Assembly: GCA_041599235.1 (NCBI GenBank) | Contig: JBFHWZ010000001.1 | Location: 1 to 46,365 of the forward strand | Length of the DNA: 46,365 nucleotides | Origin: Candidatus Woesearchaeota archaeon | Lineage (GTDB): Archaea; Nanobdellota; Nanobdellia; Woesearchaeales; ARS49 | Direction of reading: 5' to 3' | In this document: positions 1 to 46,365 of the stretch, one piece after another | How the letters are laid out: the number at the start of each line of letters is the position of its first letter | How positions within the stretch are numbered: position 1 is the stretch's first letter | The notes under the pieces: model-generated | The model's input: only the letters and a program-made list of their open reading frames with translations | Told to the model about the DNA's origin: nothing | Database searches by the model: none | Made by a program: the position numbers and the translations under genes

Positions 1-1
1 G

Positions 2-118
2 CATGAAAAAACAATTGTGATGAATTTACTTGGCTGGAAGCTTGGCTGGCTCGGCACCTACATCATATTTGCATTGGTATTCTCACTGGTATTAAGAAAA
101 CTGATGAAAGTGTATTAA
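2..118 (+). CDS. 3' end of an ORF entering from the left edge (or a 32-aa ORF from ATG 20); hydrophobic C-terminal helix
   Basis: Frame is open from position 2 to TAA 116-118. Translation is ..HEKTIVMNLLGWKLGWLGTYIIFALVFSLVLRKLMKVY. Not in the supplied track. It overlaps the stop of the convergent gene by 4 nt. Confidence 0.25.
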   Translation, partial: HEKTIVMNLLGWKLGWLGTYIIFALVFSLVLRKLMKVY

Positions 119-429
119 GCAGCATACATTTTTTCATAAATCTGTTCTAATTCTGCATCCCATGGTTCATTAAGCACTTTTCTGATTGCTTTTTCTTCGC
201 CCAGGAGTGTTTTTGGCTTGAGATGAGTCATTAACAAATGGAGCATTTCGTGGGTATGGGTTTGTGAAAACAAGTTCACAAACTGCGGAAAGTTATATGC
301 TTCTTTCCATAAGCGTTGAATATTAACATGGATAGTGGTGCCTTCGGTGAAAGCATAGTCACTATCTTTGATTAGTTTGAGTCGTCTCTGTTGCTTCTTC
401 ACTGTAAAACCCCTTCTATACAATACCAA
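115..429 (-). CDS. Small hypothetical protein with HExxH metallopeptidase-type motif (THTHEMLHLLMTH); non-ATG start
   Basis: 104-aa ORF. The only in-frame ATG lies inside the HEMLH motif, so initiation must be TTG 427-429 or a later GTG. A palindromic TATA-like CTATATAG lies at 469-476. Confidence 0.45.
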   Translation of the reverse strand: MVLYRRGFTVKKQQRRLKLIKDSDYAFTEGTTIHVNIQRLWKEAYNFPQFVNLFSQTHTHEMLHLLMTHLKPKTLLGEEKAIRKVLNEPWDAELEQIYEKMYAA

Positions 430-630
430 GATGAAGTGTTTAATATATCTTATGGAACATATATTTTTCTATATAGTAAATAATCTTAAGCTCCAGAAGA
501 AATCCGATTTTGCCTCCAGAAGGCTTATAAAGCCCAAAATCAAGGGTTTCCATGTGCAACCAAGGAGGTATAGCAATCCTGAGATTCATATTTAAAGACA
601 AAAGTATTTAAATACTTCCTCCTTTTAAGC

Positions 631-638
631 TTTAAATA
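631..638 (+). promoter_or_regulatory. TATA box of tbp (TTTAAATA), leaderless geometry
   Basis: Centre is about 26 nt upstream of ATG 660. A second TATTTAAATA lies at 605-614. Confidence 0.6.
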
Positions 639-659
639 GTATCTATTGGGGGTGGCCAT

Positions 660-1268
660 ATGGCTAAACGTAAAAAGGCAAAAAAGGCCGCAAAAAAAGT
701 TAAGAAAAAGGCACCTGCCGCAAAAAGCACTAGAGAAATCAAAGTAGTTAATATTGTTGTTTCTGCAAGTCTTGGTCATGACATTCCTTTGGAAAAAATG
801 GCTGCAACACTCAGCAATACTGAGTACAATCCAGAACAATTTCCAGGACTGGTCATCAGAATCAAGGAACCAAAGACCAGCGCACTTATTTTCAGCAGCG
901 GCAAAATCGTCTGCACCGGTGCGCGTACCTTGGATGAGGTTCATGAAAGCATCCGTAAAATCATCAAAAGTCTTGAAAAAATCAATGTTAAGATCAAAAA
1001 GGAGCCAGAGATTAATGTCCAGAACATAGTGGCATCAGGCAGTGTTGGTATGGCACTGAACCTGAACGTGCTGGCTATGAAGCTTGACAACACTGAGTAC
1101 GAGCCAGAGCAGTTCCCTGGCTTGGTGTACAAGCTGCCTGAGCACAAGGCAACCTTCCTGTTGTTCTCCAACGGCAAAGTTGTTTGCACAGGAACCAAAA
1201 GCTCAGATGAAGTAAACCGTGCGCTTGACAAGCTTATTGAGAACTTAAAGAAAGTCAAGCAAAAATAA
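660..1268 (+). CDS. tbp: TATA-box binding protein with Lys-rich N-terminal extension
   Basis: Two TBP repeats are present: NIVVSASLG..EYNPEQFPGLVIRI..ALIFSSGKIVCTGA and NIVASGSVG..EYEPEQFPGLVYKL..FLLFSNGKVVCTGT. The N-terminus is MAKRKKAKKAAKKVKKKAPAAKS. Confidence 0.97.
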   Translation: MAKRKKAKKAAKKVKKKAPAAKSTREIKVVNIVVSASLGHDIPLEKMAATLSNTEYNPEQFPGLVIRIKEPKTSALIFSSGKIVCTGARTLDEVHESIRKIIKSLEKINVKIKKEPEINVQNIVASGSVGMALNLNVLAMKLDNTEYEPEQFPGLVYKLPEHKATFLLFSNGKVVCTGTKSSDEVNRALDKLIENLKKVKQK

Positions 1269-1327
1269 GGGAGCACTGGACATTTGCGCGTAAAAGATAC
1301 TAAATAGCTTAAGCCATATAAAAAAAG

Positions 1328-3334
1328 ATGGAAACCCAACAATTGCTGGCAAAACTGCAGGAATTTATAGAGAAATACTATTATGCAGAGCTCCTTGAAA
1401 GCTCCAGAAAAGGCATCAAGTTCTTAGTTATTGATTTCCAGCACCTGAGCCAGTTTGATCCTGAATTTGCAGAACTGCTGCTTGACCAGCCCGATGAGTC
1501 CCTAAGAGCAATTGAGCTGGCTATTGAGCAGTTTGACCTTAAAGAAAAACATATTACCGTGCGCGTAAAGAACCTGCCTAAAACAAGTGCTATTATGGTG
1601 CGGAATGTGCGCAGTAAGCACCTGACCAAGTTTGTGATGATTGAAGGTGTGGTCAGGCAAAAGAGCGATGTGCGGCCGCAGGTCACCTCCGCACGGTTTG
1701 AATGCCCCAGCTGCGGCAATACCTTAAACACCCTGCAATTAGACAACAAATTCAAAGAGCCTTCTCGCTGTTCATGCGGCAGAAAAGGTAAGTTCCGGTT
1801 GTTAAGCAAGGAGCTGTGCGATGCGCAAGGTTTGGTCTTAGAGGAAATTCCTGAGCAGCTTGAAGGTGGCGAGCAACCCAAGCGCATTAATGCCTTTTTG
1901 AAAAACGATTTGGTAAGCCCCTTAAGTGAAAGAAAAACCAACCCCGGAAGCAGGGTGCTTATCTGCGGCGTTATCAAAGAAGTACCCATCATAACCCGAC
2001 AAGGAACCCAAAGCACGCGTTTTGATCTCTTATTTGAAGCTAACTATGTTGAGTCTATTGAAGAGGATTTTAGTGATATTGCAATTGATGATAAAGAAAT
2101 GCAGCAGATCATTGCCTTAAGCAAAGATCCGCAGCGCATGCAGAAACTTGTTGAAAGCATCGCACCAAGCATTTATGGCCATGACAAAATAAAAGAAGCA
2201 CTGCTGTGCCAGATTGCAGGCGGTGTCCGCAAGAAACGCGATGATGGAGTCATTACACGCGGTGACATGCACGTGCTGCTGGTAGGTGATCCTGGAGCAG
2301 CAAAAAGCCAGATGCTCAAACGTATTAATGTTGTTGCCCCTAAAGCGCGTTATGTTACAGGTAAAGGCGCTACGGGCACTGGTTTGTCAGCTGCAGTGGT
2401 TAAAGATGAGTTCTTGCAGGGCTGGAGCCTTGAAGCAGGGGCCTTAGTATTGGCAAATAAGGGCATTTGTATGATTGACGAGCTTGACAAGATGAGCAAA
2501 GAAGACACCTGGGCCATGCATGAAGCACTTGAGCAGCAAACAGTGACTATTAACAAAGCAAATATTCAAGCATCTTTGCACTGTGAGACCACTGTGCTTG
2601 CAGCAGCTAATCCAAAATTCGGCCGTTTTGACCCGTATGACACTGTTGCAAACCAGATTGACCTGCCGCCAACACTTATCAATCGTTTTGACCTTATTTT
2701 CCCTATCAAGGACCTGCCTGATGCAGGCAAAGATGAAAAAATGGCACAGTTCATTCTTGCATTACATAAGAATAATGTTGAAACTCCTCCTGTTGAAACA
2801 CGCCTTTTGCGCAAGTACCTTGCGTATGCAAAACAAAATATCATGCCGCAATTAACAGATGCTGCAATTGCTGAACTTCAGCGGTATTACCTGCAGATGC
2901 GCTCGTCAGCGAGCGGCGCTGGTGTCAAGGCAATACCCATCAGTGCTCGACAGCTTGAGGGTCTGGTACGATTGGCAGAAGCCTGCGCACGATTGCGCTT
3001 AAGTGCTGAAGTCACCAAGCAAGATGCACTGGATGCCATTGAGTTAATGGATTACTGCTTGCGGCAAGTTGCCTTTGATGAAGAAACAGGCACCATTGAC
3101 ATTGACCGCATTGCAACCGCTATTCCTGCGTCGCAACGAAACAAGATTCTCCTTGTCAAGGAAGTCATTGGTGACTTAGAGAATAAATTAGGCAAGACCA
3201 TTCCGCTTGAAGATGTCACTAAAGGCTGTGTTGACAAAGGCATGTCAGAAAGCGAAGTTGAAGAGATTCTGCAAAAGCTCAAGCGTGCTGGCGATGTGTA
3301 CGAACCACGACCAGGATTTATCACCAAGCTTTAA
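1328..3334 (+). CDS. mcm: MCM replicative helicase
   Basis: Zn motif CPSCGN..CSCG, Walker A GDPGAAKSQ, Walker B CMIDELDKM, arginine-finger region NRFDLIF. TATA at about 1297-1307 puts the TSS at ATG 1328. Size and motif continuity argue against an intein. Confidence 0.97.
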   Translation: METQQLLAKLQEFIEKYYYAELLESSRKGIKFLVIDFQHLSQFDPEFAELLLDQPDESLRAIELAIEQFDLKEKHITVRVKNLPKTSAIMVRNVRSKHLTKFVMIEGVVRQKSDVRPQVTSARFECPSCGNTLNTLQLDNKFKEPSRCSCGRKGKFRLLSKELCDAQGLVLEEIPEQLEGGEQPKRINAFLKNDLVSPLSERKTNPGSRVLICGVIKEVPIITRQGTQSTRFDLLFEANYVESIEEDFSDIAIDDKEMQQIIALSKDPQRMQKLVESIAPSIYGHDKIKEALLCQIAGGVRKKRDDGVITRGDMHVLLVGDPGAAKSQMLKRINVVAPKARYVTGKGATGTGLSAAVVKDEFLQGWSLEAGALVLANKGICMIDELDKMSKEDTWAMHEALEQQTVTINKANIQASLHCETTVLAAANPKFGRFDPYDTVANQIDLPPTLINRFDLIFPIKDLPDAGKDEKMAQFILALHKNNVETPPVETRLLRKYLAYAKQNIMPQLTDAAIAELQRYYLQMRSSASGAGVKAIPISARQLEGLVRLAEACARLRLSAEVTKQDALDAIELMDYCLRQVAFDEETGTIDIDRIATAIPASQRNKILLVKEVIGDLENKLGKTIPLEDVTKGCVDKGMSESEVEEILQKLKRAGDVYEPRPGFITKL

Positions 3335-4416
3335 GCTTCTATATCCGGCGTTGCTGCTTGCGCTGCACTGATGCGTGATAAGGCATTGCAGCTTTGGGCT
3401 AAGTACTTGTTCACAATAAGCGAACAACTGCTGAAATCACTGAGTTCTGATGCAAATTCTAGATAGCAGCGGTCTTTGGTTGGTTCTTCAAGCACATTTT
3501 GACATATGTTTGCATTGCGGCTGCCAATGGCAACTTCTGCATAGCAGGCATCTGCATACCTTGTTCTGCCAAGGCTTGTGCAAATAGCTATTGCTGTTTG
3601 CGGGTCAGTTGCGCTTAGTTGTGCTGCTTGTTGTACAAGCTGATCAGGTGTTTTTTCCCGCTGCACGCAGTCTTCAGCACAGCTGGTTTTGGTTTCTCCT
3701 GCTTCGCAAATCAAGTTACCACAGCAGGGCTTAATAGCTACGTGTGTGCATTTGCCTTTGACACAGCTGTCTTGCGTGCATGCATTTAGATCGTCACAAT
3801 CTGTTGGGCAGTCCAGAGCTGCTGGTTTAAGTTCAGGGGTTGCTCCTAGCACGGGCTGTGCTTGAGTGGGCTCTACAATGGCAAAGTTCAGTTTAGCTTG
3901 TGCTGTTTTGCCGTCATAGGTTGCGATTGTGGTGAGTGTGTACTGGCCAGGGTTGAGCGTGGATGGCAGAGGAATTTGTGTTTGCGTGCTTAATGCTTGA
4001 GCTACAGTTACTGTTTCTTGACGTTGTGCAACCTGCTGGTTAGCAGCATCAACAATGGTATGCTGCAATTGCACAGTCACGCGAGCTTCTTGGTCACTGG
4101 AAAGCTGTTTGAGAAACGTAAATCGGTCTCCTGCAGCAAGTTGTGTTTGTGTTGCTTGCAAGCTCAGCTCAACATATTTTGGCTCTGGAGCAGTAAACGT
4201 AAGAATCGCTATGCCTATGAGCACTAACACGAGAATGCCTGCGCCAATCAAGGCAAGCGTTTTTGCTGAAATAACTTTTCGCTGACCTGTTTGCAAGGCC
4301 TGGTCTACCTGACGCGGATCATATCCTGCTTGGATAAGTTGTGTGCGTATGGTGCCTGCATCATAGCCTGCAGCGCGCAAGCGGCTGATATAATCAATAA
4401 TTGACTGTTCCACCAT
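3331..4416 (-). CDS. Bitopic membrane protein: short cytoplasmic N-domain, one TM helix, beta-rich ectodomain, Cys-rich C-terminal modules
   Basis: TM segment LALIGAGILVLVLIGIAILTF. Cys-rich stretch CPTDCDDLNACTQDSCVKGKCTHVAIKPCCGNLICEAGETKTSCAEDC, followed by spaced single Cys repeats. TATA AAAGATTTAAATAT on the minus strand at 4443-4456. Confidence 0.6.
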   Translation of the reverse strand: MVEQSIIDYISRLRAAGYDAGTIRTQLIQAGYDPRQVDQALQTGQRKVISAKTLALIGAGILVLVLIGIAILTFTAPEPKYVELSLQATQTQLAAGDRFTFLKQLSSDQEARVTVQLQHTIVDAANQQVAQRQETVTVAQALSTQTQIPLPSTLNPGQYTLTTIATYDGKTAQAKLNFAIVEPTQAQPVLGATPELKPAALDCPTDCDDLNACTQDSCVKGKCTHVAIKPCCGNLICEAGETKTSCAEDCVQREKTPDQLVQQAAQLSATDPQTAIAICTSLGRTRYADACYAEVAIGSRNANICQNVLEEPTKDRCYLEFASELSDFSSCSLIVNKYLAQSCNALSRISAAQAATPDIEA

Positions 4417-4511
4417 CTTTTTACGTATTTTTGTGTTCCTTCATATTTAAATCTTTACTTGAGTATACAAAAGTATTTAAGCTGGGTTTTGCATGACTCC
4501 TGTGGGGGACA

Positions 4512-5114
4512 ATGGCTGATATCAAACGTCAAGTAGCTATGAAAGTGCGGCTCGCTGAGCTTGCTTCAGGCACGTATATTCAGGAGTCAGGGCTGCGGCC
4601 AAATTACATTCTAACAAAAGATAATAAGAAGATTTCCCGGGTGAATGTCATGGGCGTCGTGGTCTCGCTCGGTGCATTTCCTGGAGCACAAAGTTTTGTT
4701 CTTGATGATGGCAGTGCAAAAATAACTGTGCGCGCGTTTGAAGAAAATCCTGCTTTTGCAGTTGACCTTGGTGTGCCGGTCTTGGTGGTTGGCAGGCCGC
4801 GTGCATACAATAATGAGATCTATGTGCTGCCTGAAATCGTGAAGCCCATAACTGATCAAAACTGGATTCAGGTGCGCAAGCTTGAGTTGGGCTCGCCAGA
4901 AGAAGCAGTGCCTGCTGTTGTTGAAGAAACAGTCCACGAGCAAAGCGCGACTGATGAGGTCTACAGCTTGATTAAGCAGTTGGATGCTGGCACTGGCGTG
5001 CTTATTGATGATGTTATTGCTAAAATTGCTGGCGCAGAGCAGGCTATTCAGGGCTTGCTCAGCAGAGGGGATGTGTTTGAAGTAAGCCCAGGCAGGGTGA
5101 AAGTGCTTGATTAG
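4512..5114 (+). CDS. RPA32/Stn1-like OB-fold ssDNA-binding protein with C-terminal winged-helix-like domain
   Basis: OB signature VNVMGVVVSL..FVLDDGSAKITVRAFEE..VLVVGRPRAYNNEIYVLPEIVKPITDQNW. C-terminal segment VYSLIKQLDAG..DVIAKI...LLSRGDVFEV resembles the RPA32 C-terminal wH. Confidence 0.6.
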   Translation: MADIKRQVAMKVRLAELASGTYIQESGLRPNYILTKDNKKISRVNVMGVVVSLGAFPGAQSFVLDDGSAKITVRAFEENPAFAVDLGVPVLVVGRPRAYNNEIYVLPEIVKPITDQNWIQVRKLELGSPEEAVPAVVEETVHEQSATDEVYSLIKQLDAGTGVLIDDVIAKIAGAEQAIQGLLSRGDVFEVSPGRVKVLD

Positions 5115-5959
5115 AATAAGATCGGTGTCACAAATACTTCTAACAATGCTGCAACAAAAAGTATGAAGACTGCTATAAGAATCAAGTCTGAGCTGTCCAA
5201 AAGTATGCGCTCAAAATTTTTTGTTGCAAAATCATGCTTTATGACTGCAACTGACAATATGCCGCCAGCAAGTCCGGCAACAAAGTATGCGGCGATTTCA
5301 GGAATGCCGTGTATGGCATAGCGTAAGATGCCTAGTCCTGTTGCATAAAAATAAGCACCGACTTTTTGAAAGCCAACTGCTGATGCGTACTGGGCAAGGT
5401 GTGTTCTGACAAAGTTGCCAGCAGCTGCTCCTATCACTGACGCGTTCCAGGACAGGATGAATATGGCGCCACTGCCGTAAATAAAGCTAAACAGGATGCA
5501 AAAGATCATCACCTTGACATTGTTGAGGAAAATTTTGTTCAGTAGGCTCAGCTGTGCCACAGAGCCAGTAACCTGCTGGTTGAGGCTGGCGATGGTTTGT
5601 GTTTGAACGCGAAATAAGCTATTGGACAGTTGTGATGGCAGCACAACATACCAGAATGCAAAGGCTACGGTCAGCCCAATAAATAGCATAAGAAAGAACA
5701 TGATTGCCTTGCTGTGCTCCTTGAGCAGCGACCGTTCTGACGGCAAAAATAAGTCTTTTTCTTCCTCTGCCTTGATGGTTGCATAAAACATTGGCAATGC
5801 TGCCATAACGGTGAGAAACACCATGACTAAACTAGCATATTCTTCAAAGATCCACAAACTCAAAAACAGCGCAATACTGCCGTAAAAAAAACCAATAATC
5901 AGTACGTGCCAAGAGTGTTTAACTGGTTTGAATGGATTGAATATTGATTCAAGCACCAT
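5111..5959 (-). CDS. SpoIIM-like (DUF95 family) polytopic membrane protein
   Basis: About 6 hydrophobic helices. Family-like core FLNNVKVMIFCILFSFIYGSGAIFILSWNASVIGAAAG. TATA 5983-5990 is centred 27 nt from ATG 5959. Confidence 0.55.
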   Translation of the reverse strand: MVLESIFNPFKPVKHSWHVLIIGFFYGSIALFLSLWIFEEYASLVMVFLTVMAALPMFYATIKAEEEKDLFLPSERSLLKEHSKAIMFFLMLFIGLTVAFAFWYVVLPSQLSNSLFRVQTQTIASLNQQVTGSVAQLSLLNKIFLNNVKVMIFCILFSFIYGSGAIFILSWNASVIGAAAGNFVRTHLAQYASAVGFQKVGAYFYATGLGILRYAIHGIPEIAAYFVAGLAGGILSVAVIKHDFATKNFERILLDSSDLILIAVFILFVAALLEVFVTPILF

Positions 5960-6043
5960 GCATGCTGAAGCCCCTTCATGCCTATAAATAGTTTTTGTTT
6001 GAAAACAAATACTTTTATAAACACGCGCCTGCTTTTTACACGT

Positions 6044-6454
6044 ATGGGGTATGAAGCATTATTGAAGCGAGCACGGGAAAAACTGCCCGAGAGCGTGTTT
6101 GAGAAAGAGCGCTTTGAGATTCCTAAAGTGCGCGGGCACATTGAAGGCGCTAAAACAGTCATAAGTAACTTTTCTCAGATAGCTAGCATACTCCGCCGCC
6201 CTATTGACCATTTGCTCAAGTTCATTCTCCGCGAATTGGCAACACCAGGCGAAATCAGAAAGTCTGGATTGTTGGTTTTGAAAAGCAAAGTTGCTGCATC
6301 GCGGATAAATGAAAAAATACGGCAGTATGCGCACACCTTTGTGTTGTGTCCCGACTGCGGCAAGCCCGACACTGAAATCAAAAAAGAAGGCGACTTTAGT
6401 TTTTTGAAGTGCAGTGCCTGCGGTGCAAAGCATCCAGTCAAGAGCAAGATCTAA
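6044..6454 (+). CDS. eif2b: Translation initiation factor aIF2 beta subunit
   Basis: C-terminal zinc ribbon CPDCGKPDTEIKKEGDFSFLKCSACGA and an aIF2-beta-like core. Start moved from 5978 to ATG 6044 because TATA TTTTATAAA 6013-6021 is centred 27 nt upstream of 6044. Confidence 0.9.
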   Translation: MGYEALLKRAREKLPESVFEKERFEIPKVRGHIEGAKTVISNFSQIASILRRPIDHLLKFILRELATPGEIRKSGLLVLKSKVAASRINEKIRQYAHTFVLCPDCGKPDTEIKKEGDFSFLKCSACGAKHPVKSKI

Positions 6455-6750
6455 TGATAGTTAAAGTACATAAAAAAGAAGGGCGGACCCTAGTGTCAGT
6501 AGTTGATTCAGAACTGCTCGGCAAAAAATTTGAAGAAGGTGACCGGCAGCTTGACCTCACCAGCGAATTCTATAAGGGCGAAGAAATGGATGAAGCGCAT
6601 GCTGGCGATATCATCAGGAATGCTGATATGGTGCACTTGGTCGGCAAACAAGCCATCAAGCTAGGCATTGCAGAAGATGTTATTGAAGAAGGGCATGTTA
6701 TGATGGTGCAGGGCATTCCGCACGCGCAGGGATTGGTCATTACTGATTAA
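6454..6750 (+). CDS. Conserved archaeal DUF424-like small protein
   Basis: MIVKVHKKEGRTLVSVVDSELLGKKFEEG...GIPHAQ. TAATG stop/start overlap with aIF2-beta indicates translational coupling. Confidence 0.6.
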   Translation: MIVKVHKKEGRTLVSVVDSELLGKKFEEGDRQLDLTSEFYKGEEMDEAHAGDIIRNADMVHLVGKQAIKLGIAEDVIEEGHVMMVQGIPHAQGLVITD

Positions 6751-9700
6751 CCAAACCACGCCCCTAAGCCTGTTTGTTTTTCTTTTTCTTTGCCAAAGAC
6801 ACCTTCGATGCGCTCTTGCAATAAATCAATGGATTGTTTAAGATAATCACTTACATTATATTTCTTTGCAAGGCTGATGGTTGGCTCAAGATACTTAATG
6901 ACTGACCCTTCTGAAATAGTAAACACTATTTTTCCTTTGCACTTGAGGCATTTACCCACCAAGGGCGGCCTGCGGTATTTTTCATTGCAGTGCACGCAGC
7001 GGAACTCCTGCATGGAAAATTTGCGCAGGTTTCCTTTAGTGTCACGAATAAAGTGTTTTTCAATAACCAAGCGCGCTACGTCAGTTGTGTCAACTGCCCT
7101 TATTTTTTCTGCAAGCACCATCTGGCCTGCTAGTTTTTCTTGCATACTAGGTAGTGTTTTGTATGATGAGCAGAGTGCTGCATTGTTGAAGTTGCTGGTC
7201 TCGTGCGTATACTTCATGCCTTCGTATTGCTCAGGAGTCTCAAGCACTTTTTTGAGCTGTTGGATGGGAACATCCCAGGGCATTTTGTATTCAAGCGCTG
7301 CTTCGTATAATGCCAGGGGGTAGTTGCCAACACGATCGAGGTCAAAAACCATGTCATCAACCTCTGTTGGAATGATGACTGACGTGAGTACCAGTGGAGC
7401 GTCCATGGTTGACCCTCTGCTTGCTGGAAGGTAGCGCTTTGAAAAATTAAGAAAGGCATCGAGGAGTAGAGAAACACTTGATTCATCTCCATCACAGTCT
7501 CGCCGTGTTGCTGCATGCAGGTACGGGTGTGCAAAAAAGCCCTGCGTTTTGCTAAAACCGATGAGGCGGCCTACAATGGCTGCGCTCGTGTGCGGTGCAA
7601 GGCATAACAGCAGTGTGCCGACAAGGTCATCTGCTGTTTTAACATTGTAAAACGGTTGAAGATTGTAGAAACTAACTAGCAAATCATCAACAAACTGTGC
7701 TGCCTTAATCAGCACTGTTGCTGCCCCCTCGTCAGGGCTGTCAGGGCATTGGGGAAGCACAATGTCTTGCGGTTTGATTTCCAATACTTGGTCGGCTTTT
7801 TCCAGTGGCTTGCCTTTGATGTCAGTATCATATCCCAGGCTTTTGAGTTTTGCAACACTGGTTCCTATTTCACGCGGCTTAAAGTGCGTCATGGGGAGTT
7901 GGGTCATGTCATAGCGTATAGTGCCGTCTTTGTTAACGTGAACGTGGTGCTTTGCTCTGAGAATGCCTTTTGCAAAGTGCTCAGGCGTATGGTCAACATT
8001 GCTGGTTCCCCGCACGCCTTTGATGAGCTCGGGATAGGTCTTCATGCCAAGCTTACGCAGCGAATGCTCAAATAAGGTCTTAATGGGAATGGCTTGCCGT
8101 TGGTAGCCAACGGTTTCACCGTGCGTCTTACATGTTTTTTCAGTGCTCCAAAGCGCGCAGCCTTTGCAGTAAAAAAGCCGTTGGGTTGGTTTGCTGCAGC
8201 CAGGACATAAGGGGACAGCATGCTGCGTTTTGCACAGCGTGCATTGATACAGAGGAAACTCTGCAGTGATGCGTCCTTTTTGCATGGCATTCTGGAAGCT
8301 TCGGTATTTGCCCCCTTCTTCCCCTACTGGGAAGAGTGCGTGGGGACTGCCAGTAAGTTTGCGCATCTTTGCTTTTTCTGGCCTGCCCATGCGCGAGCCA
8401 ATGAAGGTTCCGCCCTTATCGCGCATGAAAACCGGCGCTATGCTATTGAGCGCGTCAACAGTTGTTTCGCCAGTTGGTTGCTCAGGTGAGCTAAAAGCCA
8501 GCACCGTGCTTAAAATAGTTGCATGATCGCCTGCAATAACCACGTTTTCTTTGTTAACAATAGTGTGTGGAACGCCGATAAGTTCAAGTGCGCGTTTTGG
8601 TTCTGATTCCAGCAACACCACCCCTTTGGTTGTCTGGCCTTGTTCAGTGAAAAGTTTCATGCGAGCAAGCCACGTGCGTAGTTGTGCGAGCTGTTCTAAG
8701 GATAGTGTGTTCCAATAATAGGTGTACTTGGGATGTAACGGTATGTTGAGCTTGTTGCTGAGGTGCAGTGCTGTTTGTACGCTAATCTGTGCAGGATTGG
8801 TGAACACTTCACGGAGTGTTTGCACTGACACGTCAGTGAGCTCTGCTATTTTTTCATAGTCAACTGCTCCAAAGCTTTCAATGGCTTTTTTTTCAAATTC
8901 TTGAATCCACCACTCAGGACAATATCCTGCTGGAACCAGGGCGTGCGCGCGGTTAAAAAAATCTCCGTAGTTAACGAGAATATCACCCAAATAAAGTATT
9001 TCGGCAATGTTCGCATTGCTCACTTGTTCCATGGTGGTGGGCTGCAGAACGCTGCCATCAACTAATTTCACAATAGGCCCTTCAATAGTATCGCAGGCAG
9101 TAACAACCGTGCCTTTGCCGGGACGTTCAAGCTTGAGCTGTGTGCCTGTTGCAATGTAGTTTGTTGTGACTGCCATGGTTGCTGGATGCAGGGCGTAGCT
9201 CGAATAGCCGCTTGTTCGTGCGCGGCCGTATCGAAGCCTGAATCCGCCGCTTCGCAGGGGATGCGCAAGGATAGGTCTTCCTGCAACCAAGTCTTTGATG
9301 TACGTGTGGTCTGCCTGTATCTTGCTTGAGCTCGAAGCGCTTTTAGCGCCTTTTGCTTTTTCTTTTTTTTGTACTTTGATGAATTCCTCTAAAAAATCCC
9401 ATTGCTCGAGATTAAACTCTTTGCCCCAGCTTCCGAGCTGCTTCCATAGTTTTGGTGCTTTAAGGGGAATGCATGATGAGTATACCAGGCAATAGCCGCT
9501 TCTGATGATGTCTGTTTCAATGCGCGGCAGGTTTTTGTAGTTTGAAACTTCAAAGCGCTCTGAGGGGTCTGCGTCGATTTCAACAGGCATGTGTTTGACT
9601 AAAAATTCAACTTCTGCGGGGCTGGGGTAATATTGAAGGTTGGTGACGCGCTCATGATAGTCTTGCAGTTCAGTGACCGCGCGCTTGACTTCTGCGTCAG

Positions 9701-10253
9701 TGGCGTCAAAAGCAGCATAGCCCATGAGTTTTCTGATGTAGTCTGCGATGATAACTGATACTGCTGCATTGGTTCCACCAGCATTTCTGATGGGCCCGCT
9801 ATATTTCACTGAAAGATACTCCCCATTGCCGTCCATGCGTTTCTTGAAGGAAATGTCAATAAGGCCGTCTAAGGGTGCACTCACCACACCCAGCGTGCTG
9901 TAGGCAAAGCCTGTTTTGATTGCGACCAGCATGGCTTCTTTTTTGTCAGTGAATGTGCAGAATTTTTCAGTTGCAACTTCCTCTGCCACTTTAAGCGCAA
10001 CGCGCCAGTCCAGCGCGCCGTATTGCTTTTCAAGTTCAATGATACGTTCAACAATGCCTGAATTTACGATTTGCGGCGCTTCAACAGAAATAAGGCCCAC
10101 TACGCGCTCAGCCATGTTTTTAGCAAGGCTTATTTCGACTGTTGGTTCTGCGTCAAAACCGCACTTGCGCGCTTTGGTTGCAACAGCGTGCATTCTATTA
10201 ACTTCGTGCTTGATGCTTTCAAAGTACTGTTTTACGTTGGGGCTTGCGTCCAT
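6747..10253 (-). CDS. polC: DNA polymerase II (PolD) large subunit DP2
   Basis: 1168 aa. Central Cys cluster YQCTLCKTQHAVPLCPGCSKP..YCKGCALW and C-terminal zinc module FRCVHCNEKYRRPPLVGKCLKCKGKI, both typical of DP2. TAATG overlap with the DP1 gene. Confidence 0.95.
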   Translation of the reverse strand: MDASPNVKQYFESIKHEVNRMHAVATKARKCGFDAEPTVEISLAKNMAERVVGLISVEAPQIVNSGIVERIIELEKQYGALDWRVALKVAEEVATEKFCTFTDKKEAMLVAIKTGFAYSTLGVVSAPLDGLIDISFKKRMDGNGEYLSVKYSGPIRNAGGTNAAVSVIIADYIRKLMGYAAFDATDAEVKRAVTELQDYHERVTNLQYYPSPAEVEFLVKHMPVEIDADPSERFEVSNYKNLPRIETDIIRSGYCLVYSSCIPLKAPKLWKQLGSWGKEFNLEQWDFLEEFIKVQKKEKAKGAKSASSSSKIQADHTYIKDLVAGRPILAHPLRSGGFRLRYGRARTSGYSSYALHPATMAVTTNYIATGTQLKLERPGKGTVVTACDTIEGPIVKLVDGSVLQPTTMEQVSNANIAEILYLGDILVNYGDFFNRAHALVPAGYCPEWWIQEFEKKAIESFGAVDYEKIAELTDVSVQTLREVFTNPAQISVQTALHLSNKLNIPLHPKYTYYWNTLSLEQLAQLRTWLARMKLFTEQGQTTKGVVLLESEPKRALELIGVPHTIVNKENVVIAGDHATILSTVLAFSSPEQPTGETTVDALNSIAPVFMRDKGGTFIGSRMGRPEKAKMRKLTGSPHALFPVGEEGGKYRSFQNAMQKGRITAEFPLYQCTLCKTQHAVPLCPGCSKPTQRLFYCKGCALWSTEKTCKTHGETVGYQRQAIPIKTLFEHSLRKLGMKTYPELIKGVRGTSNVDHTPEHFAKGILRAKHHVHVNKDGTIRYDMTQLPMTHFKPREIGTSVAKLKSLGYDTDIKGKPLEKADQVLEIKPQDIVLPQCPDSPDEGAATVLIKAAQFVDDLLVSFYNLQPFYNVKTADDLVGTLLLCLAPHTSAAIVGRLIGFSKTQGFFAHPYLHAATRRDCDGDESSVSLLLDAFLNFSKRYLPASRGSTMDAPLVLTSVIIPTEVDDMVFDLDRVGNYPLALYEAALEYKMPWDVPIQQLKKVLETPEQYEGMKYTHETSNFNNAALCSSYKTLPSMQEKLAGQMVLAEKIRAVDTTDVARLVIEKHFIRDTKGNLRKFSMQEFRCVHCNEKYRRPPLVGKCLKCKGKIVFTISEGSVIKYLEPTISLAKKYNVSDYLKQSIDLLQERIEGVFGKEKEKQTGLGAWFG

Positions 10254-11668
10254 TAGAATCTCATCATGGTTACTTGTCGGGTTTGTAGGTTAATGACCGG
10301 AACAGTGCCGGGGTCTGGTTCGTGGCCTACTTTTTCTTGAAAGTCAGTTTTGCTTTGCCAGCAGCTGCCGGCGATGATTGAGGTGCTGCGATAGTTAAGC
10401 GCAGCTGATTTGTGTATGTGCCCAGCAACAAATAAGTCTGGTTGTTCACTTATGACTAAGGGGTCACGTGTTGGGTCAGGGATGTAGAGCGTTGAGGAGT
10501 GGGTTGGTGCAAGGTGTCTGCGCTGTAGCAAATAGCGCATAATCAGGCCAACACGATCGCTTATGTGCGCGCCGCTGTCTCGTATGGACGGAACTATTTC
10601 GCCATAGTCATCAAAACTAAAGCCATGATAGGTAAGCACGGTAAAGCCTGAAAAGTCCTGCGATGCGTGGATGTTAACAACGCAAGGGTTGGTAACATGG
10701 ATTATGTTGGGTAGTGTATAGAGTGCTTCTGCGTGCTTTTTTGGAAGCGGTGGCTGCGGCTCTGAAATGCGCAAAGCATCGTGATTGCCTGCACCCATAA
10801 TAATGTGGACGTCTTTACGTATTTTTGAAAATAATTCTGCTGCTTTATCATATTGCTGCTTGATGTCAGTGAGTGCGAGCTCTTCTTCTTGGCCGGGATA
10901 GATGCCAACACCATCAACAACATCACCGCAAACAAACAAGTACTTTACTTTTTGCGCCATTGCTTGTTGTTCAGGGGTGCCAGCTGAGCCATTGAGCCAA
11001 TCAACGAACTTGAGAAACCGGTCTTCAAGAAACTTTTTTGAGCCAACGTGCACGCAGGCAAGTACGGCTGCATAGGCTTCGTCCGGTGCTTTTTTCAGTT
11101 CGCTGGTCAGGGGAATGTCTGGATAAATGATGTTGTTGCCAAAGATAATATTATCGCCTGTGCTGCCGGTCAGCCCAATCACTTCATCCAGTGTTGTGTC
11201 TTTTGCAACGTCATATAGCTCTTTGTTTTTTTGGGTAACAATGACCCGTATTTGGCCTGAGGGATCCTCAAGCATCATGCTGACGTTCTTGTTTTTAGTG
11301 ATGTGTTTGTCGACCACCAACCCGATAACAGCGACGGTCTCGCGATCTTGTTTGTGCTGCAGGCGCGCTATGGAGGTCAGGTTTTGAAGCTCTTGGCGAC
11401 CTGCCAGCATTTTTTCAAGTGCTTTATAGCGCTGATTGAAGTACTTAACAAAATCTTGGACAGTGTGTTTTTTTGATTGTGGCAGATAATTGTTTACGAT
11501 AAGCACTTGGCCGCGTTTTTCAAATGAATTTTGTTTGAGCACTATGGTGTTGTATGCCTGCTCAAGCTCGGTCTGGTCATTGAGCCGCTCCAAAAAGTCC
11601 GGTTTGACCACGATATTCCTGCTTAACAGTTGTGTTACAATCTCTTTTTTCTTTTGTTCGGTGTTCAT
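10253..11668 (-). CDS. polB: DNA polymerase II (PolD) small subunit DP1 (calcineurin-like phosphoesterase/exonuclease)
   Basis: Motifs FVCGDVVDGVGIYPGQ, GAGNHD, LTYHG and VAGHIH. ATGA overlap with the cdc6 stop. Confidence 0.93.
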   Translation of the reverse strand: MNTEQKKKEIVTQLLSRNIVVKPDFLERLNDQTELEQAYNTIVLKQNSFEKRGQVLIVNNYLPQSKKHTVQDFVKYFNQRYKALEKMLAGRQELQNLTSIARLQHKQDRETVAVIGLVVDKHITKNKNVSMMLEDPSGQIRVIVTQKNKELYDVAKDTTLDEVIGLTGSTGDNIIFGNNIIYPDIPLTSELKKAPDEAYAAVLACVHVGSKKFLEDRFLKFVDWLNGSAGTPEQQAMAQKVKYLFVCGDVVDGVGIYPGQEEELALTDIKQQYDKAAELFSKIRKDVHIIMGAGNHDALRISEPQPPLPKKHAEALYTLPNIIHVTNPCVVNIHASQDFSGFTVLTYHGFSFDDYGEIVPSIRDSGAHISDRVGLIMRYLLQRRHLAPTHSSTLYIPDPTRDPLVISEQPDLFVAGHIHKSAALNYRSTSIIAGSCWQSKTDFQEKVGHEPDPGTVPVINLQTRQVTMMRF

Positions 11669-12873
11669 AATGCTAAGGCTTCTTTAAGTGCTGAAAACAT
11701 CTTGGTGTTGAGTTCGGCGTTTTGCATGAGCTGTATCTCGCGCGTTCTCCCATATCTTCCTTTTGATATGACTTTTGCCTGAATAATGCCCAGCATGTCA
11801 AACTCAGCTATGATGTCTGAAATGCGCCGTTGCGTCAGGGGCCGCAGCGCTGTTTGCTTGCAGAGCTGTTGGTACACATCATACACTTCCCCTGTAAATA
11901 CGTGTTTTTGTTTGTTATTACACACGTGAAAAACGCCGTACAGTGTTAGCTGGTATTGTTTTGGTTGTGTCCTGATGATGTCAAGAACGCGGTCTTTTTC
12001 GATTTTGTGTTCTGCTGCGTCAAGATCAGCGATAGCAACAGTTTTGGTGCCTCCCCGTTCTGCAAGTTCTCCTGCAACGCGCAGCAGTTCCAGTGCTCTG
12101 CGGGCATCGCCGTGTTCGCGTGCTGCGTACGCTGCACATTTTTCAAGAAGGCCCTGTTCAAGTGCTTCAGGTTTGAATGCTTCTGCAGCGCGGTGCTCAA
12201 GTATGTTTTTGATTTGCGGCGCATTATAGGGTGGAAATACTAGTTCTTCTTCTGACATGCTGCTTTTGACGCGCGGATCAAGCTGTTCTGTGAAAAGCAA
12301 GTCGTTGCTTATACCGACAATGCTTATTTGCGCTTTCTGAAGCTCTGCATTGATTCTCGTGAGATTATATAGTAGCTCATCACCGACTTTACCAACAAGC
12401 TGGTCGATTTCGTCTAGAACCAGTAAAATAACTTGTTTGGTTGTGTCAACTGCTTTGTAAAAAATAGTGTATACTTCTTCTGTTGGCAGTCCTGTTGGTG
12501 GTATAGTTTTGTTAAATTCCCTGGCAAGCTGTGCTATGAGCCGGTATTCGGTATCTGCAACTTTTTTTAGCTTGCAGTTGACATAGACTATTTTCAGCGG
12601 CAGCTCGCGCTCTTCTGCCATTTTACGTAATTGCTCTGAGACGTATCGTGCCGTTAGTGTTTTACCTGTCCCTGTTTTTCCATAAATAAATACATTTGAT
12701 GGTTTTTCACCCCGCAAGCTTGGCGCAAAAATGCTGGCAAGCTGCTGCATTTGTTCATCACGGTGAAAAATAGTGGGGGGAAAGTAGTTTGCCTGTAAGC
12801 AGTTTTTGTTCTTAAAAAGAGAGTCTTTTGTTAAGAACTTTTCAAAAAAATTTGCCATCCCCTTTTCTTCCAT
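11665..12873 (-). CDS. cdc6: Orc1/Cdc6 replication initiator
   Basis: Walker A GKTGTGKT, Walker B LVLDEID, and a C-terminal winged helix. TATA-like TATTTAT 12897-12903 is centred 27 nt from ATG 12873. Confidence 0.93.
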   Translation of the reverse strand: MEEKGMANFFEKFLTKDSLFKNKNCLQANYFPPTIFHRDEQMQQLASIFAPSLRGEKPSNVFIYGKTGTGKTLTARYVSEQLRKMAEERELPLKIVYVNCKLKKVADTEYRLIAQLAREFNKTIPPTGLPTEEVYTIFYKAVDTTKQVILLVLDEIDQLVGKVGDELLYNLTRINAELQKAQISIVGISNDLLFTEQLDPRVKSSMSEEELVFPPYNAPQIKNILEHRAAEAFKPEALEQGLLEKCAAYAAREHGDARRALELLRVAGELAERGGTKTVAIADLDAAEHKIEKDRVLDIIRTQPKQYQLTLYGVFHVCNNKQKHVFTGEVYDVYQQLCKQTALRPLTQRRISDIIAEFDMLGIIQAKVISKGRYGRTREIQLMQNAELNTKMFSALKEALAL

Positions 12874-12878
12874 TGGAG

Positions 12879-12890
12879 TTCCAAGTGAAA
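12879..12890 (+). repeat. ORB-like element 1, TTCCAAGTGAAA
   Basis: TTCCA-N3-GAAA core located between the cdc6 TATA and the cdc6 start codon. Confidence 0.55.
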
Positions 12891-12935
12891 GGGAGGTATT
12901 TATGTTTTATTGTGCTGGTGTGAGTGTGTCCTTGA

Positions 12936-12947
12936 TTTCGTTTGGAA
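12936..12947 (-). repeat. ORB-like element 2, TTCCAAACGAAA on the minus strand
   Basis: Plus strand reads TTTCGTTTGGAA. It is inverted relative to elements 1 and 3 and sits at the left border of the AT-rich tract. Confidence 0.55.
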
Positions 12948-12954
12948 GTGGTAT

Positions 12955-13120
12955 TATTATTATGTTTAATGATTCTTAATTATAATTAATTATATATATC
13001 AATATATATAAATTTCTATATGGAAATAAATTAAAAAGATAAAGAAAAAAGAGTTTTTAACATATTTTTAAATATATATATCACAAAACAACTTTTAAAG
13101 TGTTTTTTTGATTTTTGAGC
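12955..13120. other. AT-rich duplex-unwinding-element candidate of a chromosomal replication origin (oriC)
   Basis: Long runs of A/T only (TATTATTATTATG..TTATAATTAATTATATATATCAATATATATAAATTT..). Non-coding, flanked by ORB-like elements, and directly upstream of cdc6-polB-polC. Confidence 0.65.
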
Positions 13121-13140
13121 GCCAAAACGAAAAAATACGG

Positions 13141-13152
13141 TTCCACACGAAA
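13141..13152 (+). repeat. ORB-like element 3, TTCCACACGAAA
   Basis: Same TTCCA-N3-GAAA core on the right side of the AT-rich tract. A weaker CCAAAACGAAA lies at 13122-13132, and TTTCTATATGGAAA at 13013-13026. Confidence 0.5.
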
Positions 13153-13294
13153 TAAAGCAGTCAGGGAAAATAAATTGGTGTTTTTTGCTACTCTTGAATA
13201 GTTAAAAGAGAAACCTTTATATATCAGTTATACCTACACGATAGTAACACCCGTAAGCTAATGTAGTCATAGATATAGTGGAGGAAATACAAGG

Positions 13295-14092
13295 ATGATC
13301 GTTGAAACTGAATTTTTAAACAAAATTAAAGATTTTGGCCTCAACAGCTACGAAGCAAAACTATGGACTGCTTTGCTCTCACGGGGTATAGCAACAGCCG
13401 GCGAGTTGTCTGATATTTCAAATGTTCCACGAAGCAGAAGTTATGATGTTCTAGAAAGCCTTGAGCGCAAGGGATTTATCATTATGAAGCTGGGCAAGCC
13501 CATTAAATATATTGCTGTTCCTCCAGAAGAAGTGCTTGACCGGGTTAAAAAAAGCATTATGGACAGTGCACAGAAGCACGCGCAAACACTTGAGGGCATA
13601 AAGAAAAGCGAAGTGCTCTCAGAACTTAACCTTCTCCACAAACAAGGTCTTGATTTAGTTGAGCCAAGCGACCTTACGGGTGCAATTAAAGGCCGCACTA
13701 ACCTCTATAATCATCTTGCGGCTGCGATTAAAAACGCTGAAAAGTCAGTCAGCATATTGACTACAGAAAAAGGAGCTGCACGAAAACTCGAAGCACTTAA
13801 AACAGCTTTGCAAAAAGCAAAGGACAAAGGCGTAAAAGTGCGCATTGCAGCACCATTCGGCAAAGCATCACCTGCAGCCAAAGAACTTGGACGGTATGCA
13901 CAAGTAAAAAGTGTTGGTGGTATCGACGCTCGATTCTGCGTTGTTGACAAAAAAACAGTTACCTTTATGGCATTGGAAGACAATGCAGCACACCCTAACT
14001 ATGACTTTGGCGTGTGGGTTAACACAAAATTCTTAGCAACCTCATTTGAGAACCTCTTTGACAGGGTGTGGGGCTCAAAGCAGCCGAAATAA
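13295..14092 (+). CDS. TrmB-family transcriptional regulator, paralogue 1
   Basis: N-terminal wHTH YEAKLWTALLSRGIATAGELSDISNVPRSRSYDVLESLERKGFI. TATA 13216-13225 and SD GTGGAGG 13278-13284. Confidence 0.8.
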   Translation: MIVETEFLNKIKDFGLNSYEAKLWTALLSRGIATAGELSDISNVPRSRSYDVLESLERKGFIIMKLGKPIKYIAVPPEEVLDRVKKSIMDSAQKHAQTLEGIKKSEVLSELNLLHKQGLDLVEPSDLTGAIKGRTNLYNHLAAAIKNAEKSVSILTTEKGAARKLEALKTALQKAKDKGVKVRIAAPFGKASPAAKELGRYAQVKSVGGIDARFCVVDKKTVTFMALEDNAAHPNYDFGVWVNTKFLATSFENLFDRVWGSKQPK

Positions 14093-14142
14093 AAACATTT
14101 TTAAAGCATTGTTATTTTAATAGGTAAAAAGAGAGGTGTGAT

Positions 14143-14340
14143 ATGGTTGAAGATGCTGTTTTACGAATAACTTTAGCAGTGGTCATAGGAACTCTTGCGG
14201 CTATTGTGTACAGCTTGCGCGTGCTTGTTTTGATGGAGCGCAGGGTTGCGCGCATTGAAGACCATATCGATACCATAGCACACAAAATTCTCCGCGAAGA
14301 GCTTAAGATTGAACGAGCGTTACTGAAGAAAAAACGGTAG
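14143..14340 (+). CDS. Small membrane protein (one TM helix plus charged coiled-coil-like tail)
   Basis: 65 aa, ITLAVVIGTLAAIVYSLRVLVL then RRVARIEDHIDTIAHKILREELKIERALLKKKR. Strong SD GAGGTG lies 6 nt upstream. The next gene starts 1 nt after its stop. Confidence 0.5.
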   Translation: MVEDAVLRITLAVVIGTLAAIVYSLRVLVLMERRVARIEDHIDTIAHKILREELKIERALLKKKR

Positions 14341-14341
14341 G

Positions 14342-15067
14342 ATGGACACGCAGCTGCTTTCTGTTTGTAAGTCATGGAATGAACTGGTTCACCGAGAGGC
14401 ATTTTCTCGTTCCCGCTTGATTACTACTATTGAAAAGTTCAACACAGAGCTTCTCAGGCAGTTTCCTGTTCCGCACTACGTTAACGCAGTGCAATTCTGT
14501 TTTTCAGAGCAGCCAGGCAGCATACGGGTGCTGCGAAGTAACTTTCTTAGAAAAATACACATACTTGCTCAAACAGTTAAAAACTCAAAACAAGAGCAAA
14601 CAGAAGCAGCCAGCAGCACCATCCCGCAAGGCGCACACGTTTTTGTCCTTGATGACACAAGCACGGCTCACGTGCTGGCAGATGCGCAGCAAAACAAAAA
14701 AGCAACACTACATTCTATTTCCAAGCTCAAGATAAAAACGCGCGTACACGATCCCAAAAAGCTTCGTCAAGTACTCAAAGCGTGCGACATGGTGATTTTG
14801 GGCGCTGCAGCAGTCACGCACGACAAAGTCGTCGATGTTGCAGGCGCTGAGCTTGTTGCGCACACAGCACACGCTTTGCACGTGCCTGTTTATGTGGTTG
14901 CGTCGGTGCTCAGTATTGACACACAAAACAAGTTTCTCAGAAGTCTGCAAGAAGGAACGGACTATGAGCTTGTTGAGCCGTCTTTAATAACAGGCATTAT
15001 TTCAGAAGCAGGGGTGTATGATCACCACACCTTTTTAGAATACGCACAGGCAGTGCTCAGACCTTAA
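14342..15067 (+). CDS. eIF-2B alpha/beta/delta family protein (short form)
   Basis: C-terminal family core MVILGAAAVTHDKVVDVAGAELVAHTAHALHVPVYVVASVLSID...ITGIISEAGVY. Confidence 0.6.
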   Translation: MDTQLLSVCKSWNELVHREAFSRSRLITTIEKFNTELLRQFPVPHYVNAVQFCFSEQPGSIRVLRSNFLRKIHILAQTVKNSKQEQTEAASSTIPQGAHVFVLDDTSTAHVLADAQQNKKATLHSISKLKIKTRVHDPKKLRQVLKACDMVILGAAAVTHDKVVDVAGAELVAHTAHALHVPVYVVASVLSIDTQNKFLRSLQEGTDYELVEPSLITGIISEAGVYDHHTFLEYAQAVLRP

Positions 15068-15560
15068 GCGCTTTTTTAAGTTTGGTTATGTCTTTGGTGA
15101 GTTGTGCAATTTTTTTGGTGTTATCTTCGTGCTCAAGCAGCTCACCGCACTCAGGGCACTTATACTCGAATTCTGTTGCTTGGTCAAAGTCAAGTCGAAT
15201 GCATCCCTGTGAACAAACATAGAACCGGCCAACCTCTTCTCGCGCAAGCCGTTCTTGCAGCCGTTCAAGTTTTTTCTTTTTCAGTCCGGTCATCAGGTCC
15301 TTAACGCGCTTTTGATTAAACGTCCAGTAGTAGATATACCAGCCCTTTTTCTTGTCTTTTTTGCGAATAAAAGAAACCAGGTTGGCATCGTACAGCCGAT
15401 AAAGCATGTTGCGCGTGAGATTTATTTCTGTCCTGATCTTTGAAGCAAGCTTGAATTCACTTACATTCTTCTGATTTTTCAGCGCTTTCACTAACGGAAG
15501 TACATCTTCTCCAGCAACCTCGCTGACTACTTCATCTACTAGCTTTCCTGACACTTTCAT
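15057..15560 (-). CDS. tfe: Transcription factor E (TFE alpha)
   Basis: Winged helix with KKGWYIYYWTFN and zinc ribbon CSQGCIRLDF..YKCPECGELL. Start set at the first ATG (15560). A GTG at 15584 would be leaderless relative to TATA at about 15610-15618, so the start is uncertain by 8 codons. Confidence 0.85.
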   Translation of the reverse strand: MKVSGKLVDEVVSEVAGEDVLPLVKALKNQKNVSEFKLASKIRTEINLTRNMLYRLYDANLVSFIRKKDKKKGWYIYYWTFNQKRVKDLMTGLKKKKLERLQERLAREEVGRFYVCSQGCIRLDFDQATEFEYKCPECGELLEHEDNTKKIAQLTKDITKLKKALKV

Positions 15561-15629
15561 AGCCTTCACTCGTACAGTCTTCACTCCTAAAAAGCAGTGC
15601 AAGAGACTTTATATACTGGTATTTTGCAT

Positions 15630-16025
15630 TTATAAAACTTTCGCCCCTGCGATGTCGTAAAAGCGTTTTCCGCGCTCAAGCGCCGCTGTTTTCTTAATAC
15701 CAACGCGCTTGGCAGTTTTCTCAAGTTGGTGCGGTGCAAGAAACAGCCACTCTGTTCGATCGAACTTGATGGCAACCAAAGGGGTATGGCCTGCTTTTGC
15801 TGCAAATTCCTGCAGCTGAGCAATTTCCTCGACGTCAAAGTACTGATATGCTGTTTTGCAGGCTTTGCACTCTATGGCAAGGGTTTTGCTGTTTTTGCTT
15901 ACCAGAAGATCAGGGCTTGGATATTGCATTGAGCCGCTACCAGCAACTCTGACAGCAGTCCAGCCATGTGCCCAAAAGAGGTGCACCAGATCGCGCTCAG
16001 CATTTGACCCTTTGACTTTACTCAT
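15630..16025 (-). CDS. hjc: Holliday junction resolvase Hjc
   Basis: GSNAERDLVHLFWAHGWTAVRVAGSG..PDLLVSKNSKTLAIECK, a PD-(D/E)xK archaeal resolvase pattern. Confidence 0.9.
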   Translation of the reverse strand: MSKVKGSNAERDLVHLFWAHGWTAVRVAGSGSMQYPSPDLLVSKNSKTLAIECKACKTAYQYFDVEEIAQLQEFAAKAGHTPLVAIKFDRTEWLFLAPHQLEKTAKRVGIKKTAALERGKRFYDIAGAKVL

Positions 16026-16131
16026 GGCGGTTCTTAATCTGCTGCCTTTAAAATTGTTTCTTTTTTATATAGAAAATATTTAGGAAGATTTAAATAAAAA
16101 GACCATTTAAGCTGTTTTGGAGTGATTAAGC

Positions 16132-16350
16132 ATGCCTAAGAATCCTAAACGCCAAATTCCGCTAGCTGCAATGGAGAAAATCCTTAAAAACGCAGGAGCA
16201 AGCCGTGTTTCAGATAAAGCCAAGACGGCACTTAAAGCAGTCCTGGAAGAGCATGCAGCAACCATAGCCAAACAGGCCATCAAGTATGCTGAGCATGCCA
16301 AAAGAAAAACACTCAAAGCAGAAGACATTGTGCTTGCAGTGAAATCATAA
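16132..16350 (+). CDS. Archaeal histone (HMf family histone fold)
   Basis: 72 aa. LPLAAMEKILKNAGASRVSDKAKTALKAVLEEHAATIAKQAIKYAEHAKRKTLKAEDIVLAVK. TATA GATTTAAATA at about 16087-16096 and SD GGAGTGA. Confidence 0.9.
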   Translation: MPKNPKRQIPLAAMEKILKNAGASRVSDKAKTALKAVLEEHAATIAKQAIKYAEHAKRKTLKAEDIVLAVKS

Positions 16351-17235
16351 CTGTATTTTCATAAGGTCTTTGCCGGCAAAGGTGTTATCAAAGACGGTGC
16401 GCGCATCTGCTTCTAATTCCTGCACATCTTTATAGCGGGCACTAAAATGAGTTAAGACTAATTTCTTCACTCCTGCTTGCGAAGCAATTTGCGCTGCTTC
16501 GACAGCAGTCATGTGCGTATACTCTTCTGCTTTATCCTGCAAGTCGCTTTTGTAAGTGGCTTCGCAGATAAGCAGGTCAGCATCCTTGGCCAGCTCATGA
16601 CAGTGCTTATTGGGTCGCGTATCAGTAATAAAACACACGCGGCGTCCTTTTTTTATAGTGCTAATATCCTCAGGCTTGATTTTTTTGCCTTTGACAGTTA
16701 CCGTTTTACCTTCTTGCAGCTTGCCAATGTCAGGGCCAGCAGGCACGCCAAGCTTTTTTGCCTTTGCCATGTTGATTTTTCTGGAATCTTTTTCAACAAA
16801 AACATAGCCAACACAGCGCGTTCTGTGCTGCATGGGAGCACAGGCTATCTGAATATCTTTTGTTTCGCAGATTACTCCGTGCGCCACCTCAGTAACGTTA
16901 AGCTTGATGCGGCGGTCAAACACAAAAGCTTTTTCCATGTTCTGCATGAAGGCCTTGCTTCCAGCAGGACCGTACAGCTCAAGGGTTTTGGTATAGTCTG
17001 CAGCACCCAGGCTCTGAATAAGGCCGGGTAAGCCAAGCACATGATCGCCGTGCCAGTGGCTAATGCAAATCTTTGTGATTTTACTCAGGTTCACTCCTGC
17101 TTTTTTGAGTTGGCGCTGCGTGCCTTCACCACAGTCAAACAAGATTCCTTCATTCTTGTAACTAAGAAAAACCCCTGAAACATTACGCTCTTTGGTCGGG
17201 ATCATGCCCGAGGTGCCTAAGAGTATTGCTTGCAT
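16345..17235 (-). CDS. rnz: Ribonuclease Z (tRNA 3' endonuclease, metallo-beta-lactamase fold)
   Basis: ISHWHGDH motif, N-terminal MQAILLGTSGMIPTKERN, C-terminal LTHFSARY. Confidence 0.9.
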   Translation of the reverse strand: MQAILLGTSGMIPTKERNVSGVFLSYKNEGILFDCGEGTQRQLKKAGVNLSKITKICISHWHGDHVLGLPGLIQSLGAADYTKTLELYGPAGSKAFMQNMEKAFVFDRRIKLNVTEVAHGVICETKDIQIACAPMQHRTRCVGYVFVEKDSRKINMAKAKKLGVPAGPDIGKLQEGKTVTVKGKKIKPEDISTIKKGRRVCFITDTRPNKHCHELAKDADLLICEATYKSDLQDKAEEYTHMTAVEAAQIASQAGVKKLVLTHFSARYKDVQELEADARTVFDNTFAGKDLMKIQL

Positions 17236-17260
17236 AGTCTGAAAAAAAGAATACGAAGCT

Positions 17261-17268
17261 TTTTAAAT
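17261..17268. promoter_or_regulatory. Single TATA box (TTTTAAAT) shared by divergent rnz and endA
   Basis: 54-bp spacer. The TATA centre is 29.5 nt from rnz ATG 17235 and 25.5 nt from endA ATG 17290. Confidence 0.55.
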
Positions 17269-17289
17269 CTATTGCAGCTTGGACAGGGC

Positions 17290-17817
17290 ATGGCAAAGGT
17301 TCAAGGATTGCTGAGCAAGGAAGCGGTGTTTACTGAAAACTCAGATACTGCGCGTGATTTTAACAAGAAATCAGTATTTGGCACGCTTCAAGCAGATGGC
17401 CGTGTTCAATTGAGCCTCTTAGAAGCGCTGTATTTGGTTGAAAAGAAAAAACTTGAGGTGCTTGATGGCAAAAAGCAGACAGTTTCCTATACCAAGCTCT
17501 TTCAAAAAGCCAAACGAGCAGACCGGAATTTTTTTGTCAGGTATCAGACCTTTAAGGACTTGCGCGCTCGAGGCTATATTGTCAAGACTGCTTTGAAGTT
17601 TGGTGCAGATTTTCGCGTCTACGAAAGAGGCATCAAGCCCGGACAAGATCACGCCAAATGGGTGGTGTTTCCAGTGCATGAGAGCAATGCCTTTACCTGG
17701 CAGAATTTCAGTGCCAAAAACCGTGTTGCGCACAGCACTAAAAAACGACTGATGATTGCAGTGGTGGATGATGAGGGGGATGTGAGTTATTGGGAAGTGC
17801 GCTGGCTCAGACCATAA
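17290..17817 (+). CDS. endA: tRNA-splicing endonuclease EndA
   Basis: LEALYLVEKKKLEV..RARGYIVKTALKFGADFRVYERG..HAKWVVFPV. Start moved from 17230 to ATG 17290 because the TATA box lies inside the longer ORF. Confidence 0.88.
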   Translation: MAKVQGLLSKEAVFTENSDTARDFNKKSVFGTLQADGRVQLSLLEALYLVEKKKLEVLDGKKQTVSYTKLFQKAKRADRNFFVRYQTFKDLRARGYIVKTALKFGADFRVYERGIKPGQDHAKWVVFPVHESNAFTWQNFSAKNRVAHSTKKRLMIAVVDDEGDVSYWEVRWLRP

Positions 17818-17849
17818 AAATTATATAAATCACTCACTCTGATTCCCTT

Positions 17850-18833
17850 ATGGACCATCAGGAGACTATTCTGGCACTGGCACAGGCTAAGCCGCTGCTG
17901 CCCGTGCACGTCGCCAAGGCGCTGAAAACCAACTCATTATTTGCTTCAGCCATGCTGTCTGAATTGGCCAGCAAAGGAAGACTGCATATTTCACGCCTTA
18001 AAATTGGCAGCTCACCCCTCTATTATATACCTGAAAAAGCAGCGCAGCTGCAGGACTATGCAGGGTATTTAAATGAAAAAGACCAGCGAACCTTCCAGCT
18101 CCTAAAAACACGCAAAGTGCTGCGGGATATGGACCTTGACCCGCTGACACGGGTGAGTGTTAAAGAGATTAAAGATTTTTCACGGCCGCTTGAAGTGACG
18201 CTCGGAGACAAAAAAGAGATTTTTTGGAAGTTCTATCTAACGGGCGATGAAGAAGCTGCAGTGGCTATTAAGCAGTTGCTGCAAGGAGAACTTGCGCCGC
18301 AGCCACCACCTGCTCCACCAGCTCAGCCCGTTGCAGCACCTGAACAGCAAACACTGGTACAACAGCAAGTGCACGAGCCGCCACAGCCAGTGCAGGAAGC
18401 AGTAGCACAACAGAAAACACTTGAGCCGCCCAAGCCAGCAGTGCAAGCAAAACCCAAACGGCGTAGCATAAAGCAAGCGCTCAAACCAAAGCCAGCGCCA
18501 AAGCAAAAGCGCGCAGCGCCAGTTGCTGATGCCTTCATGGAACAGCTCATTACCTATTTTGCTAAAAACAGCATTCGTATCATTGAGCAGAATACTGTGC
18601 GTAAAAACGCAGAAAGCGATTTTATTATTGAAATGGATTCTCCAGTCGGTCCCCTCACCTATTATTGCAAGGCGAAAAACAAAAAACGCGTGAGTGATGC
18701 TGACTTAAGCGCAGCACTTGTGCAGGGGCAACTGAAAAAACTGCCTGTTGCGTTTATTACCACAGGCCAATTAAGCAAAAAAGCAGACGAGGTTCTGAAA
18801 CAGCTAAGTGGATTGACTGTTAAGACAATATAA
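17850..18833 (+). CDS. Hypothetical DNA-binding protein: tandem winged-helix-like N-region, Pro/Gln/Ala-rich linker, C-terminal Mrr-like PD-(D/E)xK nuclease-fold domain
   Basis: wH-like VHVAKALKTNSLFASAMLSELASKGRLHISRLKIGSSPLYYIP. Low-complexity stretch at about 18290-18500. C-terminal SDFIIEM..YYCKAKNKKRVSDADLSAALVQGQ..PVAFITTGQLSKKA resembles the restriction-endonuclease (Mrr_cat) pattern. Leaderless TATA at about 17822-17830. TAATG overlap with fen1. Confidence 0.55.
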   Translation: MDHQETILALAQAKPLLPVHVAKALKTNSLFASAMLSELASKGRLHISRLKIGSSPLYYIPEKAAQLQDYAGYLNEKDQRTFQLLKTRKVLRDMDLDPLTRVSVKEIKDFSRPLEVTLGDKKEIFWKFYLTGDEEAAVAIKQLLQGELAPQPPPAPPAQPVAAPEQQTLVQQQVHEPPQPVQEAVAQQKTLEPPKPAVQAKPKRRSIKQALKPKPAPKQKRAAPVADAFMEQLITYFAKNSIRIIEQNTVRKNAESDFIIEMDSPVGPLTYYCKAKNKKRVSDADLSAALVQGQLKKLPVAFITTGQLSKKADEVLKQLSGLTVKTI

Positions 18834-19861
18834 TGGGTGTTAATCTCCGCGAATTGCTTTCACGCAAAGAGATACGTGTCGAAGACCTGCAGAATAAAGT
18901 CATTGCTATTGATGCCTATAATATATTGTATCAATTCTTAAGCACCATCCGGGCACGTGATGGCACGCCTTTGATGGACAGTAAGGGCCGCATCACCTCC
19001 CACTTAATTGGGTTGTTCAGCAGAACAACTAATTTTATGGCTAAAGGCATAAAGCTGGCGTTTGTGTTTGATGGTGAAAAGCCAAAACTGAAATCTGCAG
19101 AGATTGAAAAAAGACGCGCAGCTAAGCGAGAAGCAGAAGCAAAGTACAAGGCAGCAGTTGCCAAAGAAGATGTTGAGGCCATGCGCAAGTACGCAGCGCG
19201 ATTTTCCTATCTTTCTCCTGAAATGGTTGCGCAAGCAAAACAGCTTATTACTGCATTGGGTTTGCCTATAGTGCAGGCGCCCAGTGAAGGTGAAGCGCAA
19301 GCAGCGCAGTTAGTTAAAGATGGCAAGGCATGGGCTGTGGGAAGCCAGGATTATGACAGTTTGCTGTTTGGTACTGAGCGATTAGTGCAAAACTTGTCAA
19401 GCGCGGGCAGGCGGAAAAAAACAAAAGCGCTTGGAACGCAGACAGTCAAACCCGAGCTTATTTCACTTTCTGAAAGCCTGAACAATCTTTCAATTGACAG
19501 TGAAAAGCTCATCGTGTTAGCTATGCTGATTGGCACTGACTTTAATCCCGGCGGCGTCAAAGGCATTGGACCTAAAAAAGCACTTGCACTGGTGCAAAAA
19601 CATGATGATTTCGCAACCATCTTCAAAGAAGCGAAATGGGATGAGCATGTTGATATTCCCTGGCAGACGATTCTTGATTTGTTTAAAACCATGCCGGTGA
19701 CCAATGACTATAAACTGGTGTGGAAACAAGTTGATGAGCAGGCTGTGCACAAACTATTGATTGAAGAGCACGACTTTAGCGAAGAGCGTGTTCAGAAAGC
19801 ACTTGATCCACTCATCAAAGTCAAAAAAGCAAAACAACAAACAAGCCTGGGCGATTTCTGA
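18833..19861 (+). CDS. fen: Flap endonuclease 1
   Basis: MGVNLRELL.., FVFDGEKP, SEGEAQAA, GTDFNPGGVKGIGPKKA (H3TH), and a C-terminal PIP-like QTSLGDF. Confidence 0.95.
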   Translation: MGVNLRELLSRKEIRVEDLQNKVIAIDAYNILYQFLSTIRARDGTPLMDSKGRITSHLIGLFSRTTNFMAKGIKLAFVFDGEKPKLKSAEIEKRRAAKREAEAKYKAAVAKEDVEAMRKYAARFSYLSPEMVAQAKQLITALGLPIVQAPSEGEAQAAQLVKDGKAWAVGSQDYDSLLFGTERLVQNLSSAGRRKKTKALGTQTVKPELISLSESLNNLSIDSEKLIVLAMLIGTDFNPGGVKGIGPKKALALVQKHDDFATIFKEAKWDEHVDIPWQTILDLFKTMPVTNDYKLVWKQVDEQAVHKLLIEEHDFSEERVQKALDPLIKVKKAKQQTSLGDF

Positions 19862-20688
19862 TGACCACACTCAAACAAGCACTGAAGGGAAAACTCTCAA
19901 AAAAAGAACTAGCCTATGCACAGAGCAGCTTTGATGTTGTTGGTGACATTGCCATTATAGAAATCCCGCCTGAACTGGTCAAAAAACAGAAGGTAATCGC
20001 GCAGACCCTGCTGAAGCTGTTACAACAAGTTAAGGTTGTTGCAAAAAAAGCAGGCATACACTCTGGAAAATACAGAACGCAAAAGCTCATCTTACTTGCA
20101 GGGGAAACGCGCAAAGTAACTGAGCATAAAGAATCAGGAACGCGCATGCGTTTAGATGTGGAGAAGTGCTATTTTAGCCCGCGCTTAAGCAGCGAGCGCC
20201 TGCGCATTGCACAGCAAGTCAAAAAAGGAGAAGCTATTTTGGTGCTGTTTTCTGGTGTTGCACCCTATCCTTTGGTGTTGGCTAAAAATACCAAGGCAAA
20301 GCACATTGTTGGTGTTGAATGGAACCCAACAGCGCACCAGTTTGCGCAGGAAAATGTAGTGCTCAATAAGCTCAGCGACCGCATCGCGCTTAAGAAAGGC
20401 AATGTAGCAACAGTTGTTCCAAAACTCAAGCAAGCCTTTGATAGAATTATTATGGTATTGCCTAAAACTGCAGAAAAGCACTTGGGCACAGCGCTGAAGG
20501 CAGCTAAAAAAGGAGCGCGCTTGCACGTGTACCAGTTTGGCGCAGAGCAGGATTTCAAGGCAATCAAGCAAAACATTCTTAAACTCTGCAAGGCTTCTCA
20601 GAAGCAGTGCCGCATACTCCGCTTAGTGAAGTGCGGCCAGTACAGCCCAGGCAGATATCGTGTCTGCGTGGATGTAAAGCTGGTATAA
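19861..20688 (+). CDS. Trm5/Taw2 (Met-10) family tRNA methyltransferase
   Basis: FDVVGDIAIIEIPPEL, then a SAM-MTase core VLFSGVAPYPLVLAK..VGVEWNP. TGATG overlap with fen1. Confidence 0.75.
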   Translation: MTTLKQALKGKLSKKELAYAQSSFDVVGDIAIIEIPPELVKKQKVIAQTLLKLLQQVKVVAKKAGIHSGKYRTQKLILLAGETRKVTEHKESGTRMRLDVEKCYFSPRLSSERLRIAQQVKKGEAILVLFSGVAPYPLVLAKNTKAKHIVGVEWNPTAHQFAQENVVLNKLSDRIALKKGNVATVVPKLKQAFDRIIMVLPKTAEKHLGTALKAAKKGARLHVYQFGAEQDFKAIKQNILKLCKASQKQCRILRLVKCGQYSPGRYRVCVDVKLV

Positions 20689-20689
20689 A

Positions 20690-20756
20690 GCGCAATGACG
20701 ACGTGAATCCCAATCAAGCTCGCAAGAGCAATGAGATTAACTGGAAGACCGAGCGC
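20690..20756 (+). ncRNA. Candidate C/D-box sRNA (degenerate boxes)
   Basis: Reads GCGC-A-AUGACGA-(12 nt)-UCAA-GCUC-GCAA-GAGC-A-AUGAGA-(12 nt)-CCGA-GCGC. There is a terminal GCGC/GCGC stem, an internal GCUC/GAGC stem with a GNRA loop, and both spacers are exactly 12 nt. It fills the 78-nt convergent gap between two methyltransferase genes. Confidence 0.3.
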
Positions 20757-20766
20757 GTACCCTCAG

Positions 20767-21498
20767 CTACTGTTTCTGCAAGACATAGAATCTGCGATAG
20801 GACGCGTTCTTGTTGAAGCTTCCGCCAAGGCGAGAACCGTAGATGTTGAGGATGGTAAAACCATACTTTTTCAGTATTTTTTCTAGTTTTGCAGGAGAAT
20901 AAATAAATTCTTCATAATAATCTTTGAATGAAAAGAACTTTTTACCTTCTTTTGCAAAACCTATCCATTCAGCAGCCCATTTGTTGCCTTTTTTGTAATC
21001 TCTGAAGATGACATCCAGGTGTCCATTTGGCAAGGTGTAACGTTGATACTCTTGGGAATAGTTTTGCTCCCGTATTTCAACATCCAAATGCGGCAGATCC
21101 AAGAGAAAAATGCCTTTTGGCTTCAAATGCAGAACAATGTTTTTTATGGTCTTTTCAATACTGCGGTAGTCATGCAGGTATAACAAGGATGAGTTCAAGC
21201 AGAGAACAGCATCAAACTGTTTTTTGAGCCTGAAGTTTGACATATTTTTTTGGTGAAGCTTGACTTTGCATGTTTTTCTTGCTAAAGAGAGCATTTTTTT
21301 ACTAATGTCCAGCCCTTCAATGTCAAAGTGTTTGCTTAAGGGAGCCAAATAGAGCCCTGTTCCGCAGCCAAGCTCAAGAACAGTTCTTACTTTGAACTTT
21401 TTTAGAATGTTGCCAACAAAAACAGCACTTTTTCGGAAAAAGCGCGTACCTTGGATGATGTCATAATATTTTGCCGAGTGTCGAAAGTCGTTGCGCAT
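20767..21498 (-). CDS. Class I SAM-dependent methyltransferase
   Basis: Motif I VLELGCGTGLY and post-I LDISKKM. TAATG overlap with the PAN stop. Confidence 0.8.
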   Translation of the reverse strand: MRNDFRHSAKYYDIIQGTRFFRKSAVFVGNILKKFKVRTVLELGCGTGLYLAPLSKHFDIEGLDISKKMLSLARKTCKVKLHQKNMSNFRLKKQFDAVLCLNSSLLYLHDYRSIEKTIKNIVLHLKPKGIFLLDLPHLDVEIREQNYSQEYQRYTLPNGHLDVIFRDYKKGNKWAAEWIGFAKEGKKFFSFKDYYEEFIYSPAKLEKILKKYGFTILNIYGSRLGGSFNKNASYRRFYVLQKQ

Positions 21499-22628
21499 TA
21501 TCCAAACATCTTGAGATACTCGTCGCCTTCAAGGGTTTCTTCGGTAAGGACTTTTTCAATGGCGTTCAAGAAGTCTTCTTGCGTTACTTTGGTTCTGTTT
21601 TCGCGGATGGCAAAGTAGCCTGCCTCAGTCGCAACTGCTTTGATTTCTGCGCCGCTGAAATTGTCCATTTTTTTGTTGAGATCGTCAAATTTGATTTTGC
21701 CAAGCTTCATGTTTTTAGTGTGGATCTTGAATATTTCTTTTCTGCCCTCAGCATCGGGCACGGGCACGTGAATGAGCCGATCAAGCCTGCCGGGCCTGAT
21801 GATGGCAGTATCGAGAATATCTTTTCTGTTGGTGCAGCCAATAATCTTGACATTATCAAGCGGCTTAAAGCCGTCAATCTCTGCAAGCAACTGCATGAAG
21901 GTTCGCTGCACTTCACGTTCTCCTGAGGTGCCCACATCAATGCGGGTTGCTGCAATAGCATCAAGCTCATCAATGAAAATAACACTGGGCGCTTTTTCGC
22001 GTGCAAGCTCAAAGATTTCCTTGACCAGCTTTGCTCCTTCGCCAATGAATTTCTGAACAAGTTCTGAGCCAACAATTTCAATAAAGGTGCTGTTCGTGCT
22101 TGCTGCAACAGCTTTTGCCAGCAGGGTTTTCCCTGTTCCGGGCGGTCCGTGCAGCAAAATGCCCTTGGGTGGATCAATGCCTATTTTTTTGAACAGCTGA
22201 GGCTTGTTCAGGGGCAGCTCAATGACTTCCTTGATTTCCTGTTCTTGGTGCTGCAAGCCGCCTATTTCTTTCCAGCTCAGGCGTGGTTTTTCAACAATAG
22301 CGAATTTTTCAACATCAAACTTCTTCACTGAAGGGATTTTTTTGATAATAGTGAGATTTTTCTGCTCAGCAAGCACTTGATCGCCTGCTTTGAGCTTTCC
22401 ACAACCATCTGCAACTTCAACTAAGAATTCATTGCCGTTCGGCAGTCGAATCAAGGCTTGGCCTTTAACTAACTCGCGCACTTCGCATGAAATCAAGGGC
22501 GTGCGCCTGAATTTTTCCAGTTCTTTTTCAAGGGTACCAACACTTTCTTTCAGAATTTTGTTTTCTTCTTCAAGACCAGAAACATCTGTGCCGTAACTGT
22601 AGTACACTTTTGCCTTGTCATCTGCCAT
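21498..22628 (-). CDS. pan: Proteasome-activating nucleotidase (AAA+ ATPase)
   Basis: N-terminal coiled coil, Walker A GPPGTGKT, Walker B IIFIDELD. Start set at ATG 22628 because TATA CTTTATAAAT 22651-22660 is centred 27 nt upstream; the track start at 22640 is a TTG. Confidence 0.93.
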   Translation of the reverse strand: MADDKAKVYYSYGTDVSGLEEENKILKESVGTLEKELEKFRRTPLISCEVRELVKGQALIRLPNGNEFLVEVADGCGKLKAGDQVLAEQKNLTIIKKIPSVKKFDVEKFAIVEKPRLSWKEIGGLQHQEQEIKEVIELPLNKPQLFKKIGIDPPKGILLHGPPGTGKTLLAKAVAASTNSTFIEIVGSELVQKFIGEGAKLVKEIFELAREKAPSVIFIDELDAIAATRIDVGTSGEREVQRTFMQLLAEIDGFKPLDNVKIIGCTNRKDILDTAIIRPGRLDRLIHVPVPDAEGRKEIFKIHTKNMKLGKIKFDDLNKKMDNFSGAEIKAVATEAGYFAIRENRTKVTQEDFLNAIEKVLTEETLEGDEYLKMFG

Positions 22629-22705
22629 GTACCCTCTCAAGGCCTTTTTGCTTTATAAATGTTATGGTCGTAACATTTAAATATTCGTCGCATTCTGGGT
22701 GATTC

Positions 22706-24172
22706 ATGACAAAACTAGTACTTGAAAAAGGGGATGTGCGAAAACTTAAAACAGATGTGCTGATTGTAGGCGCATTTGACACAAAACAAAGTGTTGCTGA
22801 GTATGATAAGGCGCTTAATGGCGCTCTGGCAGAGTGCTATGCTCAAAAACAGTTTACTGGCGACTTCTTGCAGCTTAAATTGTTCAATACGCTTGGCAAA
22901 CTGCCAGCAAAAAACATATTATTGGTTGGTTTAGGCAAAGAAAAAGACCTGAGTGCTGAAAAACTGCGCAAAGCAGCGGGCTTGACTGCAAAAGCTGCCC
23001 GTGATTCAGGCTTTACCTCGGTTGCAACAACCCTCCCGTTGGTTAAGCTCAAGGATGCGACCAGCATTGTTGGTGAAGGAACCTTGCTTGGCTTGTATCA
23101 GTTCACTAAATACAAAACAGTTGATAAGGAAAAGATAAAAACAGTTGCTACAGTGCGTGTTTGTTCAAAAGATCCACAGGCAGCCAAGGCGCTGACCAGA
23201 GCACGAATTCTTGCTGACGCAGCAAACCTTGCCAAAGACATTACCAACACACCTGCATATGAGATGACGCCTACCAGAATAGGCGAGATTGCAAAAAAAG
23301 TTGCGCGTGAATCAAAACTTAAGGTAACAGTGTATGATAAAAAAGGTGTTCAAAAATTAGGCATGACTGCCTTGCTGGCAGTTAATAGCGGCAGTGCGCA
23401 AGAACCGCGCTTTATTGTGCTTGAGCATAAAGGAAGCACCAAAAAACCTATTGTTTTTGCTGGTAAAGGCATTACCTTTGATTCTGGCGGCCTGAACATT
23501 AAGCCAGGCTCGTCAATGGAAGATATGAAGTGTGATAAGGGCGGCGCAGCTGCTGTTATGGGTATCATGAAGGCAGTTGCTGAGCTTAAACTGCCGGTTC
23601 ATGTTATTGGCTTGATTGCCACAACAGAAAACATGCCTGGTGCTGGAGCTTACAAGCCTGGCGATGTTATTCCTGCATTGAACAAGAAAACTATCGAAGT
23701 GCTGAATACTGACGCAGAAGGCAGGGTCATTTTAGCAGATGCGTTGAGCTATGCTGAGCGCCTTAAGCCTGCTGCGATCATTGACCTTGCTACCTTAACA
23801 GGAGCGTGTGTTGTTGCACTGGGCTCGCATTTTGCAGGCCTTATGGGCACTGACCAGAAGCTCATAGAGAAAATAAAGAAAGCAGCTGACCAAAGCGGCG
23901 AGCGTGTTTGGGAGCTTCCGTTAGTTGATGAGTTTCGCGAAGCAGTTAAAAGTGAAAATGCTGATGTGCGCAATATTGCTGTGGGCAAAAGTTACGAAGG
24001 CGGAGCAATCACTGCAGGAGCGTTCTTAAATGCATTTGCTGATAAGAGTCCGTGGGCGCATCTTGATATTGCAGGTGTCGCGTTCTTAGCAGATGAGCGG
24101 CAGTACACACAAAAAGGCGGCACTGGCTTTGGCGTACGATTGCTGGTTACGTTTTTACAGGAATGGAAATAA
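22706..24172 (+). CDS. pepA: Leucyl aminopeptidase (M17)
   Basis: VGKGITFDSGG-type (AGKGITFDSGG) and NTDAEGRV motifs. TATA ATTTAAATAT 22675-22684 is centred 27 nt from ATG 22706. Confidence 0.92.
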   Translation: MTKLVLEKGDVRKLKTDVLIVGAFDTKQSVAEYDKALNGALAECYAQKQFTGDFLQLKLFNTLGKLPAKNILLVGLGKEKDLSAEKLRKAAGLTAKAARDSGFTSVATTLPLVKLKDATSIVGEGTLLGLYQFTKYKTVDKEKIKTVATVRVCSKDPQAAKALTRARILADAANLAKDITNTPAYEMTPTRIGEIAKKVARESKLKVTVYDKKGVQKLGMTALLAVNSGSAQEPRFIVLEHKGSTKKPIVFAGKGITFDSGGLNIKPGSSMEDMKCDKGGAAAVMGIMKAVAELKLPVHVIGLIATTENMPGAGAYKPGDVIPALNKKTIEVLNTDAEGRVILADALSYAERLKPAAIIDLATLTGACVVALGSHFAGLMGTDQKLIEKIKKAADQSGERVWELPLVDEFREAVKSENADVRNIAVGKSYEGGAITAGAFLNAFADKSPWAHLDIAGVAFLADERQYTQKGGTGFGVRLLVTFLQEWK

Positions 24173-25211
24173 GCTGTTTTGGTGTTTTTGTTAGCACAGC
24201 ATGACCTGTTGCGGTCACCACCACATCATCTTCTATCCTGATACCCAGCTTGTTTTTGATGTACACGCCGGGCTCAACAGTAACCACCATGCCAGGCTTA
24301 AGAATAAGGTTGCGATAGTTCTTTTTTGATATGGCGTCGTGCACTTCAATGCCCAGTTGGTGGCCTAGGCTGTGCACAAAGTACTTGTCAAGCTTGCCCA
24401 GTTCAGCGCGAACAAATGCTTCTATGGCATCATAGGATTGGCCTGGTTTGACCATGGCAATTGCTTTTTTCTGCAAGTCCAGCAGCTTATTGTATAGGTC
24501 ACGTTCTTTTTTTGTTGGCGTGCCCAGGTATACAGTGCGTGTCATGTCACTGCAATAGCCTTTGTACCGAACGCCTGAATCCATGACCAGAAAACCTTTG
24601 TAGAGCTTGCTGGTCGGAATATGGTGCGGATAATAAGCGTTTTTTCCCGAAGCAATGATGGGTTCAAATGAGAATGTACAGCCTTTTTTTCTGGTGTGGT
24701 ATTCAATGTAGTTGTATATCTGCTGTTCGCTTTTCATGCCTTTGAGTTTTTTTATAAGGTCGTTGATGATGCTTGTTGTGATCTGGCATGCTTTTCGTAT
24801 ATGTTTGACTTCTTCAGGCTTTTTGATAATGCGCAGGTCTGCCAGATCTTGGCTGATATCAACAAAACTTCCTTTGAGGCTCTTACGCGCCCATTTTTTT
24901 TCTGCTAAAGAGAAATACGCAGCATTGATGGCTATGCGTTTAGGATTGCCAAACTGCTTTTTGATGTCCTTGAAGGTGCTCGTGGGTTTTTTCACAGCGA
25001 GCTTGGTTGTTTTTTTAATGCGTTCGTACTCAAAACCCGGTATGAACAAGGCAGGTTTGCCTTTAGCAGGAATGACCAGCGCTCCAAAATCAATATCTGC
25101 TTGCGCAAAATAAAATATGTTAGGATCTTTTTTAGTGAACGAGGTGTTGAGCAAAACAGCATAGCCTATTTTCTTTTTTCTCAGTACTGTCTGTAGTTCA
25201 CGTACTTTCAT
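24147..25211 (-). CDS. Xaa-Pro aminopeptidase / M24 family peptidase
   Basis: Pita-bread core DSGVRYKGYCSDMTRT, HSLGHQLGIEVHD, VTVEPGVY, IRIEDDV. ATGA overlap with the tyrS stop. Confidence 0.88.
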   Translation of the reverse strand: MKVRELQTVLRKKKIGYAVLLNTSFTKKDPNIFYFAQADIDFGALVIPAKGKPALFIPGFEYERIKKTTKLAVKKPTSTFKDIKKQFGNPKRIAINAAYFSLAEKKWARKSLKGSFVDISQDLADLRIIKKPEEVKHIRKACQITTSIINDLIKKLKGMKSEQQIYNYIEYHTRKKGCTFSFEPIIASGKNAYYPHHIPTSKLYKGFLVMDSGVRYKGYCSDMTRTVYLGTPTKKERDLYNKLLDLQKKAIAMVKPGQSYDAIEAFVRAELGKLDKYFVHSLGHQLGIEVHDAISKKNYRNLILKPGMVVTVEPGVYIKNKLGIRIEDDVVVTATGHAVLTKTPKQLISIPVKT

Positions 25212-26278
25212 CTGGTTACCGTAAATGATTTGACTTGCTCAAGAAGTGTTGCTGGTTTGCCTTTGGCAAAGTGTTTGCGTACAGGCTCAAGCAGTTTGTT
25301 CAGGTGCAGCGCCACAGCGGGTTTCAGATCGCCTGGATGCAGTTTTCCTGCACCAAAATCTTTTGCAAGCTGTTCATAGCTGGTGTAGCTTGTTGAGCCG
25401 CCAAATTTAGCAGGGCGCTTGACTTCGATGCTCTTGAATTTTTCAAACAAAATGTAGTTGCAGTATTCAAGAACAGGATTTTCAGCAGTTGTTTTTGCAG
25501 GGCAGTAGGCTTTGCCTATTTTACGTTCAACATCTTCAGGCGTATCATCCATGAAGATTGAACTGTCGGGCTGTGATTTTGACATTTTCATTGCCATGAC
25601 CCGTTCTTCTGCAGTTCCTTGGGCTGGTGGCTGGCTGAGGCCCATGAGCATGTGGTGATGCACGGCAACTGGTTTTTTGTAGCCAAGCTTGGGAGCAAGC
25701 TCTCGCGCAAGCACATTCACTTTGCGCTGATCCATACCCAGCTGGCAAATGTCAATGTCTAAGTGGAAAATGTCTGCTGCTTGCATGGCAGGATAGAAAA
25801 TCTGCGCAGCACTCAAGCCTTCGCTCTCTGAGCGGCCCATAATTTGCGAACAGCGAATGATGCGTTTTACTGTTGAATTGCGCGCAACTTGCATGACTGT
25901 TTTCCAGTACCGATCGTCACCGGCAAAGTCACTGCACCACACAAACTGTACTTTGTCAAGATTCATGCCTGATGCTTTCCAGACTTCAATGAGGTATTTG
26001 CCTGCAGTTTTGATGTTGTCAAGATCGCCGCCCAGCTTGTCATTAGCCCAGGCATGCCAGTCAGCGACCCACATCTTAAACTGGCAGCCAGCTTTGGTCA
26101 TCTTGTTGACATTGATTGCTCTGAGCAAGCCTTGCGCAATGTGCATTCTGCCTGATGGTTCAAATCCGTCATAGGCAATGGGACGCTTGGTTTTCTGCAA
26201 GAGCTTTTTAAGCTCATCAAGAGTCAGAATTTCTTCCCCAACTTCCTGGATAAGCTTCAGTTTCTCCTCGTTTTTCAT
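25208..26278 (-). CDS. tyrS: Tyrosyl-tRNA synthetase (archaeal/eukaryotic type)
   Basis: YDGFEPSGRMHIAQG (HIGH-type), ADWHAWANDKLGGD, KMSKS. Start moved from 26320 to ATG 26278 because CTTTAAATA (minus strand, 26301-26309) is centred exactly 27 nt upstream. Confidence 0.85.
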   Translation of the reverse strand: MKNEEKLKLIQEVGEEILTLDELKKLLQKTKRPIAYDGFEPSGRMHIAQGLLRAINVNKMTKAGCQFKMWVADWHAWANDKLGGDLDNIKTAGKYLIEVWKASGMNLDKVQFVWCSDFAGDDRYWKTVMQVARNSTVKRIIRCSQIMGRSESEGLSAAQIFYPAMQAADIFHLDIDICQLGMDQRKVNVLARELAPKLGYKKPVAVHHHMLMGLSQPPAQGTAEERVMAMKMSKSQPDSSIFMDDTPEDVERKIGKAYCPAKTTAENPVLEYCNYILFEKFKSIEVKRPAKFGGSTSYTSYEQLAKDFGAGKLHPGDLKPAVALHLNKLLEPVRKHFAKGKPATLLEQVKSFTVTR

Positions 26279-26369
26279 AGGTCGTATGCAGAGCGAGCGG
26301 TATTTAAAGGTTTCGAGCATTCTCGAAACGCATGAGATACTAGTCGAGTGTAGTTTCTTAAAAATAGGG

Positions 26370-26387
26370 AAGCAAAAGATTTATATA
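26370..26387 (+). promoter_or_regulatory. BRE/TATA AAGCAAAAGATTTATATA (promoter of the PRC-barrel gene)
   Basis: The 18-mer is identical to 33312-33329. It is followed by a ~24-nt leader with SD GGGTGA 26421-26426. Confidence 0.6.
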
Positions 26388-26434
26388 ATACGGGATTTAT
26401 ATCCATTTCAAAATAGTAAAGGGTGAAAAGTAGC

Positions 26435-26698
26435 ATGGCTGAAGAAGCAAAGAAATTCTCAAAACAGCTCATAGGAAAGACCGTGGTCAGCAAAGCTGGC
26501 AAGCGCTTTGGCGAAGTTGGCGATATTGTATTTGAAACAAAATCAGGAGAACTGATTCATCTTGTTCTTGAAAATCCTACTATTTACACTGAAAAATTAG
26601 AGCTTGAGAAAGATCGCGAAGGCAAGCTACTTATTCCTTTTAGCGCAGTTATTGCTATTGGCGACTTTATGGTTATTTCTGAAGAAGACATTATCTGA
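26435..26698 (+). CDS. PRC-barrel domain protein
   Basis: LIGKTVVSKAGKRFGEVGDIVFETKSGELIHLVL. First ATG with an SD 8 nt upstream; the track start at 26423 is a GTG. Confidence 0.75.
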   Translation: MAEEAKKFSKQLIGKTVVSKAGKRFGEVGDIVFETKSGELIHLVLENPTIYTEKLELEKDREGKLLIPFSAVIAIGDFMVISEEDII

Positions 26699-26754
26699 TT
26701 CTGTACCAGAATCTTTTTATATTTTCGTTGTTTTCAGAGCTATGGGGGTTGTAT

Positions 26755-27723
26755 ATGACAAGCACGATTATCTGGACTGAGAAGTATCGTCCTAAAGATT
26801 TTGCTGAAATCAAGGGGCAGCAAGAGATTGTCAAGCGCATCAAGGCATTGGTTGCGCAAAAGAACATCCCTCATGTGCTGTTTGCAGGACCTCCCGGAGT
26901 GGGCAAGAGCACACTGGCCTTGGTTATGGCGCGCCAGCTGTTTGGTGAGGACTGGCGGGCAAATTTTCTTGAACTGAACGCTTCTGATGAGCGCGGCATT
27001 GATGTGGTGCGCAACAAGGTTAAGGATTTTGCACGAACAAAAGCCATTGGCGATGTGCCGTTTAAGCTGATTTTTTTGGATGAATGCGATGCGCTCACCA
27101 AAGAAGCGCAACAGGCCCTGCGCAGAACCATGGAGAATTATACCAATACCTGTAGATTTATTCTTGCAGCCAACTACAGCAGCAAAATCCTTGACCCTAT
27201 TCAGTCACGCTGTGCATTATTCAGGTTTAAGCTGCTTGAGACGAAAGATATGCATGCTTTGATTGATACTATTGCCAAGCAGGAAGGCTTGACCGTTGAT
27301 GACGCAGCAAAAGCCGCGCTGGTGCAAGTGAGTGAAGGTGATTGCAGGCGCTTTGAAAACTTATTGCAAAGCTGTGCAGCTGTTGACAAGAAGATCACTG
27401 ATAAATTGGTCTTTTCCATAGCAAGCGTAGCGCAACCGCAGGACATTAAGCAAGTGGTAGAGCTTGCACTGGCAGGTGATTTTATTCGTGCGCGTGAAAA
27501 ACTCTTGTCAGTCATGCTTGAGTATGGACTTTCAGGCATTGATGTGGTGAAGCAATTGCAAAAAGAAATCTGGACTGTTGAGCTTGCCAAACGTGATAAA
27601 GTGGCTGCAATTGACAAGTGCGGTGAAATTGAGTTTCGGTTAGTAGAAGGCAGTGATGAGTTTGTGCAGCTTGAGGCATTACTGGCACATCTTACGACGC
27701 TTGGCCAGAGCTCTTCACAATAA
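26755..27723 (+). CDS. rfcS: Replication factor C small subunit
   Basis: WTEKYRPK, GPPGVGKST, FLDECD, SRC, all contiguous (no intein). Start moved to ATG 26755 because the TATA at about 26714-26725 lies before it and after the track's TTG start. Confidence 0.93.
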   Translation: MTSTIIWTEKYRPKDFAEIKGQQEIVKRIKALVAQKNIPHVLFAGPPGVGKSTLALVMARQLFGEDWRANFLELNASDERGIDVVRNKVKDFARTKAIGDVPFKLIFLDECDALTKEAQQALRRTMENYTNTCRFILAANYSSKILDPIQSRCALFRFKLLETKDMHALIDTIAKQEGLTVDDAAKAALVQVSEGDCRRFENLLQSCAAVDKKITDKLVFSIASVAQPQDIKQVVELALAGDFIRAREKLLSVMLEYGLSGIDVVKQLQKEIWTVELAKRDKVAAIDKCGEIEFRLVEGSDEFVQLEALLAHLTTLGQSSSQ

Positions 27724-28627
27724 GTTCTGTTTGAACAAATTCTTCGTAATCATACAAGGTTTCTATGCTGACAATTTGCTCAAAGTCTGTTGCAGTGGTT
27801 ACGGGCTGTGTGCAGGTTACTTTCTTGGAACCACCAAAGATGGTTGCGAAACCTTCAGCTCCTGTTGCCGTACTGGCAAGGCCCGTGCAGGTCAGCCCAG
27901 GCAGGTTGGTATTGACTTTGACCCAGACCCTGTTTTCTTTTTGCCGCGTTGTTCTATCGCAGATGCTGTTGAACTCAAAGACGCTGCCGGTGCCTGCATT
28001 GACTAAGTCAAAGCTAAAGCCGACTTTGTCTCGTGCTCTGGTTGCTTCCTGGAAGTTCTGTATCTGAATAGGGCCGCCTGAGTTGTACAATGGCTTTGCG
28101 CCAGTTACCTCGCAAATGCCTCCTTCTCGGGGATTAAGCAGGTTTCTTCTGATGCATATTTTGCTGACTGCATTAGTGCCGTAATTATAGCAGTATTCTG
28201 CGCGTACCGGGAAGCGTGCTGTTGCACCTGCAATGGATGGCAGGTAATTTAAGCCAAGGAATTCAACAAACACTGGCGGGCTCGGCAGTACTTCGCCAGT
28301 TGCCAGTTTTTGATTTGCCAGTAAGTTGTCAGGTGCTCCTGCAATAAGCTCTGCTTCTGTTTTGGCAAATTCTGCAGGATTGATGCCTGAAAGCTTGATT
28401 CTGATGTTGGTGCTCGGCACTTCATACTCTCCTTTGTTGGCTGCCTGTACAACCACATCAAAAGGATCAACGCCACTATCAAACACTTCAGAGCGCAGCT
28501 CAACAAAGCTTGCTACCACGCCTTGAGTGCCGCCTAAGTAAGGACTTTCAATATCAACTGTTTTTTCTTGGGTTTTACAGCCTACTAAGAGAACAAACAA
28601 TGCGATTAATAATAGGAGCTTCCTCAT
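27692..28627 (-). CDS. Lipobox surface protein, paralogue A (two CARDB/Ig-like-looking halves, six conserved Cys)
   Basis: MRKLLLLIALFVLLVGC lipobox. Motifs shared with B and C: GTQGVVASF, AANKGEYEV, YCYNYGTNAVSKICI, GGPIQIQN, DLVNAGTGSVF, final LYDYEEF. Own TATA on the minus strand at 28656-28664. Confidence 0.75.
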   Translation of the reverse strand: MRKLLLLIALFVLLVGCKTQEKTVDIESPYLGGTQGVVASFVELRSEVFDSGVDPFDVVVQAANKGEYEVPSTNIRIKLSGINPAEFAKTEAELIAGAPDNLLANQKLATGEVLPSPPVFVEFLGLNYLPSIAGATARFPVRAEYCYNYGTNAVSKICIRRNLLNPREGGICEVTGAKPLYNSGGPIQIQNFQEATRARDKVGFSFDLVNAGTGSVFEFNSICDRTTRQKENRVWVKVNTNLPGLTCTGLASTATGAEGFATIFGGSKKVTCTQPVTTATDFEQIVSIETLYDYEEFVQTELIVKSSGQAS

Positions 28628-28655
28628 TTTTTTAGTTTGATTACGCCTGTGTGGT

Positions 28656-28664
28656 TATTTAAAT
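28656..28664 (-). promoter_or_regulatory. BRE/TATA (minus strand AAAGATTTAAATA) for lipoprotein A
   Basis: Centre is about 33 nt upstream of ATG 28627, implying a leader of about 6 nt. It lies in the 43-nt gap after the stop of paralogue B. Confidence 0.55.
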
Positions 28665-28670
28665 CTTTCG

Positions 28671-29624
28671 TTAATAAATAGGGAGTATTTCAAGCTCTTT
28701 GAAGATGGTATTTCGATAGCCATAGCTTAAGATAACCGTAATGGGGGTGGTGTATGCATCTTCACCAAAGGTCATGAACTCGCAGAAGATGCTACCGCGG
28801 CCATTGGTTAAGCGCATGTGGCCATCGTCAAGGGGCTTGCACGTTGGCCTGATTGAGGTGCCACTTATAATAACGTCCTCTACCATAACATAATCAACTT
28901 CATCAAAGCCCAACGGTGTTGTAAAGGGGCTGCACTTATCCAAATAGTCAGCACCAAACCTAAAGACATCGCCGCTACCTACATTATGTACGCTGATTTT
29001 GAATCGTGTTCTGCGCGGGCTGGGCTCTACTTCAATATCAGAAACTGCTATGGGTGCGCCTTGGGTTCCTAAGCTCACTGCAGTCGGATAGCATACTTTT
29101 TGTTTAGTGGTTGCAGATAGTGGCTGTGGGTCAATGCAGATGGTTTCTGAAGCTATTGTTTTATAGCCATAGCAGGCTGTTGCGAGAATGCGTACTGGGA
29201 AGCGGTCAATGTTTTTTGCCCGCAAACTGCGTATGACGCCTTCAAATGATGCGCGGTCAAGTGCACCTTGAGGAACAAACTGGCTTCTGCCTTCTAAGAA
29301 CGGCAATGAATAGCCGCTGGTTCGTATGTTGGCAATAATGCTTGGATCAAATCCTGATATATAGATACGGTCGCCAGGGCCGCCAACATCATAGGTGCCT
29401 TTATTTTCCACATCAACAACTGCAAGGAACTTTTCATTGTCAAACAAGCGTTGTGGCGGCAGGTTGGGCACAAAGCTCATGCGCAATCCTTCGCTGCCAG
29501 TGCGAAATTCTGGATAGAAGTTTTCTTTGCTTGGCGCTTGGCCCCCTGGCTGGCAGCCAGCTAAGAGCAGTACTGCAAGTATGAGCATCACCTTTTTGTT
29601 CGTAAGCAGTTCTTTTTTGTTCAT
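28671..29624 (-). CDS. Lipobox surface protein, paralogue B
   Basis: MNKKELLTNKKVMLILAVLLLAGC lipobox. Shared motifs: GSEGLRMSF, VENKGTYDV, ACYGYKTIASETICI, QGAPIAVSD, SVHNVGSGDVF, LSYGYRN. Confidence 0.75.
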   Translation of the reverse strand: MNKKELLTNKKVMLILAVLLLAGCQPGGQAPSKENFYPEFRTGSEGLRMSFVPNLPPQRLFDNEKFLAVVDVENKGTYDVGGPGDRIYISGFDPSIIANIRTSGYSLPFLEGRSQFVPQGALDRASFEGVIRSLRAKNIDRFPVRILATACYGYKTIASETICIDPQPLSATTKQKVCYPTAVSLGTQGAPIAVSDIEVEPSPRRTRFKISVHNVGSGDVFRFGADYLDKCSPFTTPLGFDEVDYVMVEDVIISGTSIRPTCKPLDDGHMRLTNGRGSIFCEFMTFGEDAYTTPITVILSYGYRNTIFKELEILPIY

Positions 29625-29651
29625 TTTTTAAATACGTCAGAAATTCCACGG

Positions 29652-29660
29652 TTATAAATA
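29652..29660 (-). promoter_or_regulatory. TATA box (minus strand TATTTATAA) for lipoprotein B, bracketed by a 9-nt inverted repeat
   Basis: Centre is about 32 nt from ATG 29624, implying a leader of about 5 nt. CAGAAATTC (29638-29646) and GAATTTCTG (29670-29678) flank it. Confidence 0.5.
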
Positions 29661-29685
29661 TCTAGCGGTGAATTTCTGAGCGTGC

Positions 29686-29707
29686 TCAAAAACCCTGCGG
29701 TTTTTGA
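29686..29707 (-). terminator. Hairpin with T5 run directly after the stop of lipoprotein C
   Basis: TCAAAAACC-CTGC-GGTTTTTGA forms a perfect 9-bp stem with a 4-nt loop, 8 nt downstream of stop 29715-29717 on the minus strand. Confidence 0.4.
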
Positions 29708-29714
29708 CATTTTT

Positions 29715-30635
29715 CTAGCGCGCTGGTTTTTGAATAGTATAACTGGTTATAACATTATCAACATACCCATAGTCCATGGTGATGGTCAAGGGCGCAAGGT
29801 AGGTTCCGTATGATTGGTGAATGCCTGTAGGAAGCCTGCAGGCCACTTTGTTTTCTCCTTGGCGCAAGCGCAGGGTTTCAGGAGTGCATTGCAGATAGTC
29901 ATCGCTTAAGCGCGCTCGCACACGTACTTGGTTAAGATTTTGCAAGGGCCTGCCTGAGCACGCGTCTAAGAGCTGTCCGGTGCTGACTACTTGGCCCCTG
30001 CCGCGGTTTTCAATGTGTAGCACAAATTCAGGAGTGATGGTATCAGGGTTAGCATGCGGTAACATGCGCGGTTCAATGTTGGTTACTGCAAGTGGCGCTC
30101 CTTGGCCGCCAGCAAGACTTTGCGCTGTTGGCGCGCAGGTCTTTTGCGGAACATCACCGGTTAAATCTGTATCAACGCAAGTGGTGAGTGTTGCAGTGGT
30201 CTTGTATGGGTAACAGGCTGTGAACTGCAGGGTGGTGCTGTAGCGTTCAGTTAAAGGATCCAGTTTGCCGTTGATTATTCTGAATCCTATGCGTTCTTCA
30301 GTTCCTTGCGGATAAAAAACACTTTTACCTTGCACTGAAAAGCTGCCTGCATCAGAATCAAGCACTGTTGCATACTGGCGTTCAGTGGAAAGTTTGTAAT
30401 ATCCGCCTTGGACATCGCTTGAGCCCTTGTTGTGCAGTATCAGTGTTGCCTGCGAATAGGTTTCTTCGTACACTTCAGGGGGAGGAGCACCTTGCATGAA
30501 CTCCATGACAATGCCTTCAGTGCCATAATTGATTTCAGGCACGTCTATTGTTTCTTTTTCCTCTGGTGGTGCCATTTGCAAAGCACCACAGCCAGCAAGG
30601 AACAAGACTATGATAAGCACGAGCATTTTTTTCAT
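29715..30635 (-). CDS. Lipobox surface protein, paralogue C
   Basis: MKKMLVLIIVLFLAGC lipobox. Shared motifs: GTEGIVMEF, LHNKGSSDV, ACYPYKTTATLTTCV, QGAPLAVTN, HIENRGRGQV, MDYGYVDN. ATGA overlap with the upstream gene. Confidence 0.75.
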   Translation of the reverse strand: MKKMLVLIIVLFLAGCGALQMAPPEEKETIDVPEINYGTEGIVMEFMQGAPPPEVYEETYSQATLILHNKGSSDVQGGYYKLSTERQYATVLDSDAGSFSVQGKSVFYPQGTEERIGFRIINGKLDPLTERYSTTLQFTACYPYKTTATLTTCVDTDLTGDVPQKTCAPTAQSLAGGQGAPLAVTNIEPRMLPHANPDTITPEFVLHIENRGRGQVVSTGQLLDACSGRPLQNLNQVRVRARLSDDYLQCTPETLRLRQGENKVACRLPTGIHQSYGTYLAPLTITMDYGYVDNVITSYTIQKPAR

Positions 30636-32098
30636 GGTTGCTGTTCCACCCTAAAGCCAGTTTGTGTTTCATAGAGGTATTTGTAGTTGGCACTGACTTT
30701 GAAATTGTTGATTGCCAAGGGTGATTCTCCGAGCAAGTCTTGGGTGCTTTCTATCTCAGTATGAGCTCTAAAGCTATAGATGCTCACGTTCTTGAGCTTG
30801 GCAAGGTCTGCTGCAGGAAGCTGATAGACATTAACTAAAGCAGGATCACACACTGCTTGCTCGTCAGTATCTAATGAACTGCAGTCAACAGCTTGCACAT
30901 CAATGCCGTTGATGTCAGTGACTTTCAGCCCTTTAGGAACGTAAAATATGAGCTTGGTTATTTCTTTTATTTTGCCTGTCCAGGCATTGGTGACTGAAGC
31001 GCCAATAGTTGGCCCTTTTTCTCCTTGTGCAATGCCAATTGGCTGTGAGCCAAAGCCCATGCCAATAGCTACAGGTCCTGAAGTGTAAATCGTAGTGGGT
31101 TGTTTGTCTGGAATGCCTTCTAGTGGGTCAACTTGCCGCCTGCGGTAATCACGCAAGCGTTCTTTGTCCATAAAGTAGGCTTTATGATATGCTCGAGTGC
31201 CAAAGTCAAAGTCTGCGCTGAGCTTTCCTGTGTAATAGCCTTCTGGCAAGTTATCGAAGACGCAGTCAATGTCTGTTTCTTCAAACGTCTCCACCCTAAA
31301 CGTTTTTGTTGGGATGATTGCATTTGCAGGGGTGTTGTCTGCTTTGCATTCTATGTTGATGGTTATGGGCTTGTCTAAGGTTTCTGCTTTGAGGTTTGCA
31401 AAGAGCGTGACTGGCTCATTGACAAAGAACCTGCTTGCTGCAGGCCGCAGATTTTGCAGGAACACTCCTAGGCGTTTAGTGGCTGCTTGATCAACTGTGC
31501 CAGTGTAGTAATCACCTTTAGCTATCGCTATTTCTTCTTCAACTGTTTTCCAGAACTGTGCTCTGAAGCCTATGAGTCCTTGCCACATATTTACCGTAGC
31601 TTGGTTGACTGCGTGCAGGAAATATCTGAGCACCATACCCGGACTGAGCATGGGCACATCAGGAATATCATAATACTGATTTGCATAGTCCATGATAGGC
31701 TCACCAAATGAGAAAATCATAAGGCCAAACCAAAACAATAGGAAAAATAAGCCAAACAAGCGCACTTTATTTTTGCCGATTAAGTACCAGACCCATATGG
31801 GGTTGACCATGAAAAACATGATGCTTGTTGCAGTGGTGAACTTCGCAACAAACCCTAAGAGCGGCAAAGCAAGTATGGAAATGAGGGTAACAAAGAATAG
31901 TTCTTTTCTGCTTTCTTTGATAATGCCGCTTGCAAGCCAGGCAACAAATACATATCCGAAAATCGCAACGGACCAGCCAGCAATTGTTATGGGTCTGCCA
32001 GGATGGCGAAGAAAACTGTCAAGGATGTGAACAAGAATAGCAAAAATTAAAACTAAGTATCCTTTCGGCTCTCTATCAACAGGGGTTCTATCAGCCAT
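30632..32098 (-). CDS. Polytopic membrane protein (about 5 N-terminal TM helices) with ~350-aa ectodomain
   Basis: Hydrophobic segments lie between residues ~14 and ~130. The ectodomain has 4 Cys and motifs loosely echoing the lipoproteins (FDFGTRAYHKAY, SGPVAIGMG, VTNAWTGKI, ANYKYLYE). It starts 1 nt after the stop of the upstream gene. Confidence 0.7.
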   Translation of the reverse strand: MADRTPVDREPKGYLVLIFAILVHILDSFLRHPGRPITIAGWSVAIFGYVFVAWLASGIIKESRKELFFVTLISILALPLLGFVAKFTTATSIMFFMVNPIWVWYLIGKNKVRLFGLFFLLFWFGLMIFSFGEPIMDYANQYYDIPDVPMLSPGMVLRYFLHAVNQATVNMWQGLIGFRAQFWKTVEEEIAIAKGDYYTGTVDQAATKRLGVFLQNLRPAASRFFVNEPVTLFANLKAETLDKPITINIECKADNTPANAIIPTKTFRVETFEETDIDCVFDNLPEGYYTGKLSADFDFGTRAYHKAYFMDKERLRDYRRRQVDPLEGIPDKQPTTIYTSGPVAIGMGFGSQPIGIAQGEKGPTIGASVTNAWTGKIKEITKLIFYVPKGLKVTDINGIDVQAVDCSSLDTDEQAVCDPALVNVYQLPAADLAKLKNVSIYSFRAHTEIESTQDLLGESPLAINNFKVSANYKYLYETQTGFRVEQQP

Positions 32099-32099
32099 T

Positions 32100-33248
32100 T
32101 CATTCTACGCGTACTTCTACTTTGACAATGTTAAGTGCTGTCAAAGGAAGAATTTCAATAAAGTTATTGCCTTCAACTATAACAGGGGTGATGTCTCGGG
32201 TAAAGCGCGGTTCTCTTTGGTCAATCACATCTAATCTGCCATTAATATTTGTTTGCGCACCTTTCAATCTGCGGTCATCAACAAACTGAATATCAAGCAC
32301 AATGCTTGCAGCACCTTGCTGCACTGCATCCCACAAGCGTGGTTCAACATTGAAATAATCAATAAAGCCTTTGCTTGGCTTGAGGAAGGTCTTTAAGCGC
32401 AACTGCTCAACACCAAAGCTGCCTCTGCTTGCTCTGATGGTCAGAACATTTTTGCCCAGCTTGAGGTCTTCTTTGAAAATATCTTGCCTGTTCAGGCTTT
32501 CACAGGCAGGAACGCCTGAGAAGATGATTTCATCATTGAGGGTGATTTCCATAGCGCCAACAGTTGCTTGGCTGCAGAGCGGATAAAAGTCTAGGAATGC
32601 GCTTTCAAAATTATTGTATTCTTCTTCTGAAATAGGTATGGTTTCAAGAGCGCGTTGCTTGCGCACATCAGTTACATCACCAATGACTTTGATATCTCTG
32701 AATTCATAAGTCTTGGTTGGTATGCCAAAGCCTTGGACCTCGAATTTGAGCGTGTTTTGTTGGCGCAAGTATTCTGGTCTGATTGATACGGGCGCTGGAT
32801 TTTGAACAGTGATGCTTCCTTCAAAGATTTGGAATCCGTTGATGCTGATAACCAGGGTGCCTTTGTGCACTGGTGTTTGGAAGCTGAGCATGACATTTCC
32901 TGTGTTTGCAGGGTCTGCTACGGGAAAGGTGATTTCTTTGAATGCGTCGCCATAGAGGCCTTTTGAAATAGTGAAGGGGCTGAGCGTGGTGAGTATCTGT
33001 GCTTCGCGCCCTTCTTGTAGGTATATGTTAGGCAGGTAATGGTCGCGTTCGCGTGCTCCAACAAATTCAAGGCTGCCAACTGGTGCGAGCAAAAGCACAT
33101 TGCTGCCTGGTGCTCCTGGCGGTAGTTCTGTTATTTCTTCATCTGCTAGCAGCGCTTCGCGCTCTGCTGGTGGTAAGAAGAGGATGTAAAAGATAAAGAG
33201 AAGGGTGATGATGCCAATGAGTGCTCCTACTTGCGCCTTCTTGTTCAT
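32100..33248 (-). CDS. Bitopic (signal-anchor) surface protein with three-fold internal beta-rich repeat
   Basis: MNKKAQVGALIGIITLLFIFYILF anchor. Repeats: ISINGFQIFEG..QNTLKFEV, ITLNDEIIFSG..GKNVLTIRA, TNINGRLDVI..GNNFIEILP. Start moved from 33317 to ATG 33248 because the minus-strand TATA 33292-33299 and SD GGTGA 33254-33258 lie inside the longer ORF. Confidence 0.7.
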   Translation of the reverse strand: MNKKAQVGALIGIITLLFIFYILFLPPAEREALLADEEITELPPGAPGSNVLLLAPVGSLEFVGARERDHYLPNIYLQEGREAQILTTLSPFTISKGLYGDAFKEITFPVADPANTGNVMLSFQTPVHKGTLVISINGFQIFEGSITVQNPAPVSIRPEYLRQQNTLKFEVQGFGIPTKTYEFRDIKVIGDVTDVRKQRALETIPISEEEYNNFESAFLDFYPLCSQATVGAMEITLNDEIIFSGVPACESLNRQDIFKEDLKLGKNVLTIRASRGSFGVEQLRLKTFLKPSKGFIDYFNVEPRLWDAVQQGAASIVLDIQFVDDRRLKGAQTNINGRLDVIDQREPRFTRDITPVIVEGNNFIEILPLTALNIVKVEVRVE

Positions 33249-33291
33249 ATATGTCACCAGTTTTTGTTTTTCTGTATTCCTTTGTTTTCTG

Positions 33292-33299
33292 TATATAAA
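33292..33299 (-). promoter_or_regulatory. TATA (minus strand CACAAAAGTTTATATA) for the 32100-33248 operon
   Basis: About 47 nt upstream of ATG 33248, with SD GGTGA in the leader. Confidence 0.55.
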
Positions 33300-33311
33300 C
33301 TTTTGTGTAAT

Positions 33312-33329
33312 AAGCAAAAGATTTATATA
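33312..33329 (+). promoter_or_regulatory. BRE/TATA AAGCAAAAGATTTATATA for the Tyr-rich protein gene
   Basis: Identical to the 18-mer at 26370-26387. The leader carries a G6 SD at 33368-33373, 7 nt before ATG 33381. Confidence 0.6.
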
Positions 33330-33380
33330 GGGGTTTTACTATTGTTTGATAGTGAAATTCAATAGCAGGGGGGATTAGTA

Positions 33381-33776
33381 ATGAAGATACAACAGCTATT
33401 ACTTGGACTGATTCTAGCAGTGCTGCTCAGCGCGCCAGTATTTGCAAGCCACACCTATGGTTATAATTATCCAACGTATGGCGGGCACAGCTATGATTAT
33501 TCATATTCTCGCAATTACGATTACACAAGCGTAAGCGAAAACGAGTACCAGCATAGCAGGTCCTACGGCGGACCATACTATCATGCCAATGGCTACAGCT
33601 ATGATTATGGCAGAAGCAGGTCATTTACGTTTGGTTCCTATTCTGAAACAGAGCATGCCTCAGGCAACAGCTATGGCGGCTATGGTGGCAGATCATATGG
33701 CCGATATCACTATCCATACAGCAGCTATGGCAGTCCTTATTACCGTAACAGCAATTACAGATATTACAGCTACTGA
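33381..33776 (+). CDS. Secreted low-complexity Tyr/Gly/Ser/Asn/Arg-rich protein
   Basis: Signal peptide MKIQQLLLGLILAVLLSAPVFA|SH. By my count the mature ~108 aa contain 30 Tyr and no Lys, Leu, Ile, Met, Trp or Cys. There is a strong promoter and SD. Confidence 0.7.
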   Translation: MKIQQLLLGLILAVLLSAPVFASHTYGYNYPTYGGHSYDYSYSRNYDYTSVSENEYQHSRSYGGPYYHANGYSYDYGRSRSFTFGSYSETEHASGNSYGGYGGRSYGRYHYPYSSYGSPYYRNSNYRYYSY

Positions 33777-33778
33777 TC

Positions 33779-34435
33779 ATGAAACAGCAACTACTTATTG
33801 GCGCACTGGTAGTGCTCTTGGTGCTTCCTGCAGCAAGCGCTAAGGTTTTCTATTATTCTGATGAGGTTGATTATCAGGATAACCTGGCGTATGCGCACTT
33901 GAATCACTATGATGGCATTGATGCTGATGACTTTGTTGATTTTGATGATTATACTTGCGTGAGCTTAGATGACCAGCGCGCAATTGCCAATGCCAATCAG
34001 TATGACCATGTTGATCCGTGGACTGCAGCTACTATCAGCAGGCAAGACTTGAAAAAATTGTCACAGGCAGACCGCAATAGGATAGCTGATGAAAATCCTT
34101 ATGATGCTATTGACCGCGATGATGTTGACAGCTTTGATGATTTTTCATGTTCAACGTTGCGGGATTACAACGACTACGCACGAACCAATGCGTATGACCG
34201 ATATGATGAAGCTGACTTTACCCGCTTAGATCACATTGAGATTGCGCAAGAGGTTGGCAAAGACCGATACCACTTTTTTGAGCTGAGCGATTTTGATAGA
34301 TTTAACCTGAACCAGATCAGGTATAGGCCTGTTGCAAAATATCTGTATCCTGGCTATACCTATGGATGGAACGGCTATTATTATAACCAGTATGGCAGCA
34401 GAAATGCCTATCCGGTGTATGGTGCAGTTTACTAA
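33779..34435 (+). CDS. Secreted Asp-rich protein with duplicated YD-ID-DD..FDD-x-x-C module and Tyr-rich C-terminal tail
   Basis: Signal peptide MKQQLLIGALVVLLVLPAASA|K. Units YDGIDADDFVDFDDYTCVSLDD..NQYD and YDAIDRDDVDSFDDFSCSTLRD..NAYD lie 64 aa apart. Tail is YLYPGYTYGWNGYYYNQYGSRNAYPVYGAVY. The gene starts 2 nt after the preceding stop. Confidence 0.7.
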   Translation: MKQQLLIGALVVLLVLPAASAKVFYYSDEVDYQDNLAYAHLNHYDGIDADDFVDFDDYTCVSLDDQRAIANANQYDHVDPWTAATISRQDLKKLSQADRNRIADENPYDAIDRDDVDSFDDFSCSTLRDYNDYARTNAYDRYDEADFTRLDHIEIAQEVGKDRYHFFELSDFDRFNLNQIRYRPVAKYLYPGYTYGWNGYYYNQYGSRNAYPVYGAVY

Positions 34436-34468
34436 AGTTTTTTAAGCCCTTCCTGTTCTTGTTCTCGT

Positions 34469-35509
34469 ATGAAAATCATTGCCTCGAGCTTCAAGAAGGG
34501 CTTTGCAAAGATCATGCCTGAAACAAGTGATGACTTGTGGTATCTTTCGCAGTTAGTTGATGCTGGTGATGTGGTCAAAGGCAAGACTTTGCGCAAGATA
34601 AAGCCCACTGAAGAGGCCAAAGCAATCCGCAAGCCGGTTTTTATGATTCTGAAAGTTGAAAAGACTGAGTTCAGTCCTGAAGCATTGCGTATTCTGGGCA
34701 CTGTGCTCGAAGGCCCTGAGGATGTGCCGCATGGCAGTCATCATACGTTTAATGTTGAAACAGGAACTGTGCTGACTATTGAAAAAACAGAATGGCTGAA
34801 CTATCAGATTAAGCGTTTGAAAGAAGCTGCAGAAAGTGCTGCTCCAAAAATTCTTATTTGTGTATTTGATCGCGAGGAAGCCTTGTTTGCTATGATGAAG
34901 CGCGCAGGCTATGTTGTCCTGGGAACCCTGAAGGGTGATGTTGCTAAAAAGCGCATGGATGAAAAAGGCAAGGAGTTCTGGCCAAGCATCATCAAGCTAC
35001 TTGAGTCCTATGATGCGCGACACAAGCTTGACAAGATTATTCTTGCAAGCCCTGCATTTTGGAAAGAAGAATTGTTCAAAGTGCTTAAGAATGACGCGCT
35101 CAAGAAAAAAATCATTCAAGCTACTTGTAGTGGCGCTGATGAAAGCGCTATTGCAGAAGTGCTGAAACGCGACGAAACAAAACACGCATTGCAGCAGGAG
35201 CGGGTCAGCAAGGAGATTAAGCTGGTTGAGTCAGTGCTGGCTGAAATCAGCAAAGGCGGTGCTGTTGCGTATGGCATGGATGAGGTTGCTAAGGCTGTAG
35301 AAGCAGGCGCGGTCAAAGAACTTCTCGTGACTGATGGGTTTATCAATAAGCGCAGGCTTGCAAACACGTTTAAGCAGCTTGATGTGATTATGAGGGCTGT
35401 TGACAAACAAAAAGGTGAGGTTATTATTGTCAGCAGTGATCATGATGGTGGCCAAAAGCTTGACGGCATTGGCGGTATTGGCGCTCTTTTACGATACAAA
35501 CTCTATTGA
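34469..35509 (+). CDS. pelA: Pelota (aDom34) mRNA surveillance factor
   Basis: N-terminal IMPETSDDLWYLSQLVDAGDVVKGKT followed by eRF1-like domains 2 and 3. Confidence 0.9.
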   Translation: MKIIASSFKKGFAKIMPETSDDLWYLSQLVDAGDVVKGKTLRKIKPTEEAKAIRKPVFMILKVEKTEFSPEALRILGTVLEGPEDVPHGSHHTFNVETGTVLTIEKTEWLNYQIKRLKEAAESAAPKILICVFDREEALFAMMKRAGYVVLGTLKGDVAKKRMDEKGKEFWPSIIKLLESYDARHKLDKIILASPAFWKEELFKVLKNDALKKKIIQATCSGADESAIAEVLKRDETKHALQQERVSKEIKLVESVLAEISKGGAVAYGMDEVAKAVEAGAVKELLVTDGFINKRRLANTFKQLDVIMRAVDKQKGEVIIVSSDHDGGQKLDGIGGIGALLRYKLY

Positions 35510-35702
35510 GTGAAATCTGTATTATTGACAACATAAATAATTATATACGAGCCTTGTTTTTTGAGTACTCAGGAATGGCAACGACTTGGGTGTCTTCACG
35601 CACAAGTGAGTTTTCCCTCTTGCCTAGTGCGAAAAAACCGTAACATATTAATAGTGGTAATAATTAACCTCGCACAAATAACAAAAAGGGGGGCGGTACA
35701 GC

Positions 35703-36506
35703 ATGATTGTTAAAGAAGAATTTTTGGCAAAGCTAAGACGCTATTTTTCATTGAACCTCTATGAGGTTAAGATTTGGACAGCGCTGCTCAGTCGTGGTGT
35801 GGCAACTGCAGGTGAGCTTTCTGACATTGCAAATGTTCCACGAAGCAGAAGTTATGATGTTCTTGAAAGTCTTGAACGCAAAGGCTTTGTGGTCATGAAA
35901 CTGGGCAAGCCCATTAAATATATTGCAGTCCAGCCAAGTGAAGTTCTTGACCGAGTCAAGAAGAACATGCGCGAAGACGCAGAAGAAAAAGTCAAGCGCT
36001 TGGAAGACTTGAAAAGCACTGATGTTCTGAATGAGCTTAACTTGCTTCATTCCCAAGGTATTGAGCTGATTGAGCCAGCAGAGCTCTCAGGGAGCTTGCG
36101 GGGCAGGCACAACTTATACAATCACCTTGAGTTGACCATCAGAAATGCAGAAAAGTCAGTGACTATCATGACGACCTCGCAGGGATTCTTGCGCAAAGTA
36201 GAAGGCCTCAAGCCAGTCTTTGATAAACTGAAAAAACGCGGTGTTAAAGTACGCATCGCAGCGCCGATGACAAAAGAAGCAAAGCATTCACTCAAAGAAT
36301 TGGGCAACGTGGCTGAGGTAAAGAATGCTGACACCAAAGCGCGCTTCTGCATTGTTGACGGCAAAGAGCTTATCTTCATGATCTTGGACGACAAGGAAGT
36401 GCATCCAACCTATGATGTCGGCATCTGGGTCAACACGCCATTCTTTGCCAACGCACTGGAGAACCTATTTGACGTTGCATGGAAGTCCATGAAAACAGCA
36501 AAATAA
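35703..36506 (+). CDS. TrmB-family transcriptional regulator, paralogue 2
   Basis: YEVKIWTALLSRGVATAGELSDIANVPRSRSYDVLESLERKGFV. Collinear with 13295-14092 over its whole length. SD AAGGGGGG lies 9 nt upstream. Confidence 0.8.
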   Translation: MIVKEEFLAKLRRYFSLNLYEVKIWTALLSRGVATAGELSDIANVPRSRSYDVLESLERKGFVVMKLGKPIKYIAVQPSEVLDRVKKNMREDAEEKVKRLEDLKSTDVLNELNLLHSQGIELIEPAELSGSLRGRHNLYNHLELTIRNAEKSVTIMTTSQGFLRKVEGLKPVFDKLKKRGVKVRIAAPMTKEAKHSLKELGNVAEVKNADTKARFCIVDGKELIFMILDDKEVHPTYDVGIWVNTPFFANALENLFDVAWKSMKTAK

Positions 36507-36524
36507 GCATTTTTTTTATTTCTC

Positions 36525-38051
36525 ATGGAACTCAAAAAAGTTATCGCTACACTGCACTCGCTTGAGCGGAAAGTTATTCCTGTATTGGATAAGCTTACCA
36601 CCGTAAACCAGATAGCACAAGCAACTGGATTACAGGAAGTGGAAGTAGTGCGTGCCCTGCAATGGCTGCAGAACAAAAAAGCAGTTATTGTTGAAACCCG
36701 GCCCAAAGAACTTGTCAGTCTGGGCAAAAATGGCACTAAGTACCTCAAAGAAGGGCTGCCTGAGCGGCGTTTTCTTGAAGCAGTGCGCGATAAAGAGCTT
36801 GACGTGAACAGGCTTGAAAAAGCACTGCCCAAAGAGGAAGTGAACGTCTGCCTGGGTATGCTGCGCAGCAAAGCAATGATTTTGCTTTCAAAAGACAAAA
36901 AGCTCAAAGTCAAGCTTACTGATCGGGGAAAGTCATTTCTCAAAAAAGACCTGCCTGAAGAGCTTTTTCTCAGAAAAGCGTTTCCTTTAGATACTAAAGA
37001 ACTGGGTGCTGAGGACAAGAAGCTTCTGCAAAGCCTGCGCAAGCGCAAAGATTTGGTAAAGGTTGATGTTGAAAAACTCAAAACAGTCAAGCTCCTTGAA
37101 ATCGGCAAGCAGCTCATTGAGGCAGGGGTGGGGGATGGCAAAGTCATTGATCGCGTCACTCCCGAACTGATCAGGTCAGGTGACTGGAAGAAAAAAGAAT
37201 TCAGGCGCTATGATGTTGAGATCAATGTGCCGCATATCACGGGCGGCAAACGCCATTTGGTTGAACAAGCAAGCCAGTATATCAAACGCATCTGGCTCGA
37301 TATGGGCTTTCAAGAAATGACTGGCTCGTTTGTGCAAACTGCTTTTTGGGATCTTGATGCGCTGTTTGTTCCGCAAGATCACCCTGCGCGGGAAATGCAA
37401 GATACGTTTTACATCAAAAAACCCAACCAGGGAACGCTGCCAAAGGAATATGTGCGCGCCATAAAGAACGTGCACGAAAATGGCGGTACTACCGGCAGCA
37501 CTGGCTGGCAAATGCCCTGGAGCGAGGAAAAAGCAAAAGAGTTGCTCTTGCGAACGCACACAACAGTCTTAAGCGCACGTACCTTAGCGCAGCTTAAGCC
37601 TGAAAATCTGCCAGCAAAATTTTTCTCAGTATCACGAGTGTTTAGAAATGAAACACTTGACTGGAAGCACTTGTTCGAGTTCTATCAAGTTGATGGTATT
37701 GTCATTGATCCAAATGCCAACCTGCAGCATTTGTTTGGCTACCTGAAGGAGTTTTACAAAAAAATGGGTTATGCTGATGTGCGCTTGTCACCTTCGCATT
37801 TTCCCTATACTGAACCGTCAGTAGAGGTGCACGTCCTGCATCCTGAGCGCAATGAATGGGTGGAACTGGGCGGCGCAGGTATTTTCAGGCCTGAAGTGGT
37901 CAAGCCGCTCTTAGGTATTGACGTGCCGGTGCTTGCGTGGGGCTTGGGCATGGAACGAATCATCACTGCCTATTATGGTATAACTGATCTTCGAGAGATT
38001 TACAAAAATGATATCAAATACTTGCGAGGGATTAAATCCTGGGTGAAATAA
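36525..38051 (+). CDS. pheS: Phenylalanyl-tRNA synthetase alpha subunit
   Basis: N-terminal wH repeats and class II core: HPAREMQDTFY, SRVFRNETLDWKHLFEFYQVDG, GAGIFRPEV. Confidence 0.95.
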   Translation: MELKKVIATLHSLERKVIPVLDKLTTVNQIAQATGLQEVEVVRALQWLQNKKAVIVETRPKELVSLGKNGTKYLKEGLPERRFLEAVRDKELDVNRLEKALPKEEVNVCLGMLRSKAMILLSKDKKLKVKLTDRGKSFLKKDLPEELFLRKAFPLDTKELGAEDKKLLQSLRKRKDLVKVDVEKLKTVKLLEIGKQLIEAGVGDGKVIDRVTPELIRSGDWKKKEFRRYDVEINVPHITGGKRHLVEQASQYIKRIWLDMGFQEMTGSFVQTAFWDLDALFVPQDHPAREMQDTFYIKKPNQGTLPKEYVRAIKNVHENGGTTGSTGWQMPWSEEKAKELLLRTHTTVLSARTLAQLKPENLPAKFFSVSRVFRNETLDWKHLFEFYQVDGIVIDPNANLQHLFGYLKEFYKKMGYADVRLSPSHFPYTEPSVEVHVLHPERNEWVELGGAGIFRPEVVKPLLGIDVPVLAWGLGMERIITAYYGITDLREIYKNDIKYLRGIKSWVK

Positions 38052-39701
38052 ATGTCAATCATTACACTTAACAAAAAAACGATGCAGCAGCTTGTTGGCA
38101 AAAAACTAGCAGATGCTGATTTTAAAAAACACTTACCGGCAATGGGCATTGAAGTTGAGGCTGTGCTTGCCAAAGATATTGAAGTGGACATTTCTCCCAA
38201 CAGGCCTGACTGGCTGAGCGAACAGGGCATTGCACGTTCATTGCGGTCGTTTCTTGGCAAAAAAGCAAGTAAGCCATTCACGGTCAGCAAAGGGGCCTAC
38301 AAGGTGCTGGTTGATAAGAGCGTGGCTAAAGTGCGGCCCTTTACTGCATGCGCTGTGGTACATGGCTTGAAACTTGATGATGAGAAAATTCGTGAACTCA
38401 TACAAGTGCAGGAAAAATTACATATGACTTATTGCAGGCAGCGGAAAAAAGCAGCTATTGGCGTGTATCCTATGGAGAAAATATCATGGCCTATTCGCTA
38501 TTGTGCCAAACGGCCAGGTGAAATCTCTTTCCAGCCATTGGAAGCTGATCGTGAAATGCGCGCTGCGCAGATACTTGCTGAGCATCCTGCAGGAAAAGAG
38601 TATGGCCGCTTGCTGCAGGGCCAAGAGAAATATCCTTTGTTTATTGACGGCAAAAATCAGGTGCTGTCCATGCCGCCGATTATCAACTCGCAGTTGACCG
38701 GTAAAGTGACCAGCAAGACAAAAGATGTGTTTGTTGAATGCTCTGGCTTTGACCTGAATAATCTCAAAACCTTGCTGAATATTATTGTTGCGATGCTTGC
38801 TGATATGGGGGGCAAGGTGAGTGAAGTGCAGGTCAAGTACGCGACCAAGACTGTTAAGACGCCTGATCTGACTGAGAAAACTATGAAGCTTGACAAGGAG
38901 TATGTGAATAAGGTGCTGGGAACTGAGTTAACTGAAAAAGAAGTCAAAGTATGCCTTGAAAAAATGGGCTATGCTGTTGTTGGCAAAAAAGTAATGGTTC
39001 CTGCATATCGTGCAGATGTCCTGCACCCTGTTGATTTGGTTGAAGATGTTGCTATTGCGTACGGCTATGACAACCTGCGCCCCGAGGTGCCGAAAGTGGC
39101 AACTATTGCGCAAGAAGCACCTTTTGAAGTGTTTAGGAATACTGTGTGTGATATGCTTGTTGGTTTGGGTTTGCTGGAGACCAGCACATTCCACATAACC
39201 AATGCAGAGGTGCAGTCAACCTTAATGCAGCATGATGTTCCGCTTATTGCATTGGCTAATGCGCTAACCAATGAATACAATGCATTGCGCGCTTGGATGA
39301 TTCCATCGCTGCTTGAAGTGCTCAAGCATAACTTACATCATGAGTACCCGCAGAAGATCTTTGGCACGGGCTTGATTTTCAAAGAAAATCCCAAGACTGA
39401 AACAGGTATTGAAGAAGACTGCAGGCTGGCAGTGCTGCTGTGCCATGCCAAGACTGACTATACTGAAGTCAAACAGATTCTTGATTATGTGCTGCGCATG
39501 CTTGAAATGCAGTATGAGGTGCATGCAGCAGAGCACCAGAGCTTTATTCCAGGACGAGTATCGCGCGTGCGCGTCAAGAACAAAGGCATTGCGTATATGG
39601 GGGAACTGCATCCGAAAGTGCTGCAAAGTTTTGGCATTGAACAGCCAGTTGCTGCGTTAGAGATTAACCTTACGCAGTTGTTTTGGCTGCGCTCGCCTTA
39701 G
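38052..39701 (+). CDS. pheT: Phenylalanyl-tRNA synthetase beta subunit
   Basis: B3/4- and B5-like regions (ISPNRPDWLSEQGIARSL, PAYRADVLHPVDLVEDVAIAYGYDN). It starts immediately after the pheS stop. Confidence 0.93.
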   Translation: MSIITLNKKTMQQLVGKKLADADFKKHLPAMGIEVEAVLAKDIEVDISPNRPDWLSEQGIARSLRSFLGKKASKPFTVSKGAYKVLVDKSVAKVRPFTACAVVHGLKLDDEKIRELIQVQEKLHMTYCRQRKKAAIGVYPMEKISWPIRYCAKRPGEISFQPLEADREMRAAQILAEHPAGKEYGRLLQGQEKYPLFIDGKNQVLSMPPIINSQLTGKVTSKTKDVFVECSGFDLNNLKTLLNIIVAMLADMGGKVSEVQVKYATKTVKTPDLTEKTMKLDKEYVNKVLGTELTEKEVKVCLEKMGYAVVGKKVMVPAYRADVLHPVDLVEDVAIAYGYDNLRPEVPKVATIAQEAPFEVFRNTVCDMLVGLGLLETSTFHITNAEVQSTLMQHDVPLIALANALTNEYNALRAWMIPSLLEVLKHNLHHEYPQKIFGTGLIFKENPKTETGIEEDCRLAVLLCHAKTDYTEVKQILDYVLRMLEMQYEVHAAEHQSFIPGRVSRVRVKNKGIAYMGELHPKVLQSFGIEQPVAALEINLTQLFWLRSP

Positions 39702-40071
39702 GCGCTGCTTTTTTATCAGCTGCTTTGGGTTCTGCTTTTTGAGCAGCCTTTTTCTTAACTGCTTTCTTTTTTACTGGAGCAGCTTTTGGTTTAGCTTTTC
39801 GCTTTTTTGAAGGCTTTGCTGCTGGTGTTTTTTTCTTTTTGTCCCATACGGGCAGGCCAAGCTTGCTGAATGCTTCTTTGACGGTCTCATGGCTTGCGCC
39901 TTTGCGCAAATCAACAAGGTCTTCAAGCGGCTCAAGATGGCTCATGTTGCATTTTCTGCGTCGTGTGCCACCATCAATAAGCACAAAGGTATCATCAAGA
40001 ATGTCTACAATAACGCATTTTTTACCAGCATCTCTGCCAGCGATTTTCACGCAAATTCGTCCAACTTCCAT
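39670..40071 (-). CDS. rpl14e: Ribosomal protein L14e with ~57-aa Lys/Ala/Pro-rich C-terminal tail
   Basis: KOW core MEVGRICVKIAGRDAGKKCVIVDILDDTFVLIDGG..RRRKCNMSHLEPL. Tail is DKKKKTPAAKPSKKRKAKPKAAPVKKKAVKKKAAQKAEPKAADKKAAPKASAAKTTA. Start at ATG 40071 with SD GGAGG 7 nt upstream; the track start at 40122 is a TTG. Confidence 0.85.
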   Translation of the reverse strand: MEVGRICVKIAGRDAGKKCVIVDILDDTFVLIDGGTRRRKCNMSHLEPLEDLVDLRKGASHETVKEAFSKLGLPVWDKKKKTPAAKPSKKRKAKPKAAPVKKKAVKKKAAQKAEPKAADKKAAPKASAAKTTA

Positions 40072-40126
40072 GTGTGTTCCTCCAATCTCATTATCTGCGC
40101 AGGTCGTTGCCGTGTCCTGCAAGAGA

Positions 40127-40393
40127 TTATGCTCGTGCTAATGCAATGATTTTTGCCCTGCTGCACTTAGTGCACAGCACGCCGCCATAGGGGCGTTCAG
40201 GGCGTCGCATGGTTTTTGAGAGTGCTCGGCGCTTGTAGGGCAGTTCGCGTGGAACGCCTTTCAGGGTATCGCCGCAGCTACCACAGTGCGCTTTTGCAGG
40301 CTTGCGTCGAGCATAGCGCAATACGGTATTGCCGCCAGGCAGCTTGGTAAAGACCCGCCTGAAGGTTCGTGATTTTTGACTCCCCTTAACCAT
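40127..40393 (-). CDS. rpl34e: Ribosomal protein L34e
   Basis: MVKGSQKSRTFRRVFTKLPGGNTVLRYARRKPAKAHCGSCGDTLKGV. Confidence 0.92.
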   Translation of the reverse strand: MVKGSQKSRTFRRVFTKLPGGNTVLRYARRKPAKAHCGSCGDTLKGVPRELPYKRRALSKTMRRPERPYGGVLCTKCSRAKIIALARA

Positions 40394-40412
40394 ACAAAGG
40401 AGAAGGCGCGGT

Positions 40413-40426
40413 AGCTTTTTAAAGCT
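40413..40426. promoter_or_regulatory. Central palindromic TATA (AGCTTT-TT-AAAGCT) shared by divergent rpl34e and the ThiI-like gene
   Basis: 52-bp spacer. The centre (40419.5) is 26.5 nt from both ATG 40393 (minus) and ATG 40446 (plus). Confidence 0.55.
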
Positions 40427-40445
40427 TTCGTCGCTATAAGGTGGT

Positions 40446-41285
40446 ATGGTGTGGATTGTGCGCTATAGCGAAGTAGGCTTAAAAGGCAAGAATCGGGGGC
40501 GGTTTGAGCAGCAATTAGAGCGCACTATGCAGGCCTGCTTAAAGCAAAACAGCATTGCTGTTGAGAAGATTGAGCGGCCCTATGGCAGAGTTCTGGTATA
40601 TGCTGAAGGTGATTGTTCAGTCTTGAAGCGTGTTTTTGGCATTGCCAGCTTTAGTGAAGCTATTGTTGCAGGATCTGCAATGGATGAGGTAAAGAAAAAA
40701 GCACTGGAGTATTTTGCAATAAGCAAAGAACAAAAATTCAGAGTAAGCTGCCAGCGCCTTGATAAACAGTATCCCTTGAAAAGCATGGAATTTGAAAAAG
40801 AGCTTGGAACGTTTGTTCAGGAACAAACAGGCGCTGGTGTGAGCATGACTGCATTTGATGTTAATATCATGGCTGAGATTATTCAAGGCACAGTATACTT
40901 CTTTAAAGAAAAAAGCAAAGGGCTTGGCGGTTTGCCTGTTGGCATTGAAGGGACTGTGCTTGGCTTGGTGGAAGATGAAACCTCGCTCTTAGCCTGCTTG
41001 CTTATGATGAAGCGCGGCTGCAAAGTGGTGCCTGTTGCGTTGCATGCTGTTGATATCAGCTTATTGCAGAAGTTTGCTTATGGCTACCAACTGGAGTTAT
41101 TGCGTGCAGCAAAAATCGAAGAGCTTGATGCACTGGCAGCTCAGCATAATGCCAAAGCAGTTATTGTTAATGATCTCTTAGATACTATTCGTGAGGTACC
41201 TTTAAAAACTCAGGTGCTTAGACCATTATCTGGTTTTGAAAAAAAGGAAATCGAGGAACAACTCAATGCCTATAAAGCTCTGTGA
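40446..41285 (+). CDS. ThiI-like THUMP-domain protein with degenerate PP-loop
   Basis: N-terminal VRYSEVGLKGKNRGRFE (ThiI ferredoxin-like/THUMP region). GLGGLPVGIEGTVLGLVEDETSLLACLLMMKRGCKV sits where ThiI normally has LLSGGIDSPVA. C-terminal RPLSGFEKKEIEE. At 279 aa it is shorter than typical ThiI. Confidence 0.65.
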   Translation: MVWIVRYSEVGLKGKNRGRFEQQLERTMQACLKQNSIAVEKIERPYGRVLVYAEGDCSVLKRVFGIASFSEAIVAGSAMDEVKKKALEYFAISKEQKFRVSCQRLDKQYPLKSMEFEKELGTFVQEQTGAGVSMTAFDVNIMAEIIQGTVYFFKEKSKGLGGLPVGIEGTVLGLVEDETSLLACLLMMKRGCKVVPVALHAVDISLLQKFAYGYQLELLRAAKIEELDALAAQHNAKAVIVNDLLDTIREVPLKTQVLRPLSGFEKKEIEEQLNAYKAL

Positions 41286-42225
41286 GCAAAACAAGCAAGC
41301 ACCGTATCAGCCAACAGCAGAGGATATGCAATGGGCTGAGCAGTTTGAGCAGCAGATAGGGGAAACTATACAGCAGCATGCCTTAATTGAGCCAGATGAT
41401 AACGTATTTGTTGCAGTAAGCGGTGGCAAAGACAGCACAGCATTATTGTATGTGCTCAAAAAGCTTGGCTATGCAGTGCAGGCAATAACAGTAGATGCAC
41501 ATATTGGGTGTTATACTGAAACTAATCTGAAAAATATTCGTGCTGTGTGCAAAGACCTTGCTGTTAAGCTCTATGAGGTTCCTTTCAGGAAAGTGTTTGG
41601 TGCAAGCTTGTGTCATATTCGTGATACTTTGCAGCAAAAAGGCCACAACTACAAGTCCTGTACGGTCTGCGGAGTATTGCGAAGATACTTGTTGAACAGG
41701 TTTAGCCGTGAGCTCGGGGCAACCAAGCTTGTCTTAGGGCATAACCTGGATGATGAAGCACAGGCAATTCTGATGAACCTTATCAAGAACAAGCAGGAAC
41801 TGAATGTTCGCCTGGGGCCCTTGCCGGGCATTATCAGAAACAAAGGCTTTGTGCCGCGCATCAAGCCCTTGTACTTTACTGAAGAAAAAGATATTGTGCG
41901 GTATTCTAAAATCAGGAACTTTCCTGTGTATTATGGCAAGTGCCCGTGCAGTCTTGATGGCTTTAGAAATTACGTAAAAGACTTTCTGAATGCGCATCAA
42001 AAGATCAATCCTGCTGTCAAGAGAAATATTGTCATGAATTTCCTGCAAAAGCTTCCTGCATTGCAGGCAAAATACGCAACAACAGCGCATCCACAAATGT
42101 GCAATTCGTGCGGTGAGCCAGCAAAAGCGCAGCGCTGCAGAACCTGCACCTTACTTGACCAGTTTCAGTCGGGCAAGCTCAGTTTTGGTGAGAAAACGCC
42201 ACTCTCCACTATTGAGTCCTGCTAG
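41266..42225 (+). CDS. PP-loop ATPase of the TtuA/NcsA/TtcA tRNA-thiolation family
   Basis: VAVSGGKDSTALL (PP-loop), CTVCG, GHNLDDEAQ, GKCPC, and a C-terminal zinc knuckle CNSCGEPAKAQRCRTC. First ATG has SD GAGGA 8 nt upstream and overlaps the previous gene by 20 nt. The alternative start ATG 41326 cannot be excluded. Confidence 0.7.
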   Translation: MPIKLCEQNKQAPYQPTAEDMQWAEQFEQQIGETIQQHALIEPDDNVFVAVSGGKDSTALLYVLKKLGYAVQAITVDAHIGCYTETNLKNIRAVCKDLAVKLYEVPFRKVFGASLCHIRDTLQQKGHNYKSCTVCGVLRRYLLNRFSRELGATKLVLGHNLDDEAQAILMNLIKNKQELNVRLGPLPGIIRNKGFVPRIKPLYFTEEKDIVRYSKIRNFPVYYGKCPCSLDGFRNYVKDFLNAHQKINPAVKRNIVMNFLQKLPALQAKYATTAHPQMCNSCGEPAKAQRCRTCTLLDQFQSGKLSFGEKTPLSTIESC

Positions 42226-42840
42226 CTTAAGCTTTCCTATCTGGGTTCGTTTTAATTTTCTAACACGATAGCCTAAACGCTCAAAAAGCCGTTTGACAAT
42301 ATGCTTTCTGCCTTCGTGGATAGTAATAGTGATTACTTTTGCGCCACTGATATCCTTAGGCACAACAGGTCTGCCGTCAATTTTCAAGCCTTTTTTCAGC
42401 TTAATCAGGTGCTCTTCAAGGAGGGCTTTATGCAAAAGAACTTCGTACGTTTTGGCAAGTTCATAACGAGGATGCATAATTTTGTTTGCAAACTCCCCAT
42501 CATTGGTGAGCAACAGCAGGCCTTGCGCATCTTTATCTAATCTGCCAACAGGAAAAACGCGCTCAGGAACACGCACCACATCAAGAACAGTTTTCCTCCC
42601 TTGCGGATCACTGGCAGTTGAGATTGTGCCGCGCGCTTTATTGAGCATAATATACACTTTGTGCTCAAGCTTGACTTTTTTGTTCTCAACCGTTATGGTG
42701 TCTTTTGCAGGGTCTGCTTTGTCGCCCAGCTTAATGATTTTGCCATTTACTTTTACCTTGCCAGCTGCAATAAGCTCTTCGCATTTTCTCCTGCTGGCAA
42801 TGCCCGCATGGGCAAGGATCTTCTGAACGCGCTCTTCCAT
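42151..42840 (-). CDS. Pseudouridine synthase, RsuA/RluB family, with S4 domain
   Basis: S4 region RVQKILAHAGIASRRKCEELIAAGKVKVNG and catalytic GRLDKDAQGLLLLTNDG. Start set at ATG 42840, leaderless relative to TATA 42862-42869. Confidence 0.88.
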   Translation of the reverse strand: MEERVQKILAHAGIASRRKCEELIAAGKVKVNGKIIKLGDKADPAKDTITVENKKVKLEHKVYIMLNKARGTISTASDPQGRKTVLDVVRVPERVFPVGRLDKDAQGLLLLTNDGEFANKIMHPRYELAKTYEVLLHKALLEEHLIKLKKGLKIDGRPVVPKDISGAKVITITIHEGRKHIVKRLFERLGYRVRKLKRTQIGKLKLAGLNSGEWRFLTKTELARLKLVK

Positions 42841-42854
42841 AGCCTTGTAAAGGG

Positions 42855-42878
42855 CACAAAGATTTAAATAACTTTGTG
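42855..42878. promoter_or_regulatory. Palindromic bidirectional promoter CACAAAG-ATTTAAATAA-CTTTGTG
   Basis: 7-nt perfect inverted arms flank one TATA box in a 52-bp spacer. The TATA centre is 25.5 nt from ATG 42840 (minus) and 27.5 nt from ATG 42893 (plus). Confidence 0.6.
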
Positions 42879-42892
42879 GCAGCAATCAGACT

Positions 42893-43471
42893 ATGAAAGA
42901 TATTGTTTTTCCTCAGCAGAACGAGCAGGAGTTTGTTGCCATGGCCAAGAAGCTTGGCTATACTGAACTGGTATTTGCCTATGAAACGCCTGAGCAGTTC
43001 TATACTAAGCCAGCGAGCATCAAGATAAGTAATGCTGTGGTGTGTGATCCAAAAAAAGTTGAGCGCTATAGGAAGAAAGCAAGTCTGATGCTGGTAAAGC
43101 ACACAGGGCAAGACCGGTATGTGCTTGAGAAAACAAAAGCAGACATCCTGTTCGGGGTAGAAGCAACAACCGAGCGCGACAAAACCCATCAGCGGTCATC
43201 AGGTTTAAACCATATTATGTGCAAAATAGCTGAGCGTAACAAGAAAAAAATAGCTTTTGACTTTAACATGATTCTTACTGCTAAAAGCAAAGCGCGATTG
43301 CTGGGCAGGATGAAACAGAACATAAAGCTCTGCAGAAAGTACAAGGTGCAAACAGTTATTGCATCATTTGCTCAGGATCCTTTAGACATGCGCTCCCCTC
43401 AGGACCTGCAAAGCTTTTTTGTTGTGCTGGGCATGCATCCTGCAGAAGCTAAGAAATCACTCAATTGGTAA
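42893..43471 (+). CDS. rnp3: RNase P protein component 3 (Rpp30 family)
   Basis: Family-like layout: MKDIVFP..AKKLGYTELVFAY at the N-terminus and IAFDFNMIL...NIKLCRKYKVQTVIASFAQDPLDMRSPQDL..LGM at the C-terminus. Confidence 0.6.
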   Translation: MKDIVFPQQNEQEFVAMAKKLGYTELVFAYETPEQFYTKPASIKISNAVVCDPKKVERYRKKASLMLVKHTGQDRYVLEKTKADILFGVEATTERDKTHQRSSGLNHIMCKIAERNKKKIAFDFNMILTAKSKARLLGRMKQNIKLCRKYKVQTVIASFAQDPLDMRSPQDLQSFFVVLGMHPAEAKKSLNW

Positions 43472-44107
43472 GCCAAAACTGCGCCAGCATTCTTCTCGCA
43501 TGGAACGGTCCAGGATTTCAGAACAGTGCTCTGTTTCCTCTGAGCGGTACACGCCGTCTTTGATAGCAATATCTTGGCAGATTGCTTTTGCCTGCATAAA
43601 GTATTCTTCATTCAAGGTAGCTCGTGCAGTGCATGCAGCAAAGTCTTCGGGATGCTCTTCTTCGCAATAGCCTGGGTCTCTGCTTGCTTCTGCTTTGCAC
43701 CAAGAATCGTCACACAACGCAGGGTTGCCAGTAATCAAAGCCCTGCAACTATCTTGGACTTCTTCTGGTTCGCTTCTGCAAAACCCTTCATCTTTTGTTA
43801 TGATTGCTTTGCAGTAATCTGGGTCTTCCATCTGTTCGCATAAGGTCGCATCGCTATTTTTTAGTGCCAACACATACTGGTAATCATCTTGGAAGCTTTG
43901 CTCGCAAGCAGCTAAGGTGTCTGAAAAAGCAGCCTCAAAGGGAACTACTTGTGCATCAGTAACTGGTCGTTCTTGTGATGCAAATTGGATTATGACATAG
44001 ACTGCTAGAATGATCAATAGGGCTATGCCAATGCTTGAAATGATGATCCTGTAAGGCGCCTCTTTGTGCGGCAAAGGCGGATGCGGCAATTCATACTTCT
44101 TAGCCAT
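43457..44107 (-). CDS. Bitopic membrane protein with acidic ectodomain built from short single-Cys repeats
   Basis: TM segment IIISSIGIALLIILAVYVIIQFA. Ectodomain contains LCEQMEDPDYCKAIITKDEGFCRSEPEEVQDSCRALITGNPALCDDSWCKAEASRDPGYCEE. The leaderless TATA at 44129-44138 is centred 27 nt from ATG 44107. Confidence 0.6.
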   Translation of the reverse strand: MAKKYELPHPPLPHKEAPYRIIISSIGIALLIILAVYVIIQFASQERPVTDAQVVPFEAAFSDTLAACEQSFQDDYQYVLALKNSDATLCEQMEDPDYCKAIITKDEGFCRSEPEEVQDSCRALITGNPALCDDSWCKAEASRDPGYCEEEHPEDFAACTARATLNEEYFMQAKAICQDIAIKDGVYRSEETEHCSEILDRSMREECWRSFGLPIE

Positions 44108-44128
44108 GCTATTTTTGTTCCTGCATTC

Positions 44129-44163
44129 CTATTTAAAGCTTTGCGTACGCAACCTTTAAATAG
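44129..44163. promoter_or_regulatory. Two mirrored TATA boxes (CTATTTAAAG / CTTTAAATAG) flanking a 12-nt perfect palindrome TTGCGTACGCAA
   Basis: 10-nt perfect inverted repeat at 44129-44138 and 44154-44163; inner palindrome at 44141-44152. It lies between two divergent surface-protein genes. Confidence 0.55.
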
Positions 44164-44200
44164 TCTTATTTGCTTGTTCGTCTATAAAAGAGGGTTAGTA

Positions 44201-46365
44201 ATGAGGGAAGGGTGTAAAGCAATAGTACTAGCAATGCTTCTTGTAATGCTTGCTCCAAGCGCAACTGCAATTATCACGCAAAACTTTAATCTGCATGTGG
44301 GCAGAAGCATTACTCCTGTATTTCCTACTCCGGGCGTGGGCGAACTTGGCTCAAAAATGGTTTACTTTGATGAGGACTATTATGTTACGCGTGTGCACAT
44401 GTGTTCGCATCGTTCAAAAGGAAGCTCATCAACTATTGCAGGAGATGCTTATCTTGATGGCAACCTTGTTCAATATGGGCCAACACATTACTTCAAACGA
44501 TCAAGTAGTCGAAGCTTATACTGCGTAAACTATTATTTTCCTAATCTCCGTATGGATGCAGTGCATTTTTATGCCACGCGTTATCATAGTCGTGGCCTCA
44601 GTAATGTATATGCAGAGTATTGGCCATACCAATTTTCTCACACAGTTATTGGCTATTCCATAGCAGTACTCGGCGAGCTCGGTGATATACTACAAGGCAG
44701 AACAGTAACCACTGCACCAACACATTACATACGCTCAGATAATCCGCAAGTAAAAGTGTGGGTTGGTGATGAAACACAGTTTAGCAGAACAAGCACCGCA
44801 GATATCACTGAGCCTGTCTTTGCCTGCCTTGATACGAACTTTAATGGCCAGTGTGACTTGCTTGAAGATGATTATGATGAGTGTGATATAGCTGGCGGCG
44901 ACTGGTATAGAGACGAATGCTGCGGTGGAGCAAACGCAACAGTTGCTGACTGTGAGTTTGTAACTGACATTAAAGCATATTGCGGCTATACCACACCAAC
45001 TGAGCCAGAATGGGCTCCCTTAGATGAAAAAGGCAATATTCACGAATTGTTCTTTTGCCCTGGCTTGAGCGTAACCAGTACAGGAGATGAATTTCTCGGG
45101 TGCGAAGTAACTGCCAATGTGACTTTAGCCACTAACATATCAGCTGAACTTAAAAAAACTGATTATGCGGCATCAGCATCGCAATTGTATGTTCCTTCCT
45201 GTGATGATGATATGGGCAGGCTTGGCTGGTTTACTGAAAGCCAGCGTACAGGCAGTGGTGATAATGAGGCAGTAGTGTATCGTTATATTGCAGCATGTGG
45301 CGATGGTGTCTTAGGCGGCCAAATTACAACAGGGACTTGCGCAGCAGACCAAACTTTAGTAGGGTCATTTATTGATAAATATAAGTCTGAATACGGCAAT
45401 GTGTTCACCACGAACTATAATGTGTGCATCAAGGGAAGGTATGGTGGCGAAATACAATCTGCAAGTGGCACAGATACGCCCCCTGCGTGTACGCCGGGGT
45501 TGATTGATGTAGGCACCTGGCAAGACCGCATTGAAACAACAGGCACTGCAAATCAACAACCAACAGTTGATAAGACCTATCGCCTGTGCTTGTCTGACCA
45601 GTTGACTGGCTTGCGGGGCTTTGAGTTTGAGAACATTACAGGCTATAGTGGTTCGCATGAATATTACTGCACAACTGATTATATTTTTGAGTGCCGTGGT
45701 GATGATCCTCAGTACAGTGCAATTAATACGTATGATACTGGCTTTACCAGCACTGATATTGCTGGCCAGCGCTGTCCTAATGGTTTAGTGAGCCATTGGG
45801 CATTTGAAGATGATGCATCAGATTCTATTGGCATAAACAATGGCTCAGCAACAGGTGTTGAATATGTTTCTGGCAAAGTGGGCAAGGCTGCTTCGTTTGC
45901 AACCGGCGACCAAGTGCTGGTGCAGCATGATATCAGCTTGCATCCGCCGCGCAGGTTTAGTGTTGAAGCATGGATTAATCCAAGTGATGTTACGGGAACC
46001 AGGGCTATTGTGCATAAGCGTTCAACTATTTACACAGTGGTTATTGATGGCGGCAAGCTCAAGGCATTAGTGGAAACAGACGGAAGTTCGCCAACAAGCT
46101 TTGTTGGCACACAAGGTATTAATGCAGATGAATGGACGCATATTGCAGTCACGTATAATTCAGGCAGACTGAAATTCTACATCAATGGTGTTTTGAAGGA
46201 AACTATTACGAGCATTACAGGCAGAATTCAGGAATCAACTGGAGAGTTTATTATTGGCAAAGCACGTGGCGGCACTACACAAGCAGTAACTGAGCAATAT
46301 GAAGGTTTAATTGATGAATTAGCATTTTACAATCAAGAGCTTGATGCGCAAACTATAGCAGAGCA
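44201..46365 (+). CDS. Large secreted Cys-rich surface protein, N-terminal 721+ codons (continues beyond window), with LamG/concanavalin-A-like lectin domain
   Basis: Absent from the supplied track because it has no in-window stop. I translated the frame codon by codon from ATG 44201 to 46363 and found no stop. Signal peptide MREGCKAIVLAMLLVMLAPSATA. LamG_3-like pattern from about 45782: LVSHWAFEDDASDSIGINNGSATGVEYVSGKVGKAASF..FSVEAWINPS..EWTHIAVTYNSGRLKFYINGV..GLIDELAFYNQEL. SD AGAGGG lies 7 nt upstream. Confidence 0.85.
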   Translation, partial: MREGCKAIVLAMLLVMLAPSATAIITQNFNLHVGRSITPVFPTPGVGELGSKMVYFDEDYYVTRVHMCSHRSKGSSSTIAGDAYLDGNLVQYGPTHYFKRSSSRSLYCVNYYFPNLRMDAVHFYATRYHSRGLSNVYAEYWPYQFSHTVIGYSIAVLGELGDILQGRTVTTAPTHYIRSDNPQVKVWVGDETQFSRTSTADITEPVFACLDTNFNGQCDLLEDDYDECDIAGGDWYRDECCGGANATVADCEFVTDIKAYCGYTTPTEPEWAPLDEKGNIHELFFCPGLSVTSTGDEFLGCEVTANVTLATNISAELKKTDYAASASQLYVPSCDDDMGRLGWFTESQRTGSGDNEAVVYRYIAACGDGVLGGQITTGTCAADQTLVGSFIDKYKSEYGNVFTTNYNVCIKGRYGGEIQSASGTDTPPACTPGLIDVGTWQDRIETTGTANQQPTVDKTYRLCLSDQLTGLRGFEFENITGYSGSHEYYCTTDYIFECRGDDPQYSAINTYDTGFTSTDIAGQRCPNGLVSHWAFEDDASDSIGINNGSATGVEYVSGKVGKAASFATGDQVLVQHDISLHPPRRFSVEAWINPSDVTGTRAIVHKRSTIYTVVIDGGKLKALVETDGSSPTSFVGTQGINADEWTHIAVTYNSGRLKFYINGVLKETITSITGRIQESTGEFIIGKARGGTTQAVTEQYEGLIDELAFYNQELDAQTIAE

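Follow-up and report, generated by a model that had tools for sequence, protein, structure and literature searches.

The cluster of exported-protein genes between rfcS and pelota in this Woesearchaeota-type DPANN archaeon contains a functional unit of five genes, E-D-C-B-A. Homologues of D in many relatives bear cell-wall-cutting enzymes, and the products of the unit are therefore probably a surface complex that contacts bacteria. Our leading, though tentative, explanation is that this complex is unglycosylated and binds, and in relatives degrades, the bacterial cell wall. The window is the whole stretch of DNA that was analysed, 46,365 nt of contig JBFHWZ010000001.1 (assembly GCA_041599235.1). 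A first-pass annotation of this sequence had proposed a seven-gene block of exported proteins as a novel cell-surface system. The block is real, as all seven open reading frames (A to G) were found between rfcS and pelota at the coordinates in Table 1, all with export signals; the conserved unit comprises five genes rather than seven, and F and G lie outside this core.

Table 1. Coordinates of the exported-protein genes, their neighbours and the associated signals in the window.
Feature	Positions	Strand	Remarks
rfcS	26728-27723		neighbour on A side
A, lipoprotein, 311 aa	27692-28627	-	third paralogue of cluster
TATA-like box of A	28656-28663		
B, lipoprotein, 317 aa	28671-29624	-	second paralogue
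TATA-like box of B	29652-29661		
Hairpin, 9-bp stem, 4-nt loop, then T-run	29686-29707	-	3' of C
C, lipoprotein, 306 aa	29715-30635	-	first paralogue
D, five-TM protein, 488 aa	30632-32098	-	stalk helix and two Ig-like beta-sandwich domains
E, signal-anchored protein, 382 aa from ATG at 33248	32100-33248	-	three jelly-roll domains
Divergent control region, 132 bp	33249-33380	.	TATA boxes for E and F, SD-like element
TATA box of E	33292-33299	-	read from sequence
TATA box of F	33322-33329	+	read from sequence
SD-like element, G-rich	33368-33375		in E/F divergent region
F, secreted Tyr/Gly/Ser-rich protein, 131 aa	33381-33776	+	low complexity
G, secreted Asp-rich protein, 218 aa	33779-34435	+	2 nt downstream of F
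pelota	34469-35509		neighbour on G side

The translational coupling of E, D and C and the hairpin behind them, both described earlier, were confirmed. The stop of E and the start of D are 1 nt apart, and the D and C frames share 4 nt (ATGA, in which the start codon of C runs into the stop codon of D). The intergenic fold at the hairpin has an energy of -25.2 kcal/mol (z = -3.7 against shuffles), and it is a candidate terminator or processing site closing the E-D-C unit. B and A each have a TATA-like box of their own, as had been proposed, and the 3' ends of A and rfcS overlap by 32 nt. The start of E was assigned to the ATG at 33248 (MNKKAQ...) and not to the TTG at 33317, because the TATA box sits between these two codons; an independent gene call concurs. 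The divergent region between E and F is therefore 132 bp long, the figure quoted previously.

Gene order is strongly conserved in relatives. The arrangement pelota / E D C B A / rfcS was found in nearly all of 46 Woesearchaeota-type species-level loci (counting those with enough flank), and the core order is also kept in a relative with an E of no more than 28% identity. At the junction of D with the following lipoprotein gene, a 4-nt overlap is present in 20 of 42 loci, and in 37 of 42 the gap or overlap does not exceed 10 nt. The pair of D and C occurs alone in a different genomic context at loci L025 and L026, where this minimal version bears a hydrolase. The neighbourhood of tyrS, rfcS, pelota, trmB and pheST is syntenic throughout the order, and the positional conservation of the cluster is therefore partly a matter of general genome conservation.

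Homologues of F are limited to about 9 closely related loci, and G has the same restricted distribution; both are subclade-specific accessories. Their signal peptides look cleavable (VFA|SH in F and ASA|KV in G). Mature F contains 30 tyrosines in 108 residues (27.8%), in agreement with the approximately 28 percent given before, and G, described as Asp-rich, contains 15% Asp. G consists of two D-rich repeats, with one conserved cysteine per repeat, and a Tyr-rich C-terminus; in NCBIfam it gave an Rv0361_Cterm match below the cut-off.

The earlier view that the seven products cannot be assigned to known families stands. No Pfam or NCBIfam family was matched at threshold by any of the seven proteins and no PDB match was found by sequence; likeness is confined to the fold level (jelly-roll lectin-like domains and Ig-like sandwiches). 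No family of substrate-binding proteins (SBPs) of ABC transporters was matched in Pfam, NCBIfam or PDB, and neither a permease nor an ATPase is encoded at any locus examined. Export signals, called from hydropathy, motifs, AF2 helices and conservation, are predicted in all seven proteins and conserved in relatives. Cysteine counts in the ectodomains are indeed even, namely 6, 6, 6, 4, 2 and 2 beyond the lipobox cysteine, with none in F. Together with the conserved gene order, these results support the suggestion in the first-pass annotation of a structural or adhesive envelope complex without an ATPase as the putative function.

Lipoproteins A, B and C each start with n- and h-regions that lead to a lipobox cysteine. 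The motifs are LVGC in A (LLVGC) and LAGC in B and C (LLAGC and FLAGC, respectively); all three match the pattern [LVI][ASTVI][GAS]C, and thioether lipidation is predicted. A cysteine follows the h-region in all 108 A/B/C homologues, with a strict lipobox in 82, and Pfam LPAM_1 was matched by 8 of 22 A/B/C sequences, weakly in the case of B. The archaeal lipobox and its AliA pathway have been described, and AliA was reported to be present in DPANN archaea (Hong et al. 2025, PMC12462473). Like the lipoproteins of that study, A, B and C have lipoboxes of the canonical type, which define a class by its anchoring and not by its function, and their lipidation is predicted. The proposed paralogy of B and A holds and extends to C, which is paralogous to both: B and C share 31% identity (E = 1e-34; hhalign E = 1e-71), and the hhalign probability is 100% for all three pairs. 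In 30 loci the third gene after D is an orthologue of A. Besides the lipobox cysteine, each of the three proteins has six cysteines, which are conserved among homologues and invariant in those of C. Weak CARDB/Ig-like signals were obtained from A/B/C sequences, not an alpha/beta SBP fold. A comparison of the D ectodomain with A/B/C (hhalign E = 0.004, probability 8-19%) is at most suggestive of a distant homology, and the lipoproteins are possibly built like the D ectodomain.

The exported proteins avoid N-x-S/T sequons. One sequon was observed in the whole window set compared to 11.2 expected, and in the A/B/C families 13 were observed against 208 expected, a ratio of 0.06 or approximately 16-fold depletion; A itself has none. 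The F family has 3 against 11.7 expected and the G family 0 against 10. Control motifs gave ratios of 0.7-1.8, and the cytoplasmic neighbours pelota and rfcS, with 117 sequons observed and 74 expected, are not depleted. Along with the cysteine after the h-region, the six conserved cysteines and the TM anchors of the AF2 models, this specific depletion speaks for an extracytoplasmic location of the products.

D comprises five hydrophobic helices followed by a domain of 290 aa. In the AF2 model (pLDDT 86.7), five TM helices precede a stalk helix (153-193) and two Ig-like sandwiches with 4 Cys. The family is large (1354 representative clusters). In alignments, the linker motif GDYYTGxVD is invariant and HxxD is conserved in TM1; save for HxxD, P and W, the membrane domain is poorly conserved. 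Foldseek matches of D were tandem Ig-like proteins; TM-scores for D and E are all low (0.1-0.25), and these matches therefore show the domain class only, as Ig-like and jelly-roll folds are generic.

Many homologues of D extend beyond the sandwich domains. Among 45 genomic homologues, 13 have a C-terminal peptidoglycan hydrolase (9 SLT, 2 NlpC/P60, 1 Amidase_2 and 1 Glucosaminidase), and one further has a weak SLT match. An exhaustive search yielded 62 long D representatives, about 25 of which (about 40%) bear such an enzyme: 17 SLT, 2 Amidase_2, 2 Peptidase_M23, 2 NlpC/P60, 1 Amidase_3, 1 Lysozyme_like and 1 SLT_2. The modules thus belong to at least five catalytic classes, and D is a modular scaffold whose C-terminal module varies among homologues. 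Archaea have no peptidoglycan of their own. The presence of unrelated catalytic classes on one scaffold argues that the D scaffold presents enzymes to peptidoglycan. Short and long forms share a conserved core; window D aligns over its full length with the SLT-bearing homologue P0024 (29% identity, 84% coverage, E = 1e-45), and likewise with 9-17 others. Window D is a short form: no peptidoglycan hydrolase domain was found by Pfam or NCBIfam in any of the seven proteins, nor in a scan of 10 further ORFs of the window. The strongest hint at function thus comes from homologues and not from the window itself.

Large extracellular lytic transglycosylase proteins have been reported from Woesearchaeota and Pacearchaeota, with attachment to bacterial walls as their proposed role (PMC8204110, 2021), and a predatory lifestyle has been proposed (Vigneron et al. 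2022, PMC9723730). Long D homologues are Woesearchaeota SLT-domain proteins (NCBI lists one of them, P0221, accession MBN2457498.1, as a 'transglycosylase SLT domain-containing protein'), and they share with D the TM anchor, the GDYYTG motif and two sandwich domains; window D differs by the missing SLT module. The SLT-bearing long forms are most likely the proteins of these two studies or a subset of them, matched by description and not to the published family fam00969 itself. The system that the first-pass annotation called a candidate novel one is thus not wholly unknown, as the long forms of D had already been recorded under that description (PMC8204110). Both studies describe single catalytic-domain proteins, and not an enzyme-less scaffold, other hydrolase classes or an E-D-C-B-A operon. 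In the literature searched, no description of this operon or of the D scaffold architecture was found.

E consists of one N-terminal TM helix, an invariant LPPxER motif and three jelly-roll (galactose-binding-domain-like) domains. The AF2 model (pLDDT 91.5) shows a signal anchor with three lectin-like jelly rolls, and the first two domains resemble each other (hhalign probability 96%). In total, 126 homologues with 28-55% identity were found. Foldseek matched jelly-roll or CBM domains of GH35, BcsB, AftD, reelin and Cry toxins as well as phage tail, F5/8-C and PA14 proteins, and GH2-type sugar-binding domains are also resembled; the E-values against GH35, BcsB, AftD and F5/8-C proteins (7e-7 to 1e-3) apply to the fold level only. 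BcsB, the periplasmic subunit of cellulose synthase, is a recurrent match (E = 4e-5 to 1e-3) and likewise an anchored jelly-roll chain; TM-scores are about 0.23, and BcsB differs in its C-terminal anchor, its flavodoxin-like domains and its partner, the synthase BcsA; no glycosyltransferase is present here. Pfam gave sub-threshold matches to Glyco_hydro_2_N, a CBM-like family and CBM60. From the modelled fold, which is that of known sugar-binding modules, carbohydrate binding by E is predicted at the fold level only.

Several other explanations can be considered. Regional synteny could have kept unrelated exported proteins side by side, since the flanking housekeeping order is equally conserved; it is very improbable that this is all, given that translational coupling is conserved, three or four members are paralogous, D and C moved together to another context, and sequon depletion and even cysteine counts are common to all members. 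The main rival, unlikely yet to be taken seriously, is a basic structural part of the envelope, such as an S-layer or its membrane anchor; D and the lipoproteins would then make up the proteinaceous wall of the cell, with hydrolases merely displayed on a convenient scaffold. Archaeal S-layer proteins are typically Ig-like chains. Some are lipid- or stalk-anchored (PMC10903991, PMC5744192), and D looks like a tandem Ig-like protein held on a stalk; as in archaeal S-layer stalk and anchor proteins, for example Sulfolobus SlaB or S-layer proteins with Ig-like domains (PMC10903991), a membrane anchor, a helical stalk and projecting beta-sandwiches are combined in it. The cluster is found in essentially all genomes sampled, among housekeeping genes, and three lipid-anchored paralogues could tile the surface. 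However, S-layer anchors have one C-terminal helix compared to the five N-terminal TM helices of D, there is no canopy protein here, and no sequence similarity is seen. S-layers are usually N-glycosylated, and the 16-fold avoidance of sequons in A/B/C is atypical. The proteins are also small (about 300 aa), and the minimal D and C version with its hydrolase fits poorly. Moreover, three separate orthologous lines in fixed order with D and E suggest a defined hetero-oligomer instead of a lattice of one or two proteins.

A pilus- or bindosome-like structure is improbable. E would then be a class III (prepilin-type) protein cut after [KR][GA] and built into a structure by type IV pilus-like machinery encoded elsewhere, with D and the lipoproteins as accessories. 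The N-terminal motif [KR][GA]Q, in the form [KR][KR][GA]Q, stands just before the helix in 25 of 31 E homologues and in near-variant form in 4 more, and it is similar to prepilin sites of Euryarchaeota, for example KGQ. Against this, several homologues have a spacer of 5-10 small or polar residues between motif and helix, and the LPPxER after the helix is typical of a retained anchor. None of 54 E homologues matched a Pfam class-III-signal or archaeal pilin family even at E <= 1, and no locus has an assembly ATPase, a PilC-like platform protein or a prepilin peptidase within or beside the cluster. Nutrient capture, in which the lipoproteins and E pass wall fragments or glycans to a transporter in a Sus-like manner, or act as SBPs of an ABC importer, is comparably improbable. 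The plan does parallel Bacteroidetes SusE/F and SusG, where beta-sandwich surface lipoproteins, a CBM-like component and a glycan hydrolase (here in relatives) are encoded together; the systems differ in that there is no sequence homology and no SusC/D-type transporter here, the archaeal cell has a single membrane, and the glycan would be the peptidoglycan of another cell. DPANN archaea rely on scavenging (PMC8204110), which would fit. However, no permease, ATPase or TonB-type transporter is found in or beside the cluster at any locus, no SBP family was matched, and the weak A/B/C signals are CARDB/Ig-like. The D membrane domain is too variable to favor a transporter, and none was found by sequence in PDB or was prominent in Foldseek.

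For a surface complex directed at bacterial walls, the following mechanism can be proposed. E-D-C-B-A would be co-transcribed and specific to the lineage of Woesearchaeota-type DPANN archaea, and its products would form a membrane-anchored, disulfide-stabilised and deliberately unglycosylated assembly on the external side of the cell membrane. D would be the hub, with its five-helix anchor and stalk keeping the two Ig-like domains off the membrane and, in many species, bearing a C-terminal peptidoglycan-cleaving module. Lipoproteins C, B and A and the lectin-like E may gather around D. The assembly would grip the glycan wall of a bacterium, be it partner or prey, and would open this wall locally in species whose D has an enzyme module. 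Since window D is short and enzyme-less, the complex here would serve as a docking or adhesive platform, and any hydrolase would be supplied separately. F and G are secreted low-complexity additions of one subclade and may have matrix, adhesive or Ca-binding roles.

The analysis establishes the genes with their export signals, the paralogy, the conserved and coupled arrangement, the folds, the hydrolase fusions of homologues and the avoidance of sequons; we infer a physical association of the five proteins, binding of glycan or peptidoglycan and a role in host contact. The organism belongs to the Woesearchaeota-type DPANN archaea, and the earlier speculation about host contact by an episymbiont gains real support from the peptidoglycan hydrolase domains of D homologues in other species. 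A more far-reaching version, possible yet doubtful, is that E-D-C-B-A is the core host-interaction machine of Woesearchaeota, a hetero-oligomer of four structurally related Ig-like subunits (D with its five-helix anchor, C, B and A) and the lectin E that docks on bacterial peptidoglycan and breaches the wall through interchangeable muralytic modules at the C-terminus of D. To our knowledge, no Woesearchaeon is in culture. If true, such a host-interaction machine would be the first to be defined with which an archaeon can physically attack or tap a bacterium.

The stretch between rfcS and pelota contains exactly the seven ORFs that the first-pass annotation had listed as one block, namely those for three lipoproteins (A, B, and C), a five-TM protein with an ectodomain (D), a signal-anchored protein (E), and two secreted accessories (F and G); the conserved core, however, comprises only five genes, in the order E-D-C-B-A. 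The proposed coupling of E, D, and C is borne out, as the E stop and the D start are separated by 1 nt, D and C overlap by ATGA, and a hairpin follows C. The start of E was assigned to the ATG that gives a product of 382 aa (MNKKAQ...) because of the TATA position and because a metagenomic contig of identical sequence had independently been given this start in gene calling. The 23 codons between the upstream TTG and this ATG are promoter DNA and not coding, and the 132-bp divergent region described earlier between E and F fits this start. A sigma-70 promoter and terminator scan was uninformative for archaeal DNA. The 3' ends of rfcS and A overlap convergently by 32 nt and are similarly tight in related loci.

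Coordinates of the genes, control elements, and other features in the window
Feature	Position	Strand	Remark
A	27692-28627	minus	ORF
B	28671-29624	minus	ORF
C	29715-30635	minus	ORF
D	30632-32098	minus	ORF
E	32100-33248	minus	ORF, from ATG; reaches TTG at 33317
F	33381-33776	plus	ORF
G	33779-34435	plus	ORF
rfcS	26728-27723	plus	flank gene, convergent with A
pelota	34469-35509		flank gene
rfcS/A overlap	27692-27723		
Hairpin, 9 bp, then T-run	29686-29707		3' of C, z = -3.7
TATA-like box of A	28656-28663		
TATA-like box of B	29652-29661		
TATA-like box of E	33292-33299	minus	
TATA-like box of F	33322-33329	plus	
GDYYTGxVD motif	~31490-31516	minus	D residues 195-203
Uncharacterised protein	3334-4416	minus	361 aa
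SpoIIM-family protein	5114-5959	minus	Pfam E = 5.6e-14
TrmB-like regulator	13295-14092	plus	
TrmB-like regulator	35703-36506	plus	
Lectin-domain ORF	44081-46365	plus	>=761 aa, runs past the window end

The products of the five core genes are predicted to lie outside the cytoplasm, to be held by membrane helices or lipid, and to have paired Cys. Each of A, B, and C has a charged n-region, a hydrophobic core, a lipobox (LVGC, LAGC, and LAGC, respectively), and six more Cys. In D, five hydrophobic helices precede a domain of 290 residues that contains four Cys, whereas E has two Cys and a single helix, at the N-terminus. F and G carry signal peptides of cleavable appearance. Mature F is rich in Tyr (30/108, 27.8%), and G is rich in Asp (15%), with two repeats that contain one Cys apiece. 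Both are conserved secreted proteins in one subclade; their homologues are limited to about nine loci, each from a close relative with a short D, and F and G are a clade-specific addition outside the core. No above-threshold match to Pfam or NCBIfam was obtained for any of the seven proteins or for the alignments of their families, and PDB sequences gave zero matches with single-protein queries and family profiles alike. These hydropathy and motif features and the empty searches agree with the earlier description of seven exported proteins of no assignable family. The paralogy claimed for B and A is also confirmed (28% in BLASTP, E = 6e-12) and extends to C, which matches B at 31% (E = 1e-34); hhalign gave a probability of 100% for all three pairs. 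Some loci have longer E, B, and C proteins, in which no additional domain could be recognised.

The MAGs in which homologues of D, C, and E are found nearly always bear the label Woesearchaeota, Nanoarchaeia, or Nanoarchaeota. The scan took a single genome per GTDB species and gave 46 related loci, in all of which jackhmmer was used to assign the ORFs. Essentially all loci with sufficient flank show the arrangement pelota(-)/E D C B A(+)/rfcS(-), and so does one relative with an E of only 28% identity. D and the first lipoprotein gene overlap by 4 nt in 20/42 loci and lie within 10 nt of each other, overlaps counted, in 37/42. In two marine Woesearchaeota genomes (L025, 9-3659; L026, 9518-13129), the set is reduced to D and a single lipoprotein gene, located away from pelota and rfcS, and the pair therefore moves as a unit, apart from housekeeping synteny. 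These two D proteins carry an NlpC/P60 or Amidase_2 module, and the pair adjoins a polytopic membrane protein of ~660 aa and giant secreted proteins (1078-1430 aa). E-D-C-B-A is an order-wide Woesearchaeota system, and its five core genes form a conserved, coupled unit. Many loci, including L009, L015, L017, L019, L022, and L024, come from TPA MAGs titled "uncultured Methanosarcinales archaeon", a label that looks wrong because these records hold the Woesearchaeota-specific cluster and synteny.

The model of D (26 homologues, pLDDT 86.7) consists of five TM helices, a 40-residue helix (153-193), a flexible GDYYTGxVD linker, and two beta-sandwich domains, and predicts a stalked Ig-like scaffold. 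In Foldseek, the sandwiches resembled tandem Ig-like modules, namely integrin calf/thigh domains, RbmA, MSCRAMM adhesins, factor XIII barrels, and the AglB C-terminal domain; since TM-scores were all low (0.1-0.25), the matches of D, and those of E below, denote domain classes and not families. The structural comparison suggested in the first-pass annotation, run for D and E against PDB and BFVD, has yielded domain-class likeness only and no characterised family. GDYYTGxVD is invariant across all D homologues examined and sits in the only low-confidence linker of the model (pLDDT < 50), which joins the stalk helix to the first sandwich; the motif may be a partner-binding, metal, or cleavage site. 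The D ectodomain aligned collinearly, if weakly, with the lipoproteins over 243 columns in hhalign (score 28.0, E = 0.004). None of 30 block-shuffled controls scored above 24.6, and the reversed profile reached 14.4; the match is suggestive of a two-domain architecture common to D and the lipoproteins. In iterative jackhmmer on the ORFs of the loci, D and A/B/C stayed in separate groups. The matches of D to the AglB/STT3 C-terminal domain are not taken as homology, as D has 5 TM helices and not 13, lacks an STT3 profile match, and has GDYYTG in place of WWDYG. A lipoprotein-processing enzyme, considered for the His/Asp conserved in TM1 and the coupled lipoprotein gene, was likewise rejected because of the large Ig-like ectodomain, the hydrolase fusions, and the restriction to one order.

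D is a modular scaffold that bears muralytic enzymes in many relatives. The short form, to which the D of the window belongs, has about 490-530 aa and ends 12-28 residues past the second sandwich, whereas approximately half of the genomic D homologues continue for another 95-537 residues at the C-terminus. When 1.84 billion representatives were searched exhaustively with a profile, 1354 members were placed in the family, 818 of them at E <= 1e-30, with long forms in the majority. Pfam scans of 45 genomic D homologues and 62 long representatives revealed several classes of peptidoglycan hydrolase and FnIII-like modules. The hydrolase share of ~40% among the long representatives is biased upward because these were drawn from the long members of the top 150.

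Pfam domains on D homologues
Domain	Genomic	Long representatives
SLT	9/45, plus one weak (E = 0.0017)	17/62
SLT_2		1/62
NlpC/P60	2/45	2/62
Amidase_2	1/45	2/62
Amidase_3		1/62
Peptidase_M23		2/62
Glucosaminidase	1/45	
Lysozyme_like		1/62
Pur_ac_phosph_N (FnIII-like)	3/45	8/62
fn3	1/45	4/62
PKD	1/45	

Archaea are not known to have peptidoglycan. The presence of at least five unrelated murein-cleaving classes on one stalk, in archaea without peptidoglycan, argues that the stalk presents something to the bacterial wall. None of 10 additional window ORFs scanned encodes a peptidoglycan hydrolase. Some long D homologues (L051, L031, L048, L023, L024, and L005) also have N-terminal cytoplasmic extensions of 100-400 residues, highly charged, Lys/Glu-rich, and coiled-coil-like, at times with more TM helices, a composition that suggests a cytoplasmic partner or regulation. 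Long members of the D family have most likely been noted already for their SLT domains (PMC8204110), and one long D homologue is named "transglycosylase SLT domain-containing protein" at NCBI. A predatory lifestyle has been described as possible for some Woesearchaeota (PMC9723730), and peptidoglycan hydrolases are abundant in Nanoarchaeota (PMC12352652). In a literature search that reached few papers from subscription journals and may have missed a description there, no account was found of the conserved core without an enzyme, of the paralogous lipoproteins, of E, or of the operon, and nothing specific on a Woesearchaeota surface or lipoprotein system.

The model of E (54 homologues, pLDDT 91.5) starts with a membrane helix, from which a short disordered linker leads to three all-beta domains, the first two being internal repeats (hhalign probability 96%). 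Its domain-class matches in the PDB (E = 7e-7 to 1e-3) were jelly-roll sugar-binding domains of GH35 beta-galactosidases, reelin, BcsB, AftD, rhamnosidases, and Cry toxins, and those in BFVD were phage tail proteins and F5/8-type-C and PA14 domain proteins. Sub-threshold Pfam matches of E homologues (Glyco_hydro_2_N, CBM-like, and CBM60) are in line with these results, and the predicted fold is lectin-like.

N-x-S/T sequons are scarce in the seven proteins (27692-34435), with 1 observed versus 11.2 expected from composition, compared to 24 versus 28.9 in 22 cytoplasmic window proteins. Across homologues, the A/B/C families contain 13 versus 208 expected (ratio 0.06), G 0 versus 10, F 3 versus 11.7, the D ectodomain 37 versus 73, and E 88 versus 134, whereas pelota and rfcS homologues contain 117 versus 74. 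Control motifs within A/B/C (reverse orientation, D-x-S/T, Q-x-S/T, and N-x-A/G) gave ratios of 0.7-1.8, and other secreted-looking locus proteins ranged from sequon-rich (26 versus 9.8) to sequon-poor (1 versus 13.7). Judged from these counts, the cluster products appear to be under selection against glycosylation, as expected of tightly packing or ligand-binding surfaces. The depletion also implies that they meet the N-glycosylation machinery and are outside the cell, which was read as independent evidence of location. Such strong selection against N-glycosylation would be unusual for the surface proteins of archaea.

The earlier proposal of an uncharacterised envelope system is supported, with refinements, by the lack of family matches and the retention of the cluster in relatives. 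Its speculation on host contact gains domain-fusion support from D homologues, directed at bacteria, but the D of the window itself carries no enzyme. In the mechanism tentatively proposed, D, C, B, A, and E would form a single complex, wall glycans would be bound by E, by the sandwich domains, or by both, and the complex would dock the archaeon on a bacterium, with local wall opening where an enzyme exists. A more novel and less probable reading is that of a dedicated archaeal machine that docks onto and breaches bacterial walls. As the window D is enzyme-less, its complex would be adhesive or docking only, or partnered with a hydrolase encoded elsewhere. More speculatively, E and D may touch via H24 and D27 of D (outer half of TM1), which are conserved, and P26 and R30 of E (outer end of the helix), which are invariant.

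A structural envelope or S-layer role is rather doubtful: the universality of the cluster and its Ig-like composition fit, but the fixed five-gene heteromeric layout and the sequon avoidance, which is atypical of archaeal S-layer glycoproteins, fit poorly. The conserved [KR][GA]Q motif of E would suit a pilus- or bindosome-like protein, yet with neither profile support nor assembly genes this role is improbable. Nutrient capture, or a role of the lipoproteins as SBPs, has a similarly small chance, given that a transporter is missing. It is very improbable that the genes share synteny alone without a common function, a reading that conflicts with the gene coupling, with the paralogy, and with the occurrence of the D and C pair at another site.

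Other window genes were also recorded. The truncated lectin-domain ORF has a C-terminal Laminin_G_3/ConA-like domain (Pfam E = 2.6e-27), has a normal sequon content (5 versus 4.9), and probably encodes another surface protein. Two TrmB-like regulator paralogues have nearly identical N-termini (MIVETEFLNKIKDF...LWTALLSRGIATAGELSD versus MIVKEEFLAKLRRY...IWTALLSRGVATAGELSD), and one of them directly follows pelota, here and in all related loci. The SpoIIM-family membrane protein and the 361-aa protein, whose sole match is a sub-threshold Dictyostelium CTDC repeat, are uncharacterised in archaea.

Few uncultured archaea are as widespread as the Woesearchaeota, and the cluster bears on the identity of their partners and their mode of attachment. 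If it is a structural envelope, it would represent a new multi-lipoprotein type of archaeal wall. A cluster found in nearly all sampled genomes, the hub of which has repeatedly gained at least five classes of wall-cutting enzymes, provides a concrete target for the hypothesis that these archaea dwell or prey on bacteria, and the form of D, long and enzyme-bearing or short and enzyme-less, is a potential marker of lifestyle.

Follow-up and report, generated by a model that had tools for sequence, protein, structure and literature searches.

The three tandem lipobox genes A, B and C found in this window, a stretch of 46,365 nucleotides from a Candidatus Woesearchaeota archaeon, make up the 3' end of an operon of five genes, D-E-C-B-A, in which D comes first and A last. 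The operon is hitherto unannotated, its A/B/C family is new, and it is found throughout the Woesearchaeota, which are tiny symbiotic archaea. The A, B and C proteins are most likely Woesearchaeota-specific, all-beta surface proteins with a predicted lipid anchor and predicted stabilising disulfides. For the module as a whole, we give an even chance to the reading that the products of A to E form a heteromeric, membrane-tethered cell-surface complex acting as a core envelope scaffold or spacer.

Table 1 Features of the D-E-C-B-A operon and its putative control elements, in order of transcription (window positions).
Feature	Position	Strand	Details
Operon upstream signals	33254..33299	(-)	before ATG of D; TATA-like TTTATATA at 33292-33299, GGTGA ribosome-binding site at 33254-33258
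Gene D	32100..33248	(-)	382 aa; start ATG 33248, not upstream TTG
Gene E	30632..32098	(-)	488-aa polytopic membrane protein; upstream of C
Gene C	29715..30635	(-)	306-aa lipobox protein; ...FLAGC16; fastest-evolving among A/B/C
Short hairpin AAAACC/GGTTTT into T5 run	29688..29706	(-)	directly after C stop codon
TATA-like box ATATTTATAA	29652..29661	(-)	28-37 nt before ATG of B, within 90-nt C-B spacer
Gene B	28671..29624	(-)	317-aa lipobox protein; signal peptide ...LLLAGC24; best-conserved paralogue
TATA-like box TTTAAATAA	28655..28663	(-)	28-36 nt before ATG of A, within 43-nt B-A spacer
Gene A	27692..28627	(-)	311-aa lipobox protein; signal peptide ...LLVGC17 + six further invariant Cys

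All three open reading frames described in the initial annotation were recovered with the positions, strand and lengths listed in Table 1, and their proposed collinear paralogy was borne out by significant similarity in both BLASTP and profile comparisons. B and C share 31% identity over their full length (BLASTP E 2e-35), A matches B at E 9e-13 and C at E 2e-4, and hhalign comparisons between family profiles gave values of 7.5e-65 (B-C), 1.6e-35 (A-B) and 1.4e-28 (A-C). Judged by sequence, A, B and C are ancient duplicates and non-redundant paralogues. The motifs listed for the trio, including L(V/A)GC, G(T/S)(Q/E)Gxxx(S/E)F, NKGxx(D/E)V, CYxYxTxAxxxxC(I/V), NxGxG and a terminal Y(D/G)Y, were all located, with one slip of spelling: the "GAP" motif of A reads S-G-G-P-I-Q-I, so that the pattern is really (Q/S)-G-(A/G)-P. 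Invariant residues in B comprise C151, C163, C178, C231, C262, C281, N74-x-G76, N214..G218 and Y301/Y303. The public call for this gene (P0001, 269 aa) begins only at Met49 and therefore lacks the signal peptide and lipobox. Gene A, at its 3' end, shares 32 nt with a convergent gene for the RFC small subunit.

The lipobox is kept across orthologues, with [LVIMF][ASTVIGL][GAS]C found in 390 of 465 family sequences and the exceptions mostly truncated gene calls. The claim of six invariant cysteines likewise held, as A, B and C each contain the lipobox Cys, six further Cys and none besides; all seven columns are invariant in a 61-sequence alignment and all seven residues are retained in 438 of the 463 family members. 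Across all five operon proteins the numbers of conserved ectodomain cysteines are even (6, 6, 6, 4 and 2), and the six in A, B and C could plausibly form three disulfides. Co-loss makes C151-C231 the best supported candidate pair: C151 is substituted in six sequences, in every one of which C231 is gone too, and the C151-C231 coupling takes rank 10 among all residue pairs by DCA.

An AlphaFold2 model of B (pLDDT 93, pTM 0.83) is all-beta except for the signal helix and one short helix, with a disordered, low-pLDDT tether at residues 23-45. The model backs the two beta-sandwich halves that had been proposed, but not as separate Ig beads, since long strands stitch the halves together; these linking strands of 23-25 residues, with a probable inter-half disulfide, imply that the halves are not independent repeat units. 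Aligned against one another, the halves gave an hhalign E of 0.012 in an alignment confined to the terminal YxY strand, which does not establish homology. The suggested likeness to CARDB, DUF11 and Ig-like domains was partly upheld, in that the ectodomains are all-beta and Ig-like, but membership of CARDB or DUF11 fails by sequence. Like CARDB (PF07705) and DUF11 domains, A, B and C have beta-sandwich strands with a V-x-N-x-G type motif, and the best BFVD structural neighbour is a DUF11 protein (E 6.9e-5, with a TM of only 0.20). Unlike them, the family had no match in Pfam, NCBIfam or PDB sequences, and its halves are joined by strands and a probable disulfide. CARDB membership was rejected, a CARDB match occurring in just 2 of 61 members (best E 0.13), and the structural matches, at TM 0.16-0.24, are generic. 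Foldseek searches with B and the E ectodomain returned generic Ig-like matches only. The top PDB neighbours of both (E 1e-6 to 1e-4, probability up to 1.0) were integrin alpha legs (thigh/calf) with their tandem Ig-like modules, complement/alpha2-macroglobulin MG domains and transglutaminase C-terminal barrels, at TM 0.13-0.24 and rmsd above 20 A, so that the likeness is local and generic; identity is 7-12%, and there is no common domain order or function.

Gene E encodes poorly conserved helices (residues 12-143), a long stalk helix (153-194) and an all-beta ectodomain (211-485) that has four conserved Cys and displays GP, N-x-W-x-G and Y-x-Y motifs. This ectodomain is probably a fourth, divergent A/B/C paralogue, carried on a polytopic membrane anchor. 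It aligned collinearly with the ABC profile at an hhalign E of 7.5e-4 (probability 25%, below the usual significance level), the AlphaFold2 model of E (pLDDT 86) has its secondary-structure elements ordered as in B, the two share Foldseek neighbours, and the motifs of the E ectodomain resemble those of A/B/C. In the membrane domain, one Arg is the sole column conserved in at least 70% of sequences, a pattern that speaks against a transporter or enzyme.

In another reading, the module serves ligand capture and uptake, with the beta-sandwich lipoproteins binding a nutrient (such as lipids or glycans derived from the host) and handing it to polytopic E, much as substrate-binding lipoproteins supply a membrane permease. 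Substrate binders are common among archaeal and bacterial lipoproteins, which favours such a role, as does the multi-helix membrane domain of E. The many biosynthetic pathways missing from Woesearchaeota (PMC11606122) point the same way. We nevertheless consider uptake improbable: the fold is all-beta and not that of a periplasmic-binding protein, no solute-binding fold emerged from the fold searches and no SBP match for the family from PDB or Pfam, the membrane domain of E is poorly conserved, and no ATPase or permease gene lies within the operon at any locus.

The D protein, for which the public gene call (P0298) is likewise 382 aa, begins with a short, basic N-terminus ([KR][KR][GA]Q) and has a strongly conserved TM helix with a juxtamembrane motif (LIGIITLLFIFYILFLPPxERxxLL) and an ectodomain with two conserved Cys, in which two or more beta modules are homologous to each other (hhalign E 3e-8 for the internal repeat). 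D might be taken for a type IV pilin-like protein, matured by a class III signal peptidase, that nucleates a short pseudopilus or surface fibre carrying the lipoproteins, in a pilin- or bindosome-like assembly. Its orthologues have a basic leader of 4-5 residues ending in G/A and followed by Q ([KR][GA]Q in 76/119), those without the +1 Q mostly have E, D or A there, and the TM helix is unusually conserved. In its basic leader to Gly/Ala, +1 Gln and hydrophobic helix, D resembles the EppA-processed pilin-like proteins of Methanococcus maripaludis, as Methanococcus pilins processed by EppA carry a conserved +1 glutamine (PMC3875500). Even so, we regard this reading as very improbable. A plain positive-inside signal anchor accounts for the same N-terminal residues; the putative cleavage site of most orthologues lies 8-10 small or polar residues ahead of the hydrophobic helix, a spacing atypical for pilins; and D lacks a +5 Glu and a DUF361 or class III signal match in Pfam. 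It is also far larger than the M. maripaludis proteins, with its repeated beta modules, and no genes for a pilus ATPase, platform protein or prepilin peptidase are found within or beside the operon.

The family is widespread, being present in 169 species representatives nearly all labelled Woesearchaeota or Nanoarchaeia, and metagenomes yielded 2913 family clusters at 50% identity. Among 84 woesearchaeotal loci from distinct species (L001-L084), the order D-E-C-B-A is kept in about 60, the gene at each position is the orthologue of the window gene at that position, and each locus carries exactly three members of the family, without any expansion. Because A, B and C each occur exactly once in every genome, in unchanged order, the heteromeric surface array originally suggested is the most economical reading. 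The operon's neighbours are housekeeping genes, which offer no clue to its function. A few genomes have a split cluster in which B-A lies away from D-E-C, as in L003 and L047, so strict co-transcription is not obligatory.

The separate promoters proposed for the trio found support for B and A, which have conserved TATA-like boxes, but not for C, which overlaps E. Orthologous upstream regions carry a TATA-like motif at -45..-22 in 48 of 74 cases for A and in 49 of 77 for B, many of the latter sharing the string CCAAAAAGTATTTATAAGG, and a TATA-like box was found in none of 65 C upstreams. We infer promoter activity for the boxes before A and B, which make them candidate internal promoters, and the hairpin after C is possibly a partial terminator between C and B; the TATA-like box and GGTGA upstream of D are likewise putative signals. 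The ATG of C overlaps the stop codon of E by 4 nt (ATGA), with a median E-C gap of -4 nt over 63 loci, and the median D-E gap is 3 nt. Promoter-like elements of their own for B and A, together with the dispersal of genes in a few genomes, would suit independent lipoproteins, redundant or differentially expressed, that form no complex and merely lie beside unrelated membrane genes. We doubt this strongly: redundant paralogues would be expected to be lost or amplified, and instead one orthologue of each persists in constant order at about 60 species-level loci, the D-E-C junctions are tight or overlapping, and E has an apparent A/B/C-type ectodomain.

Median orthologue identity is 48% for A, 50% for B and 34% for C, with C and E in the range of 31-34%. 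In the same genomes Pelota reaches 55% and PheRS-alpha 51%, making A and B about equally conserved; C and E evolve faster than A and B. The rapid evolution of C and E would fit an apparatus for contact with a host or partner, an adhesin or platform by which the episymbiotic cell would attach to another cell and perhaps breach its envelope, with A, B and C as integrin-like Ig modules and effector domains displayed by E. So would the adhesion-type Ig modules among the Foldseek neighbours (integrin alpha legs, SspB/SpaP, Ace, ClfB and RbmA), the SLT domain (lytic transglycosylase, E 5.5e-9) or PKD carried by some E orthologues in the same operon, and the ectosymbiotic lifestyle reported for most DPANN archaea. 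We hold a contact apparatus to be unlikely, however. A, B and D are conserved like housekeeping proteins over diverse Woesearchaeota, presumably with different partners, whereas adhesins tend to diversify and to differ in copy number, and A/B/C is fixed at three; moreover, the SLT and PKD additions occur in just 2-3 of about 65 E orthologues and the adhesion-type matches are generic (TM about 0.2).

In the envelope complex that we favour, a role suggested by conservation and architecture, the five products would be exported or membrane-inserted via Sec, and an AliA-type pathway would lipidate the lipobox Cys of A, B and C, whose signal peptides would be removed. Each of the three would then be held by a flexible tether some 20 residues long (the segment seen at low pLDDT), its six remaining Cys forming three extracellular disulfides. 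Their rigid double-sandwich ectodomains would assemble with the paralogous ectodomain of E, placed on its polytopic anchor and stalk helix of about 40 residues, and N-terminally anchored D would join to give one hetero-oligomer of fixed composition just above the membrane. The internal promoters may lift the dosage of B and A over that of D, E and C. The slowly evolving A, B and D would make up the core, while fast-evolving C and especially E would face outward and could take lineage-specific additions such as PKD and lytic transglycosylase domains. Such a complex might, for example, organise or anchor a membrane-proximal layer.

Among known systems, A, B and C share with archaeal lipobox lipoproteins (Haloferax volcanii Sec/Tat substrates, with lipidation by AliA/AliB; PMC12462473) a basic n-region, a hydrophobic h-region and [LVI][AV][GA]C with its Cys invariant across orthologues, and the cited study reports both lipoproteins and AliA (arCOG02177) to be prevalent among DPANN archaea. 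Their mature domains are unrelated to the characterised haloarchaeal lipoproteins, which are mostly solute-binding proteins, and lipidation in Woesearchaeota is a prediction from sequence.

Archaeal S-layer glycoproteins, such as Haloferax volcanii csg, have Ig-like domains and are lipid-anchored to the membrane. The module resembles them in its extracellular Ig-like beta-sandwiches, its predicted lipid tether and its being universal and abundant within a lineage. It is probably not itself an S-layer, since Woesearchaeota MAGs annotate separate 'S-layer protein' genes, which are among the top transcripts in a woesearchaeotal metatranscriptome (PMC11606122). The module has no S-layer Pfam match. 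S-layer proteins are, moreover, usually one or two in number, large and fast-evolving, whereas the module consists of five small proteins, two of them conserved at the level of housekeeping proteins.

The three lipobox proteins A, B and C of the window, whose ORFs are arranged head-to-tail on the minus strand, are paralogues, as the initial annotation had proposed from an alignment by eye. Pairwise similarity between them is far above chance (BLASTP: B-C 2e-35 over the full length, A-B 9e-13, A-C 2e-4), and a comparison of orthologue profiles gave 7.5e-65 for B-C, 1.6e-35 for A-B and 1.4e-28 for A-C. A MAFFT alignment of the three has 40 invariant columns and contains all of the motifs that had been named. 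Each protein has exactly the seven cysteines described, the lipobox Cys and six more, and all seven columns are invariant across 61 sequences; in the wider A/B/C family, 438 of 463 members keep all seven, the exceptions being mostly N-terminally truncated gene calls.

An SPII-type lipobox, [LVI][ASTVI][GAS]C behind an N-terminal signal peptide that has a basic n-region and then a hydrophobic h-region, is present in all three proteins (A ...LLVGC17, B ...LLLAGC24, C ...FLAGC16). Its Cys is invariant in 61/61 sequences, and a relaxed regular expression recovered the motif from 390 of 465 family members, while Pfam LPAM_1 matches were weak and under the cutoff. Covalent attachment of lipid to this Cys and removal of the signal peptide would be expected from the literature, in which lipoproteins and AliA are reported to be prevalent in DPANN (PMC12462473). 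A, B and C are well-conserved candidates from DPANN for substrates of the AliA/AliB pathway, through which archaeal lipoproteins were recently found to be made. Homologues of B are ~310-aa ‘hypothetical proteins’ of Candidatus Woesearchaeota that carry no precomputed Pfam domain. The public gene call for B itself (P0001, 269 aa) begins at Met49 and is missing the signal peptide, lipobox Cys and tether, whereas its orthologues of 305-318 aa have the lipobox. Public calls therefore truncate at least one member of the family, and the lipoprotein nature of B is hidden in automated annotation.

An AlphaFold2 model of B (61-sequence alignment; pLDDT 93, pTM 0.83) opens with a signal helix and a tether modelled at low confidence (~23-45), after which come two all-beta halves (47-164 and 192-314), each of which closes with a strand of 23-24 residues. 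An independent mean-field DCA (463 sequences) places strand 142-164 antiparallel to the C-terminal strand 291-314 (R145-E310, K155-I298 and E160-I295/V297; B numbering) and predicts that strand 192-202 pairs with 291-303. On these predicted pairings, the halves are stitched into a single rigid body rather than being beads on a string. Such a body fits the outcome of a Foldseek search of the PDB, in which the B model matched tandem Ig-like modules at E 1e-5 to 1e-3, yet with a TM of just 0.16-0.24; the neighbours were integrin alpha legs, complement MG domains, transglutaminase barrels, SspB/SpaP and WxLIP. Against BFVD the top match was a DUF11 protein (E 6.9e-5, TM 0.20), a likeness that is generic Ig-like only. 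At the sequence level, membership of CARDB (PF07705) or DUF11, suggested initially by the N-x-G motifs, was not borne out: no protein of the window matched at E<=1, and two of 61 family members matched CARDB, at best with E 0.13. Homology between half 1 (40-166) and half 2 (185-317) also found no support (hhalign E 0.012, probability 3.5%), with only the terminal ‘x-Y-x-Y-x-T’ long strands being aligned. A solute-binding fold, that is two alpha/beta lobes around a hinge, had been considered one outcome that would speak against the original reading; the B model is all-beta, and no such protein was present among the Foldseek, PDB-sequence, Pfam or NCBIfam matches.

Evidence on the pairing of the cysteines comes from covariation and co-loss in the family. 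C151 is replaced in six sequences, all six of which have also lost C231, and the C151-C231 coupling ranks 10th among all residue pairs in the DCA, suggesting that this pair is a staple between the halves. The coupling of D165 with K176, which flank C163 and C178, ranks 5th, as would be expected if C163 and C178 were bonded to close a loop. The remaining pair, C262-C281, is a candidate assigned solely by elimination; C281 alone is lost in two sequences. Three disulfides in each of A, B and C are plausible, and the number of conserved ectodomain cysteines is even in all five proteins of the operon described below (six each in A, B and C, four in E and two in D). Elsewhere in the window, a 361-aa ORF may encode another Cys-rich secreted protein of this genome.

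Coordinates of the genes and other features discussed, with the median identity of each protein to its window orthologue, taken over the same genomes
Feature	Location	Strand	Description	Median identity
A	27692-28627	minus	311 aa ORF	48%
B	28671-29624	minus	317 aa ORF	50%
C	29715-30635	minus	306 aa ORF	34%
E	30632-32098	minus	488 aa; no family match; stop codon overlaps ATG of C	31%
D	start ATG 33248	minus	382 aa; no family match; ends 1 nt before E start	44%
Pelota				55%
PheRS-alpha				51%
RFC				68%
131-aa ORF	33381-33776	plus	between D and Pelota; signal peptide, then extremely Tyr/Gly/Ser-rich low-complexity region (YGYNYPTYGGHSYDYSY...)	
218-aa ORF	33779-34435	plus	between D and Pelota; sub-threshold NCBIfam match to Rv0361 family membrane protein (E 1e-6)	
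AT-rich intergenic region	12873-13295		420 nt, adjoining cdc6/orc1, then PolD DP1 and DP2; several AT palindromes; lowest GC of the window (0.40)	
Direct repeat TATAATTAATTATATATATCA	12980-13108		21 nt, two copies 82 nt apart, within the AT-rich region	
279-aa ORF	40446-41285	plus	ThiI ferredoxin-like and THUMP domains; of the ThiI PP-loop domain, only positions 1-35	
329-aa ORF	41236-42225	plus	PP-loop ATPase (ATP_bind_3/tRNA_Me_trans); 50-nt overlap with the 279-aa ORF	
361-aa ORF	3331-4416	minus	sole match Cys-rich Dictyostelium CTDC repeat (E 4.6e-5, under cutoff)	
Split operon in L003 (a related locus)	11296-15887	minus	block between B and A: MoxR-like AAA_5 ATPase (472 aa) and three unannotated proteins (264, 549, 238 aa)	
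Variable E orthologue, locus L085	6001-8544			
Variable E orthologue, locus L086	5863-8010			
Variable E orthologue, locus L082	2273-5881			
Variable E orthologue, locus L079	1148-4816			

Two membrane-protein genes, D and E, lie upstream of C on the same strand. We place the start of D at the listed ATG and not at an upstream TTG, because GGTGA precedes this ATG, conservation starts there and the public call is also of 382 aa. None of the five proteins had a Pfam or NCBIfam match above threshold, and searches of PDB sequences with the A/B/C, E and D profiles returned only noise. ORFs were called in 84 related loci, and phmmer was used to assign them to the five proteins of the window. In ~60 of the 84 the order is D-E-C-B-A, each positional gene best matching the window gene at the same position, and the loci without the full order were mostly at contig ends. 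With the A/B/C family HMM, 67 loci have three copies, 17 have two and none has four, which implies that the triplication is older than the radiation of these archaea and that one copy of each paralogue has been kept since. A fixed single copy of each paralogue is the signature of non-redundant subunits. An unlikely rival reading is that of unrelated lipoproteins encoded side by side. In a few genomes (L003/L047, L048, L066 and L069-L071) B-A lie apart from D-E-C. The flanks of the operon are conserved housekeeping genes (Pelota, TrmB, PheRS, RFC, PRC-barrel, TyrRS) and offer no functional clue. D and Pelota are adjacent in loci L001 and L004, 70-165 nt apart, so the two ORFs that separate them in the window are a lineage-specific insertion. 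Further along the window, the overlapping 279-aa and 329-aa ORFs could be a pair of tRNA-thiolation genes that is split, frameshifted or in an unusual arrangement.

A scan of GTDB species representatives identified 169 genomes with a relative of the A/B/C family; among the 80 matches listed, nearly all are labelled Woesearchaeota, Nanoarchaeia or Nanoarchaeota, and practically all of the Woesearchaeota genomes examined have the module. When 1.84 billion representative proteins were searched exhaustively with the profile, 2913 clusters matched at E<=1e-3, of which 1179 reached E<=1e-30 (~2900 family clusters, counted at 50% identity). Many TPA metagenome-assembled genomes titled ‘uncultured Methanosarcinales archaeon’ (L005, L007, L012, L016, L018 and others), together with one ‘Binatia bacterium’ and one ‘Aenigmatarchaeota’ record, carry a Woesearchaeota-type operon and flanking synteny; these labels look like placeholders or mis-binning, that of Methanosarcinales being evidently generic. 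The window itself is archaeal, encoding MCM, PolD DP1/DP2, Cdc6, TBP, TFE, RFC, Hjc, Fen1, Pelota and PheRS, and its AT-rich, repeat-bearing intergenic region is a likely replication origin.

GP, N-x-W-x-G and Y-x-Y motifs are conserved in the ectodomain of E and follow the order seen in A, B and C. The hhalign alignment of this ectodomain to the A/B/C profile is collinear, if weak (E 7.5e-4, probability 25%), and matches N-x-W-x-G to N-x-G-x-G and Y-x-Y to Y-G-Y. In the AlphaFold2 model of E (pLDDT 86, ectodomain >90), a stalk helix (153-194) leads into two beta halves that have the strand order of B and are each closed, as in B, by a long strand, here of 25 residues. The Foldseek neighbours of E overlap those of B (9qj4_B, integrin alpha, complement, transglutaminases and protein 4.2) and are again generic Ig-like proteins only, with TM <=0.24 against the PDB. 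We regard E as a probable fourth A/B/C paralogue that has been joined to a polytopic anchor. Almost no column is conserved in its membrane region (residues 12-143), a pattern that favours an anchoring role over that of an enzyme or transporter; a VKOR match to this region (E ~4) was rejected, as the domain has neither Cys nor conserved residues. The rival reading as a ligand-capture module is opposed by this unconserved domain and by the fold, and readings of the operon as a solute-binding or transport system were rejected on the same two grounds and on the lack of permease or ATPase genes.

The transmembrane and juxtamembrane motif of D is strikingly conserved, and the protein contains two or more homologous beta modules (internal E 3e-8); it shows no relationship to the A/B/C profiles. 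D begins with a short, basic leader, in 76 of 119 orthologues with the pattern [KR][GA]Q, that is reminiscent of EppA-type pilins and their +1 Gln (PMC3875500). Unlike in those pilins, a polar spacer usually precedes the helix, which begins 8-10 residues later in most orthologues. A class III protein would be expected to combine a short charged leader ending in G/A, a helix at or right after +1, and prepilin peptidase and assembly genes. D has no Pfam class III match and the operon neighbourhood contains no pilus genes, findings to be weighed against the leader when a pilin-like assembly nucleated by D is considered as an alternative.

Median gaps across the loci are 3 nt for D-E, -4 nt for E-C, 33 nt for C-B and 54 nt for B-A, and D, E and C look translationally coupled. 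A TATA-like box was found 22-45 nt before the start codon of B in 49/77 cases and of A in 48/74, in the window as ATATTTATAA and TTTAAATAA, respectively, but before C in 0/65. Thus, of the separate promoters proposed for each of the three genes, those of B and A are supported and that of C is not. A small hairpin and T5 run follow C, and the putative additional promoters may provide extra dosage of B and A. The median identities (see table) indicate that A, B and D are under housekeeping-like constraint, while C and E are variable. The length of E also varies, from 488 to ~1220 aa, and some orthologues carry a PKD or SLT lytic-transglycosylase domain (SLT E 5.5e-9, with a second, weaker case in L082) while remaining in the D-E-C-B-A operon. 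That an archaeal surface complex should bear a domain able to cleave peptidoglycan is a hint that, in these lineages, it comes into contact with bacterial walls.

The best-supported interpretation, from sequence conservation and predicted structures, is that the products of the operon make up a membrane-tethered heteromer whose composition is fixed. In this complex, D would join the paralogous ectodomains of E, C, B and A immediately outside the membrane, where A, B and C would be held by their lipidated Cys; the variable subunits, E and C, might lie on its outward side. A role as a core envelope scaffold or spacer fits the conservation pattern, fixed stoichiometry and universality of the module. 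The operon proteins have no Pfam or NCBIfam S-layer domain, and the module is probably not the S-layer itself, since Woesearchaeota have S-layer genes that are annotated separately and are expressed (PMC11606122). A rival reading as a host-contact or adhesion apparatus draws on the SLT and PKD additions to E and on the adhesin-like structural neighbours, and is opposed by the conservation of A and B.

Few uncultured archaea are as widespread as Woesearchaeota, and we know of no account of their cell envelope or partner-contact apparatus. The most far-reaching possibility, which we regard as improbable, is that the module is a previously unrecognised, lineage-defining surface machine of this group, whose genomes are reduced: a pseudo-symmetric E/C/B/A hetero-oligomer, of an interleaved, disulfide-stapled double-beta-sandwich fold, on a polytopic platform with a pilin-like D, forming the conserved core of a cell-cell interface for obtaining partner lipids or metabolites, with the variable PKD and lytic-transglycosylase additions to E facing outward and setting partner specificity. 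Whatever its function, the ubiquity of the module, its absence from Pfam and NCBIfam, its fixed order and copy number, and the conservation of two subunits at the level of translation and replication proteins mark it out as a likely core component of the envelope and a strong candidate for this role, as well as a useful lineage marker and a target for cryo-ET, proteomics and heterologous expression.

The A/B/C family is not described in the literature we searched on Woesearchaeota and DPANN lipoproteins, S-layers and cysteine-rich surface proteins, nor is it mentioned in an archaeal TFF survey. The components of the operon are of known kinds, namely lipobox lipoproteins and Ig-like beta-sandwich surface proteins; what is new is a conserved D-E-C-B-A operon, of which we found no description in the searchable literature, an unannotated protein family, and an interleaved double sandwich for which no close structural neighbour was found.

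Follow-up and report, generated by a model that had tools for sequence, protein, structure and literature searches.

A tyrosine-rich exported protein and its acidic partner: a predicted two-gene operon of Woesearchaeota-type archaea

In Bacillus subtilis, the mother cell deposits CotC and CotU, which have no Sec signal peptide and whose multimerization is tied to oxidative cross-linking. Curli-type operons (csgBA) encode a small secreted strand-turn-strand protein rich in Ser, Gly, Asn, and Tyr, along with a second secreted assembly protein. CotC and CotU are likewise small and Tyr-rich, are also rich in Lys and Asp, and reach higher-mass forms in an extracellular protective layer (PMC7944565). 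Mussel foot proteins and Tyr-rich diatom cell-surface proteins are secreted, small, and rich in Gly, Ser, Asn, and Lys, with >10-25 mol% Tyr and a surface or adhesive location; those of mussels need conversion of Tyr to DOPA (PMC4220933). FUS-family and prion-like domains, which are intracellular, eukaryotic, and composition-evolving, place Tyr (and Arg) stickers among Gly, Ser, Asn, and Pro spacers and avoid Lys; Tyr and Arg strengthen cohesion, which Lys reduces (10.1101/2021.01.01.425046; PMC10888811). Finally, the stems of aerolysin-type and binary toxins, together with phage-tail and flagellar-ring hairpins (PDB 5ec5, 5jzt, 6uwr, 6psn, 7cbl), have ~25 residues per strand and are stable only inside an oligomeric sheet or barrel.

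The window considered here is a 46,365-nucleotide stretch of DNA from a Candidatus Woesearchaeota archaeon (GenBank assembly GCA_041599235.1, contig JBFHWZ010000001.1). A large part of archaeal diversity belongs to the DPANN archaea, yet next to nothing is known of their envelopes or of how they attach to hosts, and an experimentally determined S-layer protein is lacking for all of them (10.1101/2023.10.27.564410). A sequence-only reading of the window had singled out one open reading frame as a real gene for a secreted protein of extreme Tyr content. Comparison with related loci strongly supports this frame as the first gene of a translationally coupled two-gene operon, found in one Woesearchaeota/Nanoarchaeia (DPANN) clade. 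This pair of small exported proteins is compact, conserved, and amenable to experiment, and it adjoins five further envelope genes within the informational core of the chromosome (Table 1).

Table 1. Features of the locus, in order of position in the window
Feature	Position	Strand	Remarks
Three paralogous lipobox proteins (306, 317, 311 aa)	27692..30635	-	L-A-G-C or L-V-G-C after signal sequence
488-aa protein	30632..32098	-	Hydrophobic multi-helix N-terminal part and large C-terminal domain; syntenic; no family match
382-aa N-terminally anchored protein	32100..33248	-	First gene of divergent envelope cluster; no family match
Second TATA-like box, TATATAAA on + / TTTATATA on -	33292..33299	-	Putative promoter of divergent five-gene envelope cluster
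A-rich BRE-like stretch	33314-33321	+	Directly upstream of TTTATATA box
TATA-box-like element TTTATATA	33322..33329	+	Putative promoter of two-gene operon
Shine-Dalgarno-like GGGGGGAT	33368..33375	+	5 nt ahead of ATG
Tyr-rich gene	33381..33776	+	131 aa; signal peptide and 109-residue mature chain
Signal peptide, residues 1-22, MKIQQLLLGLILAVLLSAPVFA	33381..33446	+	Signal-peptidase-I-type cleavage after V20-F21-A22 (V-F-A/S)
Long beta-hairpin, residues 36-97	33486..33671	+	Predicted; strands 36-61 and 72-97, turn 62-71
C-terminal tail, residues 98-131	33672..33773	+	Tyr/Gly/Ser/Arg/Pro-rich, ends ...SPYYRNSNYRYYSY
Stop codon TGA of Tyr-rich gene	33774..33776	+	2 nt ahead of partner ATG; translational coupling
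Partner gene	33779..34435	+	218-aa exported protein, 33 Asp
Oligo-T run (TTTTTT)	34438..34443	+	2 nt past partner stop, ahead of Pelota gene

The composition of the mature chain is Y30 S21 G15 R8 N7 H6 T5 P4 E4 D3 A2 F2 V1 Q1, a recount that matches the counts of the sequence-only reading exactly. Tyr makes up 27.5%, and Lys, Leu, Ile, Met, Trp, and Cys are absent. Against the background of the 38 other genes in the window (3.1% Tyr, 9.1% Lys), 30 or more Tyr would arise among 109 residues with a probability of 2e-20, and no Lys at all with one of 3e-5. Ranked by Tyr content among 161 six-frame ORFs, this protein comes first and its partner second. Y-x-Y spacings are enriched, with 11 observed and 5.7 expected (P = 0.012).

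Production of this protein in the annotated frame, under purifying selection, is strongly supported by sequence comparison. Nucleotide differences from the closest ortholog (locus L002) number 26, 18, and 55 at codon positions 1, 2, and 3, and 7 of the 26 conserved Tyr residues switch to the other synonymous codon between the two genes. Use of another frame, or a lack of conservation in relatives, had been named as grounds for doubting the gene. Because differences fall by codon position in this way, the alternative-frame ORFs (33583-33843, plus strand; 33427-33624, minus strand) are ruled out; and 49 distinct homologs were collected that share the signal peptide, motifs, and synteny. A promoter-like box and Shine-Dalgarno-like element are kept in relatives as well. 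An identical sequence is present in a separate Logan assembly, and gene callers predicted the gene on other contigs. A spurious ORF, or a true gene in another frame, might be suspected from the extreme composition and from the absence of the exact protein from a large protein collection that does hold its neighbor, but the codon-position pattern, the homologs, and the independent gene calls reduce that chance to practically nothing, and the conservation data already refute it.

How far does this family extend? A profile search found 23 members; a single-sequence word-index search of the collection from which the exact protein is absent returned nothing. An exhaustive search of 1.84 billion representative proteins placed 12 clusters above threshold, 11 genuine and 1 spurious. 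One hit of that search, P0037 (2081 aa), was rejected as a relative: it is a bacterial protein made of repeats, in which the motif GRSRDFAFG recurs. All named members come from Woesearchaeota/Nanoarchaeia metagenome-assembled genomes. Homology scores range from 34 to 147 bits, versus at most 20.6 bits for 900 composition-matched shuffles; the family thus is one of true homology rather than shared composition, as judged from sequence.

By the same kind of evidence, the Tyr-rich protein fits no described protein family. Searches of Pfam-A, NCBIfam, PHROGs, and PADLOC returned no family match, and 24 members compared at E <= 10 drew only chance hits, each confined to one member; Pfam revealed no curli homology for the family. 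For the whole block of seven genes (the pair and the divergent cluster), no hit to Pfam, NCBIfam, PHROGs, or PADLOC rose above the curated threshold, and those below it were mostly to signal peptides. Against PDB sequences, the Tyr-rich profile gave 0 hits at E <= 10, and searches with the partner profile and three upstream proteins gave chance-level hits only (E >= 0.18). The literature on Tyr-rich secreted proteins in archaea or DPANN yielded no description of such a protein, in agreement with the sequence-only reading.

Export of the Tyr-rich protein was likewise proposed at the outset, and the residues bear this out. The sequence begins with MK and a basic n-region, continues with a hydrophobic core of ~14 residues, and has small residues at positions -3 and -1, as expected for the Sec pathway and signal peptidase I. 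The -3/-1 rule is kept in homologs: Ala occupies -1 in 38 of 38, and Val or Ala occupies -3 in 37 of 38. Export is also favored by the Cys content, since mature chains contain either none or exactly two and the partner has two that are invariant. AlphaFold draws this segment as a helix. Assigned from this residue pattern, a Sec/SPase-I signal peptide is strongly supported.

The second gene is as closely tied to the first as the sequence-only reading implied when it pointed to a downstream partner with a Tyr-rich tail. The Tyr-rich gene lies just upstream of the partner in each of the 25 distinct loci read with both genes, and the gap is -4 to +3 nt in checked loci with unambiguous starts; larger apparent overlaps at two loci (L013 and L024) stem from start-codon choice. 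The partner has its own signal peptide (residues 1-21, ASA/KVFYY), and its tail is Tyr-rich with Tyr as the last residue. Between signal peptide and tail lies a duplication of ~64 aa (residues ~42-105 and ~106-170; 40% identity over 55 aa, E = 0.004), each copy with the pattern NxYDxIDxDD...FDD(Y/F)xC. Residues C60 and C124 are invariant in an alignment of eight homologs. The Asp residues are placed in four NxYD...D-x-D-D loops, which suggest cation binding, although no canonical DxDxDG-type loop of EF-hand, dockerin, or Excalibur type was recognized by Pfam in nine homologs.

The AlphaFold model of the partner is helical and of medium quality (mean pLDDT 55, rising to 70-86 over residues 60-140), and a fold search with it gave nothing better than E = 6. 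No match was found in Pfam, the PDB, or fold libraries, nor did 9 homologs give a Pfam hit at E <= 10; in NCBIfam, Rv0361_Cterm scored below threshold (28.9 bits, cut-off 37).

Two short motifs, PYYxPY and YxPYG[YF] (YxPYGY), are common to the tails of both proteins, and both lie far above shuffle expectation in each family. PYYxPY, for example, occurs in 20 of 49 Tyr-rich proteins (expected 0.09) and in 15 of 28 partners (expected 0.01). By locus, 12 have the tail motifs in both proteins, 11 in neither, and 2 are discordant, as raw counts that ignore kinship. Homology of the two tails was considered and rejected: because a profile of the partner tail scored real Tyr-rich proteins no higher than shuffled ones, the tails share short motifs and not demonstrable homology. 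Complex coacervation of oppositely charged partners was rejected as well. Most Tyr-rich members and the partner are acidic, with pI about 5, so a simple charge-driven complex is not expected.

What structure does the Tyr-rich protein adopt? Modeling strongly supports a long two-stranded beta-ribbon for the N-terminal ~60 residues of the mature chain. AlphaFold2 assigns this hairpin pLDDT 70-88, and it takes up about 60% to two thirds of the mature chain as predicted. For the register, the basis is one AlphaFold model (built from 24 sequences) together with our own register scan of the sequences. In register i+j=133, opposite-charge pairs account for 244 of 1171 cross-strand pairs (20.8%) and like-charge pairs for 0; every other register gives at most 14% opposite-charge pairs, making the charge optimum unique. 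The resulting ladder comprises E/D47-R86, V/T49-F84, V51-F82, E53-R80, E55-R78, R42-E91, and R44-E89, the 47/86 pair being D47-S86 in the window protein. With strong support from this model, Glu-Arg salt bridges across the strands hold the ribbon, along with a small patch of Val and Phe.

Conservation follows individual positions. Residues E53, E55, R78, and R80 are invariant in 49 sequences; 16 alignment columns are invariant in 24 sequences; and invariance extends to many positions with Tyr, Arg, Glu, or Phe. Mature chains have either 0 Cys (35 sequences) or exactly 2 (14 sequences), and in 13 of these 14 the Cys pair brackets the hairpin turn. A disulfide at the turn is strongly supported, from sequence, for some lineages. 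The motifs of the protein had been likened to (G/S)Y(G/S) low-complexity sequences. As a description of the whole protein this does not survive the separation of homologs from shuffles (34-147 versus at most 20.6 bits), the invariant positions, and the predicted charge-zippered hairpin over residues 36-97: conservation goes beyond composition, disorder is not predicted throughout, and only the tail (residues 98-131) resembles a prion-like domain.

This C-terminal third is, with strong support from sequence, a Tyr/Pro/Arg tail almost without Lys and aliphatic residues. Residues 98-131 have pLDDT about 40 and are predicted to be disordered, as in FUS-family domains. The conserved positions are Y109, Y111, P112, Y120, Y126, Y129, and Y131. 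In the window protein the tail is a shortened form, without the ~35-40-aa DYRPFSDYY...SPYYxPYRYSRVG module of most members. The family as a whole averages 22.4% Tyr, 8.8% Arg, and 0.3% Lys, a composition in line with the published cohesion rule cited above for Tyr, Arg, and Lys. Thus, the original comparison with low-complexity sequences stands for the C-terminal third, a sticker-like Tyr/Arg/Gly/Ser/Pro sequence predicted to be disordered, and fails for the rest, predicted to be a conserved hairpin. Moreover, FUS-family domains differ in being intracellular, eukaryotic, and composition-evolving, whereas this protein is exported, archaeal, and marked by invariant positions.

Upstream, the pair faces a divergent cluster of five genes. 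The 382-aa gene adjoins the pair in every locus with enough flank, the three lipobox proteins are syntenic, and, of the latter, only the lipoprotein signal peptides match libraries, weakly. Every gene of the seven-gene block codes for an exported or a membrane protein. The block recurs in relatives, so that the synteny with the lipoprotein cluster proposed as a check was indeed found. However, the order of the housekeeping flanks (RFC, Pelota, TrmB, and PheRS) is likewise conserved in the clade, and synteny with the lipoprotein cluster therefore may reflect inherited order rather than a functional link. One relative (locus L030) has the cluster and Pelota, with the pair absent at this position.

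Tentatively, with a little less than an even chance of being right, the Tyr-rich protein may be exported, associate with itself or with other molecules, and form a structural part of the envelope; this proposal draws on the sequence comparisons and the structural model. The predicted ribbon has no hydrophobic core, and therefore would pack against itself and its partner; presumably it cannot stand alone. Outside the cell, its aromatic/Arg surfaces and the Tyr tail would pack on other copies and on the partner through aromatic-aromatic and Tyr-Arg contacts, while the Asp-rich partner may bind divalent cations. The cell envelope would thereby gain a structural layer, cement, or attachment material held together without covalent bonds, in which the pair may cooperate with the divergently encoded anchored protein, membrane protein, and three lipoproteins. 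Of the earlier suggestions, glue, matrix, amyloid-like, and mineral-binding roles all are possible. Curli offer a parallel, in that a Tyr-rich beta protein is encoded beside a second secreted protein; but here the partner is acidic, helical, and not a fiber-subunit paralog, there are no imperfect strand-loop-strand repeats, and dedicated secretion genes are missing.

A bolder extension of this proposal is that the pair are building blocks of a hitherto unseen structure outside the cells of Woesearchaeota-type DPANN archaea: an aromatic "zipper" sheet held non-covalently, or an envelope tube made of hairpins, anchored by the lipoprotein/membrane-protein cluster and serving cohesion or host attachment. 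We consider this unlikely, yet its consequences would be large: Archaea would gain their first Tyr-rich matrix protein, and a charge-zippered single-layer ribbon with an aromatic tail would be a new principle of protein structure. Self-assembly, if it occurs, would bring aromatic-sticker materials into the Archaea and open a way to study the envelopes of uncultured lineages; if it does not, the pair stays a lineage-restricted orphan of modest importance. For protein science, the interest lies in a long predicted beta-ribbon stabilized by a readable Glu-Arg ladder, and in an extracellular Tyr/Arg sticker tail under the same compositional rules as eukaryotic condensate-forming domains.

Alternatively, the pair might bind a surface, the Tyr/Arg and Ser/Asp/Glu arrays and the Asp-rich partner recognizing a mineral or cation lattice, a glycan, or extracellular nucleic acid. 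The hairpin faces are chemically distinct, one carrying Tyr/Phe with Arg (R78, R80, R86) and the other Asp, Glu, and Ser; ESxSE/ESE motifs are kept in the family; the 33 Asp of the partner lie in its four loops; and the assemblies that yielded members are of sediment, groundwater, soil, and hot-spring origin. We nevertheless rate this distinctly unlikely, given that neither protein matches known carbohydrate-, metal-, or nucleic-acid-binding families, that the partner lacks the canonical cation-binding motifs noted above, and that the genomic context points to no ligand.

A second alternative is an intrinsically disordered glue or matrix, akin to FUS or mussel foot proteins and hardened covalently through dityrosine or DOPA. 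Tyr content, Gly/Ser/Arg spacers, absence of Lys, and the predicted disorder of the tail fit such a material, and cross-linked or adhesive Tyr-rich precedents exist in CotC/CotU (PMC7944565) and in mussel foot and diatom surface proteins (PMC4220933). Most of the mature chain, however, shows position-specific conservation and is predicted to fold as a hairpin. Total aromatic content is steady across the family (26 +/- 2%) while Tyr falls as Phe rises (r = -0.75), and in one lineage Phe stands in for half the Tyr (10% Y + 12% F); aromaticity, rather than the phenol, therefore is conserved, and the swap argues against obligatory dityrosine chemistry. No oxidase, peroxidase, laccase, or tyrosinase gene was found in the window or the conserved neighborhood. 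The cross-linking by dityrosine or DOPA floated initially is weakened on both counts. Also, Woesearchaeota-type archaea are generally regarded as anaerobic fermenters. Such a covalent glue seems improbable.

The precedents themselves differ in other respects. CotC and CotU show no sequence similarity to the Tyr-rich family and are Lys-/Asp-rich, versus 0.3% Lys here; the archaeal protein has a signal peptide, a predicted hairpin, an acidic partner, and no oxidase nearby. Mussel foot and diatom proteins also lack sequence similarity to this one, which is Lys-free, accepts Phe in place of Tyr, and has no tyrosinase in its window or conserved neighborhood.

Edge-to-edge assembly of hairpins might instead give a beta-barrel tube or pore, a conduit or a means of host attachment for which the partner would serve as cap or chaperone. 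A coreless hairpin of 26 residues must have neighbors at its sides, and the only structural matches to the model are stem hairpins of lysenin, aerolysin, iota/CDTb, and anthrax PA pores, along with phage tail/portal tubes and flagellar LP/MS rings. Host dependence is assumed for DPANN archaea, by a mode of connection that is unknown (10.1101/2023.10.27.564410). Nonetheless, Foldseek returned nothing at E <= 1e-3; these best matches are non-significant (E >= 3e-3; best E = 3.4e-3, TM about 0.2) and reflect a generic long-hairpin shape only. Neither hairpin face is hydrophobic, so membrane insertion is unlikely, and a pore like those of toxins was rejected on this ground. Beta-pore-forming toxins have an amphipathic stem hairpin with a lipid-facing hydrophobic side and soluble cap or receptor-binding domains, neither of which is present in this 109-aa hairpin plus disordered tail. 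We give the tube or pore little chance of being correct.

The intergenic region retains the putative expression signals of both transcription units. The TATA-like box of the operon lies 52 nt ahead of the ATG, and the pattern AA(G/A)xTTT(A/T)TA(A/T)A is kept at the same place in six loci, that at L002 being near-identical. The second TATA-like box, 44 nt from the start of the 382-aa minus-strand gene, is invariant in 6 of 6 aligned intergenic regions. The TTTTTT run beyond the partner is possibly an archaeal terminator. A G-rich block stands just ahead of the ATG in all aligned loci.

The tyrosine-rich reading frame and its downstream neighbor, the acidic partner (see table), rank first and second in tyrosine content among 161 six-frame ORFs of the window. 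The mature tyrosine-rich chain has 109 residues (Y30 S21 G15 R8 N7 H6 T5 P4 E4 D3 A2 F2 V1 Q1); tyrosine accounts for 27.5%, and Lys, Leu, Ile, Met, Trp, and Cys are absent. (This recount agrees with every residue count of the sequence-only reading.) Against the background in 38 other window genes (Tyr 3.1%, Lys 9.1%), binomial probabilities are 2e-20 for the tyrosine count and 3e-5 for zero lysine. Y-x-Y spacing occurs at about twice the shuffled expectation (11 versus 5.7, P = 0.012).

Locations of the features discussed (window positions unless stated)
Feature	Location	Strand	Size	Sequence
Tyr-rich ORF	33381-33776	+	131 aa	
Classical signal peptide of Tyr-rich protein	residues 1-22			MKIQQLLLGLILAVLLSAPVFA
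Acidic partner gene	33779-34435	+	218 aa	
Tail region, Tyr-rich protein (window lineage, with L002)	33672-33773			
Tail region, partner (window lineage, with L002)	34331-34432			
Three lipobox paralogues	27692-30635	-	about 310 aa each	
ORF amid informational genes	3331-4416	-		
ORF amid informational genes	17850-18833	+		
ORF amid informational genes	43457-44107	-		
Cdc6/Orc1 gene	11665-12873	-		
AT-rich palindromic region	12972-13108			
Phe-substituted homologue P0034 and partner	L017 5841-6935			
382-aa cluster gene beside Pelota	L030 4814-7158			

Judged from sequence, this ORF is a real gene, read in the frame tabulated. The closest orthologue, in the related locus L002, has 70% protein identity; differences from the window gene number 26, 18, and 55 at codon positions 1, 2, and 3, and the synonymous tyrosine codon is swapped at 7 of 26 conserved tyrosines. 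Two TATA-like boxes, one per divergent transcription unit, are conserved in the intergenic region, as is a G-rich Shine-Dalgarno site ahead of the ATG. Together with the codon-position pattern, these elements bear out the earlier claim of a real gene. An oligo-T run lies downstream of the partner gene, and the identical tyrosine-rich gene was found in an independent Logan assembly.

A single-sequence word-index search with the tyrosine-rich protein gave no matches, and the exact sequence (33381-33773) is not in the 15-billion-protein collection searched, which does hold a neighbor from the same NCBI contig. The hunt for homologues therefore began from the partner gene. (Annotation of the NCBI record may have overlooked the tyrosine-rich gene or filtered it out; ORFs of such extreme composition may be systematically under-called.) The partner has eight homologues, and on every contig the gene immediately upstream encodes a protein of 133-167 aa that has a signal peptide and is 20-28% tyrosine. 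A profile built from ten of the tyrosine-rich proteins retrieved 23 database members, annotated at most as 'hypothetical', and when 1.84 billion cluster representatives were scanned exhaustively with HMMER, 12 clusters emerged, one of them spurious (a repeat protein, rejected). A metagenome scan seeded with the divergent 382-aa neighbor added 14 loci, and the pair is present in 12 of the 13 that are informative. Genome contigs carrying the family belong to Candidatus Woesearchaeota or Nanoarchaeia MAGs. In phmmer searches, the tyrosine-rich protein scores 34-147 bits to real members, versus no more than 20.6 bits for 900 shuffled sequences with composition and signal peptide both preserved; by this sequence measure, the family similarity is homology, not composition.

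The signal-peptide cleavage site is conserved (Ala at -1 in 38 of 38 members, Val or Ala at -3 in 37), and it is firmly supported that the protein is exported and under selection. From 24 family sequences, AlphaFold2 predicts two 26-residue strands (residues 36-61 and 72-97, pLDDT 70-88) and a disordered tail. Two independent sequence tests, a register scan and cysteine placement, agree with the predicted hairpin. When all possible strand registers were scanned in 49 sequences, the model-implied register, i+j=133, stood out as the single best: opposite charges face each other in 244 of 1171 cross-strand cells and like charges in none, whereas all other registers reach at most 14% opposite-charge pairs, mostly with like-charge clashes. 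The resulting ladder (family consensus, window numbering) is R42-E91, R44-E89, E47-R86, V49-F84, V51-F82, R/H52-D/E81, E53-R80, E55-R78, and H/R58-D75; E53, R78, and R80 are invariant in 49 of 49 sequences, and E55 is present in 48, the remaining one having a gap. Cysteine is absent from the mature chain in 35 sequences, and exactly two occur in each of the other 14. In 13 of these 14 the two bracket the predicted turn, with spacings of 5, 7, or 12, the arrangement that a disulfide-stapled turn would give once the protein is exported. A defined β-ribbon joined to an aromatic tail is firmly supported.

A divergent subfamily (loci L012, L018-L020, L022, and L029) differs in that the cysteines bracket a longer turn (C-x11-C, SCGYYDYDYYGSxC) and the partner is shorter, without the PYYEPY...YPLYGYG tail.

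The partner (signal peptide ASA|KVFYY, 33 Asp) is internally duplicated (40% identity over 55 aa), with an invariant Cys in each copy, and ends in a tyrosine-rich tail whose last residue is Tyr. AlphaFold models it with moderate confidence as a helical repeat, at an overall pLDDT of 55 that rises to 70-86 in the core, and no PDB structure resembles the model. Where starts are unambiguous, -4 to +3 nt separate the two genes, implying coupled translation; obligate pairing of the two proteins is firmly supported.

In most tyrosine-rich members, the C-terminal 60-70 residues conserve the motifs YxYPYYDVGT, DYRPFSDYY, SPYYxPYRYSRVG, and YLPYGY-COOH. Motifs of the PYYxPY and YxPYG[YF] types occur in both proteins' tails far above shuffled expectation, and in 23 of 25 loci (a count uncorrected for phylogeny) the two proteins agree in having or lacking the PYYxP type. 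A tail profile did not separate real from shuffled sequences. In the window lineage, which includes L002, the tyrosine-rich protein has lost about 35-40 tail residues (the DYRPFSDYY...SPYYxPYRYSRVG module). The partner's tyrosine-rich tail there is a different and longer one, YLYPGYTYGWNGYYYNQYG...YPVYGAVY. Aromatic tail material may have shifted from one protein to the other as compensation, though this is only one event.

Average family composition is Y 22.4, S 17.6, R 8.8, G 8.2, D 7.1, K 0.3, L 0.9, and I 0.5%. Across 49 members, Y+F+W content (26.2 +/- 2.1%) is held more tightly than tyrosine (22.7 +/- 3.1%), and Y and F contents are anticorrelated (r = -0.75). The P0034 lineage has 10% Y and 12% F. 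(At its locus, L017, about half of the tyrosines are swapped for Phe, and the partner has Y-to-F changes too: YVFFFSDE, RPFYEPYDF.)

What might such a protein do? A core-less, 26-residue, two-stranded ribbon would need partners. Moreover, its composition, with Tyr and Arg kept and Lys and aliphatics excluded, follows the rules published on Tyr/Arg stickers: these cohere, and Lys makes the cohesion weaker (10.1101/2021.01.01.425046; PMC10888811). On both grounds we tentatively favor a structural role at the envelope or cell surface, with non-covalent self- or hetero-association, a reading we hold as quite possible rather than probable. Cations, minerals, or glycans are possible ligands as well, and a soluble tube built of hairpins is another possibility, although the fold matches are weak (best E = 3.4e-3). 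Cross-linking through dityrosine, proposed from the sequence alone, or through DOPA is less likely, because Phe is able to replace Tyr in the trade-off just described and no oxidase lies nearby. A membrane pore is unlikely because neither ribbon face is hydrophobic, one bearing Tyr/Phe and the invariant Arg and the other Ser/Asp/Glu.

The tyrosine-rich protein matches no curated family or solved structure. Its nearest analogues are alike in kind, not descent: the tyrosine-rich spore-coat proteins CotC/CotU (PMC7944565), mussel-foot and diatom tyrosine-rich surface proteins (PMC4220933), prion-like sticker-and-spacer domains, and, in hairpin geometry, beta-barrel assembly stem hairpins. A literature search found no report of tyrosine-rich secreted proteins in archaea, in line with the initial impression that none had been described. 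The protein is rated an orphan in the wide class of secreted structural proteins rich in aromatics; the charge-zippered ribbon, tyrosine tail, and acidic partner form an architecture without earlier description. The pair is unusual and tractable but confined to one lineage, and its role is putative.

Divergent from the pair lie five envelope genes without family matches, encoding an N-anchored 382-aa protein, a 488-aa membrane protein, and three paralogues with bacterial-style lipoboxes (LAGC, LAGC, and LVGC) in a DPANN archaeon. Synteny between this cluster and the pair was found at all loci with enough flank, but flanking housekeeping genes are equally syntenic. A more distant relative, L030, retains the cluster and Pelota and lacks the pair: the 382-aa gene sits directly beside Pelota (95-nt gap), and the 2.6-kb insertion that separates TrmB from Pelota, by appearance encoding ATP-grasp/CoA-ligase-like proteins, does not contain the pair either. 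This natural absence could serve comparative genomics.

The window falls within the informational core of an archaeal chromosome (TBP, MCM, PolD, Cdc6, TFE, Hjc, FEN1, RFC, Pelota, TrmB, and PheRS). ARAGORN found no tRNA genes in the whole 46 kb, and Pfam gives no match at E <= 1e-5 for three further sizeable ORFs amid the informational genes. Beside the Cdc6/Orc1 and PolD genes, a 420-nt intergenic region contains an AT-rich segment in which palindromes overlap and a 21-nt stretch is directly repeated, a plausible candidate replication origin.

Follow-up and report, generated by a model that had tools for sequence, protein, structure and literature searches.

Tandem arrays of short Asp-rich helix-loop units in even copy number are known from EF-hand proteins, from dockerins (F-hand) and from thrombospondin type-3 (TSP3) repeats, and the last two are found in extracellular proteins. 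Calsequestrin and the Asp-rich biomineralisation proteins such as Asprich are low-affinity, high-capacity acidic cation binders. Tyr-centred motifs are found in secreted proteins such as CotC, CotU and CotG of the Bacillus spore coat and the GYR/YLP-motif proteins of the insect cuticle, whose short motifs are thought to mediate protein-protein contacts (PMC2932725). We analysed a stretch of 46,365 nt from a Candidatus Woesearchaeota archaeon (hereafter the window), in which the gene of an Asp-rich protein (the acidic protein) directly follows that of a Tyr-rich protein (its partner), and this pair recalls the systems above without belonging to any of them.

The acidic protein resembles EF-hand, dockerin and TSP3 proteins in its short Asp-rich tandem helix-loop units, their even number and, relative to dockerins and TSP3 proteins, its predicted extracellular location. 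In contrast to these, it has neither the loop D-x-[DN]-x-[DNSG]...[DE] nor DxDxDG, its invariant Asp residues stand at helix ends and not in a 12-residue loop, and its repeat period of ~32 residues differs from type I dockerins, in which a ~22-residue segment with a D-x-N-x-D-G loop and a following helix is duplicated. With calsequestrin and Asprich it shares a very high Asp content and a net negative charge that has been kept, but it is predicted to form a compact helical repeat fold, has a conserved Cys pair, and is neither thioredoxin-like nor a disordered chain; no homology to acidic binders of this type was detected. As in CotC/CotU/CotG and the cuticle proteins, Tyr-centred motifs (YLYPGY, YPVYG) occur, and the partner ends in ..YLPYGY; unlike in those proteins, the Tyr-rich part of the acidic protein is a mere tail on a folded domain, and neither the acidic protein nor its partner matched GYR (PF02756) or YLP (PF02757) at E ≤ 1. 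Finally, as for CsgA and CsgB of curli, adjacent genes encode secreted proteins that may have short aromatic or low-complexity motifs in common, and one protein could nucleate or anchor the other (for CsgF, PMC10133297). The pair differs from curli in that there is no sequence or fold similarity, no dedicated secretion machinery is found nearby and the shared-motif match is marginal.

The acidic protein represents an undescribed family that fits no described family or solved fold. We favour, with a probability of roughly 0.5, the reading that it forms a two-protein assembly at the cell surface with its Tyr-rich partner and that it binds cations through bulk charge rather than through defined motifs.

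An Asp-Rich and a Tyr-Rich Protein Encoded Back to Back

The genes at the center of this analysis and the two divergent upstream genes are the following:

33381..33776, + strand: partner gene, encoding an exported Tyr/Ser/Gly-rich protein of 131 aa (22.9% Tyr)
33779..34435, + strand: gene of the acidic four-repeat protein, an open ORF of 218 aa plus stop
32100-33317, - strand: p405, a signal-anchored protein of 405 aa, divergently transcribed
30632-32098, leftward, divergent from the pair: p488, a multi-pass membrane protein of 488 aa

The partner's stop codon and the start of the acidic gene are spaced by 2 nt. The genome is 887 kb long and 98% complete, and we ranked its ~995 ORFs by composition. 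The acidic protein is the richest of all in Asp (15.1%, against a median of 4.7%) and the partner is the richest in Tyr (22.9%, against a median of 3.1%). The overall proteome is not acidic and the acidity is specific to the gene at 33779-34435, whose folded domain carries a net charge of about -20.

A composition this strongly biased might come from an ORF that is not a true gene, or might yield a repeat that is merely an Asp-rich compositional artefact. Relatives at 24-80% identity, however, have invariant positions in common with the acidic protein, dN/dS for the whole gene relative to its closest relative is ~0.06 with saturated synonymous sites, the AlphaFold2 (AF2) model is confident, and the observed repeat scores were never equalled by column-shuffled controls (see below). 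The shuffle controls, the conservation across the family and dN/dS effectively refute this explanation, whose probability we regard as negligible. The ORF is a real and strongly conserved gene found in a few tiny symbiotic archaea of the Woesearchaeota type.

Phylogenetic Distribution of the Gene Pair

The gene order p488 and p405 (both leftward), then Tyr-rich protein, acidic protein, pelota, TrmB and PheRS (all rightward) was found in a dozen loci. The neighbors are archaeal (pelota, TrmB, the alpha and beta subunits of PheRS, and RFC) and the related loci come from metagenome-assembled genomes of Woesearchaeota and Nanoarchaeia. In related genomes that lack the pair, the p405 gene and pelota directly adjoin, and the pair therefore behaves as an accessory cassette.

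The family is small: a search of 5.8 billion proteins gave nine clusters, and one of 1.84 billion gave 19 representatives. Within the GTDB family of this archaeon, the acidic gene was detected in 16 of 77 genomes and in six of 29 genera. It is present in all eight species of one genus and in only 4 of the 15 species of another, such that even members of the same genus differ in whether they have the pair. Among 300 other genomes of the order, a single distant relative was found (L009:1351-1914 of genome G225, from another family of the order), and it has no Tyr-rich gene upstream. A different secreted protein, of 174 aa, is encoded downstream of the acidic gene at that locus. In the distant subfamily to which it belongs (L009; P0022-P0027), acidic loop 1 is missing and the C-terminus reads ..GYGG(V/Y)ASW(Y/V)R.

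The partner gene lies directly upstream in every locus with an acidic gene of the main family. Both genes occur in the same 16 of the 77 genomes and are always adjacent, with a gap of -1 to +3 nt in all 16 loci; a single additional match, to the partner only, was weak (E 2.8e-4). The most Asp-rich and the most Tyr-rich protein of this genome are thus encoded back to back, and the two genes are strictly co-inherited and come and go together as one cassette. The link with the partner that the earlier note had proposed is borne out by the 2-nt gap, the close spacing in 16 of 16 loci, the strict co-occurrence and the existence of fused relatives (see below).

Export Signal

The mature acidic protein is preceded by an export signal:

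33779..33841, + strand: Sec-type signal peptide, residues 1-21, from the sequence pattern; predicted cleavage between ASA and KVFYY

The N-terminus reads MKQQ-LLIGALVVLLVLP-AASA, with K as the first residue after the predicted cut, and has the n-h-c layout and a small-x-small cleavage site. Conservation across the family begins exactly at position +1 (K22), and among the relatives the N-terminus keeps its hydrophobic pattern and not its sequence. The genome also encodes an archaeal signal peptidase I, which scores over the cut-off of TIGR02228. On these sequence features the acidic protein classifies as a Sec-dependent secreted protein with a type I signal peptide, in agreement with the earlier note, which had called it secreted. 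In the unfused pair, neither protein has a membrane anchor, a lipobox or a known sorting signal.

Four Repeats of About 32 Residues

The acidic protein had been described as carrying two 33-aa units, at residues 44-76 (nt 33908-34006) and 108-140 (nt 34100-34198). The spacing of 64 residues, the identity at 16 of 33 residues and the presence of one Cys in each unit (C60 and C124) were all recovered. Aligned locally with BLOSUM62, the two halves of the protein scored 97, against 34.3 ± 6.5 in 2000 shuffles (maximum 62; none reached 97), and the duplication is conserved in 40 of 40 non-redundant relatives. At the DNA level the units are identical at 56 of 99 bases, which indicates that the duplication is old. 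The duplication is therefore real, but its true period is ~32 aa and it is present in four copies rather than as two 33-aa units: the unit described before consists of the end of an A repeat and the start of a B repeat.

The four-copy period was tested by cutting the family alignment into 32-residue blocks (R1-R5) and comparing them with hhalign. All six pairs of the blocks R1-R4 matched in register with scores of 24-40, and column-shuffled controls gave 7-8 ± 2, with 0 of 100 reaching the observed score. Block R5 had no match to R1-R4 in this comparison of family blocks. These results indicate an (A-B)x2 architecture of the domain, with four repeats of ~32 residues laid out as follows:

33857..33952, + strand: repeat 1 (type A), residues 27-58, from hhalign blocks and AF2 secondary structure; helix 29-41, N-H-Y-D-G-I-D, then acidic loop 1; SDEVDYQDNLAYAHLNHYDGIDADDFVDFDDY
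33953..34048, + strand: repeat 2 (type B), residues 59-90, from hhalign blocks, AF2 and conservation; invariant C60 (33956-33958), helix 63-72, N-Q-Y-D-H-V-D; TCVSLDDQRAIANANQYDHVDPWTAATISRQD
34049..34144, + strand: repeat 3 (type A), residues 91-122, from hhalign blocks, AF2 and conservation; helix 96-105, N-P-Y-D-A-I-D, then acidic loop 3; LKKLSQADRNRIADENPYDAIDRDDVDSFDDF
34145..34240, + strand: repeat 4 (type B), residues 123-154, from hhalign blocks, AF2 and conservation; invariant C124 (34148-34150), helix 127-136, N-A-Y-D-R-Y-D; SCSTLRDYNDYARTNAYDRYDEADFTRLDHIE
34241..34324, + strand: cap at the C-terminal end of the folded core, residues 155-182, from the unmatched R5, pLDDT 67-84 and conservation; conserved G160, R163, D171 and F-N-L, not a fifth repeat
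34325..34432, + strand: disordered Tyr/Gly-rich tail, residues 183-218, pLDDT 30-42

A helix followed by N-x-Y-D thus occurs four times, ending at D45, D76, D109 and D140, and the four ends fit the pattern Y-D-x-Φ-D, where Φ is hydrophobic (YDGID, YDHVD, YDAID and YDRYD). The motif A..[ND].[YFH]D is found four times in the acidic protein, and no other ORF of the genome has it more than once. In the 40 non-redundant relatives, C60, C124, D109, D140 and A134 are conserved at 100%, D98 at 97%, and D76, D31 and A70 at 95% each. An invariant Cys precedes each B repeat (repeats 2 and 4), and most mature members of the family in this set have an even number of Cys residues. Since both Cys are invariant and equivalently placed before the B helices and since Cys counts are mostly even, C60 and C124 probably form one disulfide that staples the two halves together.

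Predicted Structure

The mature protein was modeled by AF2 with 24 sequences, which gave a mean pLDDT of 76.8 and a pTM of 0.70; this model was used instead of one based on only nine sequences, which was poor (pLDDT 55). In the core (mature residues 1-160) pLDDT ranged from 67 to 94 per 10-residue block and was mostly 78 or more. The modeled core is all-alpha, each repeat consisting of a helix of 10-13 residues, the N-x-Y-D cap and a loop with a short helix. A Foldseek search with the model against 350,542 PDB chains returned no EF-hand protein, the best E value being 3.3 and TM at most 0.18, and a search against BFVD yielded no match (best E 1.7). As modeled, and compared with PDB and BFVD, the fold of the acidic domain is undescribed. 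The conserved Asn and Asp positions coincide with the helix C-caps and N-caps expected from the model, and a structural role can therefore explain their invariance.

The C-terminal string that had been likened to the partner in composition corresponds to residues 188-218 and lies within the disordered tail. The tail is 86% identical to that of the closest relative with dN/dS ~0.07 and saturated synonymous sites, and it is as conserved as the core.

Comparison With Known Families and Possible Cation Binding

At E ≤ 1, no Pfam family matched the acidic protein, its partner or 21 relatives of the acidic protein, and sequence searches of PDB with the single protein and with family profiles returned nothing significant. 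A match to tetraspanin-15 (E 0.23) was rejected as weak or signal-peptide-driven. The only database model that scored was NCBIfam NF051431 (Rv0361 family membrane protein C-terminal domain), with an E value of 1e-6 and 28.9 bits, and seven of nine close relatives reached E ≤ 0.1. This score lies under the 37-bit cut-off and is mostly owed to the signal peptide, as the sequence without it gave 15.2 bits (E 0.018); membership was rejected. Rv0361 itself is an uncharacterized surface protein (PMC2891697).

In a model that follows from the earlier note, the D-x-D-D and F-D-D runs of a duplicated module would build specific loops for Ca2+ like those of EF-hand, dockerin or thrombospondin proteins. 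The segments behind the helices are indeed very acidic in this protein, the positions of loop 3 are acidic in 55-85% of the relatives, and four ~32-aa repeats of helix, loop and short helix superficially recall four EF-hands. The canonical signatures, however, are missing. Beyond the absence of any Pfam match at E ≤ 1 to EF-hand (PF00036/PF13499), dockerin type I (PF00404), TSP3 or Excalibur in the acidic protein and the 21 relatives, the EF-hand pattern PS00018, a 12-residue Ca2+ loop of the form D-x-[DNS]-x-[DENSTG]-...-[DE] between two helices, is absent from the acidic protein and occurs in one of 40 relatives. A looser pattern for the EF-hand/dockerin loop is likewise absent from it and found in five of 40. 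DxDxDG, D-x-D-x-D-G-x-x-D-x-x-D of TSP3, D-x-D-x-D-G-x-x-C-E of Excalibur and GGxGxD of RTX repeats are absent from the acidic protein and matched 0 of 40 relatives each. The Foldseek search did not retrieve any Ca-binding fold. In addition, the D-x-D-D and F-D-D positions are acidic in only 30-85% of the 40 non-redundant relatives; those of loop 1 are acidic in only 30-77%, and this loop is deleted in the distant subfamily. The invariant Asp residues belong to the YD at the helix ends and lie outside of these runs. The strict motif YD-x-ID-x-DD-x3-FDD-x2-C, which the earlier note had suggested searching for, is confined to 3 of 40, namely the acidic protein and the two relatives nearest to it. 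The reading as EF-hand-, dockerin- or thrombospondin-like loops is thus unsupported, given the absence of a Pfam match, of a canonical loop pattern and of a solved Ca-binding fold, and we consider specific loops of this kind very doubtful.

Another explanation is that each of the four helix ends with N-x-Y-D-x-Φ-D is the site of one divalent cation, which would make the 32-residue unit a new type of metal-binding repeat. The four copies of the motif are in register and, as seen above, no other ORF of the genome has its A..[ND].[YFH]D form more than once; the Asp of YD is conserved at 70-100% and the next Asp of D-x-Φ-D at 50-82%. A purely structural role of Asn and Asp at helix C-caps and N-caps would explain these patterns equally well, and we regard metal sites at the helix ends as unlikely.

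The net charge of the acidic proteins ranges from -9 to -29 in 15 of the 16 loci and is -1 in the remaining one (L005). Overall acidity is therefore conserved while individual acidic positions vary, which fits a bulk, low-affinity binding of cations or a purely electrostatic role. Judging from these sequence patterns, cations might be bound via bulk charge or, alternatively, at the four conserved helix ends.

Relationship Between the Acidic Protein and Its Tyr-Rich Partner

The close pairing of the two genes supports, indirectly, a co-assembly of the acidic and the Tyr-rich proteins. A comparison of the family profiles of the two tails yielded a local match over six columns with a score of 13.3, against 7.6 ± 1.6 in shuffles (maximum 12.7), which is marginal. 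The motif PYYxPY is found in both proteins of 10 of the 16 pairs, and this co-occurrence counts as one event because all ten pairs come from a single clade. The acidic proteins that lack the tail (L005, L019 and L014, from two lineages) are paired with the shortest partners. A simple charge attraction between a basic partner and the acidic domain was rejected: the net charge of the partner varies from +1 to -9 across loci and is mostly mildly acidic, such that attraction of this type is not conserved.

Fused relatives provide an additional link. The diverged proteins P0016 and P0029, which are 52% identical, start with a Tyr-rich segment, continue with the acidic domain, a second Tyr-rich segment and a linker rich in Ser/Thr/Asn, and end in a membrane helix; this fusion is a stand-alone gene in another genomic context. 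The fusion argues for a joint function at the cell surface. After removal of the signal peptide, the N-terminus of the fusion showed no significant similarity to the partner family (8 of 100 shuffles reached its score). Other fusion-type relatives (P0017 and P0019) end in ..KYG(F/Y)G(Y/F)RRP..., which echoes the C-terminal ..YGYG..RR.. of the main family and the ..PYGY of the partner. Such an aromatic-Gly ending may serve these proteins as a shared signal for assembly or sorting.

The acidic protein might, alternatively, be a dedicated extracellular chaperone that solubilizes an aggregation-prone Tyr-rich partner in the manner of CsgC/CsgE and plays no structural role itself. The strict pairing and a translational coupling that leads to about 1:1 synthesis are compatible with this, and a charged folded domain with a partner-like aromatic tail is what a holdase requires. 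The fused relatives, however, tether the acidic domain permanently to Tyr-rich segments and to the membrane, and a structural role therefore fits better than that of a transient chaperone, which appears rather improbable.

We also considered enzymatic cross-linking of the Tyr residues, as in dityrosine coats of the CotC/CotU kind. Searches of the 98%-complete genome for Cu-oxidase_3 (multicopper oxidase/laccase) and for DyP peroxidase gave nothing, and the controls did respond. Cross-linking by enzymes of these two kinds is thus without support, and non-covalent assembly is the simpler assumption. Tyr residues might still be cross-linked by an oxidant of the host or of abiotic origin.

Under the two-protein surface assembly that we favour, one two-gene message would yield both proteins, and both would be exported via the Sec pathway. 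The acidic protein would comprise a folded all-alpha A-B-A-B domain, whose two Cys would form one disulfide joining its halves, and a disordered Tyr/Gly-rich tail of ~36 residues. Outside of the cell, the two proteins would assemble non-covalently via their aromatic segments into a coat or matrix at the cell surface, and the acidic domain would give this coat a dense negative surface holding divalent cations by bulk charge and not by canonical Ca2+ loops. Within this model, we infer the disulfide, the physical co-assembly, the surface location of the unfused form and the cation binding.

A bolder reading can be drawn, in which the repeats constitute a previously unseen extracellular 32-residue helix-loop fold whose four N-x-Y-D-x-Φ-D ends bind divalent cations and which, with the partner, builds a cation-loaded, self-assembling coat on these ultra-small archaea; this coat would differ in occurrence among species of a single genus and take part in attachment to host cells or in shielding from them. 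We consider this speculative and not probable. DPANN archaea live attached to other cells and, to our knowledge, almost nothing is known about their surface proteins. If the pair does form a surface coat or adhesive matrix, it would represent a new building principle for archaeal envelopes and a small target for expression and study (197 and 108 mature residues). The newness applies to the family and the fold, not to any demonstrated mechanism.

Candidate Transcription Signals

Several candidate signals were read from the sequence around the pair:

33322..33329, + strand: candidate archaeal TATA box, TTTATATA
33368-33373, + strand: G-run, putative Shine-Dalgarno site
34438..34443, + strand: TTTTTT run, putative signal 3 nt past the acidic stop

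The TATA-like TTTATATA stands 52 nt before the ATG of the partner. The acidic gene and pelota are spaced by 33 nt (34436-34468 of the window), with the ATG of pelota at 34469. The T6 run may signal termination in the archaeal manner, serve a leaderless pelota as a TATA-like element, or do both. The T6/TTTTTTAA element lies ~26 nt before the ATG of pelota, which suggests a leaderless pelota transcript with a TATA element overlapping the upstream terminator signal. On these signals, the Tyr-rich and the acidic genes would form a bicistronic unit followed by a leaderless pelota. A scan for sigma-70 promoters and terminators was set aside as inapplicable to an archaeon.

Additional Observations at Related Loci

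The N-termini of p405 and its relatives (L005, L025 and L026) have the form (K/R)-(G/A)-Q... ahead of a hydrophobic stretch (KKAQVGALIGIITLLFIFYILFLPP), and are as similar to the class III (pilin-like) signals of archaea as to a simple signal anchor. In another genome of the same GTDB family (L029:818-1441 of G017), a lone secreted protein of 207 aa is encoded just upstream of pelota. This protein is 24% Tyr, very Asn-rich and prion-like, starts with EYGYGRSR... and has no acidic partner. The slot upstream of pelota seems to host varying Tyr-rich secreted proteins. Finally, the genome of this archaeon encodes a small paralogous family of 100-140 aa (C4:30132-30443, C6:7267-7584, C21:6854-7285 and C2:23247-23657), whose members begin with a membrane helix, continue with segments rich in Gly and Tyr (GTGGY..G..K.YGG..) and rank just behind the acidic and Tyr-rich pair in Tyr content.
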